DNA of 64,000 nucleotides. Source: an uncultured Methanosarcinales archaeon (lineage in GTDB: Archaea > Halobacteriota > Methanosarcinia > Methanotrichales > Methanotrichaceae). The notes beneath the pieces are model-generated. The model ran no database searches and was not told where the DNA came from. It saw nothing but the letters and a program-made list of their open reading frames with translations. Every line of letters begins with the position of its first letter. The first letter of the stretch is position 1. Positions 1 through 64,000 of this stretch are shown one piece after another. The stretch covers positions 39,631 to 103,630 of the forward strand of contig CAWJKV010000011.1 of assembly GCA_963843555.1 (NCBI GenBank). Direction: 5' to 3'. The position numbers and the translations under genes were made by a program.

Positions 1-1681
1 CGCAATATGCTTCGGGAAGGTCCTGCAAGCTGATCCAGTCAGATATCTCGCCCGTTGCCGAGATCTTCAGGTCGTCTATCCCCTGGTTGCTGAAGAATAC
101 AAAACGCGTATTCCAGTCCTGATCGCCCGGTGCCAGGGAATAGAGCTTCTTTTGAGGTCTATCTGCACCGGTATTCAGGCCCACATAAACTCCTGCGCCG
201 GATGGCAGGTAGGCCCAGCGTCCCGCATTCCATTGATCTGGAATGACTCCAACGATGTCGTCGTCTATGAAGCTGGTACGACCGAAGGGCATCCAGGAGA
301 CCTGCACCCTGATAGTACTCTTCATAAGGCTCACCCAAGGTGTTGTTCAGCTTGACAGCACCCCGGGTTATAGCCGCCTTGACCCCCGCCGGCGTGAGAT
401 TACTATTCGCCTGCAGGAGCAGGGCAGAAAGACCTGCAGCTACCGGTGTAGAGAGGCTGGTGCCCGACTCGCGAGCATAGTAGACATCGACATAATTCAG
501 CCCTTCCAGACCGGGAGGCACCGGGAAGATGATATCCACGCCGGGAGCGACAACATCGGGTTTAATCCGATCGTCCCTGGTGGGCCCGGAGCCCGAAAAG
601 CTGGCCATGCGGCCGTTCGCATCCGTGGCTCCCAGAGTGATGACCTTCACTCCGTCACCTGGGGAGTCGATCAGACCGGGGGGCAAGGCCAGAACGATTG
701 GAACAAGGAAGAAATACACATCCTCTTTATTGCCGCTGCCGCCCGCGAGCTGAGATACGTCAACGGGAGTTCTGCCCCGGCCAGCCTGGAGGGTTGCGGT
801 TCCCGGCCCCTGACCTCCATGTTTCACTGCTATTGCGGTTGCCTGCCGCCACGCAGACCACGACGCCGTTATTTGCGGCATTGTCTGCGGCCATGGTTAT
901 GGGCGGATTGGTCTCGCCCAGATTTATGCCACCCAGGCTGAGGCTCAGGACATCTGCACCATTGTAAATGGCCCACTCAATCCCGGCGATGATATCAGAT
1001 ACTTTGCCGTCTCCCTTGCTGTCGATGACCTTGACATTGAGAAGGCTTGCTCCTGGCGCAATTCCCTTATATTTTCCTTTTGAGGCATTGCCCGATCCCG
1101 CAATGATTCCTGCCACCATTGTGCCATGACCCAGAAGATCGTCTGCCGTAACCTCATCGGTCAGGAAGTTCTTTTCGGCTACCACCTTGCCGATCAGATC
1201 CGGGTGATTCTTGTCTATCCCCGAATCGAGTACTGCCACAGTGACCCCCCGGCCGTCGATGCCCTTCTCCCAGAGCTTATCTGCGTTAATGATCTGGGTC
1301 GGAGAGATATACTGGTCCTGCGATGAATTATTGCCCGCGGAGCCGATATTTTTGCTGAGTCGTCAAAATAGATGCCTGTTTACAGAATCGCTCTCTGCTA
1401 TCCTTTTAATGGCCTGGGAGCTCGCGTCTCCAGCCAGGCCGTGAATGAGGCTGTACCTGTATCTTGACAGCAAAATCGTCCATATTGGGATCGCCAACGC
1501 CGTTCAGCATCACAATTACAGGTATCTTTTCCTCGCCGGCTTTGAGCCGCTCCGCCAATGCCGGATCTATCTTCTGGCTGGCGTCAGCTGGCAATACATC
1601 AATTATCTGTGCGGCAGCAGAAGCTGCCAAAATTATGCACGCTGCAGAAATAAGAATGAAAATCCTTCGATCCATGATCAA
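1..1681 (-). CDS. Secreted S8 (subtilisin-like) serine peptidase, split by frameshifts, runs off the window start
   Basis: Signal peptide (MDRRIFILISAACIILAASAAA) and propeptide. Catalytic motifs VLDSG, GHGT, VAAGN and SGTSLSTP lie across ORFs 1406-1681, 760-1239 and 159-881. Confidence 0.85.
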
Positions 1682-1784
1682 CCTTACCTGTCGAATGGTT
1701 TCCTGGCCCGTCTCAAAATCACAATAGACAATGGATTCAATGTGAGTAGATAATGCTAAATAAACCTGTGGTATTCTAGGATAG

Positions 1785-2564
1785 ATGATGCTGGAATGGC
1801 TGGTTCCCTATCTGCTCTGGATTAGCTTGCTTCTTCTCCTAGCCTCGGCCCTGACCCGAAAGAGCCTCATAGCCGTTCCGGGATGGGCTATCTTTGGCAT
1901 CTTCTGGTTCTCCCAGCTCGGGCATTATCTGGCCATAGAGGACTACTTCAATGTCGTTCTCTTTTTAGCGGCAGGTCTCATGAGCTTCTACATGGCCTGG
2001 GTCGTTATGAAGAAGGGCTTCACATCAAAGGCCTATCTCTGGGCTAGCTATGCGGCCGCAGTCTGCGGAGTCATCTATTTTCCTTTTGCCGAGATCGAGC
2101 CACTTCAATATGCATTGATAAGATTTACCACTCTCATGACTGTATGGACGCTTCAGCTCATTTCCGTTCCCGTGATAATGGAGAGTTGGAATATGATGAC
2201 CCTGAACGGTCGATCGGTGGAGATCATCCTTGCTTGCACGTCCATTGAGAGCATCGCACTCTTTGCCGGGTTGATTCTCTCTGTTCAGGCGCCAATAGGT
2301 CGCAGGCTGGCTGCACTGGCAGTAGCCACGGTTTCCATTTACCTCTTAAACATCGTGAGAAACGGATTTGTAATTATGGCCTACGGCTGGAGCTGGTTTG
2401 GCAGCGACAGCTTCGAGATCGCCCACAATATCATCGCCAAGGCAGGGTCGGTGGCAGCCCTTCTGGCAATATCTTACTTAGTATTCCTGCTCTTGCCGGA
2501 GCTTCTGACGATCATAGACGAGCTGGTGGCAGAAATAAGAACTCCCAGAGGAGATGCAGTTTGA
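1785..2564 (+). CDS. artA: Archaeosortase A
   Basis: Multi-TM protein with catalytic Cys (IILACTSIES), Arg (LNIVRN) and His (FEIAHN), the exosortase/archaeosortase triad. Confidence 0.85.
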   Translation: MMLEWLVPYLLWISLLLLLASALTRKSLIAVPGWAIFGIFWFSQLGHYLAIEDYFNVVLFLAAGLMSFYMAWVVMKKGFTSKAYLWASYAAAVCGVIYFPFAEIEPLQYALIRFTTLMTVWTLQLISVPVIMESWNMMTLNGRSVEIILACTSIESIALFAGLILSVQAPIGRRLAALAVATVSIYLLNIVRNGFVIMAYGWSWFGSDSFEIAHNIIAKAGSVAALLAISYLVFLLLPELLTIIDELVAEIRTPRGDAV

Positions 2565-3163
2565 AGCTAGCCAGAGATTCCACTGCCTGGATATCGGTGC
2601 CCATCTTTCTGACGGCTGCTCTGGCCGTGGCCGGAAGCTGGTACATGTCGGCTATGGCGTTGGCAGGCTTTATCTTCATGATCTTCTTTCACCGTGACCC
2701 TGACCGTTTGCCTCATGGAGATGGCATGGTCTCACCCGCGGACGGAAGAATCATTCAGGCCACACTGGAAAGAATCACCGTCTTCATGGGTCCGTCTGAT
2801 GTGCACGTAAACCGTGCGCCCATGGACGGGACGGTTCGCAGCATCGAATACAGGAAGGGCACCCATCTGCCTGCTTTCCTGAACCAGGCAAGCCACAACC
2901 AGCAGAACCGGATAAAGATCGAGACAGTGGATGGTGATATCGAGCTGCGCCAGATAACGGGGACCATGGTAAGAGAGATTGTGTGTTACGTTCGTCCCGG
3001 TGATCATGTGCTCCGAGGAGAGAGAATAGGCATGATTCGCTTCGGCTCGCGGGTGGAGGTAAGCCTTCCCAAGGGCTACAAATTGCAGGTAGAGCTGGGC
3101 GACAAGGTCCGGGCCGGAGAGACAGTGGTTGCCGTGAAGTGTCCGTCAGTGGAGTGCTCATGA
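2561..3163 (+). CDS. psd: Archaetidylserine/phosphatidylserine decarboxylase proenzyme
   Basis: FFHRDPDR, SPADG, DVHVNRAP and the GMIRFGSRV pyruvoyl cleavage motif. Confidence 0.92.
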   Translation: MKLARDSTAWISVPIFLTAALAVAGSWYMSAMALAGFIFMIFFHRDPDRLPHGDGMVSPADGRIIQATLERITVFMGPSDVHVNRAPMDGTVRSIEYRKGTHLPAFLNQASHNQQNRIKIETVDGDIELRQITGTMVREIVCYVRPGDHVLRGERIGMIRFGSRVEVSLPKGYKLQVELGDKVRAGETVVAVKCPSVECS

Positions 3164-3831
3164 ATGTCTTCCGGGTCATGCGGCTAGCCGACTTATTCAC
3201 GCTCTTGAATGTCATCTTTGGGTTCCTGGCAATTCTTGCAGCAGGCGGCGCTTGGGGCGGGAATTCAATAAATCTCGCCGTGGTCTTCATACTATTGGCG
3301 GCAGCTGCAGACGGCCTGGACGGCTTTGTGGCGAGGAAGACGGGCTCAAGTCCTCTGGGGGCCAACCTGGACTCTCTGGCGGACCTGATCTCCTTTGGCA
3401 CTGCACCGGTCTACCTGGCGATCATGGCGTTTCATCTCGGCCTCTGGTCTGGCCGGTAGGGATTTTTTATCTTATCTGCGGAACTCTGCGGCTCGCCAGG
3501 TTTAATGTCTCTGGCAAAAGTGATCAATTCTTTGAGGGGCTTCCCATTCCTGCGGCGGGCATATTCTTGTCCGCCAGTGTTCTTCTGGGCAGGCCGAACT
3601 CTGACGATTGTGCTCATGCTGCTCTTGGCGTTGCTCATGGTGAGCAGCATCTCCTACCCCAAGATAAGGGACGTCAGAGCCATGGCTCTTTTTGGACTCA
3701 TCTTTCTTGCCGCAGGATGGTTCATCTTCCGCCAGAACGATATTATTTATGCGGCCCTTCTGGTGATTATGCTGATCATGCTGTATCTGGCTAGTCCGGT
3801 TGTGATTTCACGCCTACAAAAAAGGAAATAG
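3160..3831 (+). CDS. pssA: Archaetidylserine synthase (CDP-alcohol phosphatidyltransferase), frameshifted
   Basis: DGLDGFVARKxxxxxLGANLDSLADLISFG signature. LRLARFN and FFEGLPIP appear in the next frame. Confidence 0.88.
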
Positions 3832-4136
3832 CCTCATTCGAGGCCGGCATAAAACTGGGAGCGCTCTACCATCAATTCGTTGGCGCGCCCGTAAGTGCAA
3901 AGACTGCATCCAGCCTGGAAGAGGCCATGCAGGAGAGCATCTCCCTTCAGCCTTATGTCCGGGAGGTAAGTGTTAGCATAAACCGAAAGATGTTGAAGGA
4001 GAATGTCTTCGGATATGGCGAACTGGAAGGGCGCATGATCACGGCCGAGGTTGAGATAGATTATGATGGCGTTGTCGTTCGTGCCCGGCTGGAGTACGAC
4101 GGACAGAAGAACTACCCGCTCATGAGTCTGCTCTAG
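3804..4136 (+). CDS. mptD: Archaeal dihydroneopterin aldolase (MptD/DUF381 family); start not resolved
   Basis: The frame upstream of the listed ORF reads FEAGIKLGALYHQFVGAPVS...LEEAMQES, followed by FGYGELEGRM and a YPLM C-terminus. Confidence 0.8.
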   Translation, partial: DFTPTKKEIASFEAGIKLGALYHQFVGAPVSAKTASSLEEAMQESISLQPYVREVSVSINRKMLKENVFGYGELEGRMITAEVEIDYDGVVVRARLEYDGQKNYPLMSLL

Positions 4137-4172
4137 GCCCGGAGTTGCTTTTTCACTGAATCGCTAACTCAC

Positions 4173-5088
4173 TCACTCGAACTCGATTGTGCCCGGCGGT
4201 TTGGGAGTCAGGTCGTAAACCACTCTTGAAACCGCAGGAATCTCGCCTGTGATGCGGCTGGATATGCGCCTCAGAACATCCCAGGGTATTTCCATCACGT
4301 CTGCGGTCATGGCATCCCGGGAGGAGACGGAACGAACTGCGACCACGTAGCCGTAGACCCGGTTGTCGCCCTTGACACCAGTGGCCTTTCCCAGGATGGC
4401 AGCAAAGGCCTGCCAGGGAGCAAACTGCTCGACCTCTTCTTCCACTATGGCATTGGCTTTGCGCACTACATCCAGCTTTTCGCGCGTGACCTCGCCCACG
4501 ATCCTGACCGCCAGCCCGGGGCCCGGATAAGGCATTCTCTCGCTGATCTCCTGAGGAAGTCCCAGAGCTCTGGCCACTACCCGCACCTCGTCCTTATACA
4601 GGTCGCGCAGGGGCTCAACTATGGTCTTGAACTCCATGCAGCTGGGCAGCCCGCCCACGTTGTGATGGGCCTTTATGCCTCCGTCAGACTCGATTCTGTC
4701 CGGATAGATGGTGCCCTGCATGAGACAGTCGCCGCCAATCTTGCGGGCCTCCTCCTCAAAGACGCGGATAAAGGTCTCGCCAACGATCATCCTCTTCTCT
4801 TCCGGGTCCGTGACCCCTTTTAAGGCATCGAGAAACCGGTCCTGGGCGTTCACGCGCACGAGGCCGATATCCGTGAAAAGCTGCTCAATTCTGTCCGACT
4901 CGAACTGCCTCATGAGCCCCGAGTCCACATAAACAGGGACCAGCCGGTCACCCAATGCTCGACTGGGCAAGCATTGCGCATACCGAGCTGTCCACGCCTC
5001 CCGATAAACCAATAATGGCGCGACCCTTAACATCGCGCTTGATTTCTGCGATGGCGTTCTCAATGAAACGTTCCGCATTCATGGCCAT
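4173..5088 (-). CDS. guaAB: GMP synthase subunit B (ATP pyrophosphatase), frameshift near the N-terminus
   Basis: Alternative N-terminal frame gives [12 protein letters not shown]. Also [28 protein letters not shown] and KPPGTIEFE. Confidence 0.92.
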
Positions 5089-5505
5089 AATATCAGGCCC
5101 GGCTTCCTAGATTTTAGGCTTGCGGTTATGAAATCCGTAACGCTATTACGATCATATGGCAATACAGCGATGCTTTCAGATGATCTCAATATGACAATAA
5201 CATGAAAAATAAGGCTTTAAATTATCATAACAAGAATATATTGGCGGGATAGGAGAGTGGGACTTGCCATATCCTGCAGGGAGGGCTTCCCTCCGCCCTC
5301 CCTTAAGACACAACAATACTGGCTCAAAACAGAATTTTGCTTTTAGCATTCCCATCTTTTTAGCTCTACCATTGTTGATACCGAAAATACTGGACAATCG
5401 AAATGAAGCCCAGCTATTAAGATACTCATTTAAATTCGTTCTCACTGTTCTGAGACTTGCCAACGCATGCCGCTCCGTGGTCCTTAAATTTCATGAACTC
5501 AAAGT

Positions 5506-6784
5506 GTGATGCAAGCCATGACCCGTACCATAGCCGAAATAAACGAGCGAATCAAGAGCCAGGATGCAGTTGTGCTGACCGCCCAGGAGGTCTGTGATAT
5601 CGTCAAGGACGGCGGAGAGCTCGCCCTGAAAGACGTTGACGTTGTCACCACTGCCACCCGGGCCATAATGAGCGGAACCTATGCGGTGCTGTCGTTCCCC
5701 GTTGCAGAGCCCGGCACATTTGTCCGTGCCGAAAAGGTCTCGATCAACGGAGTTCCTGCCTGCATCGGGCCATGCCCAAATGAGCGGTTAGGCGTCATCG
5801 ACCTGATGGTCTACGGCACGGCACATAGCAAAGCTAAATCCGATTATGGCGGAGGACATCTGTTCCGGGAGCTGGTCGAGGGCCAGGAGGTTCAGGTTGA
5901 GGTTGAAACCTGTGAAGGAGGATCTCTTACAAAGGATATATGCCTGGATGACATCCCCTATGCTCAAATCCACTCCACTCGCAACGCCTTCAAGAACTAT
6001 GTGGCCTTTGTAAACCCCAGAACTGCTCCTTTGCCCACGATCTTCAGCGCGCTGCAATTTCCGCCCAATTTTAGCTGTGCCACGGTGTCCGGATGCGGTC
6101 AGCTCAATCCCATCAAGAACGATCCTAACCTGGAGACGATCGGCATAGGCACACGCATCCTCCTGAATGGCGCCCAGGGGTTTGTGATAGGCACCGGCAC
6201 TCGCAGCATGCCATCCAGGCCGAACCTTCTCGGGCTGGCTGACATGCACCAGATGAGCCCTGAGTACATGGGCGGTTTCATCACGTCCGCAGGCCCGGAA
6301 TGCATAGGCTCCTGGGCGGTGCCTATTCCGGTGCTGAATGAGTCCATCCTGGAGAAGCATACTGTTGCAGGATAGGGATATCCCCCTCACCATAATGGAC
6401 GTAAATATTCGCCAGAAGATCGGCAAGACGACCTATGAGGACGTCTGGGGCTCGTCTGATCTGGAGATCGAGTTCGATCCGGGCAGGTGCACCAGCTGCA
6501 GGAGATGTACTGCGGAGCCCGTCTGCCCCATGAGGGCGATCGCAATTGTTGGCGATCGGGTTATGCGCGATGAGGGTAAATGCTTCAATTGCGGTCTATG
6601 CGTCTCGCAATGCTCCGGCGGGGCGTTCCGTGGGAATCTCGGCGCCATCAACCTTGCGGGCAGGATGATTCCGATTCAACTCCGCCAATCGGATAGAGCG
6701 AGAGCTGTAAAGCTGGCAAAGGAACTGAAATCGCAGATTCTGGATGGATCTTTCAGGATGACAGAGATGGTGGAAAGATTGTGA
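5506..6784 (+). CDS. Methanogenesis marker 16 metalloprotein (DUF39 plus C-terminal 4Fe-4S dicluster), one frameshift near 6350
   Basis: RTIAEINERI, DVVTTAT, GPCPNERLG and GCGQLNP, then CxxCxxC...CP / CxxCxxCxxxC and LRQSDRARA. Confidence 0.8.
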
Positions 6785-7194
6785 GGGTCTCCTTGGGTCA
6801 GTAATGTGGAGCTACAATTCCCCAGAGATGGGCATAGCTCGGATCGCCATACCTAATGATAAGATGATTGACTTCTTTTTGATTTTGAATGAGAGTCAGA
6901 GCTAAACTTTTTGCCATTAGATATGTACAAGTTGATTGTTTAGGCCACAAAGATGCTCACCATAAGACAGATTTCTTGATTTCCATCATGGGTCGGCCTG
7001 TGCATATCTGCCAGGCTTGAGCCTTATCCGGTAGATCTGAAAATGATCATATAGTGAACTACGCCCTCTCCTTGTTCCATTCACGTCTTGGTTGCATAGT
7101 TGAATAAATATCTCTCGGTGCTAACCCTAGCTGGTCCTAATTGCCTTGGCAGCCCGCGCGAGAGAAGATGTTGCCCACACATAAGGAGTACGCA

Positions 7195-7570
7195 CGTGTG
7201 CGCGTGGGCGCGGGTGCCCGCGTGGGCTTGCCGCCTGAGGGGGCCGGGAGGCCGGTCGGGCCTGGTGTCAGGGGGGCTTATCTCCTGAAGGGGCAGCTCT
7301 TTGGGGACTGGATTTTTGGAAGAAGATGGCAGTTCATCATTATTATTATCAGAAAATTATACCAAACAACTAACTGATCGCATCACAGAGGCACAGAGCG
7401 CACGGAGACTCGACGACTGAGGTTTCGGGCAGTCTCCGGCTTTGACGATCCTTGCTGGCTGTGGGCCAGCCTCGCTGGCAGCCCATCGAGCATGCGGCAT
7501 CCTTGCCTCGGATCCACGGCTCGCGCTCCAGGGTCTGCCGCTGTGGGCTGGGACTGTCCAGGGCTGCATC
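7195..7570 (+). repeat. Copy 1 of ~410-bp GC-rich repeat (nearly full unit)
   Basis: Core GTGCCCGCGTGGGCTTGCCGCCTGAGGGGGCCGGGAGGCCGGTCGGGCCTG at 7214, followed by GGATTTTTGG, AGAAAATTATACC, CACAGAG iterations and CCACGGCTCGCGCTCC. Confidence 0.92.
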
Positions 7571-7635
7571 AGTATGGCTGATTGACTGCCGCTAAACTTA
7601 AGTGTCCCTAAATCAAGATAGATTTGAGGCATCTA

Positions 7636-8097
7636 ATGCGCGCTAAAGCTCAGTTAGGCAAATCGGATCTGCCAATAAATATCGGAAGAAAGGCAAGAAG
7701 AAAGACCTCACGAGCCGGCTTTCTTCCTGGTGACGCAGCTCATGGCAAGACACCTGAGGTCAAAGATGTCCTGGAAGTTCTAAAAGCGATGCATGTGATG
7801 ATTCCAGAGACCTCTGAGGTCAGCGAGTACCTTCTTGCCCATCCGGATTTAAGCTGCCTGATTCCACCGATCTGCTGCAAACTGATCAAGACGTTCCCAG
7901 AGGATGCAAAGCTCTTTTTGGAGATTTACCGCGATCCCGAGATTCATGATGAGTATCTGACGCTTTACGTTCGAAAGAATGTGTACGAAGAGCAGATTTT
8001 GGACTGTATTGATGAAGCCATGGCAGAGTTCGAGCCGGCCCTGGGATCTGCATCGGGATGGCTCCTGGTGACTACAGATTTTCTTTTGCCAAAATAA
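7636..8097 (+). CDS. Hypothetical protein, probable partner/antitoxin of the downstream HEPN protein; start uncertain
   Basis: Intact ORF ending 15 bp before the HEPN gene; acidic C-terminal domain; no recognisable GSxxRG nucleotidyltransferase motif. Confidence 0.55.
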   Translation: MRAKAQLGKSDLPINIGRKARRKTSRAGFLPGDAAHGKTPEVKDVLEVLKAMHVMIPETSEVSEYLLAHPDLSCLIPPICCKLIKTFPEDAKLFLEIYRDPEIHDEYLTLYVRKNVYEEQILDCIDEAMAEFEPALGSASGWLLVTTDFLLPK

Positions 8098-8112
8098 GGA
8101 ACTATAAACTCC

Positions 8113-8481
8113 ATGTCCTTTGATTGGCGAGAATACCTCGATCTGGCAGAAGCCCTTATGGGAAGGAATAGCAAGCCCATAACAATTGAAGCTGCATTCA
8201 GATGCTCAATGAGCAGGATCTACTACGCTGCATTCTGTCATGCCAGGAACTACGCACAGAAAAAACAAAGTTTTGCCGCAAAGTGCAATGCTTCTGACCA
8301 TGCACGGATTAGAGAGCATTTTCGATCCAGCGGAATGACCAGGATTGCCGGCAACCTGGACAGACTGAGACAGTGGAGGAATGCCTGTGATTACGAGGAC
8401 TCCATCGAGATCTCTGAAAGGTCTTATGATGCCATGACGGCTCAAGCAAAGTATGTTCTTGAGGCTCTTAGAGACAAATAG
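8113..8481 (+). CDS. HEPN-domain protein
   Basis: FDWREYLDLA...SRIYYAAF...H...LRQWRNACDY pattern typical of HEPN (UPF0332-like) proteins. Confidence 0.75.
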   Translation: MSFDWREYLDLAEALMGRNSKPITIEAAFRCSMSRIYYAAFCHARNYAQKKQSFAAKCNASDHARIREHFRSSGMTRIAGNLDRLRQWRNACDYEDSIEISERSYDAMTAQAKYVLEALRDK

Positions 8482-8510
8482 GGAAGGAGCAGTCTAAGTC
8501 GTCCGTTGAG

Positions 8511-8827
8511 GGGCCGGGCCGTCCGGGCCGCATCGTCGTCTGCCGGTCGGGCGCTCGTGCGTGCTCCCGCATGGCTGCGCGCGTGCCCGCGTGGGCTTGC
8601 CGCCTGGGGGCCGGGAGGCCGGTCGGGCTTGATGTCAGGAGGGGCTTGTCTCCGGAATGGGTGGCTTTTCGGGGGCAGGATTTTTGGAAGAAGTGGCAGT
8701 TCATCATTATTATTAGCAGAAAATTATAACCGAACAACTACGAATAACACCACAGAGGCGCAGAGCGCACAGAGGCTTCACGGCTGAGGCTTCGGGGCCA
8801 GCTCCGGCTTGACGATCCTTGTGGGCC
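8511..8827 (+). repeat. Copy 2 of GC-rich repeat
   Basis: Core at 8583, AGAAAATTATAACC at 8718, and ACCACAGAGGCGCAGAGCGCACAGAG. Confidence 0.92.
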
Positions 8828-8978
8828 TTGGCTCGGCGGGCGGCAGCGCGGGCGCGGGTGTACGCTCGGTTGGCAGCATGGGGGCGGGAGGAACAATAGT
8901 GTGCAGAGGAGCGCGGACAGGTATGCTTTGCTGGCCGTTTCGGTAGGATCTGGCGCAAACGGGATTATTGGCTTGGAT

Positions 8979-9470
8979 TCATGGTCTCCATAAATTCAAG
9001 AAACCGACACGCTCAAAATCAGCATCATTTGTGGCCATCTCCTTTATCCCAAATGCCTTGCAGCAGGCGGTATGCAAGGCATCCCTGGGAAGAAGACGGT
9101 ATTCGCTGGCGCATTCCAGCGCGATTTTGGAGATAGAATAGTCAAGGCTCAGGACCTTTAGATGTCCTTTGGAGATGAGCACGTCGAGATAGTCATGAAA
9201 CTCATGCACAGGCACAAGGCAATCTTGCCAGGCATGTAGCATCGCTTTTTTCATCGATCTTGCGTCTTTCGGGCTTCCTGTTCTCCTGGCGGTCTGGACC
9301 ATCAGGACATAGGAAACCTCATCGATGACCAGAGGCGAGATGAACGCCTCGATAGTTCCTTGTTCAACCTTTTCCAGAAGCTCCTGGCAGCTTCTGCCGT
9401 AGGTGGGGTGGCCTGTCAGAAGGTAGGTGAAGATATTGGCATCAATGAACACTTGTCTCGTAATCTTCAT
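8979..9470 (-). CDS. vapC: VapC/PIN-domain toxin
   Basis: FIDANIF, VIDEV, LLPRDALH and ATNDADF, the PIN acidic tetrad. Confidence 0.9.
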   Translation of the reverse strand: MKITRQVFIDANIFTYLLTGHPTYGRSCQELLEKVEQGTIEAFISPLVIDEVSYVLMVQTARRTGSPKDARSMKKAMLHAWQDCLVPVHEFHDYLDVLISKGHLKVLSLDYSISKIALECASEYRLLPRDALHTACCKAFGIKEMATNDADFERVGFLNLWRP

Positions 9471-9630
9471 GTGCTTCCTCTAGCCCTTCCCAACACTTTA
9501 CGATCCCAAAGATTCTGCTGGTAGCGCTCCTTTGGACGCTTATCTCGACCTCATCACCTTCTTTCAGGTTCAACTCCCCAAGGGGCTTGAGGACTTTGTC
9601 TTCGTATCTAGCCCTGATCACGGCACCCAT
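9442..9630 (-). CDS. Antitoxin, DUF104/AF2212-like
   Basis: IRARYEDKVLKPLGELNLKEGDEVEI; overlaps the start of the PIN gene. Confidence 0.85.
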   Translation of the reverse strand: MGAVIRARYEDKVLKPLGELNLKEGDEVEISVQRSATSRIFGIVKCWEGLEEAHEDYETSVH

Positions 9631-9763
9631 CGTCTCACCAACATCATGATTTGTCTTTCATGGATAAATGAATATGGCTTTCACGCCTTATAAAGTGATG
9701 TCGATGATTCGTCGTGATCCGGTATGGCCCAGCCGCTCGCCGCGTGCCGCGCTGGTACGCGGA

Positions 9764-9830
9764 CTCTCGCATGGACGCGCTTGCCCGCGTGGGCTTGCCG
9801 CCTGAGGGGCCGGGAGGCCGGTCGGGCCTA
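9764..9830 (+). repeat. Copy 3 of GC-rich repeat (core only)
   Basis: CTCTCGCATGGACGCGCTTGCCCGCGTGGGCTTGCCGCCTGAGGGGCCGGGAGGCCGGTCGGGCCT. Confidence 0.9.
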
Positions 9831-9955
9831 ATCGCACTCACCGCTCCTGCTCTGGGCGCGGAAGGCAGGTCGAGCCTCAGGCCAGTCCTTTGCAGCTGCA
9901 GGTGTCAGTTGTGTAGTTTTCTGGCGATGGGTTACCGTAATGATGACTATCTCAA

Positions 9956-10312
9956 TTACCTTAAGCTCTCTTCACTGATCGCATCAAGGATCTGCTTCAT
10001 TTTCTGCTTCAGATCCGGTATATCCCCTTGAACAATCTCCCAGATAATCTGCAGGTCTACATTAAAATAGGCATGGATCATGCGGTTTCTGAGGCCAATC
10101 ATCTGGCGCCATGGTATCTGAGGATGCTCATTGCGTAGATCCTCGGAGAGATTCCGGGCTGCTTCTCCCATCACCTCTAACTGCCTTATCACTCCATCCT
10201 GAAGCAATCTGTTTCTCAAGAACTCTTCATGTGAAACATTATCCATGTAGTGCTCTATCAGCATAAAGGCATCTATGATGTGGTGAAGATAGACAGAATC
10301 ATCCTTCTTCAT
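9956..10312 (-). CDS. HepT-like (DUF86) HEPN RNase toxin
   Basis: YLHHIIDA, LEVMGEAA and IPWRQMIGLRNRMIHAYF, which contains the RX4H motif. Confidence 0.92.
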   Translation of the reverse strand: MKKDDSVYLHHIIDAFMLIEHYMDNVSHEEFLRNRLLQDGVIRQLEVMGEAARNLSEDLRNEHPQIPWRQMIGLRNRMIHAYFNVDLQIIWEIVQGDIPDLKQKMKQILDAISEESLR

Positions 10313-10601
10313 ATAACAGAACCAGGTCTTTTTCAGCATAAGGTCGCAAATAAGGGCTTAGCGATCCTTCTGCAATTAGCTCTACCTCCCTGCCCAGGAT
10401 GCGGCTGAGTTCATCCTCTAACCCGAACCATCCCAGACCCAATCGGGGACGTTTTTCCGGGTCTTTTAGCTCCACCAGGATATCAATATCGCTTTCCGGT
10501 GTCTCCTCTCCTCTCGCAAAGGAGCCGAAGACGGCAATACGTTTAACATAAGGCCTGAGCATGGGCAATACTTTGTCCCTCAGATCTGTATATCGGTTCA
10601 T
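10299..10601 (-). CDS. MntA-like minimal nucleotidyltransferase antitoxin
   Basis: Starts at MNRYTDLR; FGSFARGEETPESDIDILV; overlaps the HepT gene. Confidence 0.9.
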   Translation of the reverse strand: MNRYTDLRDKVLPMLRPYVKRIAVFGSFARGEETPESDIDILVELKDPEKRPRLGLGWFGLEDELSRILGREVELIAEGSLSPYLRPYAEKDLVLLYEEG

Positions 10602-10699
10602 TTGGTATCCTTTTCTCGCTATGCCTGTCCATTTGATACATGTTGGAAGTCTGCGTTTAAATAGATAAGGTCTTTGAGGAGCCCATACCACCCGCGTCC

Positions 10700-10897
10700 C
10701 GGCTGCTCCTCCAGTGTCCGACGCCCGTGGCCGGGCCGTCCGGATCGCATCGCCGTCTGCCGGGCGGGCGCTCGTGCGTGCTCTCGCATGGGCGCGCGTG
10801 CCCGCGTGGGCTTGCCGTCTGGGGGCCGGGAGGCCGGTCGGGCCTGGTGTCAGGGGCTTTTGCATTCTGGATAGTTGGCTCTTCAGGCGGGCTGGAT
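10700..10897 (+). repeat. Copy 4 of GC-rich repeat (partial)
   Basis: GGCCGGGCCGTCCGGATCGCATCGCCGTCTGCCGGGCGGGCGCTCGTGCGTGCTCTCGCATGGG plus core at 10798. Confidence 0.9.
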
Positions 10898-10985
10898 GAA
10901 AACTGGTGCCTGAAGATCGGATATTTCGATGCGTATAGATCCAAAACCTTATACTTGAGGAAAACGTGTTCTTAGTGGAGATTGC

Positions 10986-11189
10986 ATGGGAAGAAGAAAG
11001 ACGATCAAGCCAGCTGGGTCTGCAGCAGGATTGCGCAAGAGCGCCAGCGATTCTGAGACGGAGGATATCCTTCGGGATCCTGTCGTCATGAAGGTGCTTG
11101 AATCCGCAGACAGGCAATACGAAGAGGGAAAGGCTATACCCTTAAGTAAGCTCATGATTGATCTGGGGTTCGAAGAGGATGAGCTATAA
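10986..11189 (+). CDS. Probable RelB-like antitoxin
   Basis: Small acidic protein (ESADRQYEEGKAIPLSKL) overlapping the RelE-like gene. Confidence 0.7.
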   Translation: MGRRKTIKPAGSAAGLRKSASDSETEDILRDPVVMKVLESADRQYEEGKAIPLSKLMIDLGFEEDEL

Positions 11190-11463
11190 TGTTCTTCTCT
11201 CCGATGCCGTTAGCGATTACCTGAATTCACAAGATCGTGGCCGTCAGAAAGCTATTTTAAAGCACCTCTATGAAATGAGGAGTGACCCTTTCAAGGGCGA
11301 TGTGATCAGGCTCAAGCCGCCTCTCCAGAGGCTTTATCGCAAGAGAATCGGGAACGACCGGGTGCTATTCAGTATCCGGGGCGAGGACGTTTATTTGGAA
11401 TTGATGGGTGATCGCAGCTACGTGTATGAGCTGGCAAAGAGATTGGAACGAAATATTGGATGA
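11179..11463 (+). CDS. RelE/ParE-family toxin
   Basis: MSYNVLLS...GDVIRLK...LYRKRIGNDRVLF...GDRSYVY. Confidence 0.88.
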   Translation: MSYNVLLSDAVSDYLNSQDRGRQKAILKHLYEMRSDPFKGDVIRLKPPLQRLYRKRIGNDRVLFSIRGEDVYLELMGDRSYVYELAKRLERNIG

Positions 11464-11503
11464 AATGACGGCCCCTATTACAATTTGTCCGTAGATCCAA
11501 GCA

Positions 11504-12385
11504 TCGTGCGTGCTCTCGCATGGGCGCGCGTGCCCGCGTGGGCTTGCCGCCTGTGGGCCGGGAGGCCGGTCGGGCCTGGTATCAGGGGGGCTTGTCTCCG
11601 GGATTGGCGAGCTTTTGGGTGGGCTGGATTTTTGGAAACGAATGGCGGTTTGCTATTTTATTAGCTGAAAATTATAACCGAACAACTACCGATCACACCA
11701 CAGAGCCACAGAGCGCACAGAGGACGCACAGAGACTCTTGGGCGAAGTTTCGGGGCTGTCGTCTCCAGCTTGCGATTCATTGCGAACTGTGGGCTAGCCT
11801 CGCCCGGCAGCCCATCGACCGTGCTGCATCCTTGCCGGGGTCCACGGCTCGCGCTCCTGGGTCCGCCGCCCATGAGCCGAGCCGTCCGGGCCGCATCGTC
11901 GTCTGCCGGGCGGGCGCTCGTGCGTGCTCCCGCATGGGCGCGCGTGCCCGCGTGGGCTTGCTGCCTGGGGGGCCGGGAGGCCGGTCGGGCCTGATGTCAG
12001 GGGGGCTTGTCTCCGAAAGCGGCAGCTTTTCGGGCTGGATTTTTGGAAGCGATAATGTCTCACTTTACTATTCACTGAAAATTATGACATAACAATTACG
12101 GATCACCACAGAGACACAGAGCGCACAAAGGAAGCACAAAGACTCTTCGGCGAGGATCTTCCTGAACAGTCTCCATCTTTGCGATCCTTGCGGCTGTGGG
12201 CTAGCCTCGCACGGAAGCCCATCGGCGGTGCTGCATCCTTGCCTCGGGTTCCACGGCTCGCGCTCCTGGGTCCAATGCACGTGGGCCGGGTTGTCCGGGC
12301 AGTGTCGCCGTCTGCCGGTCGGCGCTCGTGCGTGCTCTCGCATGGGCGCGCGTGCCCGCGTGGGCTTGCCGCCTGGGGGCCGGAA
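11504..12385 (+). repeat. Copies 5-7 of GC-rich repeat, directly tandem (periods 414 and 408 bp)
   Basis: Cores at 11530, 11944 and 12352 with collinear intervening sequence; copy 7 is truncated at about 12385. Confidence 0.95.
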
Positions 12386-12532
12386 GGATGACAGGCAGGA
12401 GTACACCCAATTTCAGGGCTGGCTGTAAGGAGCCCTCGTTCGGTGCGACATGACCGAAGTGAAAGGCCAGTATTGGTGTATGTGTGAAAATCAAGATCAA
12501 TTGCTTGCAGATAACACTAGCGCAGCAAAGTC

Positions 12533-15500
12533 CTACTCTAAAGAATGCCGACAAATTGAAAATCTTACATCAGCCTTAATTTTTGAGATTTCGTCAGTAG
12601 GTCCTTCTATTAGATATCTATCCAAAAGAGATAGATCCCGACGGGTACCCTTCACTTTAAGGAATGCAGCAACAACCAGCAGGCCCCTCAAGCAGCAATT
12701 CAGTCCCAACCATTTCTCAATGATTATTTGAGCCCGAGGATCATGTCGCTTTTCAAATTTCTCAACCCAATGAGTAAAATGCCACATTAGGCTTTCTGAA
12801 TCCAAACTCAGATCTGCCGAAAATTTATCCAATTCTTTTAGCAGATCTTCATCGGTAGGGTAGAAGCGTATTCGCCATTCTTCAGTAAGCTTGTTGGAAA
12901 TGTACTCCTTGTTCTCATTCAGGAATTCCTATTCGTTGGCAGAATTCTGCTATATGCCATAGCGTATCGTCATCAAGATTATCGAAATATGGAACTAATC
13001 GTTCCAAGTGCTTCACTGTAAGGTATTGCTGTCTCCTTTCTTCGGAGAACCCAAAAAACCAATGAAGCTGTTTAAAGATTGGCACCTTGCCTGGACATCC
13101 GCGAATACTGGAATCTGCAAGTCTCAGGGTTTTTTCCGTACCAATGTACAGAGCCGCTTGGACAAATCTTGGAATGCATTTAAGATACTTCCAATATTTC
13201 TCCAGTAGCGTTTCTGCATCTTTAGAAGGTATCGTAGTCAAAATTCGTGAAAGATAATACGCTGTATTGTCAGAGGTTTCATCAGGAATTTTATTCTCTA
13301 ATGCCTCCATGTAATGTTCAGTAACGGCCATGATCTCATCACACCAAACATTGTGTGTAATGTGGAACATGTGCATATCACTTAACAAAAGAGATGCTAA
13401 TTGCTTTGTAACGCTCATATCACCAAGCTGCGCGCGTCTACGTATTGCCATTCGGTAAAGCGAAGATTCGGAAGCTATTTCTCTCAGGATGCCAAGTTGT
13501 TCTTGTTGAGCGTTATTGCTCCATATTCTAAACGCCTGATATCTCACCTGTCCATCAGCTTCAAGAGAATTCCATTGTTTTTTTAGCATTTCCATTGATG
13601 GTTGTGACAACATGCGGCCGGCAGGACGAGTTGGATTCCATGTATCTGATAAATACATTGCAAAAAAAGTCCCTTTTTCTTTAGCGGCAAACTGCACGAT
13701 GCATTCGATCGCTTCTGGTGTGTCGATGCGTTCAAGTATTATTGCAATTGGCCAGTACAAAGAATCACATGAGTTCTGCAAGCCAATAAAATAATTAATG
13801 GCTTCATTACTGATGCCTCGCGACATGGCAAAAGTAAGTTCCTCTGAAACCTGAATCCTTGGACTAGGCTCAAAATTAGATTTATCTTTATCAGATAAGC
13901 TTGCCAAATAGTTCATCATCGGCCCGAGAAGTTTATCCGCTCGATCAGTGCAACATCGGGATCCTGCCCAGATTGCATCTGCCAGGACGTATTCTTTATC
14001 GTTTGCGAGATTCCAGCAATCAATAATTTCTTTTTCCAATTCAACAAACCCTAAGAAACCAACTAAAGCCAAGGAGCCTTTGCGTTCCTTATCCGTAGAA
14101 CTAAGAGATGTTAATAATCCCCTTAGCTCATTCAATAGTTGTACTTTATGTCGCTTTTTGGCGTGTTCAATCATTTGATCTCGCAAATCAGAACCCGTAC
14201 TGATAGAAACCCGATTACAGTATTCTGCGCCACTTCTTGCACAGCCATTCCGCAAGCGAGATAAAAGAATTGGCCAATAATGAGGGAACTTTTCAGTTAT
14301 ATCAAGAACGGCAGTAGAATCCGTATCAATTAGACTCCAGCAGATTGAATTAACGACGGAATCCAGGACGACTCCTGTTACTAAATTCTTTTCTACCCAA
14401 ATATTAATTATATCTATGATTTTTCTATGGTAGTCCGTAGTGGGATTGCCGAGATTTTTGAGGGCTTCAAAAAGAACCAATGGGTGATTTTCCGCAAAAA
14501 CTTGAATAATGGTCTCAATTTGGGGTGATAATATAATAGCTTTGCCAATTATTTCGGCATAATAAGGTTCCTGCAATATCTCTAAATTTAAGAGAGGATC
14601 TTCGAGCATCGAAATCATTATATTTACTAGTAATGTCTCTCTGATACGGTCATGGCGGAAAGCTAGTCTATTTTCACGATCTGTTAATCGAATAAGCTTT
14701 TTATGTCGGATAAGTTCACGCATAACATTCAATGTTTCATGATCTTTCTCAAGCCAATATTGAATCTCTTCCCAAGAGGGATTAAATCGTCTTTCTCTTA
14801 ACATATGTGTGCATACACAGGAAAGAGCTTTTAGATATTCATTTGATAGATATCCCCTATCAGAAGCGACTTCTTTGATACATTGATCTATGAACCTTTC
14901 TACAACCCTATCTGTTATTTCGTTCAAGTCGTTTAAGCTAATCAGATTGGGGCCATTAGGTATTAGCTGACAAAATAGGCCTATTAATACAGGATCATTA
15001 CCCAATTTTGTGGCCAATGTTCGGTTTTCAGCACTGGTAAGGGATATCCCTGCAGCCGAAGTTGCTAGCCTAATAGCAATTAAGCCCTCTTCAGGTGTCA
15101 TGGAGCCCACGGAAACCGAGTGTATCCAAGAATTCGTTCTTTGATTACGATCCCAAACCTGAGTCCAAAGAGGACATATAATAAAATATGCTGAGGATGA
15201 ATCTCTTATATCATTTGGTGCATCTGATTGAGGAGGACGTGACCAATTGAGAAGTCTATCTATAATTTTCTTTGGTTCATCAATTCGATTTATATCATCA
15301 ACAACTAAAATGAACTTCGATCCTCCTCGAATAAATTGACGCATATACTTTTCTGAACCATTTGATAGATCCGGATGCAGATCTCGTAAAGTCTTATCAA
15401 CTACATTTTCAATAGATGTACAATTTTGAATAAGATCAGCCGGCACCCACAAACCGTATCCACCAGATTCGATATGATTTTTCAGTGCTGTATACGCAGC

Positions 15501-16211
15501 AACACTTTTGCCAAAACCAGAATCGCCAACAAGGACTTGAAATGTGCATCTATTATCGAAAATCCCTGCTCGGATAAAATCATCTATCGTTCGCGGTAGC
15601 CAGACCTTTGGATCGGACAATTGATTTTCTTTTCCGTAACGGGCTAGACTCTCTCTGCAAATGTAGCTCAATAATGACTCTGACAAAAGTTCAGCCTCAA
15701 CACCAAGATATTCACGTCGAAGCCAATGACCTTCCGGCTTATTGTCTAGGAAATCAGCCAGAAGAGATTGATCCCAAATGCGACAATTAAATTCAAGCTC
15801 TTTTGCTTTTTTTAAGGTATCGGACACTAATTTTACGTCGAGACGTTGATTTGTAGCAAGTATTACCGTGAAATCCGCTTCAGGATTTTTCTCCCTAATC
15901 TCATGTGCCAAATTATATGCTTTGATAAGATCTCCATTATCATTATTGAGCCATTTCGTTCTGAGTTTAGCTCTTTCTATCGTAGTAAATTGCAGAAATA
16001 AGAATCTGTCTGGTTTTATTCCAGGAACAAGACAAAATCCGTCTACTGGTGAGCGTATGGTCTCTCCCTGGGCATTAATACCGGTATGAATTGCCGCTGA
16101 GCAATCGTTGTCAGCACAACGCAGAATTGACATAGCCAAGCGTTCAAATTCTCCTCGATCGGTCATTCTTTCGAGAACTTCAACCGTACTCAATTGCTTA
16201 TTGACCCCCAA
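12533..16211 (-). CDS. Large STAND/NACHT-like P-loop NTPase with putative N-terminal nuclease-like domain and helical C-terminus; probable defence protein; one frameshift near 12915
   Basis: Walker A GDSGFGKS, Walker B ILVVDD and FRHDRIRE. Reading continues in another frame (NKEYISNKL...) into ORF 12533-12832. Visibly AT-rich. Confidence 0.7.
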
Positions 16212-16294
16212 TATTTTAGGATTGACTATGCGTTAAGAATATATAATTTATCACTGGCATGCAGATCTTTAGCTGTTTGATGGATGATACTTAA

Positions 16295-17827
<1,533 letters not shown>

Positions 17828-17829
17828 AA

Positions 17830-18189
17830 ATGAAAGAAGTCCTGGCCATCATCCAGATGAACAAGATGGAGGCAACGAAAGACGCTCTCGATGTCATCGG
17901 CATTCCCTCCATCACCGCCTACAAGGTCACCGGCCGGGGAAAGCAGAAGGGCCTCGTGATCCCTCACCCCTCAGAGCTTGCTGGAGTCGAATGAAAAGAG
18001 CATGAAGTACATTCCCAAGAGGATGATCTCGGTTATGGTGGAAGATGAGTTCGTTCCGGCTGTGGTGGCTGTGATCACCAAAGTGAACCGCACCGGAAAC
18101 TTTGGCGACGGCCGGATCTTCGTCTGTCCCGATGGAGGAGTCGGTCCGAATAAGAACCGGCGAGACGAGGGAGCGTGGCCATATCATGA
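17830..18189 (+). CDS. nifI2: PII-family nitrogenase regulator NifI2 (frameshifted)
   Basis: MKEVLAIIQMNKM, VTGRGKQKG, YIPKRMIS, TGNFGDGRIFV and VRIRTGE. Confidence 0.9.
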
Positions 18190-19798
18190 GCGGAGTCGAG
18201 AGAGAGCCGGTAACCATTGCCAGGAGCCGCCAGACGGTCGAAGGAATGCTGCAAGGCATTCCCAAAAAGACGAGCGAGATCAGAAGAAAGCACGTGGTCG
18301 TCAAGGACTCCTGCGAGATCGAGCAGAAGATCGAGGCCAACGACCGCAGCATCCCCGGCATCCTGACCAACCGCGGCTGCGCCTACGCCGGCTCCAAGGG
18401 AGTGGTCTTCGGGCCGATCAAGGATATCCTGCATATCACCCACGGCCCCATCGGCTGCGCCTACTTCACCTGGGGCAGCGCGCCGCAATCTCATGAAGCC
18501 GGAAGAGGGCAGGGACTGCTACTCCGGCTACTGCCTGAGCACGGACGTCAAGGAGACCGATATCGTCTTTGGAGCAGAGAAGAAGCTGGCGCAGGCCATC
18601 CGGGAGGCCTATGCCATCTTCAAGCCGGAATGCATCTCGGTCTTCTGCACCTGCCCCATCGGCCTCATCGGCGACGATATCGAATCGGTCTGCCGCAAAG
18701 CCGAGGAGGACCTCAAGATCAAGGTCATTCCCGTGCGCTGCGAAGGCTACCGGGGCGTCAGCCAATCGGCCGGCCACCACATCGCCTCCAATGCGCTGAT
18801 GGAGCATCTGGTGGGCACAGAGGAGCTGGAGAACCCCGGACCCTTCGACGTCAACGTCTTCGGCGAGTACAACATCGGCGGAGACTACTGGGTGGTCAAG
18901 GATCTGCTGGAGAGGGTCGGCTACCGCATCGTCAGCCCCTTCACAGGCGACGCCTCCTTCCACGATATCGCCAAAGCCCACCGGGCCAAGCTGAACATCC
19001 TGCTCTGCCACCGCTCCATCAACTACACCAACCGCATGATGGAGGAGAAGTACGGCATTCCCTGGCTGAAGGTCAACTACCTGGGCGTGGAGGACACCGT
19101 CAAAACCCTGCGGGATATGGCCGCCTTCTTCGACGATCCGGATCTGACCAAGAGAACAGAGGCTGTTATCGCCGAGGAGATGGCCAGGGTCCAGCCGGTC
19201 ATCGATATGTACAGGAAAAGGCTGGCGGGAAAGAGGGTCATGATCCTGGTCGGCGGCTCACGTGCTCACCACGTCAGGAACATGTTCGAGACCCTTGGGA
19301 TGGACGTGGTCGTGGCCGGCTACGAGTTCGCTCACCGGGACGACTACGAAGGGCAGAAAGGTCCTATCCAGCATCGTCCACACCGGACGCTCCAAGGTCC
19401 TGGAGGATATCCACTACGAGCGCGACCCGAACGTCGTTTCGCCCTACGACGATGCCGCCCTCCAGAAGAAGAAGGAGAAGATTCCGAGGCTCATGGATTA
19501 CGAGGGCCTGCTGCCCCATATGAAAGACGGCCAGGTCATGATCGACGACTACAGCCATCACGAGTGCGAGCGGCTGGTAAAGGATCTGGGAGTGGATCTC
19601 TTCTGCTCGGGAATCAAGGACAAGTACGTCTTCCAGAAGATGCACATTCCCTCCCGCCAGATGCACTCTTACGACTACAGCGGCCCTTACACCGGCTTTG
19701 AGGGCTTTGTACAGTTCGCCAAAGACATCGACATGTCCGTGAACAGCCCCACCTGGAAATTCATAAACCCACCCTGGAGGCAGATTAGCAATGCTTGA
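18186..19798 (+). CDS. nifD: Nitrogenase MoFe protein alpha subunit (frameshifted)
   Basis: RGCAYAG, HGPIGC, CPIGLIGDD, LCHRS (FeMoco Cys), YEFAHRDDY and QMHSYDY (FeMoco His). Carries the ~50-aa insertion of group II NifD. Confidence 0.95.
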
Positions 19799-21150
19799 TT
19801 ACACACCAAAAGAGATGGCGAAACGGGAGACGCTGGTCATAAACCCGGCCAAGATCTGCCAGCCCATCGGCGCCATCCTGGCCTACAAAGGCATCCACAA
19901 CTGCATGCCCATCACCCACGGCTCGCAGGGGTGCAGCTCATACCTGCGCATGGTGCTGGCCCGCCACTATCGCGAGCCTACGCTCGCTGCCACCTCCTCC
20001 TTCACCGAGGACTCCGTGGTCTTCGGAGGCAGAAACAACCTCAAGGAGGCGGTCAACAATGTCGTGAACATCTATCATCCCGATGTTCTGGCCATCAACA
20101 CCACCTGCTCCTCTGAGACCATAGGCGACGATGTCTCCTCCTTCATGGAAGAGATCAAAGAAGAGGAGTTCTTCGACCCCAATGTGCGCGTCGTTATTGC
20201 CAGCACCCCGAGCTACGTCGGCTCGCACATCACCGGCTACGACAATGCCGTCAAGGCCATCGCCCAGAGCTTTGCCCGCAAAGGCTAGCCCAATGGCAAA
20301 TTGAATGTCATACCCGGATTCGTGGACCCGGGAGACATTCGTGAGATCAAGAGGATCCTGGGCATCATGGGCGTTCGCCATATCATATTCCCTGATACCA
20401 CGGACGTCTTCGACGCGCCCCTGACACCCGAGTCCGGCGGCCTCTATCCGCCTGGAGGAACTACCATCCCGGATCTGATGGACGCCGGCAACTCCCGCGC
20501 CACCATTGCCCTGGGAAGGACCGCCGGAGCCTCGGGCGCCGTGGTCTTGAAAGGCAAGTTCAGCATCCCTGCCGTCATCGGCCCCATGCCCATAGGCATT
20601 CGCAATACCGATGCCTTTGTGATGAACGTCTCCAGCCTCATGGACGTCCCATTCCCGCAGGAGATGGAGTACGAGCGAGGCCGGCTGGTGGACATGATGA
20701 CCGATGCCCATCCCCACTTCCACGGCAAGAGCGTGGCCATCTTCGGAGATCCGGACACGGTCATCGGCCTGGTCAGCCTGGCTGTGGAGATGGGCATGAA
20801 TCCCGTCATATGCTCTCACCGGCACGCCGGACAAGAAGTTCGCCGAGGAGGTGCATAATGTCGCCCCGGACTGCGAGGCCATCATCGGCGACACCTTCCT
20901 CCTGCACCAGAAGATCAAGAACCATCCTGTGGATATGCTCATCGGCAACACCTTCGGCAAGCTGATCGCCAGAGCCGAGGACATACCTCTGGTGCGGGTG
21001 GGCTTCCCCATCACCGATCGGGCCAATCTGCATTACTTCCCCATCATCGGCTATGCCGGAACGGCACGCCTGGTGGAGATGATCGGCAACACCTTCCTGG
21101 AAAGACGGGACAGAGACTCGGACGACACTCACTTCGAGATGATCCTGTAG
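19791..21150 (+). CDS. nifK: Nitrogenase MoFe protein beta subunit (in-frame TAG at 20286 and a frameshift near 20815)
   Basis: INPAKICQPIGA, HGSQGC, TTCSSETIGDD, TPSYVGSH, ERGRLVD and VGFPITDR. Confidence 0.93.
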
Positions 21151-21165
21151 GAAAAGTGAACTACC

Positions 21166-22581
21166 ATGAGCGTGATCAAGATCTTCGAAGGCAGAGAGGG
21201 GCACATCCCCCAGAAAGCGCGGCTCGATCCCATGCCCCTCTCCTGCAGCAACGAGAGCCTGGCCGGAGCCGTCAGCCAGAGAGCCTGCGTCTACTCCGGA
21301 GCCAGGGTGGTGCTCAATCCCCTCACCGATGCTCTTCATCTGGTGCACGGGCCCATAGGCTGCGCCAGCTACACCTGGGACATCCGAGGCAGCTCTACCT
21401 CCGGCCCGGACCTCTACAGGAACAGCTTCTCTACGGACATGAAGGAGCTGGATGTGGTCTTCGGCGGCGAGAAGAAGCTGGCAACGGCCATACGGGAGCT
21501 GGCGGACAGGTATCATCCGCCGGCCATCTTCGTCTACTCCACCTGCATTGTGGGTATCATCGGAGACGACCTGAGAGCCGTCTGCCGCAGAGCGGCAGCA
21601 GGAGCTTGGGCATACCCGTCATACCTGTACAGTCGGAGGGCTTTCGAGGGAAACAAGAACGAGGGCTACAAAGCCGCCTGCAACGCCCTCTTCGAGCTGA
21701 TCGGAACGGAGGACTATTCAGCCCACGAGCCCCTACCATCAACCTGCTGGGAGAGTACAATGTGGCCGGAGACCTCTGGGCCATCAAGCCCCTCTTTGAG
21801 GAGATGGGAATCGAGGTGGTAGCTACGCTTGACCGGTGACGCCCGGGTAGAGGAGATCCAGAGAGTGCCATACAGCTCAGCTTGAATCTGGTGCAGTGCA
21901 GCGGCTCCATGACCTATCTTGCCAAGAAGATGGAGGAGAAGTACGGTATTCCATATCAGGCGCATCAGCTTCTTCGGCTGCGGGGACATGGCCTCAGCCT
22001 TGCGCACTGCTGCCGAGTTCTTCGGCGGCCGCTAGGATGATAGCGAAGGCAGAGGAGATAATCGACCGCGAGACGGCCCGGGTGATGCCCAGAATCGCAT
22101 ACCACCGCTCCAGGGTGCGGGAAAGAAGGCTGCCATCTACATGGGAGGCGCCGCCAAGGCCGTCTCTCTGGTCAGGGCCTTCGAGGAGCTGGGAATGGAG
22201 GTGGTGATCATAGGCACTCAGACCGGAGATCGAGACGACTATCAGAAGATAAGCTACATCGTAAAGGACGGCACGGTGATCATCGACGATGCCAATCCGC
22301 TGGAGCTCAGAGAGCTGCTGCTCAAGCAGAAAGCAGATCTGCTGGTGGCAGGAGTGAAAGAGAGGTTCCTGGCCTACAAGCTGGGAATCGCCTTCTGTGA
22401 CTTCAATCACGACCGGACCACGAGCTTCGAGGGCTACGACGGAATGGTCAACTTCGCCAGAGAGGTCGGATGTCAGCCTCAACAGTCCGGTCTGGAAGCT
22501 GCCCATGCATAGATCAAGCCTCTTGGAGTCCGGAGGTCGGCAATCGAGAGTCCATCGAGAATGTAGCAAACGGAGGTGTGA
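21166..22581 (+). CDS. nifE: FeMo-cofactor scaffold NifE (multiple frameshifts; end approximate)
   Basis: AGAVSQRACVYSGAR, HGPIGCASYTWDIRGS, GEYNVAGD and DFNHDR. Confidence 0.92.
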
Positions 22582-23896
22582 ATGCCAATGTCTGAGAGCT
22601 TTTCCACAGTTAACCCCTGCACCATGTGCATGCCCATGGGCAGCGTACTGGTCTTCCGGGGAATCGAAGGCTGCATGCCTCTCTTCCACGGCTCTCAGGG
22701 ATGCAGCACCTACATGCGCCTGTACCTGGCCCATCACTTCCGGGAGCCGGTGGATATCGCCTCCTCGGCCCTGAGCGAGAAGGGGACGGTCTACGGAGGA
22801 GCTGCCAATCTCAAGCAGGGGCTGAAGAATGTGATCACCGGCTACAGCCCCAAAGGCCATCGGCATAGCCACCACCTGTCTGGCTGAGACCATCGGGGAT
22901 GATATAGTGCAGATCATCAGGGAGTTCCGGACAGAGGAGGCATCGGCTCCAGTCTACCATCATCCCCGTCTCGACGCCCAGCTACGCCGCGTCTCATGAG
23001 GAGGGATACAGAGTCGCTTCAAGGCGCTGGTTCAGGCCCTGGCCAGGAGGACCGAGCCCAGCGACGGGTCAACCTGGTGATGGGCTCGGTGATCTCGCCG
23101 GCGGATGTTCGCTACCTCAAGGATATGCTGGAGGACTGGGGATTGCAGACGAGTTCATCCTGCTTCCGGATATATCCGAGACCTTGGATGCTCCCTCAGT
23201 GGAAGATCCGCCCGGCATCCCTGAGGGGGGAACGCCCCTGCGTGATGTGATCGACACTGCCAACTCCCGCCATACGTTGACAATAGGCGGGCGGTTTCAG
23301 AAGTGCCTCGGCCGGGGAACTACCTGGAGAGAGAGTTCGGGGTGCCGCATACTACGATGCCCCTGCCCATCGGCCTTGCAGACACCGACCTCTTTGTCTC
23401 CAGGATGGAGGAGCTGACGGGCATTGGCCTTGCCCGGAAAGTATGAGACAGGAGAGGGGCAGGCTGCTGGATACCCTGGCGGATGTTCACAAGTATCTGG
23501 CTGGTGTCAAGAGTGGCGGTCTATGGAGATTCGGATATGCGTCTGGGATTGACTCGTATCCTCTGTGAAGCGGGAGCCATGAGCCGCCGATTGTGGCCAC
23601 GGGCTCATGCAGCTCCCGCTTTGAGGCGGAGGTAAGGGCGGCGTCTGAGGATCCACGGATTCTCCTGGGCGCTGACTTCACCCAGATCCACAGCGAGGTA
23701 AGAAAAGGGAAATCGATCTGATGGTGGGCCCCTTCACTGGCAGCCAGATATCCAGAAAAGAGGGAATACCGCTCTTGCGGGTGGGTCTTCCCAACCACGA
23801 TCGGGTGGCCGACTCACCAGCTCCTCCTGGGATACGAGGGAGCGGCATTGGTGGAAGGAATGGCCAATGCGTTGCTGGATGTAAGGGATGGCATGA
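22582..23896 (+). CDS. nifN: FeMo-cofactor scaffold NifN (multiple frameshifts; end approximate)
   Basis: VNPCTMCMPMG, HGSQGCSTYMR, HFREPVDIASS and RVGLPNHDR. Confidence 0.88.
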
Positions 23897-24258
23897 GCGA
23901 TCGCATGCTGAGCAGTTCCAGAACAAGGAGTACATACGCCTCGAGACCTTCAAGAAGAACGGACAGGTGGTCCCCACGCCGGTATGGTTCTGTGGATAGC
24001 GACGGCATACTTCGTGCCGTATGCCAACAGCGGCAAGGTCAAGGATGCGCAACAACCCCAGGTGCGGTCACGCCTCCGACGCCTGGGAAGGCCCCAAGGC
24101 GTGACCACTGGAAGGGAGCGGCGAAGCGCGCGAATGGCGACGTGGAGATCAGGATCAGCCAGCTGCTCTACCGCAAGTACGGGCTGATGAAGATGTCCTT
24201 TGACCTTTGGGGGGCCATCAAGCAGCTGGACTGGGCGGTCTTTGCCATCGAGGTCTAG
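23893..24258 (+). CDS. PPOX-class (split-barrel) putative F420-dependent oxidoreductase (frameshifted)
   Basis: YIRLETFKKNGQVVPTPVWF, SGKVK and LYRKYG motifs. Confidence 0.7.
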   Translation: MSDRMLSSSRTRSTYASRPSRRTDRWSPRRYGSVDSDGILRAVCQQRQGQGCATTPGAVTPPTPGKAPRRDHWKGAAKRANGDVEIRISQLLYRKYGLMKMSFDLWGAIKQLDWAVFAIEV

Positions 24259-24464
24259 ATCCGTCCCAGGTTCTCAGTATTCCGGGCAGATTCGATCCAT
24301 CCGGCAAGGATTAAATAAGTTTACACAATAACTACTAATTGGCAAAAAGTAAATGCATATGATAATCAAGAATATAGCGTTATATGAATGCACAAGGTGA
24401 AGAATTGAAACATATCGATGATATATCTTAATAATCACGATAGTTCAGGAGGATGAAAGGATTG

Positions 24465-25311
24465 ATGAAGAATAAATATGTATTTGCTGCATTGTTTGCG
24501 GCCCTAGTCTCTGACTATATCTGCGGGATTCGCCCAGGAGCCAAAAGAGCTCACCGTCTTTACAGCGGCTTCGCTGACCGGCGCTTTCGGCGAGATAGGA
24601 CAGATGTACGAGAATGAAACTGGCATCAATGTGGCATTCAACTTCGACGGCTCGCAGGCTCTCCGCACCCAGATCGAGAACGGAGCTTATGCTGATGTCT
24701 TCGCCTCTGCCAACATGAAGCAGATGAATGCAGTAAAGGACGACGGGCTGATGAACAACAGCAGCATCATCATCTTCACAAGAAACAAGCTCTCTATCAT
24801 CGTTCCCAAGGATAATCCTGCCAAGATCATGCAACCTCTCAGACCTCGCCATGCCTGGAATCAAGATCGTTATGGGAACGAAGGATGTGCCTGTGGGCGA
24901 CTATGCACTGCAGATCATAAGACAAGCTGGGCAACGACTCAGCGTACGGTCCCGATTATGAGACAAAGGTGCTGGCCAATGTCGTCTCGCAAGAGACCAA
25001 TGTCAACTACGTGGTGACCAAGGTAGCCCTGGGAGAGGCGGATGTCGGATTTGCATACGTCTCCGATATCACCGAGGAGTCTGGCAAGCAAGGTGGACAG
25101 GATAGCCATCCCGGACGAATACAATATCATAGCCGAGTATCCCATGGGAATACTGCTGGAATCAAAGTATCCTGCAGAGAGCCAGGAGTTCATGAATCTG
25201 GTGATGTCAGATGAAGGCAAGGCAGTCATGGAAAAGTACGGTTTTGCTCCAGTTGAAGGCGAGCCTGACGTGTCCGAAGGGACAAGCCCGGCGGTGAAGG
25301 CTGCAGCTTAA
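24465..25311 (+). CDS. modA: Molybdate ABC transporter substrate-binding protein (frameshifted)
   Basis: Signal peptide; TAASLTGAF, FDGSQALRTQIENGAYADVFASAN and GEADVGFAYVSD. Confidence 0.92.
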
Positions 25312-25498
25312 CCGGAAGATCTTTCTTTTGGGCCGGGAAAGAGAGAAATCGGGCGCCAAAACCCTGGCCTGAAGAAGTGGCGGAAAAGGGATGGCACCGT
25401 CACAGAGATACTGCCCAGTGCAATTGATTAGCACAAAATGGCAATTCAATTGCTCAGCATAGAGAATGAATAAAATCGCGAGAGAGATCGAGTGACCA

Positions 25499-26394
25499 AT
25501 GGCTTCCAATCAGGCGGATATCAGCCGTTTCGGTGAAAGGAGCTTTGCCGAGCTGGTAGATCAGGAGCACGAAACCATCGGCATCCCTTCCAGGAGCCGG
25601 GAAGCGGCTCTGAAAGGGGGCCTGGCGGCTCTCCTGATCCTGTCCATGGCCTTTATTGCCCTGCCGGTAGTGGCGCTCTTCCTCAAGAGCCCGCTGGACA
25701 CAACTTTGCGATCTTTGCACGATCCAGATGGTGCTGGATGCGCTCAGGCTCTCTCTGACGACTTCCACGATTACAACCATAATTGTAGTTCGTCATTGGA
25801 ACCCCTATCGCCTATGTCAATGCCAGGTTTCACTATTTCGGCAAAGAGCTGGTCGATTCCCTGATCGATCTGCCTGTGATCATGCCACCTGCCGTGGCCG
25901 GCATTGCTCTGCTCATGGCTTTTGGCAGGATGGGCATTGTAGGCCAATATATCAACGCCTTTGGAATAAGCATCGCCTTTACCACTCTGGCGGTGATCAT
26001 TGCCCAGGTCTTCGTTTCCTCGCCCTTTTACATCCGCCAGGCCAAGACGAGCTTCGAGGATGTGGATCTGGCCTTCGAGAATGCGGCTCGCACCCTGGGT
26101 TCTTCCCGGGTTTACACCTTCATTCTCATTACACTGCCCATTGCCATGAACGGCCTGATCTCCGGGGCCGTCATGGCTTTCGCTCGTTCATTGGGCGAGT
26201 TTGGAGCCACTATGATGTTCGCCGGCAACTTTCAAGGCCGGACGCAGACCATGCCTCTGGCCATTTACTCAGCCATGCAGGGCGATCTGGACGTCTCCCT
26301 CTGTATTGCCATAATACTGGTGGCCATCTCCTTTGTGGTCATAGTCCTGGTGAAGATCCTGACCCAGCGGGTGTATAAGAATGTTAGAAATTGA
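25499..26394 (+). CDS. modB: Molybdate ABC transporter permease (frameshifted)
   Basis: DLPVIMPPAVAG, AARTLG, FARSLGEFGAT and TQTMPLAIY. Confidence 0.92.
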
Positions 26395-27106
26395 TATCAA
26401 GAAAAGTCTGAGAGACTTCGATCTGGAGGTGAAAATCAGCGTCGAAAAAGGCGAAATTCTCATGCTGGTGGGAGATAACGGCTGCGGAAAGACCAGCTTA
26501 TTGAATATGGTGGCAGGGCTGCAGGATCCGGAAGAAGGAAGAATAGCTCTGGATGGTGGACCGTTCTTCGATTCCGGCCTGAAGATCAATGTCGCGCCGG
26601 AAGAGAGGAACATTGGATATGTCTTTCAGAGCTACGCTCTCTTTCCCCACATGAGCATCTACGATAATGTAGCCTTCGGCCTGCGGGCTCGCCGCCTCTC
26701 CCGGAGCGAGATCGAGTTCATGGTAAAAGATCATCTCGAGGCTGCCGGGCTCTGGGATATCAGGAAAGCCAGGGCCATCGACGTCTCGGGAGGTCAGAAG
26801 CAGCGAGTGGCTCTGGCAAGAGCACTGATCATCGAGCCCGATCTCCTCTTGCTGGACGAACCGCTCGCAGCTTTAGACGTTCGAGCGCAGGCTGCCATGA
26901 GAAGGGATTTGATGAAGAGGATTCATGCCTGCCATGTGCCGAGCATCATAGTCACTCATGACCTGAGGGATGTGGCCTGCATCGGCGACCGGGCCTGCCT
27001 GCTGGAGAAAGGAAAGATTGCTCTCACGGGAGGTGCTGACGAGGTTTTGGGCTGGGGAACGGGTTTTACTGCAAGCCAGGATGAGGGGGTCACCAGATTG
27101 GAATAG
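26381..27106 (+). CDS. modC: Molybdate ABC transporter ATPase
   Basis: GDNGCGKT, VFQSYALFPHM, SGGQKQRVALARA and LLLDEP. Confidence 0.9.
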   Translation: MLEIDIKKSLRDFDLEVKISVEKGEILMLVGDNGCGKTSLLNMVAGLQDPEEGRIALDGGPFFDSGLKINVAPEERNIGYVFQSYALFPHMSIYDNVAFGLRARRLSRSEIEFMVKDHLEAAGLWDIRKARAIDVSGGQKQRVALARALIIEPDLLLLDEPLAALDVRAQAAMRRDLMKRIHACHVPSIIVTHDLRDVACIGDRACLLEKGKIALTGGADEVLGWGTGFTASQDEGVTRLE

Positions 27107-27140
27107 CACACTTCGGCTGAAGAGTATCTTTGGGAATCCA

Positions 27141-27277
27141 GGAAGGAACTAATAGTCTCATTCAAGCAGCAAAGGATAGTGCAAGAGGCTTCAGGTCAAC
27201 AAAGAATTTTATTATTACTATTTATCTTAGGATGGGCAACTCGAATTCATTTTACCCACATGAAACAGCGAAGAGCC
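27141..27277 (+). mobile_element. ISL3-family 3' remnant with terminal inverted repeat
   Basis: Near-identical to the reverse complement of about 63386-63522. Encodes EGTNSLIQAAKDSARGFRS and ends ACCCACATGAAACAGCGAAGAGCC. Confidence 0.92.
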
Positions 27278-27303
27278 AAAAAAAGAGATTGGGTCAAGCA
27301 ATT

Positions 27304-28123
27304 CTACACGCAGGGCAGCCAGTCGACGCTGATGGCTCCACAGGTAGAGTTGCCCCAGAGCTGGATGAACTTCTCAATGGAAAAGACACCAGTAAGGTCT
27401 TCCACACTGCGACCGTACTCAGCATGACGGCCTTTCAGCTGTGGGTCAGCCATAGGATCACGCGAGATCCATCCGATGTGGGCAACGCCTATGACGTTAC
27501 TGTTCAGATTTGCCTCCAGTACGCCTGTGCAGCAGGCTGGGCAGCCATCGGAATAAACAAGACGGCTTGCTCGGGTCATTGGTTGCTAAACTTGCCGTAT
27601 CCTCTTGTCTTGACCTCAGTGGTCTTTTGCAGGTGCTCAGCATGGGTGTACATCTCAGTGAGCACAGAGCCGATCCTGTAATTCTGCACGCACAGCTTCT
27701 CAACCCATTTCTGATCGTAGGTGCCAGTCTGGTAGGAGACGGGCATGTACTCGAACTCTGCTTCCTTGGTGAAGTTGATATAGTCCATGGGGCAGTTAGA
27801 GCCGGTTGGCCATTGGCATTCACACTTTGCCCCTGGTATTGGCAATCCCATCTGGGAAGAATTGCCCAGCCAATGCCGGTTCCATTATTGTTGAGCTGCC
27901 TCTCGGCCTCAAGCTCGGTTCTCTCGGTGATGACGTTACCGGAGCCCGACTCTTTCTCAACCAGCTTTTGGCCGTTAAAGCCGGTCTGAGTGGAAATGAT
28001 CATCTCTACGTTCTTGTATCCTACGCCCTTGACCGATGCCTTTTCGTACATGTAATTGGCGGCCCCTGCCATGCCTACCAAGGCAATAGCTAATACCGCC
28101 AAAACAATTAACCTTCTAATCAT
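27304..28123 (-). CDS. Secreted Cys-rich beta-rich protein, probable major sheath protein (MspA-like), frameshifted
   Basis: Signal peptide; frames join as ANYMYEKASVKGVGYK...DYINFTKEAEFEYMP...CCTGVLEANLNSNVIG...GVFSIEKFIQLW...DWLPCV. The family assignment is from recall, not a search. Confidence 0.55.
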
Positions 28124-28273
28124 TCAATTCCCTCCTTGAGCTTCTTGGATCGCTCATCACTGCTTATCTAGATTTCGGATGAAAGCCCGGGTTGAGTCAG
28201 AGGCTTTTAAGGAGATCGGATCATACTGAGGAAGATATATTTGATCAAAAAAAGAAGATGCAAAGCGCGATCT

Positions 28274-31200
28274 TCATCGTCCTTGCATCATTTTTTGGAC
28301 CTGTTTCTGGAGTTTATCCAGCTCTCCGGTCTTATGCAGATAGTATCCAGCCCCGATGGCAATGAGCAGTACAAGGATCAGGGCAATCAGCCAGTTCCTG
28401 TTTTGTGCCTTCTCCACATTCACCGTTCTGCTCAGGCTCGTCCACGCCGACTTTGTGCAATCCTGGGTCCTTCGGTTCGTAGCTGAAGTCGACTGTGGAA
28501 TTCTTACCCGCACTGACAGTCACATTCTTGCTGTCTACGACCGTGTCGTTTACCATCAGCTCCAGCATGCGGGAGTCGTTCTTCGCTGCCGGTGTTCTGC
28601 ACTATGCTGAGATCTTTATCGCCTGCTGAGACATATGGCAGTGTCTGGGCACCGTCAGATTCACCACCTTCAAAGAAGATGCCACCGCAATCTTTCTGAT
28701 GGCGGAGTTTAAGCCCTCTTTTTCCACCTTAAATGTAGGCTCGCCGTGGTATTGGCAGAATAGGTCAGCTTCCCTTGAGCACTGGTGTTGCCTATGCTCT
28801 TCCATCCAGGAAGATCTCTGCCCCTTCCACTGGCGTCTGGTTTATGCCTTCCGCAACGGTTATGAGGAAGTTTCTCGCCTTGACTACCTCGGCTGGTACA
28901 TTGAGGGTCAACTGGTTGGCGAGTGATGCATTTGCCTCCTGGATTGAAGCCAGGTTTGCAGCCTCAGACGCTGTTGTTACTACCATGCTGGCCTTGCCGT
29001 CAAGGTAGCCTGACTTCTTGGCGACTACAGAGTAAGTGCCAGTGCTCGATGGCTTGTAGCTGATCAATCCGGAGATATCCGTAGTTCCAATGTTGCTTCC
29101 GTTTACTGATATCTGAACCCCGGTCAGAGCCTCGGTCCCCGATTTGGTGCTGATGGAGACCGGCCTGTTCACCACAGCAGCAGGAACGGTCAACGTTATT
29201 GTGCTTCCCTCTCCCGCCTTGGAGGCAATGGGTGCAAGCAGCCTCTTGGCATTATCGGCAACCTCGAGCCTCAGGTTCTCCATGATATCGATGACCCTGC
29301 CCCGTCCGAGGCTGATCGTGCCGTCGTTTATCATGGTGATGCCGTCGTCGCCAAGAGCATCAACCTTCATCTTGCCGTGAACTTCGCCTTCTTCCACAGA
29401 CTCCGGGCTATCGGATACCTGGAATATGGCGTCGACTGTGGCCAGGCTGGACTCGGTGCTCTGGAAGACGCTTTCAATATGGGCTGCGATCATGGGTACA
29501 TCTTTTTCTGAACCCATATCCACTTTATACATGTAGTTGGATGACTTCGGGTCGCTGGAAGGAGTGACGACCTTGCTGTCTATCTCTTTCCCGTCCCTGG
29601 CGAGCGCCAGATAGACCTTATTTCCATTCAGATCCACCTGCTTGATGCGCAGCTCATAGCCCTCTTGCAGAGATAGAACCGATCCGCTGGCAATCGTCCG
29701 GCTTTCATCGCTATCCAGCAAGACCCGTCTTAACTGGCCTTCATTGATGGCACTGGCCTCATCCGTAAACTCTGTCTCGTTGTTGTAGCCTGCGAAGTAT
29801 TTGTCGGCCATGAAGCCGATGACGTCGTACCTGCCCCAGTTATCGAACTTGAACTTAACCTTCTGGGGGCTGGTGGTGTAGACAGATCGTTCTCGTTGAT
29901 CTTATTGCCGCCACTGATCGTTACCTGCAGGCTCTCTGTACCGACATCGTCGTCTATGTCGTAGTAGAACCCCTCGAAGTTGTAGGAGTCCAGGTGAATT
30001 TTTCGGTAGTAGATGGATCTATCACCGTGCCCCTCACTTCGTAGCTTCCCGCTCTCTCTACCACGGGAGCAAAGCGGACTATATCGTCATCTGCAACCTG
30101 GAATCCGACATTTCCGAAGATATTGGTAGTGCTTCCTCTGCGGAGTGAGAATGAATCTTCGTTCTCCATCTCTACTCCGTCGGAGAGTGAAGTCAACCTT
30201 CATCTTACCGTACTTATCGCCTTCTTCAACTGAGTCGTATGTGTCGGATATCTGGAAGAGTCCGTCCACAGTCACCAGATCGGATTCGGTGCTGGCAAAG
30301 ACGTTGGAGATATGGGCCAGGACAATGGGGGTTTTTTCTCCGGCGATGTCCACCTCATACTTGTAGGTCGAGCTCTTGGGTCTTCGGGCGAGACTACCTT
30401 GCTGTCCACTTCCTCTCCGTCCTTGGCCAGTGACAGGTAGACTTTATTTCCGTTGATGTCGATCTGTTTGATGCGCAGCTCATAGCCCTCCTCCAATGGC
30501 AAAGCCGATCCTGTGGTTAAGGTGCTCTCATTATCGCTGTCGACGAGAACTCTCCTCAGCTGGCCGTCATTTATCAGGCTTCTATTCGTGTCAGAGATAT
30601 CGCCGGCATCATAGCCTGCGAAGTACTTCTCGGCCATGAAGCCGATGACCTGGTAGCTTCCCCAGTCGTTGAATTCGAAGTCGGTATCCTGTGCAGTTGT
30701 GCTATAAATCAGATCACCGGAGTCAACAGATCTTCCATTCTCCTGAAGCTTTATTGTAAGCTCTTCCGTGCCTACATCGTTCTTCAGGTCGTAGAAGAAT
30801 CCTGAGAAAGTCTGGGGAGTCCAGTATACGGATTCGGATCGCCCTCTCTCCAGATTCTGTCCGTCATCGCCTCAGTCCCTTCAGACGTCGTTTCGCTGGA
30901 TTGTGTTTCTGTAGCATTTTCAGAGGCATTTTCCGGTGGCAGCTGCGATGCAGATTCGTTCTGAGAGATATTCTCGGAAACCGTGCCATTGCTGACCGAT
31001 GCGTTATTGGAAATTACCGTTCCTGGAGGTACATTCTCTGGAGGCGTAACCGTTGTACTCGCAGCAGCTGCATTTTGACTTGCAGAATTTGCGCTGGTCT
31101 GTGCCGTTCCCGTCTCCTGGGCGGTTTGGGCCGGGTTCACTGTGGCGCGCGGCAGCCGCGCTTGTGGTCATAGCTTTGGCGGATGGCGACTGCGAGCTGG

Positions 31201-31582
31201 ATTGCGTTTGAGTTGCCGGAGAAGAGCTTTTTGTGGTTAAGCTCCCTGTGGATAGCGAAGCAGTTGACGTTGCTGTAGCCGCTGCCGCCGTTGTCGCCGT
31301 AGCGGTTGAGACTGGGGTTTGAGTCTGCCCGGATGTCTGTGCTACAGCGGCTTTATTGCTGCTTCTTGTCCCGAGAGGCTTCAGCCCTGTGTTGCGCTTC
31401 GCCAGTGTTTCTGCTGAAATCGTCTCTCCCTCTGCCTGGCCTTCTGAAGCCAAGCTCTGGCTTATGATTGGGGCCGCCCCATTTGCCGATGCCTGTGGGG
31501 TTTGCGCCAATGCATTTACTGGTAGAGCTGCGGCTATTACCATGAGAAGCAGACATACTCCACCGACTCTGACGTAATCCAT
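28274..31582 (-). CDS. S-layer-domain protein (two DUF1608-like repeats, Ig-like domains, C-terminal TM anchor), frameshifted
   Basis: Duplicated IGFMAE/DKYFAGY...LEEGYELRIKQIDINGNKVYL repeats; Ala/Thr/Ser-rich N-terminus; hydrophobic then basic C-terminus. Confidence 0.85.
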
Positions 31583-31880
31583 AAATCTCCTCCAATACCT
31601 GACATAAACCTTATAATCTTATTTATATTTTTTATTCTTGTTATTTTTAGCAGCCTTTCTCCAGCCGCTAACTCATGCTCGTCTTGCATGGATGTACTTT
31701 ACGTTTATAAATTTGATCACAAAATGGGTGTATTCGGGGTTTAATCTAAGGGCATAATGCATCCAATCCTCAAGCATTGTCTTTTCATTCCAATTGCCGT
31801 TCGAATTTTACCGAACGATCTGAACTGTAAGGACCACACTTAAACCTTGTGGTATGCGAAGGCTTTTTATATCGGACAAC

Positions 31881-31915
31881 TGACTTAGATTAAGTCACTG
31901 ACTTGTAATCAGTCA
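31881..31915. promoter_or_regulatory. Two tandem palindromic operators between the TATA box and the tetR start
   Basis: TGACTTA-GAT-TAAGTCA (31881-31897) and TGACT-TGTAATC-AGTCA (31899-31915); TTTTTATATC just upstream. Confidence 0.75.
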
Positions 31916-31927
31916 TTAGGCGATGAG

Positions 31928-32581
31928 ATGACGAGGATCGTAAAAGAGCCGGAAGAGAGAAGAAAAGAGCTGATAGACACAGCAGAGCAATTGTTCATAG
32001 CACAGGGCTATGAGCAGACTTCCATCAGCGATATAGTAAGAGAGGTCAATGTATCTCAGGGCGCTTTTTACTACTACTTCGAATCAAAGGAAGACGTCCT
32101 GGTGGCAGTGATGGAGAAGCAGATAGCTTTAATGGAAAGCGATTTCATCCGGATTGCAAACAATAGCGACCTGGATGAGGCAGGCAAACTCAATTCCATG
32201 ATCAACCGCTTTCTAAGCATCTCTGCATCCGGAAAAAAGATCATGGCTATATCCACCAGGCCAAAAATGCCACGCTGCATAAGAAGCTGATGAGGGTGAA
32301 GCCATTTGCCAGGATCGCTCCGGTTATGGCGGAGGTAATCTCCAAGGGCTGCAAGAATGATCGTTTTCATGTAGAGCGCCCTCTGGAGACCTCCTACCTC
32401 CTGCTCGTGCTGATCGCGTCTGCTAATCATATGTTCTATCAGAAAAACGATGATTTAGCCAATTCAAAAAATGCTGATCAGGCAGATCGGGAATTTCTTG
32501 AGAATATGCGTGCGGCCATGGAGGATCTCCTGGGCAGAGATGCTTGGGGTTAGCGATTACAGGTTCATCCTGCAGATTTAG
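31928..32581 (+). CDS. TetR/AcrR-family regulator (frameshifted)
   Basis: KEPEERRKELIDTAEQLF...TSISDIV...GAFYYYFESKEDV HTH. Confidence 0.9.
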
Positions 32582-32613
32582 GTTGCCGGGGAAGAAAGAA
32601 CACGCATTGATAC

Positions 32614-32631
32614 TGACTTATGTATAAGTCA
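32614..32631. promoter_or_regulatory. Third palindromic operator upstream of the ABC ATPase
   Basis: TGACTTA-TGTA-TAAGTCA, with the same half-sites as at 31881. Confidence 0.7.
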
Positions 32632-32651
32632 ATTGACATTGAATTGAGAAG

Positions 32652-33705
32652 GTGAACAATATCACAAGTGGAATTGAACCGATGGACGGACCTCAACCTG
32701 GCCAGGCCAAGGGCGAGGCTGCCATCTCCATGCAGGGTCTGACTAAAAGGTTCGGCGAAATGACCGCCGTGGATCACATAGACCTGGAAATAAATAAGGG
32801 CGAGCTCTTCGGTCTCCTGGGTGCCAATGGAGCCGGCAAGAGCACCATCATCAAGATGCTCACCACCATGCTCACGCCAACAGAGGGCGAAGCCCGTGTA
32901 TGGGGTCACAACGTGACCAGGGAGAGAAATGCTGTGCGATCCTCGATCGGCGTCGTCTTTCAGGATCCGGCTGTGGATGACATGCTGACCGGCCGGGAGA
33001 ACCTGGACTTTCACGGCAGGATGTACGGAATGGACGGCCCCCTGCGCCAGGAGAGGATCGATGAGGTTCTGGAACTGGTGGATCTGGCCGATAAGGCGGA
33101 CATCAAGATGGAAGACTACTCCGGTGGCATGCAGCGGAGGCTGGAGATCGCCAGGGGTCTGATGCATTATCCACATGTGCTCTTCCTGGACGAGCCCACC
33201 CTTGGTCTGGATGCCCAGACCAGGCGATACATCTGGCAGTACATCCGCAATATGAACAGAGAGAAGGGCGTAACCATCATCCTCACCACCCATTACATGG
33301 AAGAGGCGGATGCTCTCTGCGAGCGCGTGGCCATCATCGATAGCGGTAAGATCGTAGCCCTGGACACACCCTCAGAACCTCAAAGATATGATCGGATCTG
33401 ACACGGTCAGCCTGGAGGTCCAGAGAGGTGCGGAGGCATTGATGCCATGCCTGCAATCCTTTCCCTGGATCAAGTCCAGCATCAACATCAATGGAACCAT
33501 CGAGCTTCAGGTGGACCATGCCCAATCCAGGATTCCCGAGATCATGCAGGAGGCAAATAAGTGCGGCTGCAGTAATCAGCTCTGTCGGACTGCATGAGCC
33601 CACTTTGGAGGACGTTTTCCTCAAGTACACGGGCAGGAAGATAAGAGAGACAGGGGGCGCAGCCAACTCCATGGGCGACCAATGATGCACAGGAGGAGAA
33701 GATGA
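32652..33705 (+). CDS. ABC exporter ATPase, DrrA-like (frameshifted)
   Basis: GANGAGKST, YSGGMQRRLEIARGL, LDEPTLGLD, TTHYMEEAD and PTLEDVFL. Confidence 0.9.
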
Positions 33706-34476
33706 GACAGGGATCTCTACGCCATTTACAGCATCTGGCTTCGGGAGATGCTGCGCTTCTTCCGGCTGAAGAGCCGCCTCTTTGGGTCTATAGCCTCGCC
33801 CTTCTTCTTCCTGGCCTTCCTGGGCAATCGGATTTGGCAGAGGCACCACCATGCCCGGCATTCCCTCTGGCGTAGACTATGTCAGCTTCCTGACTCCCGG
33901 GATCATAGGCATGACATTGCTCTTCTCCGCCACCTTTGCCGGCCTTTCCGTCCTCTGGGACAGGGAGTTCGGCTTCTTAAAAGAGATAATGGTTGCCCCG
34001 GTGAGCAGAATCGCCATAGTCCTGGGGCGAACGGCCGGAGGCTTGACCACCGGCATCCTGCAAGCCTTGATCATACTTGTTGCAGGGATACTCATGGGAA
34101 TGACGATGCCAAGCCTTGCCGGATTCCTGTTCTCCCTGGTATTCATGGTCCTGATAGCCGCGACCTTCATCGGCCTCGGACTGGCCTTCTCCTCGAAGAT
34201 GAAGGATATGTCCGGATTCAGCCTGATCATGAACTTCCTCATCTTTCCGTTGTTCTTCCTGTCCGGGGCGCTCTTTCCCCTGGACAGATTTCCTGAGTCT
34301 GATAAGGTATCTCGCTTACCTCAATCCCCTCACCTATGGCGTGGACGGCTTGAGATACAGCCTGATAGGCATCGAGCGCCCTTTCTCCTGTAGTGGACTT
34401 GGCCGTTCTGGCGGTCTGCTGCGCTGCCATGCTGTTCCTGGGTGCATATCTCTTTGAGAATACCGAGGTGAAGTGA
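33702..34476 (+). CDS. ABC-2 type permease (frameshifted)
   Basis: FLTPGIIGM, DREFGFLKEIMVAPV, FLSGALFP and NPLTYGVD. Confidence 0.88.
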
Positions 34477-34548
34477 TCTTCAGACAAAGCAATCCTTGCT
34501 GCTTTGCCGCAAAGAATCATTCGAAGAAGGTGAACAGACATTTCCAAA

Positions 34549-35218
34549 GTGATAGAGCTGAAGAACATCCAGAAGACCTACCGCATCGGTGACAGCGAGT
34601 ATCCCGTGCTGAAGGGCATAGACCTGATGATCGAGCCGGGCGAGTTCATAGCCCTCATGGGCCCTTCCGGCAGCGGCAAGTCCACGCTCTTGAACATCGT
34701 GGGCTGCCTGGACCGGCCTACAAGCGGCCATTTTATGCTGCTGGGTCAGGATATCAGCCAGACCTCGGACGATGAGCTGGCCCGATTGAGACGGGAGGAG
34801 CTGGGTTTCATCTTCCAGACCTTCAACCTCATCGGGCGAATATCTGTCCTGAAGAATGTGGAGGTGCCCATGATGCTTCACGATGTTCCGCGCGTGGAGA
34901 GAAAGGCACGCGCTCTGAAGCTGCTCGAAGCCGTGACATATTGCCGATCGGGCCGATTTCAGCCCTCCCAACATCTCAGGCGGAGAGCGGCAGAGGGTGG
35001 CCATAGCCCGGGCCCTGGCCAACGATCCCAAGATCATTATCGCCGACGAGCCCACCGGAAACCTGGATCTGAAGAACAGCGATGAGGTCATGAACATCCT
35101 CACCAACTTGAATCGAGATGGTCGAACCATCATCATGGTTACCCATAATCCGGAGATAACGGAGAACTGCAGCCGCGTCATTCGGCTCAGAGACGGACGA
35201 ATCCTGGAGAATGCATAA
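34549..35218 (+). CDS. LolD/MacB-type ABC ATPase (frameshifted)
   Basis: GPSGSGKST, GFIFQTFNL and ADEPTGNLD. Confidence 0.9.
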
Positions 35219-36147
35219 TGAAAAGAATATTTCAAATCTTCTTCCTGCTGCTGCTGGTAGCAGGCTTTGCAGCAGCCTATGAGTATCACATGCCTGTGAA
35301 TATCCAAAATACAGTCACGCCAGCCGTGCTCATGCCCGGCGATGAGGCCATGCTTGCCATCGAGCTGCAGAATGGGGCAGCAGCCTACGGCGCAGGCAAG
35401 GATGCTGGAATGGGCAGCACAGCCCAGAATGCCCTCCTCTCCACGCCAATCAATAGAACGAAGCTGCAGGGAACGTCTGAGCTGAAGGTCATCACTCCCG
35501 ATTATCACGAATCTGGGCATGATCGGCCCTAATGATAAGATCACCCTTTACTACAAGATAGGGCCTGCCAGAACATAACCAGCGGCACTTATCTGCTGGA
35601 CTTCCAGGTTCAAGGGCGGATACGATATGCTCACCATCAACCGCCAGATTCCCATCAAGGTTGATTTGGCGACTGTGAACATGGCCACGCGCCGAGGCAT
35701 CGTCCACCACCAAGCCGATCCTCAACCTGAATGTGGCCAATCCCAGGGAGAATACTCTCAATGCTGTGACCATTGTGCCTTCTGCCAAAGGAATCAGCTT
35801 CTCGCCGGATCAGTACTATATCGGCACCATGGACCCGGATGAGGTCTTCACCATCAGCTTCAGCCTGGCCTCTGATGATCCGACAAAACACCATCCAGAG
35901 AGCGCGACGAACGTCAGCTTCGTGGCCAGATTCAAGAACGGCGATACCTGGCACGAGTCAGAACCGTATATCACCAACTATATTCCGCCTCTGGATAACA
36001 CCAAGCCGAACAATTACCTGCTGCCTTTAGGGCATTGCGGCCCTGATCATGATCATTGCGGGCGGCTACCTGTATCGCAAGAAGAGGCTTTCGAGCAAGC
36101 CACAGAATGGGAATCGATCTCAATTAACGTCATGGAGGAGCAGATGA
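35218..36147 (+). CDS. Secreted, membrane-anchored COG1361-like protein (frameshifted)
   Basis: Signal peptide, VLMPGDEAML, YYIGTMDPDE, C-terminal TM plus YRKKR; lies between the ABC ATPase and permease. Confidence 0.65.
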
Positions 36148-37371
36148 AGTTACCCGATATGCTGGAGTTCATTGCCGTCGGCTTCAAGGCCGATCGCTTC
36201 AAGACTCTCATGTCCTCCCTCGGCATTATCATCGGCGTCATGGCCATAGTGGTGATGCTCTCTGTGGGCGAGGGACTCTACTCCGGCGTATCCTCCCAGT
36301 TTTCCAGCTCTCAATCTGGACGTGATACGCGTGATTCCGGGCACGCTTCAACTTTGGCGGCGGGCCAGCCGAGCTTTCGTACTCCTCAGGAGCCGGCCAA
36401 GTTCACCGATAAGGACACCAAGGCCCTGGAGAATGTGGTCGGAGTCAAGAATGTGGCGCCGCAGACATCTGCCAATGTTGTGATCCAGTTCCGGGACAAG
36501 AATGCCTCGGCCAGCCTCACGGGAATCGACCCGAAGAAGGAGACGGATCTGAAGAGCAAAGTCGGACTGGGCCGGTTTCTCACCAGCTCCGATTACAAAT
36601 CGATCGTCATCGGCAGCGGAGTCTCGGAGGAGTCTCTTCCGCATGATGATCACACCAGGCAACAAGATCAGGCTCTACTATCAGGATCAATACATGGACT
36701 TCACAGTGGTGGGTGTTCTCAAGGAGCAGCAGCAGACCTCTTTTGGCGGGTCCGGGCAGCAACCAGAACAATCAGATGTACATAACTCACAAGGCCATGA
36801 AGGAACTGATGGGCAGAGGAAGACTACTATTATGGCAGTTTCCAGGTGACTGTCGACGATCCGGCCCAGGTGGACAACATCATCGAGAGGATCAAAAATG
36901 ATGCTTATGAGGTATCACAAGAATGAAGCTTATGATGCCACAACTGCCCGGGATATGCTCTCCTCGCTCATGAGCATCCTCTCCATGATCAAGTATGCCT
37001 TGGCGGGATTGGAGCCATATCGCTGGTGGTGGGAGGAATCGGCATTGCCAATGTTATGATGCTCACTGTGAAAGAGAGAATTCGAGAGATAGGTGTTATG
37101 AAGGCCCTCGGAGCGACCATGCGGGATATCCGCATGCAGTACCTGCTTGAGGCCGGAGTTCTGGGCGTGGTGAGCAGCATAATCGGAATTGTCATTGGGA
37201 GTGATCGTCTCCCTGGCTATTGGAACTCTGGCAGGTCTGCCCTCGGCCATAACGCCTCAGTCTATCCTGCTCGGCATACTGTTTGGCGTGCTCACGACCA
37301 CCGTCGCCGGAGTCTATCCTGCCAACAAGGCGGCACAGCTTGATCCCATTGAGGCGTTGCGGGCGGAATAG
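36144..37371 (+). CDS. MacB/FtsX-type ABC permease (frameshifted)
   Basis: SLGIIIGVMAIV, VGGIGIANVM...ERIREIGVMKALGA and PANKAAQLDPIEALRAE. Confidence 0.9.
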
Positions 37372-37490
37372 GCTCATAAAAATCGGTTCAAATTTTTTTT
37401 TGGTAATTTTCTATCTCTTTTCCCTTTTTCTCCATTTTTCCATAAGCTTTAAGTGCTGAGTGAGTTGAACTATTCGCGGGGAATTTCAGT

Positions 37491-38404
37491 ATGGGGAAGA
37501 CTCAAATTATAGCCATAGGTCTGATACTTGTCCTGTTTTTGACGGGACTCGTATCATCGCAGGGCATGGGCAACTCGAAGAGCTACGACCAGAACAGCTA
37601 CGACTGGATGGGAACGCCTGTTGTAAGCAGCGATCCAGTCAGCACGATTATACCGGATTATCTGAATCCTTATGGTGCTCAAAGACCGGAGTGGGACCCC
37701 TATGGGCCGGGAGCCACTCCTCAATTGGGAAGGCCGGAGTGGGACCCCTACGGCGCGGGCTCAGACTCTTTTGGCTTAACCCTTGAGCCCAAAGATCCGG
37801 CTCTTGAGGGTTTGACGATCGAAGGGGGTATCAAGCTCTCCAATCAGCTTTACATGCAAGCAGGTTCACAGCTCCTAAGTCAGGGCGAGGTACCTCTGGG
37901 CATGCCGTATGCGCTCTGGGCGAGAGTAACCGGGAAGGGGCAGCTTCCTTCTCTACGATTACAACCGCCAGATCTTAAACCAGGGCTATGTCACATCGGG
38001 CTGGTATAGGATAAATGGAACTTATGGGGATTATCTTGGCCAGCATATGTATCGCTTCATTTCTGCGGGAATGCCGAGCAATAATCTATCCGTTAATGTG
38101 GGATCCGGAGGCTATCCTGGCTCCTTCAGCCTGACCGGCAGGGTGTTGGATCAGAACGGTCAGGGAATGCCGGGAGTGAGGGTAACCGTATCCAATAATG
38201 ATGGCGGGAGATTCTCAACTGTGACGGGATCCGGCGGGTACTATGCTATTGATGTAGCAACAGGAGTTTATCTTGTCAATGCTGAGGCTCCCGGATATGT
38301 GTTCACACAGACCCTGGTTCAGGCAATAAGCGGAGCTGGTATCAGCCGCAAGGCCTGTGGTTGGGACCCCTGCGAACAGCGCTCTGCCTGCCATCTGGCA
38401 GTGA
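37491..38404 (+). CDS. Secreted protein with carboxypeptidase-regulatory-like C-terminal domain (frameshifted)
   Basis: Signal peptide; RPEWDPYG twice; LTGRVLDQNGQGMPGVRVTV...GVYLVNAEAPGY. Confidence 0.6.
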
Positions 38405-38730
38405 TGAGATGCTCAAATTTTTTGCAATATTTTGCTATCGATTCGACAATCAAGATAGGTTGATAAAAAATAGCGATGATGGCTCCCGTCTCTGGCATTG
38501 TCTTACCTGGGCGGCACCATGTAATTCCAGCGCCAGACTTTGAAGCTCGTCGCCATTATTCCCAGAAAGATAACCAGTATCAACAGGGCTTGAAGCCACT
38601 CAATGATTGTAATTGCATCCATACCTACACCAGATGAGAGCCTTCTCTTTTATCTGATAAAGGTTTTGCATGCAAAAGATGATATGGGGTGAGGTTATCT
38701 CTCCCCCGATAAATGCACCGAGGCCAAAAG

Positions 38731-39648
38731 ATGCTAAATGTGACCTTCCTTGGAACCGCAGGATCGCTTCCCACGCCGGAGAGAAATCCTTCGGCCATCC
38801 TCATCAACCGCGAGGGAGAGATGATGCTCTTCGATTGCGGAGAAGGCACTCAAAGACAGATGATGCGTGCCAGAACCGGCATGATGCGCTTGAACTACAT
38901 CTTTCTGACTCACCTGCATGCTGATCACATCCTGGGCATTCCCGGCCTTTTGGAGACCATGGCCTTCCAGGGAAGGGTGGAGCCAATCGCTATAGTTGGT
39001 CCCGCGAATACCGGGCGCCTGGTGGAGAGCTTCAAGGCGGTCTGTTACTTTTCGCGCAAGTTCGATGTCAGGGCGGTCGAATTGGAGCCGGGAGATGTGC
39101 TGAAGATGGACGGCTATCATGTGGAGGCCATTGAGAGCCGCCACAGCGTGCCGAGCCTCGGCTATGTTCTGGAAGAGGACCAGCGTCTGGGAAGATTCAA
39201 CCGCGACGCGGCCGTATCCTTGGGAATACCTCCAGGACCTCTCTTCGGAAAGCTGCAGCATGGCCAGACGGTAGATGTAGACGGCAAGACGATTCAGCCC
39301 CATCAGGTCATGGGCCCGGCCCGACCGGGCAGAAAGATCGTCTACACTGGAGATACGAGGCCCTGCAAGTCAGTGGAGGTCGCGAGCATTGGCGCCGATC
39401 TCCTCATCCATGACTGTGCTCTCGCCAATGATATGGCAGATTGGGCCAAAGAGACGAAACACAGCACTGCCGGAGAGGCGGCAGAGGTGGCTAGACGCGC
39501 CGATGTGAGGCTGCTCGTTTTAACCCATATAAGCTCCCGCTATTCTGAAGACACTTCCCGGCTCTTGGATGAGGCAAAGTCCATCTTCGAGAGAACTGTG
39601 GTGGCAGAGGATCTGATGTCACTGGAAGTCAGGCTGAGGGATGAGTGA
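38731..39648 (+). CDS. rnz: Ribonuclease Z
   Basis: FLGTAGSLPT, FDCGEGTQ, THLHADH, GP-rich exosite, YTGDT and LTHISSRY. Confidence 0.95.
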   Translation: MLNVTFLGTAGSLPTPERNPSAILINREGEMMLFDCGEGTQRQMMRARTGMMRLNYIFLTHLHADHILGIPGLLETMAFQGRVEPIAIVGPANTGRLVESFKAVCYFSRKFDVRAVELEPGDVLKMDGYHVEAIESRHSVPSLGYVLEEDQRLGRFNRDAAVSLGIPPGPLFGKLQHGQTVDVDGKTIQPHQVMGPARPGRKIVYTGDTRPCKSVEVASIGADLLIHDCALANDMADWAKETKHSTAGEAAEVARRADVRLLVLTHISSRYSEDTSRLLDEAKSIFERTVVAEDLMSLEVRLRDE

Positions 39649-39659
39649 ATTGAGGATGA

Positions 39660-40202
39660 TTATATCTCTCGTTTTGATCCTCTTTCGCTCTTCTTTTCGC
39701 GCTCCTCGTTCATAGCCAACAAGATCTGTCGCGAAAATTCATCGTCTCTGCCAATGAGGGCGATGTCCAGTGATTCCATGGCGCAATCGATCATATCCCG
39801 GGTGTGGGCGAGGTCCATGCCTTTGCTCTCCGATTCGATGCCTCTTTGAAATATGGCATCGATTTCATCAGGCGGCAGACCGAGGGCAGTCGCAGCGGAA
39901 ATGGCCCGACCGAACATTTCCATGTCGATGTAGTACTGCAGGCCTTCCCTGTAGAGGCTCTCTGATTCGCCGTCTCGCTTCGCATTCTTGGCAATCAGGG
40001 CTGCCCAGAGGTAGTCTCCGGCATCCACCAGGATCTGGATGGCCCTATCGATCATACCTTTGTCTCTGGCCAAAACGACTGCAAACTCTATTTCGCCAGC
40101 CTGGGCGAGCACCTTTACACCGTCTTCAGCCAGATCATCAGGCAGGTTGTTCCGGTTTTCCACCAAGTAGGTCACCTTTTGATCGAAAGGCATCCTCATC
40201 AA
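39660..40202 (-). CDS. Hypothetical helical-repeat protein
   Basis: Intact 180-aa ORF with plausible composition; no recognised motif. Confidence 0.6.
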   Translation of the reverse strand: MMRMPFDQKVTYLVENRNNLPDDLAEDGVKVLAQAGEIEFAVVLARDKGMIDRAIQILVDAGDYLWAALIAKNAKRDGESESLYREGLQYYIDMEMFGRAISAATALGLPPDEIDAIFQRGIESESKGMDLAHTRDMIDCAMESLDIALIGRDDEFSRQILLAMNEEREKKSERGSKREI

Positions 40203-40577
40203 ATTCGTCTTTCAAACTCAAGTCCCCTTTGTGGAATAGAAATTCGCCAGCAAATAAGGCTTTGGACAGCATCTGCGCTGCATTTCCAGTGAACCATCTT
40301 TTAGGGCGATTGATCACTCTTTTCAAATAATCATTAGAAAAAATAGATATTAATAAACAAATAGTAAATTCGCAGTTGCCGCAATGCCGAGTATCTTTTA
40401 AAAATTTAGGAAGTTACTCAATTGCTATATAAAATTATGGGCTAGATGTATTGATAAATAATCGCTCCTTCTATCCTGGTCGAATAATCTAATCTACAAA
40501 AAGATATATAGTTGTACTTACAAATCTGAAGATGTCAGACGATTCAGAGTAGGAGCCAAGGAAGAAGGATTAACTGC

Positions 40578-43385
40578 ATGGATAGAAGAATCGTATCCCT
40601 CAAGAAGTGATGAAGATGGGGAATTCAACGAAAATCAGTCTCATCATATTCCGACGGCAAAGAGCCGGTTTTTGCCCCAAAAAGGGATTCGAAGCTTCTG
40701 CGTAATTCTATGATCGTGGCAGTTGCCATTTATGTGGTCTTATCTATTCTTTGGATATCTATTGAAGGACGACCCCGAAGCCATCTTATTTTACTCGGAT
40801 TGGATTCCATTTCCCATCAACATAATGATGACTATTTGCATGTTTTATGCCGCCCGATTGTCTCAAGAAGTGAACCGAAAGGTCTTCTTCGCCTGGTTGA
40901 TGATGGCCCTGGGAGAACTTTGCTTCACTCTGGGGGATGCCTCTTGGGCATATATTGAGACGGTTCAGAAACAGGATCCTCTTGCGTCCCTGTCGGATAT
41001 TCCCAATCTCTTGACCTATCTCTTCTTCGTGATAGGCCTCCTTCTCCTGCCGTCAGCTCTTCACTCAAAGCGAGACAGAATCAAGATGGGGCTGGATACA
41101 ATCATCATAATCATAACGTCGGTTCTCTTTTTCTGGCCGCTCATGATAGAGCCCACCATCGTTCAAAATATCGAGGCTGATAGCCTGACTAGTAGCCCTC
41201 TCGCTGGCCTATCCGATTCTGGATCTGTTACTGCTCTTCTTTGTGGCCCATTTGCTCTTCCGGAAGCTGAACCTTCCCGGGCACGAGGCACTCAAGCTCC
41301 TGGTCTTGGGTTGTTGGTATCTGGATTGCTACAGATACCATTTTCTTGCGCCAGACTCTGGACGAAACCTATCTCGCCGGTGGCTTCGTCGATAGCGGCT
41401 ACATTGCAGTTTATCTTTTCATGGGTCTGGCAGCCATTGCCCAGGTAGAGGCCGTAAAGAGAGGCGACTTTAACTCGAATCCCACGGGTTGAGGCGCGAT
41501 ACGATCAGAATGCATGGCCTTCATATCTCCCCTATCTATGTGTGGTGGGAGCCTTTTCCATGCTTATCTGGGACCACTACTATAATCTTGCTTTATCCTT
41601 CACCGCCCTTTCGACCAGCGTAGGAATAATTGTAGGCCTTGTTATCGTCCGGCAGATCCTGTTATTGAATGAAAATGCAGAGCTTTATGGTGGTGCACAG
41701 CAAGAGATAATGGAACGAAAGCGTGCAGAGCAGGAGATCACGCGCCTCAATGAGGGGCTGGAAGAGAGGGTGAGACTTCGCACCTCTGAACTCGAGGCCG
41801 CCAACAGGGACCTTCAAATAGCCAAGGATAGAGCGGAGTCGTTCACCAGAGCAAAATCGGAATTCCTGGCCAACATGAGCCATGAGATTCGCACGCCCAT
41901 GAATGCCGTCATAGGCATGACCGGTCTGCTCCTGGAGACGGATCTTAAGTCGGAGCAGCGTGACTTCCTGGAGACCATTCAAAAGAGCGGAAATGGATTG
42001 CTGACCATAATCAATGATATCCTGGACTTCTCCAAGATCGATGGAGAGAAACTCGAGCTGGAAAGCCATCCATTCGATTTGCGTGGCTGCATTGAAGACT
42101 CTCTGGATCTGGTGGCAGCAAGAGCCGCTGAGAAGGGTCTGGAACTGGCTTATTTCCTGGAAGACGGTTTTCCGGAGAAGGTCGAGGGAGATGTAACCCG
42201 TCTGCGGCAGGTTCTGGTCAATCTCCTGGGTAATGCTGTGAAGTTCACGGAGAAGGGCGAAGTGACATTATCTGCGAGCTCCAAACCTGTTGAAGAAGGA
42301 AAAATCGAGCTCCATTTTGCGGTTAAGGATACTGGGATTGGCATATCTTTGGAGAACCAGGGCAAGCTCTTCCAGTCCTTCACTCAGGTCGACTCCTCCA
42401 TTACCAGAAACTACGGCGGCACTGGCCTTGGTCTTGCCATAAGCTGGAAGCTGGTGGAACTGATGGGCGGCAGGATCTGGACGGAGAGCGAGGAAGGAAA
42501 AGGCAGCACCTTTTACTTCACTATAATGGCAGAGTCGCCCAGTTTCAAGGAAGAGACCCTCGATTCAAAACTGGCAGGAAAGAGGGTGCTTGTTGTTGAT
42601 GACAGCGATTCCGCTCGCAAGATGCTGCTGGCGGCCGCTCGGTCTATGAACGTCGTCGCCAGCATGGCCTCAAGCCTGGCAGAAGCGAGGTCAAAGATCG
42701 AGGGAGAAGCCTTTGATATTGTTATTCTGGATACCGTGATGAATGATTTGGATGGCCGGGATCTCGCCAGGGATATCAAGAGCGGCAAATGCGGGCCGGT
42801 TCGGCTATTGCTCCTCGCGCCCGTTGGCTATCAAAGCACTTCAAAGGTGCAGGCGGACGGTTGGCTGACAAAGCCGGTCAGGACTCTTGCGCTTCGCAAT
42901 ATCCTCATCGAACTTGTCTCCCCCCGTGAATTGGAAAAGGTGAAAGCAGAAATCATTGGGCCCAATGCTGCTGATATGAAACAACGAGCAACAAAAAGCA
43001 ACAGCAACTGTCGCTTCGCATTCTGATGGCGGAAGACAACCCGGTTAACCAGAAGGTTGCCTTGAGCATGCTGAAGCGTCTGGGATACAAGGCGGATGTA
43101 GCGATAAATGGATTAGAGGTTTTGCAGGCCCTGAAAAAGAAGACTTATGATGTGGTCTTAATGGATGTGCAGATGCCGGAGATGGATGGACTGGAGGCAA
43201 CGCGCCTCATTCGAGACTCCGGATTGAACACTCGCATCATCGCCATGACAGCTCATGCCCTGGAGGGGGATAGGGACGAGTGCTTGCAGGCGGGAATGAA
43301 TGAGTACATCACCAAACCGATCAGCATGGAAGAGCTGCGCAAAGTCCTGGAGGTATGCGGCGAGAGCTGTGCGGCTGCAGGGTAG
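40578..43385 (+). CDS. Membrane hybrid sensor histidine kinase with two receiver domains (frameshifted)
   Basis: Multi-TM N-terminus; [36 protein letters not shown]; receivers VLVVDD and MAEDN...[11 protein letters not shown]. Confidence 0.9.
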
Positions 43386-43867
43386 CAGATGCTGGGAATC
43401 TTTTTGACATAATTCCGAGATACGACCTGAGTCTCGATCGTTCTCCATCAATAATGGCATGTGAGCTGTTCGCATATGAGCCACGTTTGGGACCTTTTTA
43501 AAGACGTTAGGAGATACGCTAATGTCATTAAATTGCAGACGGGACCTGTCCTATAGAGGCGAGGACGGCTCTTTTTCTTCTGGGGTACCGCGAGTCGGCT
43601 TGCTAGCCGCGGCTACCGGGGGCGCCGCTCCAGGCCGCAGCCGGCCAAGCGACGGCGGTTAAGCTTTAGACTTTTTCGAGAGTTCCAATGTCTAGATGTA
43701 GCCACGACTTTTTGCATGAGGTCGAGTCGGTGATGTCAAAGCATCCTGACTTCCATCCGCCATATGTGAACCCCGTCCTGAGCTCATGGGCGTTCTGTCT
43801 TCAATACCACCACATGGATCCCTATTTCGCCACGATCATTCTTAAATTCTAAGAGCGCCGCTATTCA

Positions 43868-44092
43868 ATGATGAAATACTCAGTCATCCTGGAACCTCAA
43901 GAGGAAGGTGGATTTACTGCCCGCTGCCTGGAGCTTCCGGGTGCAATCAGCCAGGGCGAAACAAAGACAGAAGCTCTGGAGAACATCAAAGAGGCCATCA
44001 GTCTAATTCTGGAAGTGTTCCGCGAAGATCTGGAAAGCCTGAATCGCACCAACTCTGAGGTTCTCAAGGTAGAACTTGCCGATGTCTTCTAA
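43868..44092 (+). CDS. hicB: HicB-like antitoxin
   Basis: EEGGFTARCLELPGAISQGETKTEALENIKEAI. Confidence 0.88.
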   Translation: MMKYSVILEPQEEGGFTARCLELPGAISQGETKTEALENIKEAISLILEVFREDLESLNRTNSEVLKVELADVF

Positions 44093-44294
44093 GCTGCCGG
44101 TCCTCTCTGGCGAGAAGCTGATAAAAATTTTGGTCCGAGAGGGATTCACCGTCAGGAAGCAGTCGGGAAGCCATGTCGTGATGCAAAAGGCTGAACGAGT
44201 CTTTGCCGTTCCTCTGCATGAAGAGCTGAAGAAAGGGACACTAAATGCGATTTTGAAGCAGGCTGGCCTGGAGATAGAAGATCTGCAAAAATAA
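44082..44294 (+). CDS. hicA: HicA-like toxin
   Basis: GFTVRKQSGSHVVM...VPLHEELKKGTLNAILKQAG. Confidence 0.9.
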   Translation: MSSKLPVLSGEKLIKILVREGFTVRKQSGSHVVMQKAERVFAVPLHEELKKGTLNAILKQAGLEIEDLQK

Positions 44295-44342
44295 TCAATG
44301 CAAGATATAAACTATTCCCGGACAGGCACGACTGAATTTGCT

Positions 44343-44651
44343 TCACTTTTTATAGAGCATCTTCCCTTCTTTGAGAGCCATCTTGATAAAAGGCCGGTGC
44401 TTCATCTCCTCGAACTCCTGGGTGTGTAGACCAGCACATCCATGGCCTCCCTGGCATCATCATAGAACTCGTCCAGCCGATCAAGAAATCTCATCTGGGT
44501 ATCCTTCACTACGATCAGGTCGATATCGCTGTGATCGCGGGCGTCGCCTCTGGCCAGAGAGCCGAATAGGAGGACCAGTCGCACGCTTGGGATCGCTCTT
44601 CAGCCGCGTCAGGATTCTCTCCAGCTCTGCATTCAGCTCAGCCACTGTCAT
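44343..44651 (-). CDS. Minimal nucleotidyltransferase (MNT), frameshifted, no adjacent HEPN partner
   Basis: LFGSLARGDARDHSDIDLIVV...DVLVYTP. Confidence 0.8.
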
Positions 44652-44732
44652 GGAATTTTCAGATTACCAGATTGGAATTGGCAGTATTGCCTTTTTTAGC
44701 TTGCCATATGACGGTCAACTATGTGAAATATT

Positions 44733-45143
44733 TTACTTTATATTTAACTTTAAAATATCCGTAGGCGTCGCCTTTCCTCGCTTTGTTCTATCAAAATCGC
44801 TATCAAAACTGACTAAGATGAGATTGTATTTCTCTGCCAGAGCATATTGATAGGCATCATCATAATCGAGCTTGAATCTTCTGGAGGCTTGGATGACCTT
44901 TTGCATATCTTCTGGGCCTAGCCGTATCAGGCGAATACCTCCCACCAAAAGCATATCCTCCACAGCTTTCAAGAAAATATCATGCATGACGCGACGTACC
45001 AATGCAACACCAATCGAATCTAATGAGAATTCAGATATGCAGAGCATCTCCGGAGGTGTTTCCAGAAGGAGCCGTTCTACTTCATCTGCTCTTTTCTGGT
45101 TAAGTAGCAGCTCCAGGAGAATGTTAGTATCCAGGAGATACAT
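44733..45143 (-). CDS. vapC: VapC/PIN-domain toxin
   Basis: MYLLDTNILLE, LDYDDAYQY and VSFDSDFD. Confidence 0.9.
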   Translation of the reverse strand: MYLLDTNILLELLLNQKRADEVERLLLETPPEMLCISEFSLDSIGVALVRRVMHDIFLKAVEDMLLVGGIRLIRLGPEDMQKVIQASRRFKLDYDDAYQYALAEKYNLILVSFDSDFDRTKRGKATPTDILKLNIK

Positions 45144-45349
45144 CAATCTCCTCTCCACTCCAGGATCTTGTGCTGCAGCTCCACCGATGTGTACTGATCC
45201 TTCATATCTTCCAAAGCTCCCCTCCAATCCAGCTTCAAGCGACCTTTCGGCTTTCGCCCTCGCTTCTCCATCAGGAACCTTGCGAAATCGGCGACCTCTT
45301 GATGGAGATCAGGAGGAAGCTCTTTGATTACTTCTTCCAGCTCTGACAT
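45143..45349 (-). CDS. DUF2281-like antitoxin
   Basis: LPPDLHQEVADFARFL...WRGAL...SVELQHKILEWR; TGATG overlap with the PIN gene. Confidence 0.8.
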   Translation of the reverse strand: MSELEEVIKELPPDLHQEVADFARFLMEKRGRKPKGRLKLDWRGALEDMKDQYTSVELQHKILEWRGD

Positions 45350-45582
45350 GGGAATGACATCCTTTCAAGTATGACTTCCGTCTTCTTTCAAGATCAATAT
45401 GACGATCAACGCTTCAAAAGTGCAATACATAACCTGGCAGATGAACGCCCACTACTATGATATCCATTATATTCGATAAAATGAGCATGGCGATTTTAAT
45501 AGTTATCCTAATTTAAATAGGAACGAAGGTCCATTCTCTCCTTCCGAGTGGACCTTCTTTCATCTTTGCTCTACTTCCTACT

Positions 45583-47028
45583 CTACTTCCTCGCCGACAT
45601 CTCCAGCACCTTGACCGCTTGCGCCCCGGCCTCCAGGATCTCCAGGTTCTTGGGGATGAGCTTGGGCTTCTTGGCGAAGGTGACGCGGAAGGCATTGCCG
45701 TAAGCCTCACGGGGCAGCCCCAGCTTTCCGGCCTGCATCAGCGCCCCGAACATGGCGGTGTTGGCCGCCATCTGAGCTCCCTTATCCGCGGCAATCTCCG
45801 TCGCCGGGACGGATATGGCCCGAACTCCCTCCGGGGCCTGGAACTGTCCGGCCAGCGAGTCATACAGGATCACTCCTCCCTTCTTGACCGAAGGCGCAAA
45901 CTTCTCCAGAGAGGGCCGGTTGAAGGCCACGAGCACATCAGGATGATCAACCACTGGCGAGCCGATGGGCTCTCCGGATATGATCACTGAGCAGTTGGAG
46001 GTCCCGCCCCGCTGCTCGGGCCCATAGTCAGGGTACCAGGAGACAAACCGCCCGCATCCAAAAGCTGCCTGGGCCAGAGCCAAACCCATGCTCAATACAC
46101 CCTGCCCTCCGAAGCCGGCGATCTTCACCCCCTTTGGCGCAAACTCAGGGTCCTTCTGGAACTCGACACAAACATTGCCCTCGCAGCCGAAGATCTTATC
46201 CAGGGACTCCCGGGAAAAGTCGCTATTCGGCCTGATGATGGATTCCGCCTCATTGGATCTGTCCCTGAACCTCTTCAGGGGAAACTCCTTTTCCATCTGC
46301 TCGTTGATGAACCTGGTAACAGCCGCCGCGTCCATCCTCAATATGGTGGGGCAGGGCGAGAGCAATTCCACAAAGGCATAGCCCTTTTTCTCCCTCTGAA
46401 TCTCCAGAGCCTTTCTCACCGCCCGGCGCGCTTTACGAATATGCTCGATGTCCGAGAGGCTGGCCCGCTCAATGAAGACAGGTGCTTTGAGGGTGTCCAG
46501 CATCTCGCAAATATGGATGGGATAGCCCTGATCCTGGGGATCGCGGCCTGCCGGAGTTGTAGCCGTAACCTCGCCGATCAATGTTGTTGGTGCCATCTGG
46601 CCTCCGGTCATGCCGTAAACTGTATTGTTGATGAAGAATACGGCCAATTTTTCTCCCCGGTTGGCGGCCTGAATGGTCTCATTAAGCCCGATGGAAGCCA
46701 GGTCTCCATCTCCCTGATAGGCGATGACGATGGCATCATCCTCTGCCCTGGAGATGCCCGTAGCGATAGCAGGAGCCCTTCCGTGAGCGGCCTGCACATG
46801 CCCGGAATCCAGGTAGTAGTAGGCGAAGACTGCACAGCCTACAGGGCTGATCACGACGCACCTATCCTGAATGCCCAGATCCGCCATGGCCTCGCCTATG
46901 AGCTTATGCAGTATCCCGTGACCGCAGCCCGGACAATAATGGGTGGCTGTTTGCGCAGACCCGCCCTTGCGGGGAAACTGGGCATACAGTCCCGGATGCC
47001 CTCCAATCAATTTCTCTTTCGCAGCCAT
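45583..47028 (-). CDS. vorA: 2-oxoacid:ferredoxin oxidoreductase fused beta+gamma subunit (VorA-like)
   Basis: [29 protein letters not shown], then AGFGGQG and YGPEQRGG. Confidence 0.85.
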
Positions 47029-47029
47029 G

Positions 47030-48075
47030 TCACGCCACCTCCCTGATCTTCTCCATGATCTGATCGATATTGATCAGATTTCCTCCATAGCGGCAGACCA
47101 GTTCCACGGGCTGGCAGCCACTGGCGAGGCGAATGTCCTCACGCATCTGGCCGTTGCTCATCTCCACGGATATGAACTTGCAGCCGCGTTCGGCGAGCCT
47201 GCATAATCTCCTCCTCCGGGAAGGGCAGGAGCGTAACAGGCCGGAATAGCCCTGCCTTGATGCCCTCCTTTCGGGCCGCATCGACTGCAGAGCGAGCGAT
47301 CCTGCTGCTGATACCGTAGGAGACCAGTACAACATCGGCATCATCCAGCCTGTATCCAACCCATGTGACCTCGTTCTCCTTTATGCGTTGATACTTCTCT
47401 TGCAGCCTGAAGTTGTGCCTCTCCAGATCATCGAAGTTGAGAAAGATGGAGGTCACCAGATTTCCTCTCGTCTCGGCGTTGCCGGCTACCGCCCAGGTGG
47501 TGTCGATAGTAGGCAGCACTGCAGTTTCCGGGAACTGCAGAGGCTCAACCATATGGCCGAGCACGCCGTCCGCCAGAACCACAACAGGGTTGCGGTACTT
47601 GAAGGCCAGCTCGAAGGCCTTGACAGTCAAGTCGCACATCTCCTGGACGCTTCCGGGCGCAAGAACGATATTGTTGTAGCAGCCGTGCCCCCCTCCCTTG
47701 CAGGTCTGGTTGTAGTCCGATTGCTCAGGCCCGATGTTGCCCAGCCCTGGTCCAGCCCGGCAGATGTCAACTATGACGCAGGGAAGCTCAGCTCCGGCGA
47801 TGTAGCTTATGCCCTCTTGCTTCAGGCTCATGCCGGGACCTGAGGATGCCGCCAGCACACGATGGCCGGCTGCTGGCCGCCCCGTAGACCATATTGATTG
47901 CCGCTTCTTCCGATTCCGCCTGCACGAACTTGCGTCCCAGCTTGGGGAAGTATCGAGAGGCTTCGTGCAATATCTCACTGGCAGGAGTTATGGGATAGCC
48001 AAAGAAGCAGTCGCAGCCTGCATAAAGTGCTCCGACAACCACAGCGCTGTTTCCCGCTACTAACTGAGATGCCAT
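47030..48075 (-). CDS. vorB: 2-oxoacid:ferredoxin oxidoreductase alpha subunit (VorB-like), frameshifted
   Basis: [40 protein letters not shown] and VEMSNGQM. Confidence 0.85.
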
Positions 48076-48077
48076 TT

Positions 48078-49988
48078 TCAGCTCTCCTCTGTCGCCTTTT
48101 CCTTCTGAGGCACGTGCACTTCAATGGCCAGAGGCTCGGGACAGGTGTAGTAGCAGGCCGCGCAGCCTATGCATCCGTCGCCTGAATAGATTACGTAGCT
48201 GTAGCCGCGGGCGTTCAGCTCCTCGCCCATCTTCAGCACGTTCACTGGGCAGGCCTCAAGGCATCTTCCGCAGGCCTTGCATTCCAGGATGTTGATCAGA
48301 GGATAGGGCTTATCTTTGTCTCTGATGTCAATACGCCGGATCTTTCCGCTTATGGTCTTGGGCAGCTCCTCCACGAATTCGATGATCCTGGGGTACTTGT
48401 AGGGAGCAGTGACCTTCTTTACATGATCCTGCAGCTCTTTTTTCAGCTCCTCGGAAGGGGCATATCCTTTGGTCAGGACCACAGTTGCCTTTACCACCTG
48501 ACCTCGGATGGGGTCCGGCACTCCGGTGATGGCCACTTCCAGAACGGCAGGATGAGACATGAGAGCTGACTCGACCTCGAAAGGCCCCACCCGGTAGCCG
48601 GAACTCTTAATCATATCGTCCGTCCGGCCTATGAACCAGAAGTATCCGTCCTCATCCCGCCAGGCGGTATCACCTGTATGATAGTAATCATCATGCCAGG
48701 TGTTCAGAGTCTTGTCCGGGTCCATATGGTAATCAGTGAAGAGGCCTACGGGCTTTCCCTTGTCGGTCTTGATTACGATCTCGCCTTCTTCGCCCACTTC
48801 GCATACCTTGTTGTTCTTTCCCACCAGGATAATATCGAATCCCGCAGCAGGCTTACCCATGGACCCCGGTTTAGCGGTCATCCAGGGATAGTTGGAGATG
48901 CAAACTACCGTTTCAGTCTGGCCGTAGCCTTCCATCAGTCGCAGGCCCGTGGTCTCCAGGAAGCTCTCATACACCGATGGGTTGAGAGGTTCTCCTGCCG
49001 TGACCGCGTATTTCAACCTGGAAAAGTCGTATCTGGACATGTCGCTCTTGATCATGAACCTGAAGATCGTGGGTGGAGCGCAGAAAGTTGTCACACCGTA
49101 TTTGCCCATCTCGTCCATCATCTTCCCGGCATCAAAGCGATCATAATCGTAGACGAAGACCGCAGATCCGGCCAGCCACTGGCCATAGATCTTGCCCCAG
49201 GCGCATTTGGCCCATCCCGTATCGGCCACAGTGTAATGCAGACCGTCATCCTCCACATTCTGCCAGTACTTGGCTGTGAGGATATGGCCCAGGGGATAGG
49301 TTTGATCGTGCTTGACCATCTTGGGATATCCGGTTGTTCCAGAGGTGAAGTATCCGAGGAGTATATCCTCATTTTTCGTGGCCTGGTCTCCGGCAGGCCG
49401 GATAAAATCGGATGATGCCAGATCCAGCTCTGCATCAAAATTGATCCAGCCTTCCCTCTTCTGGTCTTTGTCTCCCACCAGGGCCTTGACCAGGGGGATG
49501 TTGCCAAGCTCCTTATGCGCTGCGTCGAATTCGCCGGGCACCCCGTTCTCTCCTATGCATATGATCATCCTCAGATCAGCTTTCTTGATGCGATATAGGA
49601 AGTCCTTCGCCTTCAGCATATGCGTGGACGGAATGGAAACGGCGCCGATCTTGTTCAGTCCCACCATGCAGACCCAGAACTCCCAGCGGCTCTTGAGGGT
49701 AAGCATGACCGAGTCGCCTTTCTTTATCCCATATTTTTTAAAGATGTTAGCGGCCTTGTCGCTAAGGATCTTCAGATCTTTGAAGTTGATGGTCTTTGCC
49801 TCTCCGTTATCATTGCACCAGACCAGGGCACGCTTTTGGGGAAATTCCTTGGCATAGACGTCAACTACATCAAATGCGAAGTTGAAGTTCTCTGGGACAA
49901 GGATCTTCAGGTTTTCTTTGAAATCCTCGTATGATTTGAAATCAACTCGCGAGACGAATTTGGGCAATAAAGATGACATTTTTTTCAA
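48078..49988 (-). CDS. AMP-forming acyl-CoA synthetase with in-frame C-terminal 2x[4Fe-4S] ferredoxin (VorC-like)
   Basis: [27 protein letters not shown] and [10 protein letters not shown], then [12 protein letters not shown]...[12 protein letters not shown]. Confidence 0.88.
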
Positions 49989-50002
49989 TCCTCTTTGCTC
50001 TC

Positions 50003-50551
50003 CTACATGACCACAGCCAACAGCTTCACTGGCACATCGTTTAAGGCTTCCATAACGTGATCGTACATCGAATCGAAGAATATGGAATCCCCTTCGTTGA
50101 GAACAACCTCGTTGTCGTGGATGGTAATCTTCAAAGTACCCTCGAGCACATATTCGAACTCCTGGCCCGGGTGGCTGTAAAATGATGGTTTACCTTTCTT
50201 GGGATCGATGGTAACGATAAACGGCTCCGCCTTTTTATGGGCAAACTTTCTGGCCAGGCTCTGGTATCTGTACTGCTTTCTGCGCTCAACTTCCACGGCT
50301 TCACCTTTTCTGGTAATGGTGAAGATGTTCATCCTGGATTCTTCGCCTGTTAGCAGCAGTCCCGTATCGACGTTGAGTTTTCGGGCGATGCCGATCAGAA
50401 TGCTGGCTGGAATATCCAATTTACCATCTTCATAGCAGTCATATGTCTCCAAAGGCACATTGAGGTGCTGTGCCATCTCTTTGGACGATACCCGATTCAA
50501 CTCCCTCAGCTCGCGAAGACGTGAGCCGATTTCATCAAGCCTCTCCTTCAT
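50003..50551 (-). CDS. XRE-family HTH plus cupin transcriptional regulator
   Basis: [25 protein letters not shown]...GDSIFFDS..H cupin. Confidence 0.9.
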
Positions 50552-50964
50552 GCACAATCCTCGGCGCATCCCAAACAACAGGTCCAGAGAAAAAGATCCA
50601 GGCCAATCCGGTAATGCAGGATTGTGACTGCCTCACATGCATATTTGAATCTATCTCAAGAAAAGGTCTATTTGCATTCGTCCTATTTTTAGGGTTTTTC
50701 CCCGTGCATGAATATTTTGATGGAGTGGTTTTCAGGAATGGTTTTCAGAAATGATAGGCCTAAGTTTATAATAAAAGTATGTTTGAATTCTGGTGTTGAC
50801 CTTGAGTCATTCCGCGATCCGCCTTATAATGCAGGCTCGCGAAGGAGATGTCGATCGACTTGATTTGGCGAGACATTACGGTGTCTAGATTTCATCACGA
50901 ATGTTGCCGGCCGCAATTGTCAGTATCAAGTCGATCCACCAGGCAGGCTTAACAATCAAGTCAT

Positions 50965-51345
50965 TTAGGATGTCCAGTCATCCTCATCCAGCCAGCTTTG
51001 GGATCTCTCCTTGGAGCTGACTTGAGCCCCCACTTGCGAATGTATGGCAGTTATCCTCGCTACGGATCTGGCGCGGCTATTCCCGCGCATGAGACAGTAT
51101 GCAATCTCCGGGTCGATGCCGTATTTATTCAAATATGCATCATAGGAGAGATGCTCTCCCAGGCCGGAGATATATATAGGATCGCCGATGATGGGAGTAA
51201 TCTTCCCTGCGGGCAGAATCCATTCGAAACCCTCCGGAAGGAGACAATCCAACCATTCTTCATCCTCTCCCAGGGATTTGTCAGAAACCTCATTCACGAC
51301 TCCACAGTTTTTGCATATGACCTTCTTCAAATCACTCACCTTCAA
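50965..51345 (-). CDS. Hypothetical protein with CxxC motif
   Basis: Intact ORF (TTG start) containing VICKNCG. Confidence 0.55.
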   Translation of the reverse strand: MKVSDLKKVICKNCGVVNEVSDKSLGEDEEWLDCLLPEGFEWILPAGKITPIIGDPIYISGLGEHLSYDAYLNKYGIDPEIAYCLMRGNSRARSVARITAIHSQVGAQVSSKERSQSWLDEDDWTS

Positions 51346-52008
51346 TTAGGTTAAGAAGTCATAACAGTATATATAATTTACCCAAGAGATACAGAATTGG
51401 GACTATGTCACTATTTATATATGAATTCTCATCATTATATTATTAATTAATTATTATTTATTAACTGCAGATATCTAATCGGCCGGAAATTCGAATTATA
51501 TATTTTATGCATTGCGTTTTGCCCAAGAATCACTTCCCACATATACATCTCAATATTCAAATAGATTTTTAAAAAAAATTATTAGAATATGATCAATTTT
51601 TCTTATCATACGAACGAAAATTTCTTCTCCTGGCAACCTCTTTGAACTAAATTCGCGAGCAATCTAATCTTCAGGAATATTTGTATTTAAAAAGAGGGAT
51701 GGATTCCAGTTCTTGATGTCACCGGAAATCACTACTTACCCTTTTCGAACTGTCACACTTCAGTTGCCAATTTTTCAACCAGCCAAAGTTGGGTGCAGGA
51801 GCTCTCAAAGGGATCGATATGGCAGATAGGTCAGATTATGGCCGAAATCTAGTCCATTTTAAATGTAAAGAAAATCAAAAGATGTCTTGATAGGTGTGTC
51901 TGGATCAGATAAAGATGAACATGATAGGCACATGGAAACGGACAATTTAGACATAATAAATTTCTTCAGTCGCAAGGGTTATAAACTTCAAAAAATATCT
52001 ATATATGT

Positions 52009-53609
52009 ATGAAGGACTTTGCTGGATCGAGGAGTACTTATTACAGCCTGGCTCAGGAGAAATTGAGAGGGAACCATCCCAGGGTATTCAACATTCTCTT
52101 GATATTGGTATTGATCACCATGACCGGTCTTGCAGCATTTCTGCTATCGGATATCATATCATTTGGATTGAATTCCGATCACAAGAGTGTCCTGGCTGGC
52201 CTCGAAGACCAAGACCTGTTGAAGAGCATCATGTCAGCAATCAATTGGAACGAGAAGAACATAAAACCGGCCGTCCTGCACAATCCAGTGGTACAAAAAG
52301 GAGGGCTTATTGGTCTTTCTGTTGCCAATTCATCTCCGAAGATGAGTGTTACAGGTCGTCTGGACGCGAATATATCGGGAGAGGAAAGTAGCAGTCTCTT
52401 CCAAATGCATGGTTCAAGCCAGAAAGCAAAGAAACGGAACCCCTCCAATTCATCACCAATGCCGAATTCTTTCTCCTCGAACCGAATTTCAAGCGACTCC
52501 GCTGTCAGGAACACTGCCTCAGGCACCGGCTCGAATAAGCTCATCAAAGAGAAAGTAACAACGACTTCGAAACTAAAGCATCAAGGCTCCTATCGAGAAA
52601 CACCAATCTCGCAATCTCTAAAACAAAAAGAGATACAGCAAGACCTAAATTATTCAATTAACACACAGACGAGAATAGCACACAAGTCAATAGCACACAA
52701 GTCAATAGCACACAAGTCAATAGCACACAAGTCAATAGCACACAAGTCATTAACACGCAAGCGAATAGCACGCAAGTCAATAGCACGCAATTGAGCAACA
52801 TCCGGGCCGACAATACCTCGATAGACCAATTACAGACAAAAGAGACCTCAACTATCAAGTCAATAATAGATGAAACGTCGATAAGCCAGCCACAGACAAA
52901 TCAATCTCCTCCCAAAAGCTCCCAAATAATTCTATCCCAAATAAATGCTGCAGAAGCTTATTCTTCACAATTGAATCCGTCCTCAAACAAACCTCTATTA
53001 AGTGAAACCAGAACAATTGAGGAACCTGCAGTAAAGGAACCTGCAAAGGAAGAGATCAAAAACGGCGACGGTCTCTCAGAAAATAGAAATAAGAAAACCT
53101 CAAGGGGAAACTCTCCTGCAAATCCTGTGGCGTCCCCTACCACCGAGGCTCAAAATACTGCGGAAAAGATAGCTTTGACAAAAAGTGCTGCAGATATTCG
53201 TGCCGATGGTCCTGACGATCCGGCAAAGGACGTTTCTGCCAAGAATACCTTGGAAATTAAGTTCAAAACGGATTCGACCATAAATCCAAAATCCGAGAAG
53301 GGCCAGGGTAGCCACTATGAAGGTGCAGGGGCCGTCTCTGGTGCCAATGCACCATCGAGCCCTATAACATCGGAAAGCAGCCCGGCACAGTATAAGAAAA
53401 ATGACGCTCGAAACTCGAGAGATTCGACATCGATCTCAAAATCACCCGCCAGAGGAAAGGGGAGTGGGTCTGCGCGAAAGCAAAAGCCTGCCGTGACCAG
53501 CAAAACCCAAAAAGCCCAGGAAAACAGGTATCAGAAGATAGCCAACAAAAATCGGCTCGCAGAGAATGCGAAGAAAAAGGCAGCACTGGCAAGGGAAAGG
53601 GCGAGATAG
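52009..53609 (+). CDS. Membrane-anchored Ser/Thr/Asn/Lys-rich low-complexity protein; two ORFs joined by removing 2 nt at 52672-52673
   Basis: N-terminal TM helix; the repaired frame gives INTQT-(NSTQV)n and continues into ORF 52791-53609. Confidence 0.65.
52674..52793 (+). repeat. 15-bp tandem repeat AATAGCACACAAGTC (5 perfect plus 3 variant units)
   Basis: Read directly from the sequence. Confidence 0.95.
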
Positions 53610-53667
53610 AAATTGCCTCAGGCCCAAACGAAACAATTTATATTTTGAGCTTCCTGTGTATCTGCAA

Positions 53668-54354
53668 ATGATGCGATTTACCGCCTACGTCTCAGGTAGA
53701 ATCCAACGGGTAGGCTATCGGGCTAGGATCGTTGATCTGGCCAGGGAGATGGGTCTGTCAGGCCTGGTACAGAATCGTCCAGACGGACGGGTTCTTGTTA
53801 TTGCCGAGGGAGAGAAGCAAACCCTGGAGAAGTTTGCGGCTGCCCTTCAGATAAAAAATACCTTTATCGAAGTGAAGGGTATCAGCTTGGAGTATTCTCC
53901 AGGATCAGGAGGATTTTCAGACTTTCGCAAAATCACTGGTCCTGACGAGGTTGGAGAGCGTCTTGACGACGGCATTGAGATCCTAAAAGAGATGGTCACG
54001 AGCCTGAATAGCCTGAACGGCAAAATGGATCAATCGCTCAACAAGCAGGACCAAATGCTGGGCAAACAGGATCAGATGCTCGACAAACAGGATCAGATGC
54101 TCGACAAACAGGATCAGATGCTCGACAAACAGGATCAGATGCTCGACAAACAGGATCAGATGCTCGACAAACAGGACCAGATGCTCGACAAACAGGATCA
54201 GATGCTCGACAAACAGGATGATACCATAACGGAGATTCGAGGACTCAGAGGCGATTTGAAGACCCATATGGACATGAGGTTTGAGCGCATTGAAGCAGAC
54301 CTCGCGGAGCTGAAAGAGATGAAGACAGCGCTCAAAGAGAAAGGCATCATCTAG
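53668..54354 (+). CDS. Acylphosphatase domain plus coiled-coil with KQDQML heptad repeats
   Basis: VSGRIQRVGYR and GLVQNRPDGRV acylphosphatase motifs. Confidence 0.85.
   Translation: MMRFTAYVSGRIQRVGYRARIVDLAREMGLSGLVQNRPDGRVLVIAEGEKQTLEKFAAALQIKNTFIEVKGISLEYSPGSGGFSDFRKITGPDEVGERLDDGIEILKEMVTSLNSLNGKMDQSLNKQDQMLGKQDQMLDKQDQMLDKQDQMLDKQDQMLDKQDQMLDKQDQMLDKQDQMLDKQDDTITEIRGLRGDLKTHMDMRFERIEADLAELKEMKTALKEKGII
54040..54219 (+). repeat. 21-bp coding tandem repeat GACAAACAGGATCAGATGCTC (about 8.5 units)
   Basis: Read directly from the sequence; translates as xKQDQML. Confidence 0.95.
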
Positions 54355-54417
54355 TCCCTAATGTCCGGAATTGTTGACGGATATCTTTACTTACAATAAT
54401 CGCACCTAGGGTTTCAG

Positions 54418-54840
54418 GTGATTGATATGTTTCCCGGATTAGGAGGTTTAGGCGGCAGGGGTGGCATGAGCCCCAAGAAGATGAAAGGCATGCTGAAGAA
54501 CATGGGTATAGATATCGAGGAGCTCGAGAATGTTCTAGAGGTCGTCATTCGCATGCCGGACAGGGAGATTGTCATAGAAAACGCTTCCGTCGCGATCATG
54601 GATGCCCATGGTACGCGCAGCTTCCAGATCTCAGGCGATGCCAGAGAACGTTCCATATCCGAAAATGCTCCCGGACCTGCTCTCGAAACCGCTCAAGAAG
54701 AGCCCGAATTAGAGATCTTGGACTCCGACGTTGATCTGGTTGTCGCTCAGACAGGTGCAAAGATGGAAGATGCGAAGGCGGCCCTGATAGAGGCCAAAGG
54801 AGACCTGGCAGCAGCGATAATGTCGCTAGCTCCAAAGTAA
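54418..54840 (+). CDS. nac: Nascent polypeptide-associated complex protein
   Basis: GMSPKKMKGMLKNMGID NAC domain plus C-terminal UBA (DVDLVVAQTG...GDLAAAIM). Confidence 0.92.
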   Translation: MIDMFPGLGGLGGRGGMSPKKMKGMLKNMGIDIEELENVLEVVIRMPDREIVIENASVAIMDAHGTRSFQISGDARERSISENAPGPALETAQEEPELEILDSDVDLVVAQTGAKMEDAKAALIEAKGDLAAAIMSLAPK

Positions 54841-54844
54841 ATCT

Positions 54845-56617
54845 TTGCCAGGTAATCTTGTGAATAACGAGATTAGAACTCTTCGCGACCCCGTCCATGG
54901 GGCCATCCAAATAGATGAGCTGGAGTGGCTTCTCATCCGCTCCAGACCTATGCAGCGACTGAAGGGCATAAAGCAACTGGGCCTGGTGGAGACTGTCTAT
55001 CCCGGGGCCAATCATACCAGGTTCGAGCATTCCCTGGGAACCATGTTCGTGGCCGGTCTAATGGCTGAGCACCTGGGTCTTTGTGCCGAGGAAGTGAGGA
55101 CAGTTCGGCTGGCGGGGCTCCTGCACGACCTGGGACATTCGGCCCTCTCTCACGCCGTGGAAGGGGTTCTCAGCCGCAACCCCGACATTCAGCCCCTCCT
55201 GGGAGGCAAGCGCGCTTCAAGGCATGAGGAGTTCACTCGCGAGACAATAACCACTCATCCCTTCGGAGAGGATGTCGTCCGTACAGTGGAAAGAGATTTC
55301 GGCAATGCTGATACTCTCTTCCAGGAGGTAGCAGATATAGCTTCGGGGGCCAGGCCTCCCCTGGGCCAGATCATCGTCGGAGACCTTGATGCAGACAGAA
55401 TAGACTTTCTGCTGAGAGACTCGCATCACTCCGGCGTCTCCCTGGGATTGGTGGACACAGATCAGATTCTTCAGGCCCTCACCATAAGCAAAGGACGAAT
55501 CACACTTGCGGGCGTTGGCGACTACAGGGCGGAGATGTCCCAGACTGCCGCAGAATCGATGCTCATTGCTCGATCGCATCACTACAATGCTCTCATCTAT
55601 CATCCAACAGTCCAATCTATCAGGGCCATGCTGCTGACGGCTTTGGAAAATGCGCTGGCAAAGATGGAAGCAGATGAAGCCCAAAGCAGGATTGTTCTCT
55701 TCTTCCGGGAATATACGGACCCGGATCTTCTCAGGTTCATCTGGGAGAAGGGAGACGATGTCTCGCATGAACTCCTGCAACGCATAAAATATGGCCGGGA
55801 GCTTCCTCTGGCAGCCAGGTTCGACCATAGATCTCTGGCGCCGGATATCAGAATGGCACTTTCCACCATCTCTCGCCACGGACGCATGAGAAAGCTTTTC
55901 GAGGACTCTCTGGGTAAGAAATATGGGGCTCTTGTAAATATCACTGTGGGCAGCGGCGTGCCGCGATCCATGAGAACAGAGGCCAATGGTTTTCTCTATG
56001 ACGAGTCTGCTCTGGCGGCGGGCCTTGTCAAGTCTTTGACCCGCCAGATCGCCGTATCCTTCTTTTCGGATGGAACTGCCGAGATCTCGCTGCATGAGGT
56101 GAGGGAGCAGGCGGCAAAACTCTTGAGCTTTATTCGTTCCGAGAGCTATCTTCCCATCGATGGCCTCTTGCTGCTTTTCTACACATTGCACAATATGCTT
56201 TCCGAGACATATGGTCAGAAGATCCTCGTTCCCAGGATCAGAAACATAACCTGGCTCTACAGGACGGTGGCCAGGCTAAAGGATCTGGGTCCCGCCAGTC
56301 TTTCCGGCCTCTTTGATTACTCCTTCCACTCCGATTACGGCTTTCCCTACAGCGAGCGGCTCTTTGAAGACATCCAGATCCTTGTGGCCATGGGCATGAT
56401 CTATCAGGATCAAAGGCATTATGAGCTGAATGGTCAGTGGCTGCAGAGGTATGAATACATGCTTACGGCAGAAGGAATAAAGTATGCCTATGAGATAGAC
56501 GGCTCTTACAGTAAAGAGGCGGAGCAGCTTCAAATTCGTCTGTTGAAAGAGAAACACACCATTCCCTATGATGTTGTGAGCCTTCACCTCAAGAGGTACA
56601 GGGGAACAAAGTCATAA
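54845..56617 (+). CDS. HD-domain phosphohydrolase (SAMHD1/YwfO-like) with C-terminal winged-helix-like domain
   Basis: RDPVHG, QRLKGIKQLG, HTRFEHSLG, LLHDLGH and DADRIDFLLRD. Confidence 0.85.
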   Translation: MPGNLVNNEIRTLRDPVHGAIQIDELEWLLIRSRPMQRLKGIKQLGLVETVYPGANHTRFEHSLGTMFVAGLMAEHLGLCAEEVRTVRLAGLLHDLGHSALSHAVEGVLSRNPDIQPLLGGKRASRHEEFTRETITTHPFGEDVVRTVERDFGNADTLFQEVADIASGARPPLGQIIVGDLDADRIDFLLRDSHHSGVSLGLVDTDQILQALTISKGRITLAGVGDYRAEMSQTAAESMLIARSHHYNALIYHPTVQSIRAMLLTALENALAKMEADEAQSRIVLFFREYTDPDLLRFIWEKGDDVSHELLQRIKYGRELPLAARFDHRSLAPDIRMALSTISRHGRMRKLFEDSLGKKYGALVNITVGSGVPRSMRTEANGFLYDESALAAGLVKSLTRQIAVSFFSDGTAEISLHEVREQAAKLLSFIRSESYLPIDGLLLLFYTLHNMLSETYGQKILVPRIRNITWLYRTVARLKDLGPASLSGLFDYSFHSDYGFPYSERLFEDIQILVAMGMIYQDQRHYELNGQWLQRYEYMLTAEGIKYAYEIDGSYSKEAEQLQIRLLKEKHTIPYDVVSLHLKRYRGTKS

Positions 56618-56716
56618 ATGCTAATCTTGGATCCCTTAACTTTTAGAAGGCCTCTCAGGATAAAAAATCCAAGATCATATGGGAATCAAGATTCAAAGAT
56701 CTATAAATTATTAGTT

Positions 56717-56744
56717 GACAGGCCGCCTTGGTGAGCTGCCTGTC
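56717..56744. terminator. Possible hairpin between convergent genes
   Basis: GACAGG...CCTGTC inverted repeat next to an A-run (a T-run on the minus strand). Confidence 0.3.
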
Positions 56745-56770
56745 GCCCTTGAAAAAGGATTAGGTTCAGT

Positions 56771-57223
56771 TCAGCTCATCTGACCCTTGGTGTAGACGCC
56801 TTCTTTGTATACCGCAACTGGTGTGGAAGGTGTCCAGGCATCATCCAGGAATTGATAAATGCTCTCTCCAGTCCAGGCAATCTTATTGGACTGTCCTGCA
56901 GTGGCAGGGGTATAGACGGGAGAGGCGGCAGCGGTTGTGACATTGGTTTCATTCAGGAAATCGTAAATGGCATAGGTGGCATTGGAAGTAGTGTTGTTGC
57001 TGAAGGATCCCTTTGCGAAGGGCAAGTTATCGTTTGGACGAGGAGCTACAAAACTGGTCGGCGTCCAGCTATCGTTCAGGAAAGCTGCCATAGAAGGTGT
57101 GGTCAACATGTCGGCCATTTCTGGATCGGTCATTTCAAAGGGTGCTGGAGGTAAGCCCATGGCTGCAGGCAATAGCCCGCCCATAGCCATCAGAGCAATC
57201 AGCACAAGTATAATATGTCTCAT
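56771..57223 (-). CDS. Secreted hypothetical protein with internal FLxDxWTP repeats
   Basis: Signal peptide; FLNDSWTP, FLNETNVT and FLDDAWTP. Confidence 0.65.
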   Translation of the reverse strand: MRHIILVLIALMAMGGLLPAAMGLPPAPFEMTDPEMADMLTTPSMAAFLNDSWTPTSFVAPRPNDNLPFAKGSFSNNTTSNATYAIYDFLNETNVTTAAASPVYTPATAGQSNKIAWTGESIYQFLDDAWTPSTPVAVYKEGVYTKGQMS

Positions 57224-57316
57224 AAGGCTTCATTTCCATCAGGTACGCATAAAGCTTTCCGTCGGTAGGGGCCCTTCCGGGGCAATGGATAGTCATTCCT
57301 GATTTATCTGAAATCA

Positions 57317-58237
57317 TTATCCGTCCTGCAATGCTTTCAGCTCAGATGTGCTCGTTTCCGGGTGCTGTGCCAGGTATTTTGCCACCCGGGGACAGTGCAC
57401 AAGCCGGCAATCGATGCAGGTCCAGAACCTCTTTCCTCTCTTAGTTCTCACGTACTTGCCAAGCTCTGTATCCTTGCAGGGATAAAGAGGGCAGAAACAG
57501 TGGGCGCAATCCTGATCCGGGAAATGATGGCATGGATAGAATTCGCAGTTCGATCTACCCGTGGCCTGCACGGGTTCATTCAGGGACTCTCTGATCAAAC
57601 ACGGATCGTCGGTCACCAGTCCGTCCGCACCCAACCTGAGAAGCCAGCTCGCCGAATCTCTTGTATTGACGGTCCAGGGGTAGACCGACAGGCCCTTCTG
57701 GTGTGCCTCTTTGAAGAGCCGGGGGTTGATTCTCTTCGGAAAAATAGCATCCGCTCTTGCCCAAAGGGCTAGCTGCACAGGCTTTATGGGCAGCGATGCG
57801 ATGATGATCCCCGTCCGAAGATCAGAAATATCTTTTATTTCGTATAGACTGCTGTGATAGTAGGATGTCACAATGCAATTGCTGCCTGACAGGGCCTCTG
57901 CCACCAGCTCTTCCAGGCCCTCTTCCTTCATCTCCACAACCAGGCCCAGATCCAGCTTTTTTGCCAGAATTAAGGCCTCTCCTAAAGTAGGGATCTCCTG
58001 GCCGCGCACACGCAAGGCTTTGAGTTCTTTGAGGTCCAGCTCTTCTACCAGACCTTTGCCGTTGGTGGTCCTGTCCACACTTTCATCATGCATCAAAACA
58101 AGTTCGCCGTCGCGGGAAAGCCGGACATCAAGCTCCACATAATCGGCTCTGCACAATGCTGCGGCCCGGATGCCCTCCAGGGTATTCTCCGGCGCGAGGG
58201 CCCCGGCGCCTCTGTGACTTATCACTAAAGCCATCAT
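57317..58237 (-). CDS. Glycerophosphodiester phosphodiesterase fused to a cysteine-rich small domain
   Basis: SHRGA..APENT, ELDVRLSRDG, HD, WTVN and GLVTD, then CEFYPCH...CxxCFCPLYPC...WTCIDC. Confidence 0.88.
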   Translation of the reverse strand: MMALVISHRGAGALAPENTLEGIRAAALCRADYVELDVRLSRDGELVLMHDESVDRTTNGKGLVEELDLKELKALRVRGQEIPTLGEALILAKKLDLGLVVEMKEEGLEELVAEALSGSNCIVTSYYHSSLYEIKDISDLRTGIIIASLPIKPVQLALWARADAIFPKRINPRLFKEAHQKGLSVYPWTVNTRDSASWLLRLGADGLVTDDPCLIRESLNEPVQATGRSNCEFYPCHHFPDQDCAHCFCPLYPCKDTELGKYVRTKRGKRFWTCIDCRLVHCPRVAKYLAQHPETSTSELKALQDG

Positions 58238-58322
58238 AGCCGGAAATGCCAGGAAAATATATCACTTTTTGCCTATAGCCTGGCAAAGGGTTATACTTCA
58301 AGAGGGATACCGGGAAGATTGA

Positions 58323-59468
<1,146 letters not shown>

Positions 59469-59600
59469 AAAATGAAAGGTAATAAATAATAGTTCATTTT
59501 TCTCGCCAAGCCATTTGTTCGGAACCTTTATAATTTACTCTAGTTAATAAGAAAAGGCAAAGGAGGAAGAATAACGAATTCGAAGTCGGTTCAAGTCTCC

Positions 59601-60068
59601 TTGGCGCTGGTCACCTTGGCGCTGATTTTGACCTTTATGGCTCCGGCCTGTGCTACTGAAAATGAGACATCGCTCGATTGGTTTATGAAAGGCTATAGCC
59701 TATATAACCAGGAAAAATTTAGCGAATCTCTTGATGCCTATAATAGGGCTCTTTTGCTTGATCCGAAGGATTTTGAGGCATGGAATAACAGGGGAATTGA
59801 CCTTGGCATCCTTGGCAAGTACGACGATGCCCTCATGTCCTTTGAGAATGCCGTGGCCCTCAATGAGTCCTATGCTGAGGCCTGGTACAATATGGGCGTG
59901 GTTTATGATATAAAAGGAGATTTCCCCACTGCCGTCCAGGCATACAAGAAAGCAACCCAGATCGATCCATCCTATCAAAAGGCCTTTGTGAGAAGAAATG
60001 TAGATACGGATGTATTAATGTCGCGTTCTCTCTCTTGTGCCTGCAAGGATCAGATTGCTTTGATCTAA
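59601..60068 (+). CDS. Secreted TPR protein
   Basis: Signal peptide; AWNNRG and AWYNMG TPR units. Confidence 0.85.
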   Translation: MALVTLALILTFMAPACATENETSLDWFMKGYSLYNQEKFSESLDAYNRALLLDPKDFEAWNNRGIDLGILGKYDDALMSFENAVALNESYAEAWYNMGVVYDIKGDFPTAVQAYKKATQIDPSYQKAFVRRNVDTDVLMSRSLSCACKDQIALI

Positions 60069-60273
60069 GAGTCATGATTCATGAGATGTATATGATTCGA
60101 TAAGCGGATCGATGGAGCGGGGCTGAGGGTAAGGCGGGGCTGAGAGGAAGTGACTATGGCACTTGATTTCCTCTTTCGCCCGCTTATGTTTCTTTGTGGC
60201 GGAGGTCTCAAGCATTGGCCGGAGATCTATTCTTGCTGTCGTTTCTATTCTAATGATAACGACTCCCATCTTT

Positions 60274-61083
60274 CTAGGATAGGCCGCTGCCGCCCATTCC
60301 AATAGGTATCTGGCTGATGTCCCCAACGCCCGTCAAGATGCGGTCTGCATCCTGGCGTACATCATGGAAATAGGATTTCGGCGAGGATGTCGGCAGCAAG
60401 TTCGCTGTCTCGGCCTGCTGGGTGGCGTTCTGGGTCTCCTGTGCAGAGGCTGTTGACGGGGCTTTTGGCTCCGTGACAATAGCTGGTGTATAGCTGGATA
60501 CGTCAGGGTTGATCCATAGGGCTTCGAACTCGCCTCGCTGAGAGATCTGCCCATTGCTGACCTTCGTGAGATCGCCCATGATCGACTGGCTTTCCGGATC
60601 GATATTTCCTTTCAACAGGTTGGCGGTCTGTTCAGTGCCACTTAGAGATGTCAGGACCAGGTCTACACTGTTTCCTTTTACGGAACCGATAACTACGCCA
60701 TTCCAGGATTGGCCGCTATCTGGCTCGTATTTTGCCTGCCCATAGAGGTTTTCGCCCTCCTGTTTGAGTACCATGATCACCGGGCCAGATTCTATCCCCA
60801 TTACCGACCAAATATAGCTCAGGTTAGGGACGGAACCAGTGCCGCTTTCATTTAATGATGCATTGGATGCCTCAGGTGCAGCAGATCCAGCAGACTCACC
60901 CTGCTCAGTTGCACCGGACTCGATAGATTCATCACCTAAGGATAGCGATTCTTGGGGAGAGGTCGCATCGCGAATACTTGTCTCATTGGCCGAATTATTC
61001 AAAGACTGCGCCTGCGCCAGAGACGGACACGCGGCTATGATGAATATGAGCGCCAGGGGAAGAATCATAAGTCTCTTTATCAA
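60274..61083 (-). CDS. Secreted hypothetical protein (paralogue of the next gene)
   Basis: Signal peptide; IWSVMGIE...LYGQAKYEP...WN shared with 61364-62161. Confidence 0.75.
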   Translation of the reverse strand: MIKRLMILPLALIFIIAACPSLAQAQSLNNSANETSIRDATSPQESLSLGDESIESGATEQGESAGSAAPEASNASLNESGTGSVPNLSYIWSVMGIESGPVIMVLKQEGENLYGQAKYEPDSGQSWNGVVIGSVKGNSVDLVLTSLSGTEQTANLLKGNIDPESQSIMGDLTKVSNGQISQRGEFEALWINPDVSSYTPAIVTEPKAPSTASAQETQNATQQAETANLLPTSSPKSYFHDVRQDADRILTGVGDISQIPIGMGGSGLS

Positions 61084-61363
61084 TTTCAGGCCTCCTTTTC
61101 GCCGTCAGTTTTTCAACTTTTAACGATAAATAATTATCAAGTGTTCGTCATTTGACTATAAGCATCTTTCTCATCTTCTGCCATATTAAGGCTTTTCAAA
61201 TTGCAGGCGTTGAGTAAATAGCCTTCTCAAAACGAGTCGATCGACAGGCCAAAGCTCGCAAGGCTCCGATCCGAAATAATACAGAGATAAGATCAAAAGT
61301 GCACTCTAAAAGAGAAAAAAGGAAGCGGCATTTCAATTCTCGGCTGCCGCTAATCCTCTTGAT

Positions 61364-62161
61364 CTAGAGACCGCTTCCGCCCATGCCGGGTGGAACGCCG
61401 CTCAGGTCGCCGCCTGGACCCATCTTATCGGCATACTCGCGGACGTCAACGAACCTTGATTTGGGCTTTTCTGCCGCTACAGTTTCGTTGGGTGTGGTCC
61501 CCGTAGACGCAGAGGCGTCAACGACTGCTGGAGCCGGAGTTGCTGCTTTGGGCTCCTCGATGGTAGCAGAAACATAGCTGGATGTATCCGGGCTGATCTG
61601 CATGGCATTGAAGCTGCCCTTGTTTATGATCTTACCAAGACTAGTCTGCGTGTAGTTGCCTTGAATGGTTCCGTTCAGGTTATCGAGAATTCCGGAGAGC
61701 TTTGAGCTTACCAGCTCGTTATCCTTCTGGGCGGTGATGGTCAGATCCACCTTATCGCCGACATTAGATCCTGTGACTTCAGCATTCCAGGCCTTGCCGC
61801 CCTGGGGCTCGTACTTAGCCTGGCCGAAGAGATCCGCGCCATCCTGGTCCAGGACCATGATGATCTGGTCTGCCTCGATACCGGTAACCGCCCAGATGAA
61901 CTTCAGATTAGTGGCTGCAATTGTCCTATTCTCGTCACTGGTTACGTTCCCGGGAAGGGTCGCATTCGCAAGCTGGCTCTCATTTGCTGCAATGGTTCCA
62001 TTTTCCGGAGAGACGATGCTCACTAAAGCAGTTGTATTGTTCACTACAGCAGTTGTATTATTCTCCATAGTACTCGTATTATTGGCGGGCTGCCCCAGGG
62101 ACAGGCCGGCGGTGAAGAGGAACACAAGTAGTAGGGGAAGAATCATGTATTTCTTATTCAA
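61364..62161 (-). CDS. Secreted hypothetical protein (paralogue of the previous gene); TTG start at 62161 preferred
   Basis: GGAGGC RBS before TTG; LNKKYMILPL matches LIKRLMILPL; many NxT sequons. Confidence 0.75.
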   Translation of the reverse strand: MNKKYMILPLLLVFLFTAGLSLGQPANNTSTMENNTTAVVNNTTALVSIVSPENGTIAANESQLANATLPGNVTSDENRTIAATNLKFIWAVTGIEADQIIMVLDQDGADLFGQAKYEPQGGKAWNAEVTGSNVGDKVDLTITAQKDNELVSSKLSGILDNLNGTIQGNYTQTSLGKIINKGSFNAMQISPDTSSYVSATIEEPKAATPAPAVVDASASTGTTPNETVAAEKPKSRFVDVREYADKMGPGGDLSGVPPGMGGSGL

Positions 62162-62800
62162 GTTATATGCCTCCAAAGTTTTCCCACCATTTGGCGATAG
62201 GCCTTTCGTCATTTGCCTACAACGTCACTTCCCAGTCGCATCTTCTCCTTTATAAGCTTTTGTCGAGCGCAGCTTCGACAGGCTGGAGGGTTAGGAACTC
62301 GGCTGGATACCTCAGGGAGCTGGCTTGGATGCGGGCTGCATGGGCCTGGCTCGGGATGCAGATCGCTTGCCTGGGACGTTGTGGGCCTGTTGACATGCGT
62401 TCAGGTCGAGCAGAGAGAGCCGGGAGGACGCGCCCGCCCGCAGGGGGCTCGCATGCGCGCTCGGGCGGCTGCGCTTGCGGTCGCGCGGGATCGCGGGTGC
62501 GCGCGTGGCCGGGCATGCTCGCGGGCAGGAAAACCGTGGGGGCGACAGGGATACAGCTTGGCCGCCTGGCTGACAGGAGTCCGATCGAGTGGAGATTGTA
62601 GGGGCAACCGCACGCCTGGGGCTTAAAGGCCGCTCAGGCAGCTACGGATGAGGTCGTGCGGAATCGCGGGCGGACGCTCAATGCCTCTACTTCTAGCTGG
62701 AACTCAGTAGGCAGATTCATCACGACGCCAGATTTATGTAACAAAAGAGAGAATGCGTTGATCGGCAATCTGATAATTTAAATTTTTAGATGATCATGTT

Positions 62801-63385
62801 ATGGCCAAGAAAATGATCGCAGATATACGACTTGCAAAGATATTCGAATCAAAAGAATATTATAATAATAAAGGCTTTAAAGAACTCATGAGTGCTGTTA
62901 CTGGTTATTATAACGAGCCATATTTTAAGACGCTTGTAGAAAGGATAACTCAGGATTTTGAGAAAGAGATATCGCTTTCAGAGTTCGGAGTACTGTCGTT
63001 GCTTAAAGACCAAGCCTGTGAGATTCAGTGTTCTCAGGACGACATTGGTATCATATGGGACCAAGCACTGAAAACCCTTGATCACCAGGTAGACCTTCTT
63101 CGGTGGGCCCTCCTCAGAGTTGATCGAAAGAGTAACGTGGCAATTTTTGCAATCGCCGTGAATGGGCTCTGTACAGCATCGGAGATTTGCTGGCTACTCC
63201 GTGGTGGTTATGCTGACGGGGCTATTGCACGACAGCGTACTCTTTTCGAGCTAGTTAGCGTAACAGGATTTATGGTTTATGTAGCCAGAGAGATAGACAA
63301 AGACATTGGAACGCGATGGCTCGATTCAGAACATATTGAACGGTTTAATATCTATGATAAACGAATTAAGGATTTAGAAAAAAAG
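62801..63385 (+). pseudogene. AT-rich hypothetical gene (DUF5677-like) truncated by an ISL3 insertion
   Basis: LRGGYADGAIARQRTLFE motif; the ORF runs into the IS terminus at 63386. Confidence 0.55.
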
Positions 63386-64000
63386 GGCTCTTCGCTGTTT
63401 CATGTGGGTAGATTGAATTCGAGTTTTCCTGTCCTAAGATAAATAGTAATAATAAAATTCTTTGTTGATCTGAAGCCTCTTGCACTATCCTTTGCTGCCT
63501 GAATGAGACTATTAGTTCCTTCCAAGATACCATTGCTGATTTTAGTTTTAATATAATTAGTTACCCCATTCCAGTGCTGCTTTATGGTTTTAGCGCAATC
63601 GATTACAGCATTGAGTCTGCTATGTGTTGCCCAGAAATACCATCGTTTGAGATAGCCTTCTGCCGAATGTGGATCTTGATTCCAGAAATCGCGAAGGGCC
63701 AGTTTGATGTTATACGCTCTTAATGTCTTGAGTCTGAGGTCTTTCAGAGGTCCGAACGTCTCATTTTGCTTGATCGTAAGGTTTTCAGGATTCTTGAGCC
63801 AGAGGTATCTTGTCTTTTTTAGCAGAACATTGTGCGATTGCTCTTCTCGCCTAACTTTATCGATTGCCTCATTCATAAGCTTCATCACGTGGAACTTGTC
63901 AAAGGTAATTGATGCATTGGGGAATGTATCATTTATTCCAGATATAAATGCAGGAGACATGTCGCAGCAAAAATTATTAATATTCTCGCTAGATCCTTTG
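63386..64000 (-). mobile_element. ISL3-family insertion sequence (3' part; transposase stop at 63400)
   Basis: DMSPAF, FDKFHV, RYLWLK and SNGILEGTNSLIQ...ARGFR; the terminus begins GGCTCTT. Confidence 0.95.

Follow-up and report, generated by a model that had tools for sequence, protein, structure and literature searches.

The window, a 64,000-nucleotide stretch of archaeal DNA, carries an array of seven copies of a repeat with a unit of ~390 bp, all on the + strand. They set apart four modules of two genes each and two empty units; a STAND-like gene follows. Copy bounds were placed with a profile built from relatives, and the seventh, truncated copy was added separately. The features of the locus are as follows.

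7195..7575 (profile 7208-7571), + strand: repeat copy 1, a type A unit that is almost complete; core at 7214
7636..8481, + strand: cassette 1, 153-aa gene without family name (7636-8097) and HEPN/UPF0332-type gene (8113-8481)
8509..8831 (profile 8578-8831), + strand: repeat copy 2, made of a junction piece (unit position ~342 onward) followed by positions 4-272; core at 8583
8979..9630, - strand: cassette 2, AF2212/DUF104 antitoxin (9442-9630) and PIN toxin (8979-9470)
9720..9831 (profile 9775-9831), + strand: repeat copy 3, consisting of the junction core alone, with its end at unit position 59; core at 9781; left edge approximate
9956..10601, - strand: cassette 3, MNT antitoxin (10299-10601) and HepT toxin (9956-10312)
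10693..10902, + strand: repeat copy 4, unit positions 318-393, the junction, then positions 3-120; core at 10798
10986..11463, + strand: cassette 4, RelB-like (10986-11189) and RelE-like (11179-11463) genes, with weak family matches
11508..11917 (profile 11524-11913), + strand: repeat copy 5, full empty unit, core at 11530; AT-rich core with a possible archaeal TATA-like site at ~11671, CACAGAG repeats at ~11697-11730
11918..12325 (profile 11938-12322), + strand: repeat copy 6, full empty unit, core at 11944, 82% identical to copy 5
12326..12395, + strand: repeat copy 7, core at 12352, truncated at ~12385
12915..16211, - strand: AT-rich 1098-aa STAND/NACHT-like gene in a variable downstream slot
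16413..17509, + strand: conserved host flank with the region upstream of nifH and a NifH-like gene (16694-17509); bounds the variable region on the right

An earlier, sequence-only reading had proposed seven same-orientation copies, the last three in tandem at 414 and 408 bp, and all seven were recovered at its coordinates with core-to-core spacings of 1369, 1198, 1017, 732, 414 and 408 bp. Its view that the tandem copies are unlikely to be an assembly artefact also stands, since full units that are only 82% identical are not an assembly duplication. Pairs of window copies have exact stretches of 23-51 nt around the core in common, and 16 nt across the end of copy 7 are identical to the end of a type C copy (C11:22853) on the same contig.

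Each of the first four gaps holds one two-gene module on the strand previously assigned to it. The PIN and AF2212/DUF104 pair, read earlier as DUF104-VapC, and the HepT and MNT pair both exceed Pfam cut-offs. The remaining assignments held in part: the HEPN gene of cassette 1 has no Pfam match, and the label UPF0332, which we take to denote a HEPN family, is carried by 3 of its 56 homologues; the RelE-like gene of cassette 4 yielded weak matches only (TIGR02116, E=0.038; PDB 1wmi, E=0.1); and the STAND-like gene has a sub-threshold AAA_16 match only, while its Atlas neighbours contain NACHT/nSTAND3 domains. Cassettes closely related to those of the window were found elsewhere, at 92-96% identity in three further arrays for cassette 1, at 93-96% in other places for cassette 2 and at 94% in locus L062 for cassette 4. 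In relatives, the downstream slot is occupied by different large defence-like genes. The side of the presumed NifH-like gene is a conserved anchor, with no precise att site seen at its edge, and the opposite flank varies from genome to genome.

The repeat unit is non-coding, as had been suspected: it lacks period-3 conservation (p 0.74-0.98), and 533 of 865 indels span a single nucleotide, some perhaps being read errors, which together rule out a coding repeat. A structured RNA or single-stranded DNA hairpin was not supported, as the repeat has no Rfam match and no folding beyond expectation was found. The unit is not CRISPR, in line with the earlier judgement, given its length, a median identity of ~67%, a median gap of 818 bp that holds genes and the missing Rfam match. 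The description of the element as GC-rich, in turn, proved wrong, because the unit is not uniformly GC-rich and conservation is highest in an AT-rich core and the 3-4 CACAGAG repeats after it; many cassettes lack both. A sigma-70 promoter scan, which does not cover archaeal promoters, found none, and RNA runs contained only 5-6% of the sequence words. The CACAGAG half is itself a dispersed repeat that often forms dyads, with 43 sites in genome G000 against 3.5 in shuffled sequence.

Rather than a single local array, the locus is one of many. Unit matches were detected in 37 of 59 genomes of the genus, which is probably Methanothrix; among other genomes of the phylum only a 44-bp sub-motif was matched, in 2 of 300. 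We mapped 61 arrays in 24 independently assembled genomes, the single-contig genome G019 among them, comprising the window repeat family and two further families. A single superfamily uniting repeat types A-F was not upheld, the alignments being only marginal (best p ~0.01 in 15 tests). Arrays lie at many unrelated loci, and solo copies also occur; the copies are nonetheless clustered and enriched in toxin-antitoxin (TA) genes, and not scattered without such enrichment. Overall copy identity is ~67-75%, with a median of 74.5% within arrays versus 67.8% between arrays of the same genome. Viral contigs and plasmids, searched with three exact patterns and one blastn, contained no repeat match.

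Comparison of these arrays establishes their architecture and cargo, the fixed cassette orientation, the reordering, the indels between strains, the separate pools and the existence of several crossover intervals. They hold up to ~10 cassettes, drawn from a pool common to different loci. A family-library TA match was obtained for 123 of 176 cassettes, and the TA share is put at ~70-85%; no family match was obtained for cassette families 0/3, 64 and 94/95 or for the large downstream genes. In 67 of 69 recurring gene families the orientation relative to the repeat is always the same, with cargo genes running both along (62) and against (63) the repeat. Cassettes recur at 92-98% identity beside different neighbours, 106 of 112 adjacencies are distinct and 28 of 48 cassette pairs occur in both orders, as expected of the shuffling platform for TA and defence modules proposed from the window alone. 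Pools are separate, none of 112 gene families being common to type C and type A/D arrays. Cassette break points are scattered along the whole unit, and cassettes bring their own repeat edges between arrays (right edges at 287-300 for MNT2, 375 for f9 and 228-231 for Phd).

Cassette content is not invariant: near-identical strains differ at one locus by cassettes gained, lost, duplicated or reordered. Five strain joints, four of them from possibly chimeric metagenome contigs, fall in three intervals, bearing out the proposed variation of break points: a 7-nt stretch at ~unit 12-19 (L275, with identity in L293 ending at the same point), a 21-24-nt motif at ~unit 33-57 (L041, L295) and a 161-nt exact tract at ~unit 68-222 (L256 versus L238). 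Wherever both parents were in hand, the joint lies inside locally identical repeat sequence; for L041 and L293 one parent only was available. Four of the five joints lie no further than 60 bp from the junction. Exact stretches of at least 100 nt are common to only 5 of 225 copy pairs within arrays (median 24), and the cassette indel falls in one of these five. Linkage between variable repeat sites is low throughout, with no single break, and shared segments of high identity have 10 of their 22 left ends, which are not independent, at unit 35-44. The TA-centred palindrome of the CACAGAG dyad was considered as the type A crossover site and rejected because many cassettes lack it and it lies outside every short mapped interval, although the 161-nt tract spans it. 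The excised circles that the sequence-only reading had suggested looking for were not seen in contigs of four runs from related organisms, although contigs cannot show absence; in three of the runs, ~950 other letters lie between the repeat halves.

Together, these results suggest, with a probability of roughly 0.6, that exchange between repeats is driven by homology and that addiction retains the TA cargo. A cassette would be a repeat unit whose middle has been swapped for a minimal TA operon, so that neighbouring cassettes always join in repeat sequence. Homology-dependent recombination between repeats, carried out by a RadA-type or annealing pathway of the host, would account for gain, loss, duplication and reordering, whether through pop-out and re-entry, through unequal crossing-over or through incoming DNA. 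Any stretch over which two copies are locally identical could take a crossover, and the ~100-bp junction kept by all cassettes would do so most often. As direct repeats make cassettes easily lost, addictive TA pairs would stay and neutral cargo go, and exchange by repeat homology would give each repeat family its own cassette pool. A large defence gene would sit on one side only, in the slot that separates the final repeat copy from the host gene. The enzyme, the circles and the addiction filter are parts that we infer, as is the first capture of a new cassette, which would proceed through an illegitimate joint. This model is favoured by joints in identical tracts, spread break points, low linkage, separate pools, the higher copy identity within arrays and the failure of IntI and PF00589 to track arrays. 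Against it count the copy identity, which is low for RadA-type recombination, and the MutS homologue in G000; joints near the junction and left ends at unit 35-44 would also fit a preferred site. The model leaves unexplained why the AT-rich core and CACAGAG repeats are best conserved when many cassettes lack them.

A doubtful alternative is that a recombinase encoded elsewhere acts in trans, in an integron-like manner, on a short relaxed junction site at ~unit 33-57, with joints later blurred by gene conversion. Two of the five strain joints and the 10 of 22 left ends lie at this motif, the ends of window copies 3 and 7 fall inside it or just past it, copy 7 changes over to type C sequence at a common CCGG-AGG word, type C homology also fades just past such a word, and orientation relative to the repeat is fixed in nearly all families. 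The remaining joints, however, map to unit 12-19 and the long tract at ~68-222, similarity across repeat families is marginal, and the motif is conserved regardless, so that alignment ends are drawn to it. Nor did searches for such an enzyme reveal any recombinase that is co-distributed with the arrays. IntI (TIGR02249, E<=1e-20) was found in none of the 59 genomes, 30 of which are at least 90% complete, and no recombinase recurred among 165 flanking ORFs, all clustered and a subset annotated. PF00589 does not follow the arrays, being absent at E<=1e-15 from G050, G066 and G058 (94-97% complete, 8-16 unit matches) and matched 7-12 times in G041, G052 and G072, which have no unit match. The GxxExxY nuclease (PF13366), considered as a homing driver, was detected in 15 of 59 genomes, with no match in G000 or G019, and is therefore regarded as cargo. 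One resolvase match carries a stop, and reverse transcriptase was not found in G000 (82% complete).

It is improbable that the unit is instead a non-autonomous mobile element (REP/MITE-like or HUH-moved) inserting in tandem and carrying adjacent TA operons, with arrays growing by transposition and recombination secondary. Some process must seed new loci, and the dispersed, dyad-forming CACAGAG half, its occurrence between ordinary genes in bacteria, the arrays at many unrelated loci, the existence of solo copies and the dispersed type F element that also brackets HicAB pairs all point this way; yet in types A and F neither terminal inverted repeats nor target duplications nor fixed ends were seen, hairpin folding is not in excess, both Y1 genes in G000 carry unrelated ends of their own, and viral contigs and plasmids gave no match. 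A passive hotspot or artefact, in which TA genes and repeats pile up independently or are mis-assembled and cassettes are not mobile units, is largely refuted by the travel of repeat edges with their cassettes, the kept orientation, recurrence at high identity beside different neighbours and the number of independent assemblies, even though the nifH upstream region gains defence-like genes without repeats (G052, G021, G004), G000 has frameshifts typical of noisy long reads and one joint in the L279 contig lies inside genes.

Known cassette arrays need an integrase and short defined sites, whereas this archaeal genus builds arrays, nearly all TA, from several families of long degenerate repeats with no integrase found. 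The homology-driven reading apart, one might tentatively see in the repeats a maintained integrase-free cassette system, in which independent families serve as adapters with their own TA pools, exchange is driven by a trans-acting factor that binds the AT-rich/CACAGAG core or the junction motif, and large anti-phage genes are drawn into the downstream slot. Were this so, gene-cassette arrays could arise by a third route, in addition to IntI/attC and Xer/dif, and in a methanogen that is abundant and uses acetate. The arrays also offer a natural test of whether chromosomal TA pairs are kept by addiction or by defence value, and a place to find new TA and defence genes through guilt by location, among the unmatched families and large downstream genes.

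No description of such TA cassette arrays was found in the literature; the novelty appears to lie in the architecture, and the recombination chemistry may be ordinary. The attC consensus, RYYYAAC ... GTTRRRY around an imperfect palindrome, was sought as an R-box pair in 155 long copies and occurred in none (shuffled rate 1.5%), as the sequence-only reading had anticipated. The dif core, ATAA-N6-TTAT within a 28-bp site with inverted Xer arms, was also absent from 155 copies, although archaeal dif sites may differ. In the parts of the sources consulted, integron and CALIN arrays (PMC9668308, PMC13108822, PMC12614218) likewise consist of ordered small cassettes with same-direction repeats, reshuffled between strains, and enriched TA cassettes penalise cassette loss (PMC13108822). 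TA proteins make up 10.5% of functionally predicted archaeal integron cassette proteins (PMC9668308, whose main text does not name Methanothrix or Methanosaeta), against ~70-85% of cassettes here. The present arrays further differ from integrons in lacking IntI and attC, in the long repeat without folding excess, in cargo running both ways where integron cargo is mostly co-oriented, and in five joints (four from metagenome contigs) over three intervals instead of one fixed crossover point. Acinetobacter pdif modules (PMC6449649, in the part consulted) are similarly genus-specific, flanked by repeated sites and moved without a module-encoded enzyme, but the present repeats form long, degenerate sites in which crossovers fall in several intervals and no dif core occurs. 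REP/RAYT and TIRtron families (PMC3733652, whose main text does not mention CACAGAG and which, in the portion consulted, does not describe TA cassette arrays) are dispersed intergenic repeats, often in inverted dimers like the CACAGAG half; unlike them, G000 has no Y1 transposase flanked by the motif. In Neisseria minimal mobile elements (MMEs) and NIME/dRS3 arrays, as far as the consulted part of PMC3898611 goes, whole-gene cassettes are swapped by homologous recombination alone and intergenic repeat mosaics favour exchange; the joints in identical tracts would fit such a mode here. MMEs are anchored by conserved flanking genes with alternative content at one site, whereas the anchors here are non-coding repeats, with up to ~10 cassettes per array and a pool common to several loci; it is in the downstream defence slot that the arrays resemble MMEs most.

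The seven repeat cores, all on one strand of the window, were confirmed position for position, and a profile built from relatives set the length of the unit (type A) at ~390 bp. The unit runs from a GC-rich junction through an AT-rich core and three to four CACAGAG motifs to a GC-rich tail; the sequence-only description of a GC-rich element thus holds for the junction and tail, but not for the core, which with the CACAGAG motifs is conserved and by appearance putatively BRE/TATA-like. Coding signal is absent, as expected of a repeat proposed to be non-coding, and the unit showed no excess of folding and no Rfam match. Copies 5 and 6, numbered from the left, are full, gene-free and mutually 82% identical, bearing out the proposed empty units, while the other copies are truncated, each at its own point. 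Among the toxin-antitoxin (TA) cassettes between copies, Pfam identifies cassette 2 as PIN/AF2212 and cassette 3 as HepT/MNT; cassette 4 is RelBE-like from weak matches alone, and cassette 1 combines an unnamed gene with a protein labelled UPF0332.

A second type A array in the source genome (contig C16, 47.4-53.6 kb) comprises seven pieces and six cassettes. Searching with a single natural repeat copy, we found the unit in 37 of the 59 genus genomes (E<=1e-15) and in 0 of 8 genomes from other genera of the same family; outside the genus, 2 of 300 phylum genomes match, over a 44-bp central motif only. Since 35 of the 80 records listed for this motif are Methanothrix or Methanotrichaceae, the genus carrying the arrays is likely Methanothrix. 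The CACAGAG half also stands alone, with 43 sites in the source genome versus 3.5 in shuffles, and in bacteria it is located between ordinary genes. One further locus (L284:6083-8945) holds about seven consecutive empty type A units, gene-free.

TA clusters in the source genome are also bounded by repeats other than type A, and similarity between repeat families is marginal.

Contig C11, 39631-103630: the window, whole stretch, with its type A array (for comparison)
Contig C9, 78-85 kb (L053:9950-16800): type B cluster; further example at locus L043
Contig C11, 20700-28290 (right part, locus L057): type C array, 7 copies and 6 gaps
Contig C2, 176-182 kb: type D cluster
Contig C5, 346-354 kb: type E cluster

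In both type B examples, inverted CACAGAG-motif pairs flank a TA-centred palindrome, and the genes between repeats are TA, acylphosphatase-like and GxxExxY. The type C array, 10-19 kb left of the window, carries TA and DUF488 cassettes; arrays of this type were found in eight relatives examined, with differing cassette orders. In some arrays, type D pieces are fused onto type A units. Type F is a dispersed GC-rich element of ~500 bp with unclear ends and >20 copies in the source genome, at times bracketing HicAB; in the window (43480-45349), one copy lies immediately ahead of HicB-HicA, an MNT fragment and DUF2281-PIN.

A census of loci picked by repeat match, and therefore not a random sample, yielded 61 arrays across 24 genomes: 44 of type A, 9 of type C, 6 of type A/D and 2 of type D. 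The majority strand carries 377 of the 383 profile matches, and the arrays contain 178 gaps. TA-type cargo, defined by a family representative with a Pfam or NCBIfam TA match, occupies 123 of 176 gene-bearing gaps, or 149 once weak matches and by-eye calls are included. For background, small ORFs from outside the type A arrays were used (91 called, 90 scanned). All 14 TA-type matches fell in two clusters adjoining repeats of type C or F, and the 74 remaining ORFs gave 0. Gene direction relative to the repeat is balanced (62 with, 63 against), but it is nearly always constant within a family, in 67 of the 69 that recur. Repeat edges tend to travel with their cassette. Among 48 cassette pairs co-occurring in at least two arrays, 28 were seen in both orders; of 112 adjacencies, 106 are distinct, a pattern that loss alone could not produce. 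No gene family in the census is common to type C and type A/D arrays. The commonest cassette without a family match, a 96-aa plus ~175-aa pair present in 8 arrays (families 0 and 3; L242:6224-6514, L243:4143-4673), is a candidate new TA or defence pair.

The window array is on the upstream side of a NifH-like gene. Among relatives, 22 regions preceding its orthologue were compared: 8 carry copies (2 to 13 matches) with differing cassettes and 14 carry none, 7 of the latter being <4.5 kb and hence little informative. Gene order is amt-array-nifH in one relative (G019), with amt directly beside nifH in another (G066). For the left flanking gene, 10 orthologues were checked, and an array follows none of them. 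All four window cassettes recur elsewhere with different neighbours (best identity 88-96%). A large defence-like gene often directly follows the last copy, the genes seen there including Gabija, HD-CE, SIR2, Shedu, caspase, TIR and nSTAND3; among proteins submitted to PADLOC (E<=1e-30), those from downstream matched in 6 of 26 cases and those from upstream in 1 of 31. The downstream slot in the window has no closing repeat. Large variable genes also occur upstream of nifH without type A copies (L206, L209, L214 and L222, with PDC-S06, helicase and AAA matches in three of the four), which makes this position a hotspot independently of the type A repeat.

The sequence-only reading proposed to test whether cassette content or order varies among strains; at one locus both do, between near-identical strains. 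Loci L041 and L250 share a flank 100% identical across 4,694 nt, identity ending where the junction motif ends (~unit position 55), and one has a single copy against six in the other. L295 carries a cassette of L250 in changed order, switching within the same 24-nt motif; L275 has a duplicated 2.9-kb block, the switch falling in a 7-nt stretch at ~unit 12-19, where L293 also loses identity. A HicAB cassette is present in L238 and absent from L256 (99.4-99.9% identity across 12 kb), with the switch inside a 161-nt exact tract; the median exact match within arrays is 24 nt. Four of these five joints come from metagenome contigs, and for two there is a single parent only. Variable-site linkage is low throughout the unit.

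Together, these results establish a TA cassette system that spans the genus, is polymorphic and has no recognisable integrase, its underlying chemistry probably being ordinary recombination. Our main reading, at a probability of about 0.6, is that host recombination would act on the repeat copies as homology anchors and that addiction would filter the cargo, enriching it in TA pairs; the latter step agrees with what PMC13108822 reports for integron TA cassettes. Counting against pure homology are the clustering of shared-segment left ends at unit 35-44, a copy identity of only 67-75% and the presence of MutS. A recombinase acting in trans on a relaxed junction site is an explanation we hold to be unlikely. 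In a search limited to recognised families, which an unrecognised one would escape, IntI was found in 0 of 59 genus genomes, the distribution of tyrosine recombinases and GxxExxY does not follow the arrays, and clustering of 165 flanking ORFs, a subset of them annotated, revealed no recurring recombinase.

In the source genome, reverse transcriptase gave no match, resolvase a single, interrupted one, and the two Y1 genes each have their own ends. We judge it quite improbable that a non-autonomous mobile element built the arrays, and a passive hotspot or an artefact has very little probability.

The arrays resemble integron arrays in their working, but IntI, attC, co-orientation and a fixed site all tested negative, as did dif and RAYT. 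Likeness to Neisseria MMEs and NIME arrays (PMC3898611) is confined to reliance on homology. The architecture appears undescribed so far: we found no prior description in the literature, in which subscription journals were sparsely covered and known systems were represented by PMC9668308, PMC4158269, PMC3733652, PMC3898611, PMC12614218, PMC13108822 and PMC6449649.

Elsewhere in the window, frameshifts split an HcyBio-family gene (5506-6784) and nif genes (16694-23446), which suggests long-read indel errors in the assembly. A long inverted repeat pair (27133-27277 and 63386-63531) spans a 36-kb separation, with an ISL3 transposase fragment (63400-63960) at its right member. A 15-bp tandem repeat (52649-52813) lies within the end of a 261-aa ORF, and an acylphosphatase-like gene (53566-54354) has a heptad repeat tail derived from a 21-bp tandem repeat; similar proteins occur as array cassettes and between direct repeats on contig C7 (223 kb).
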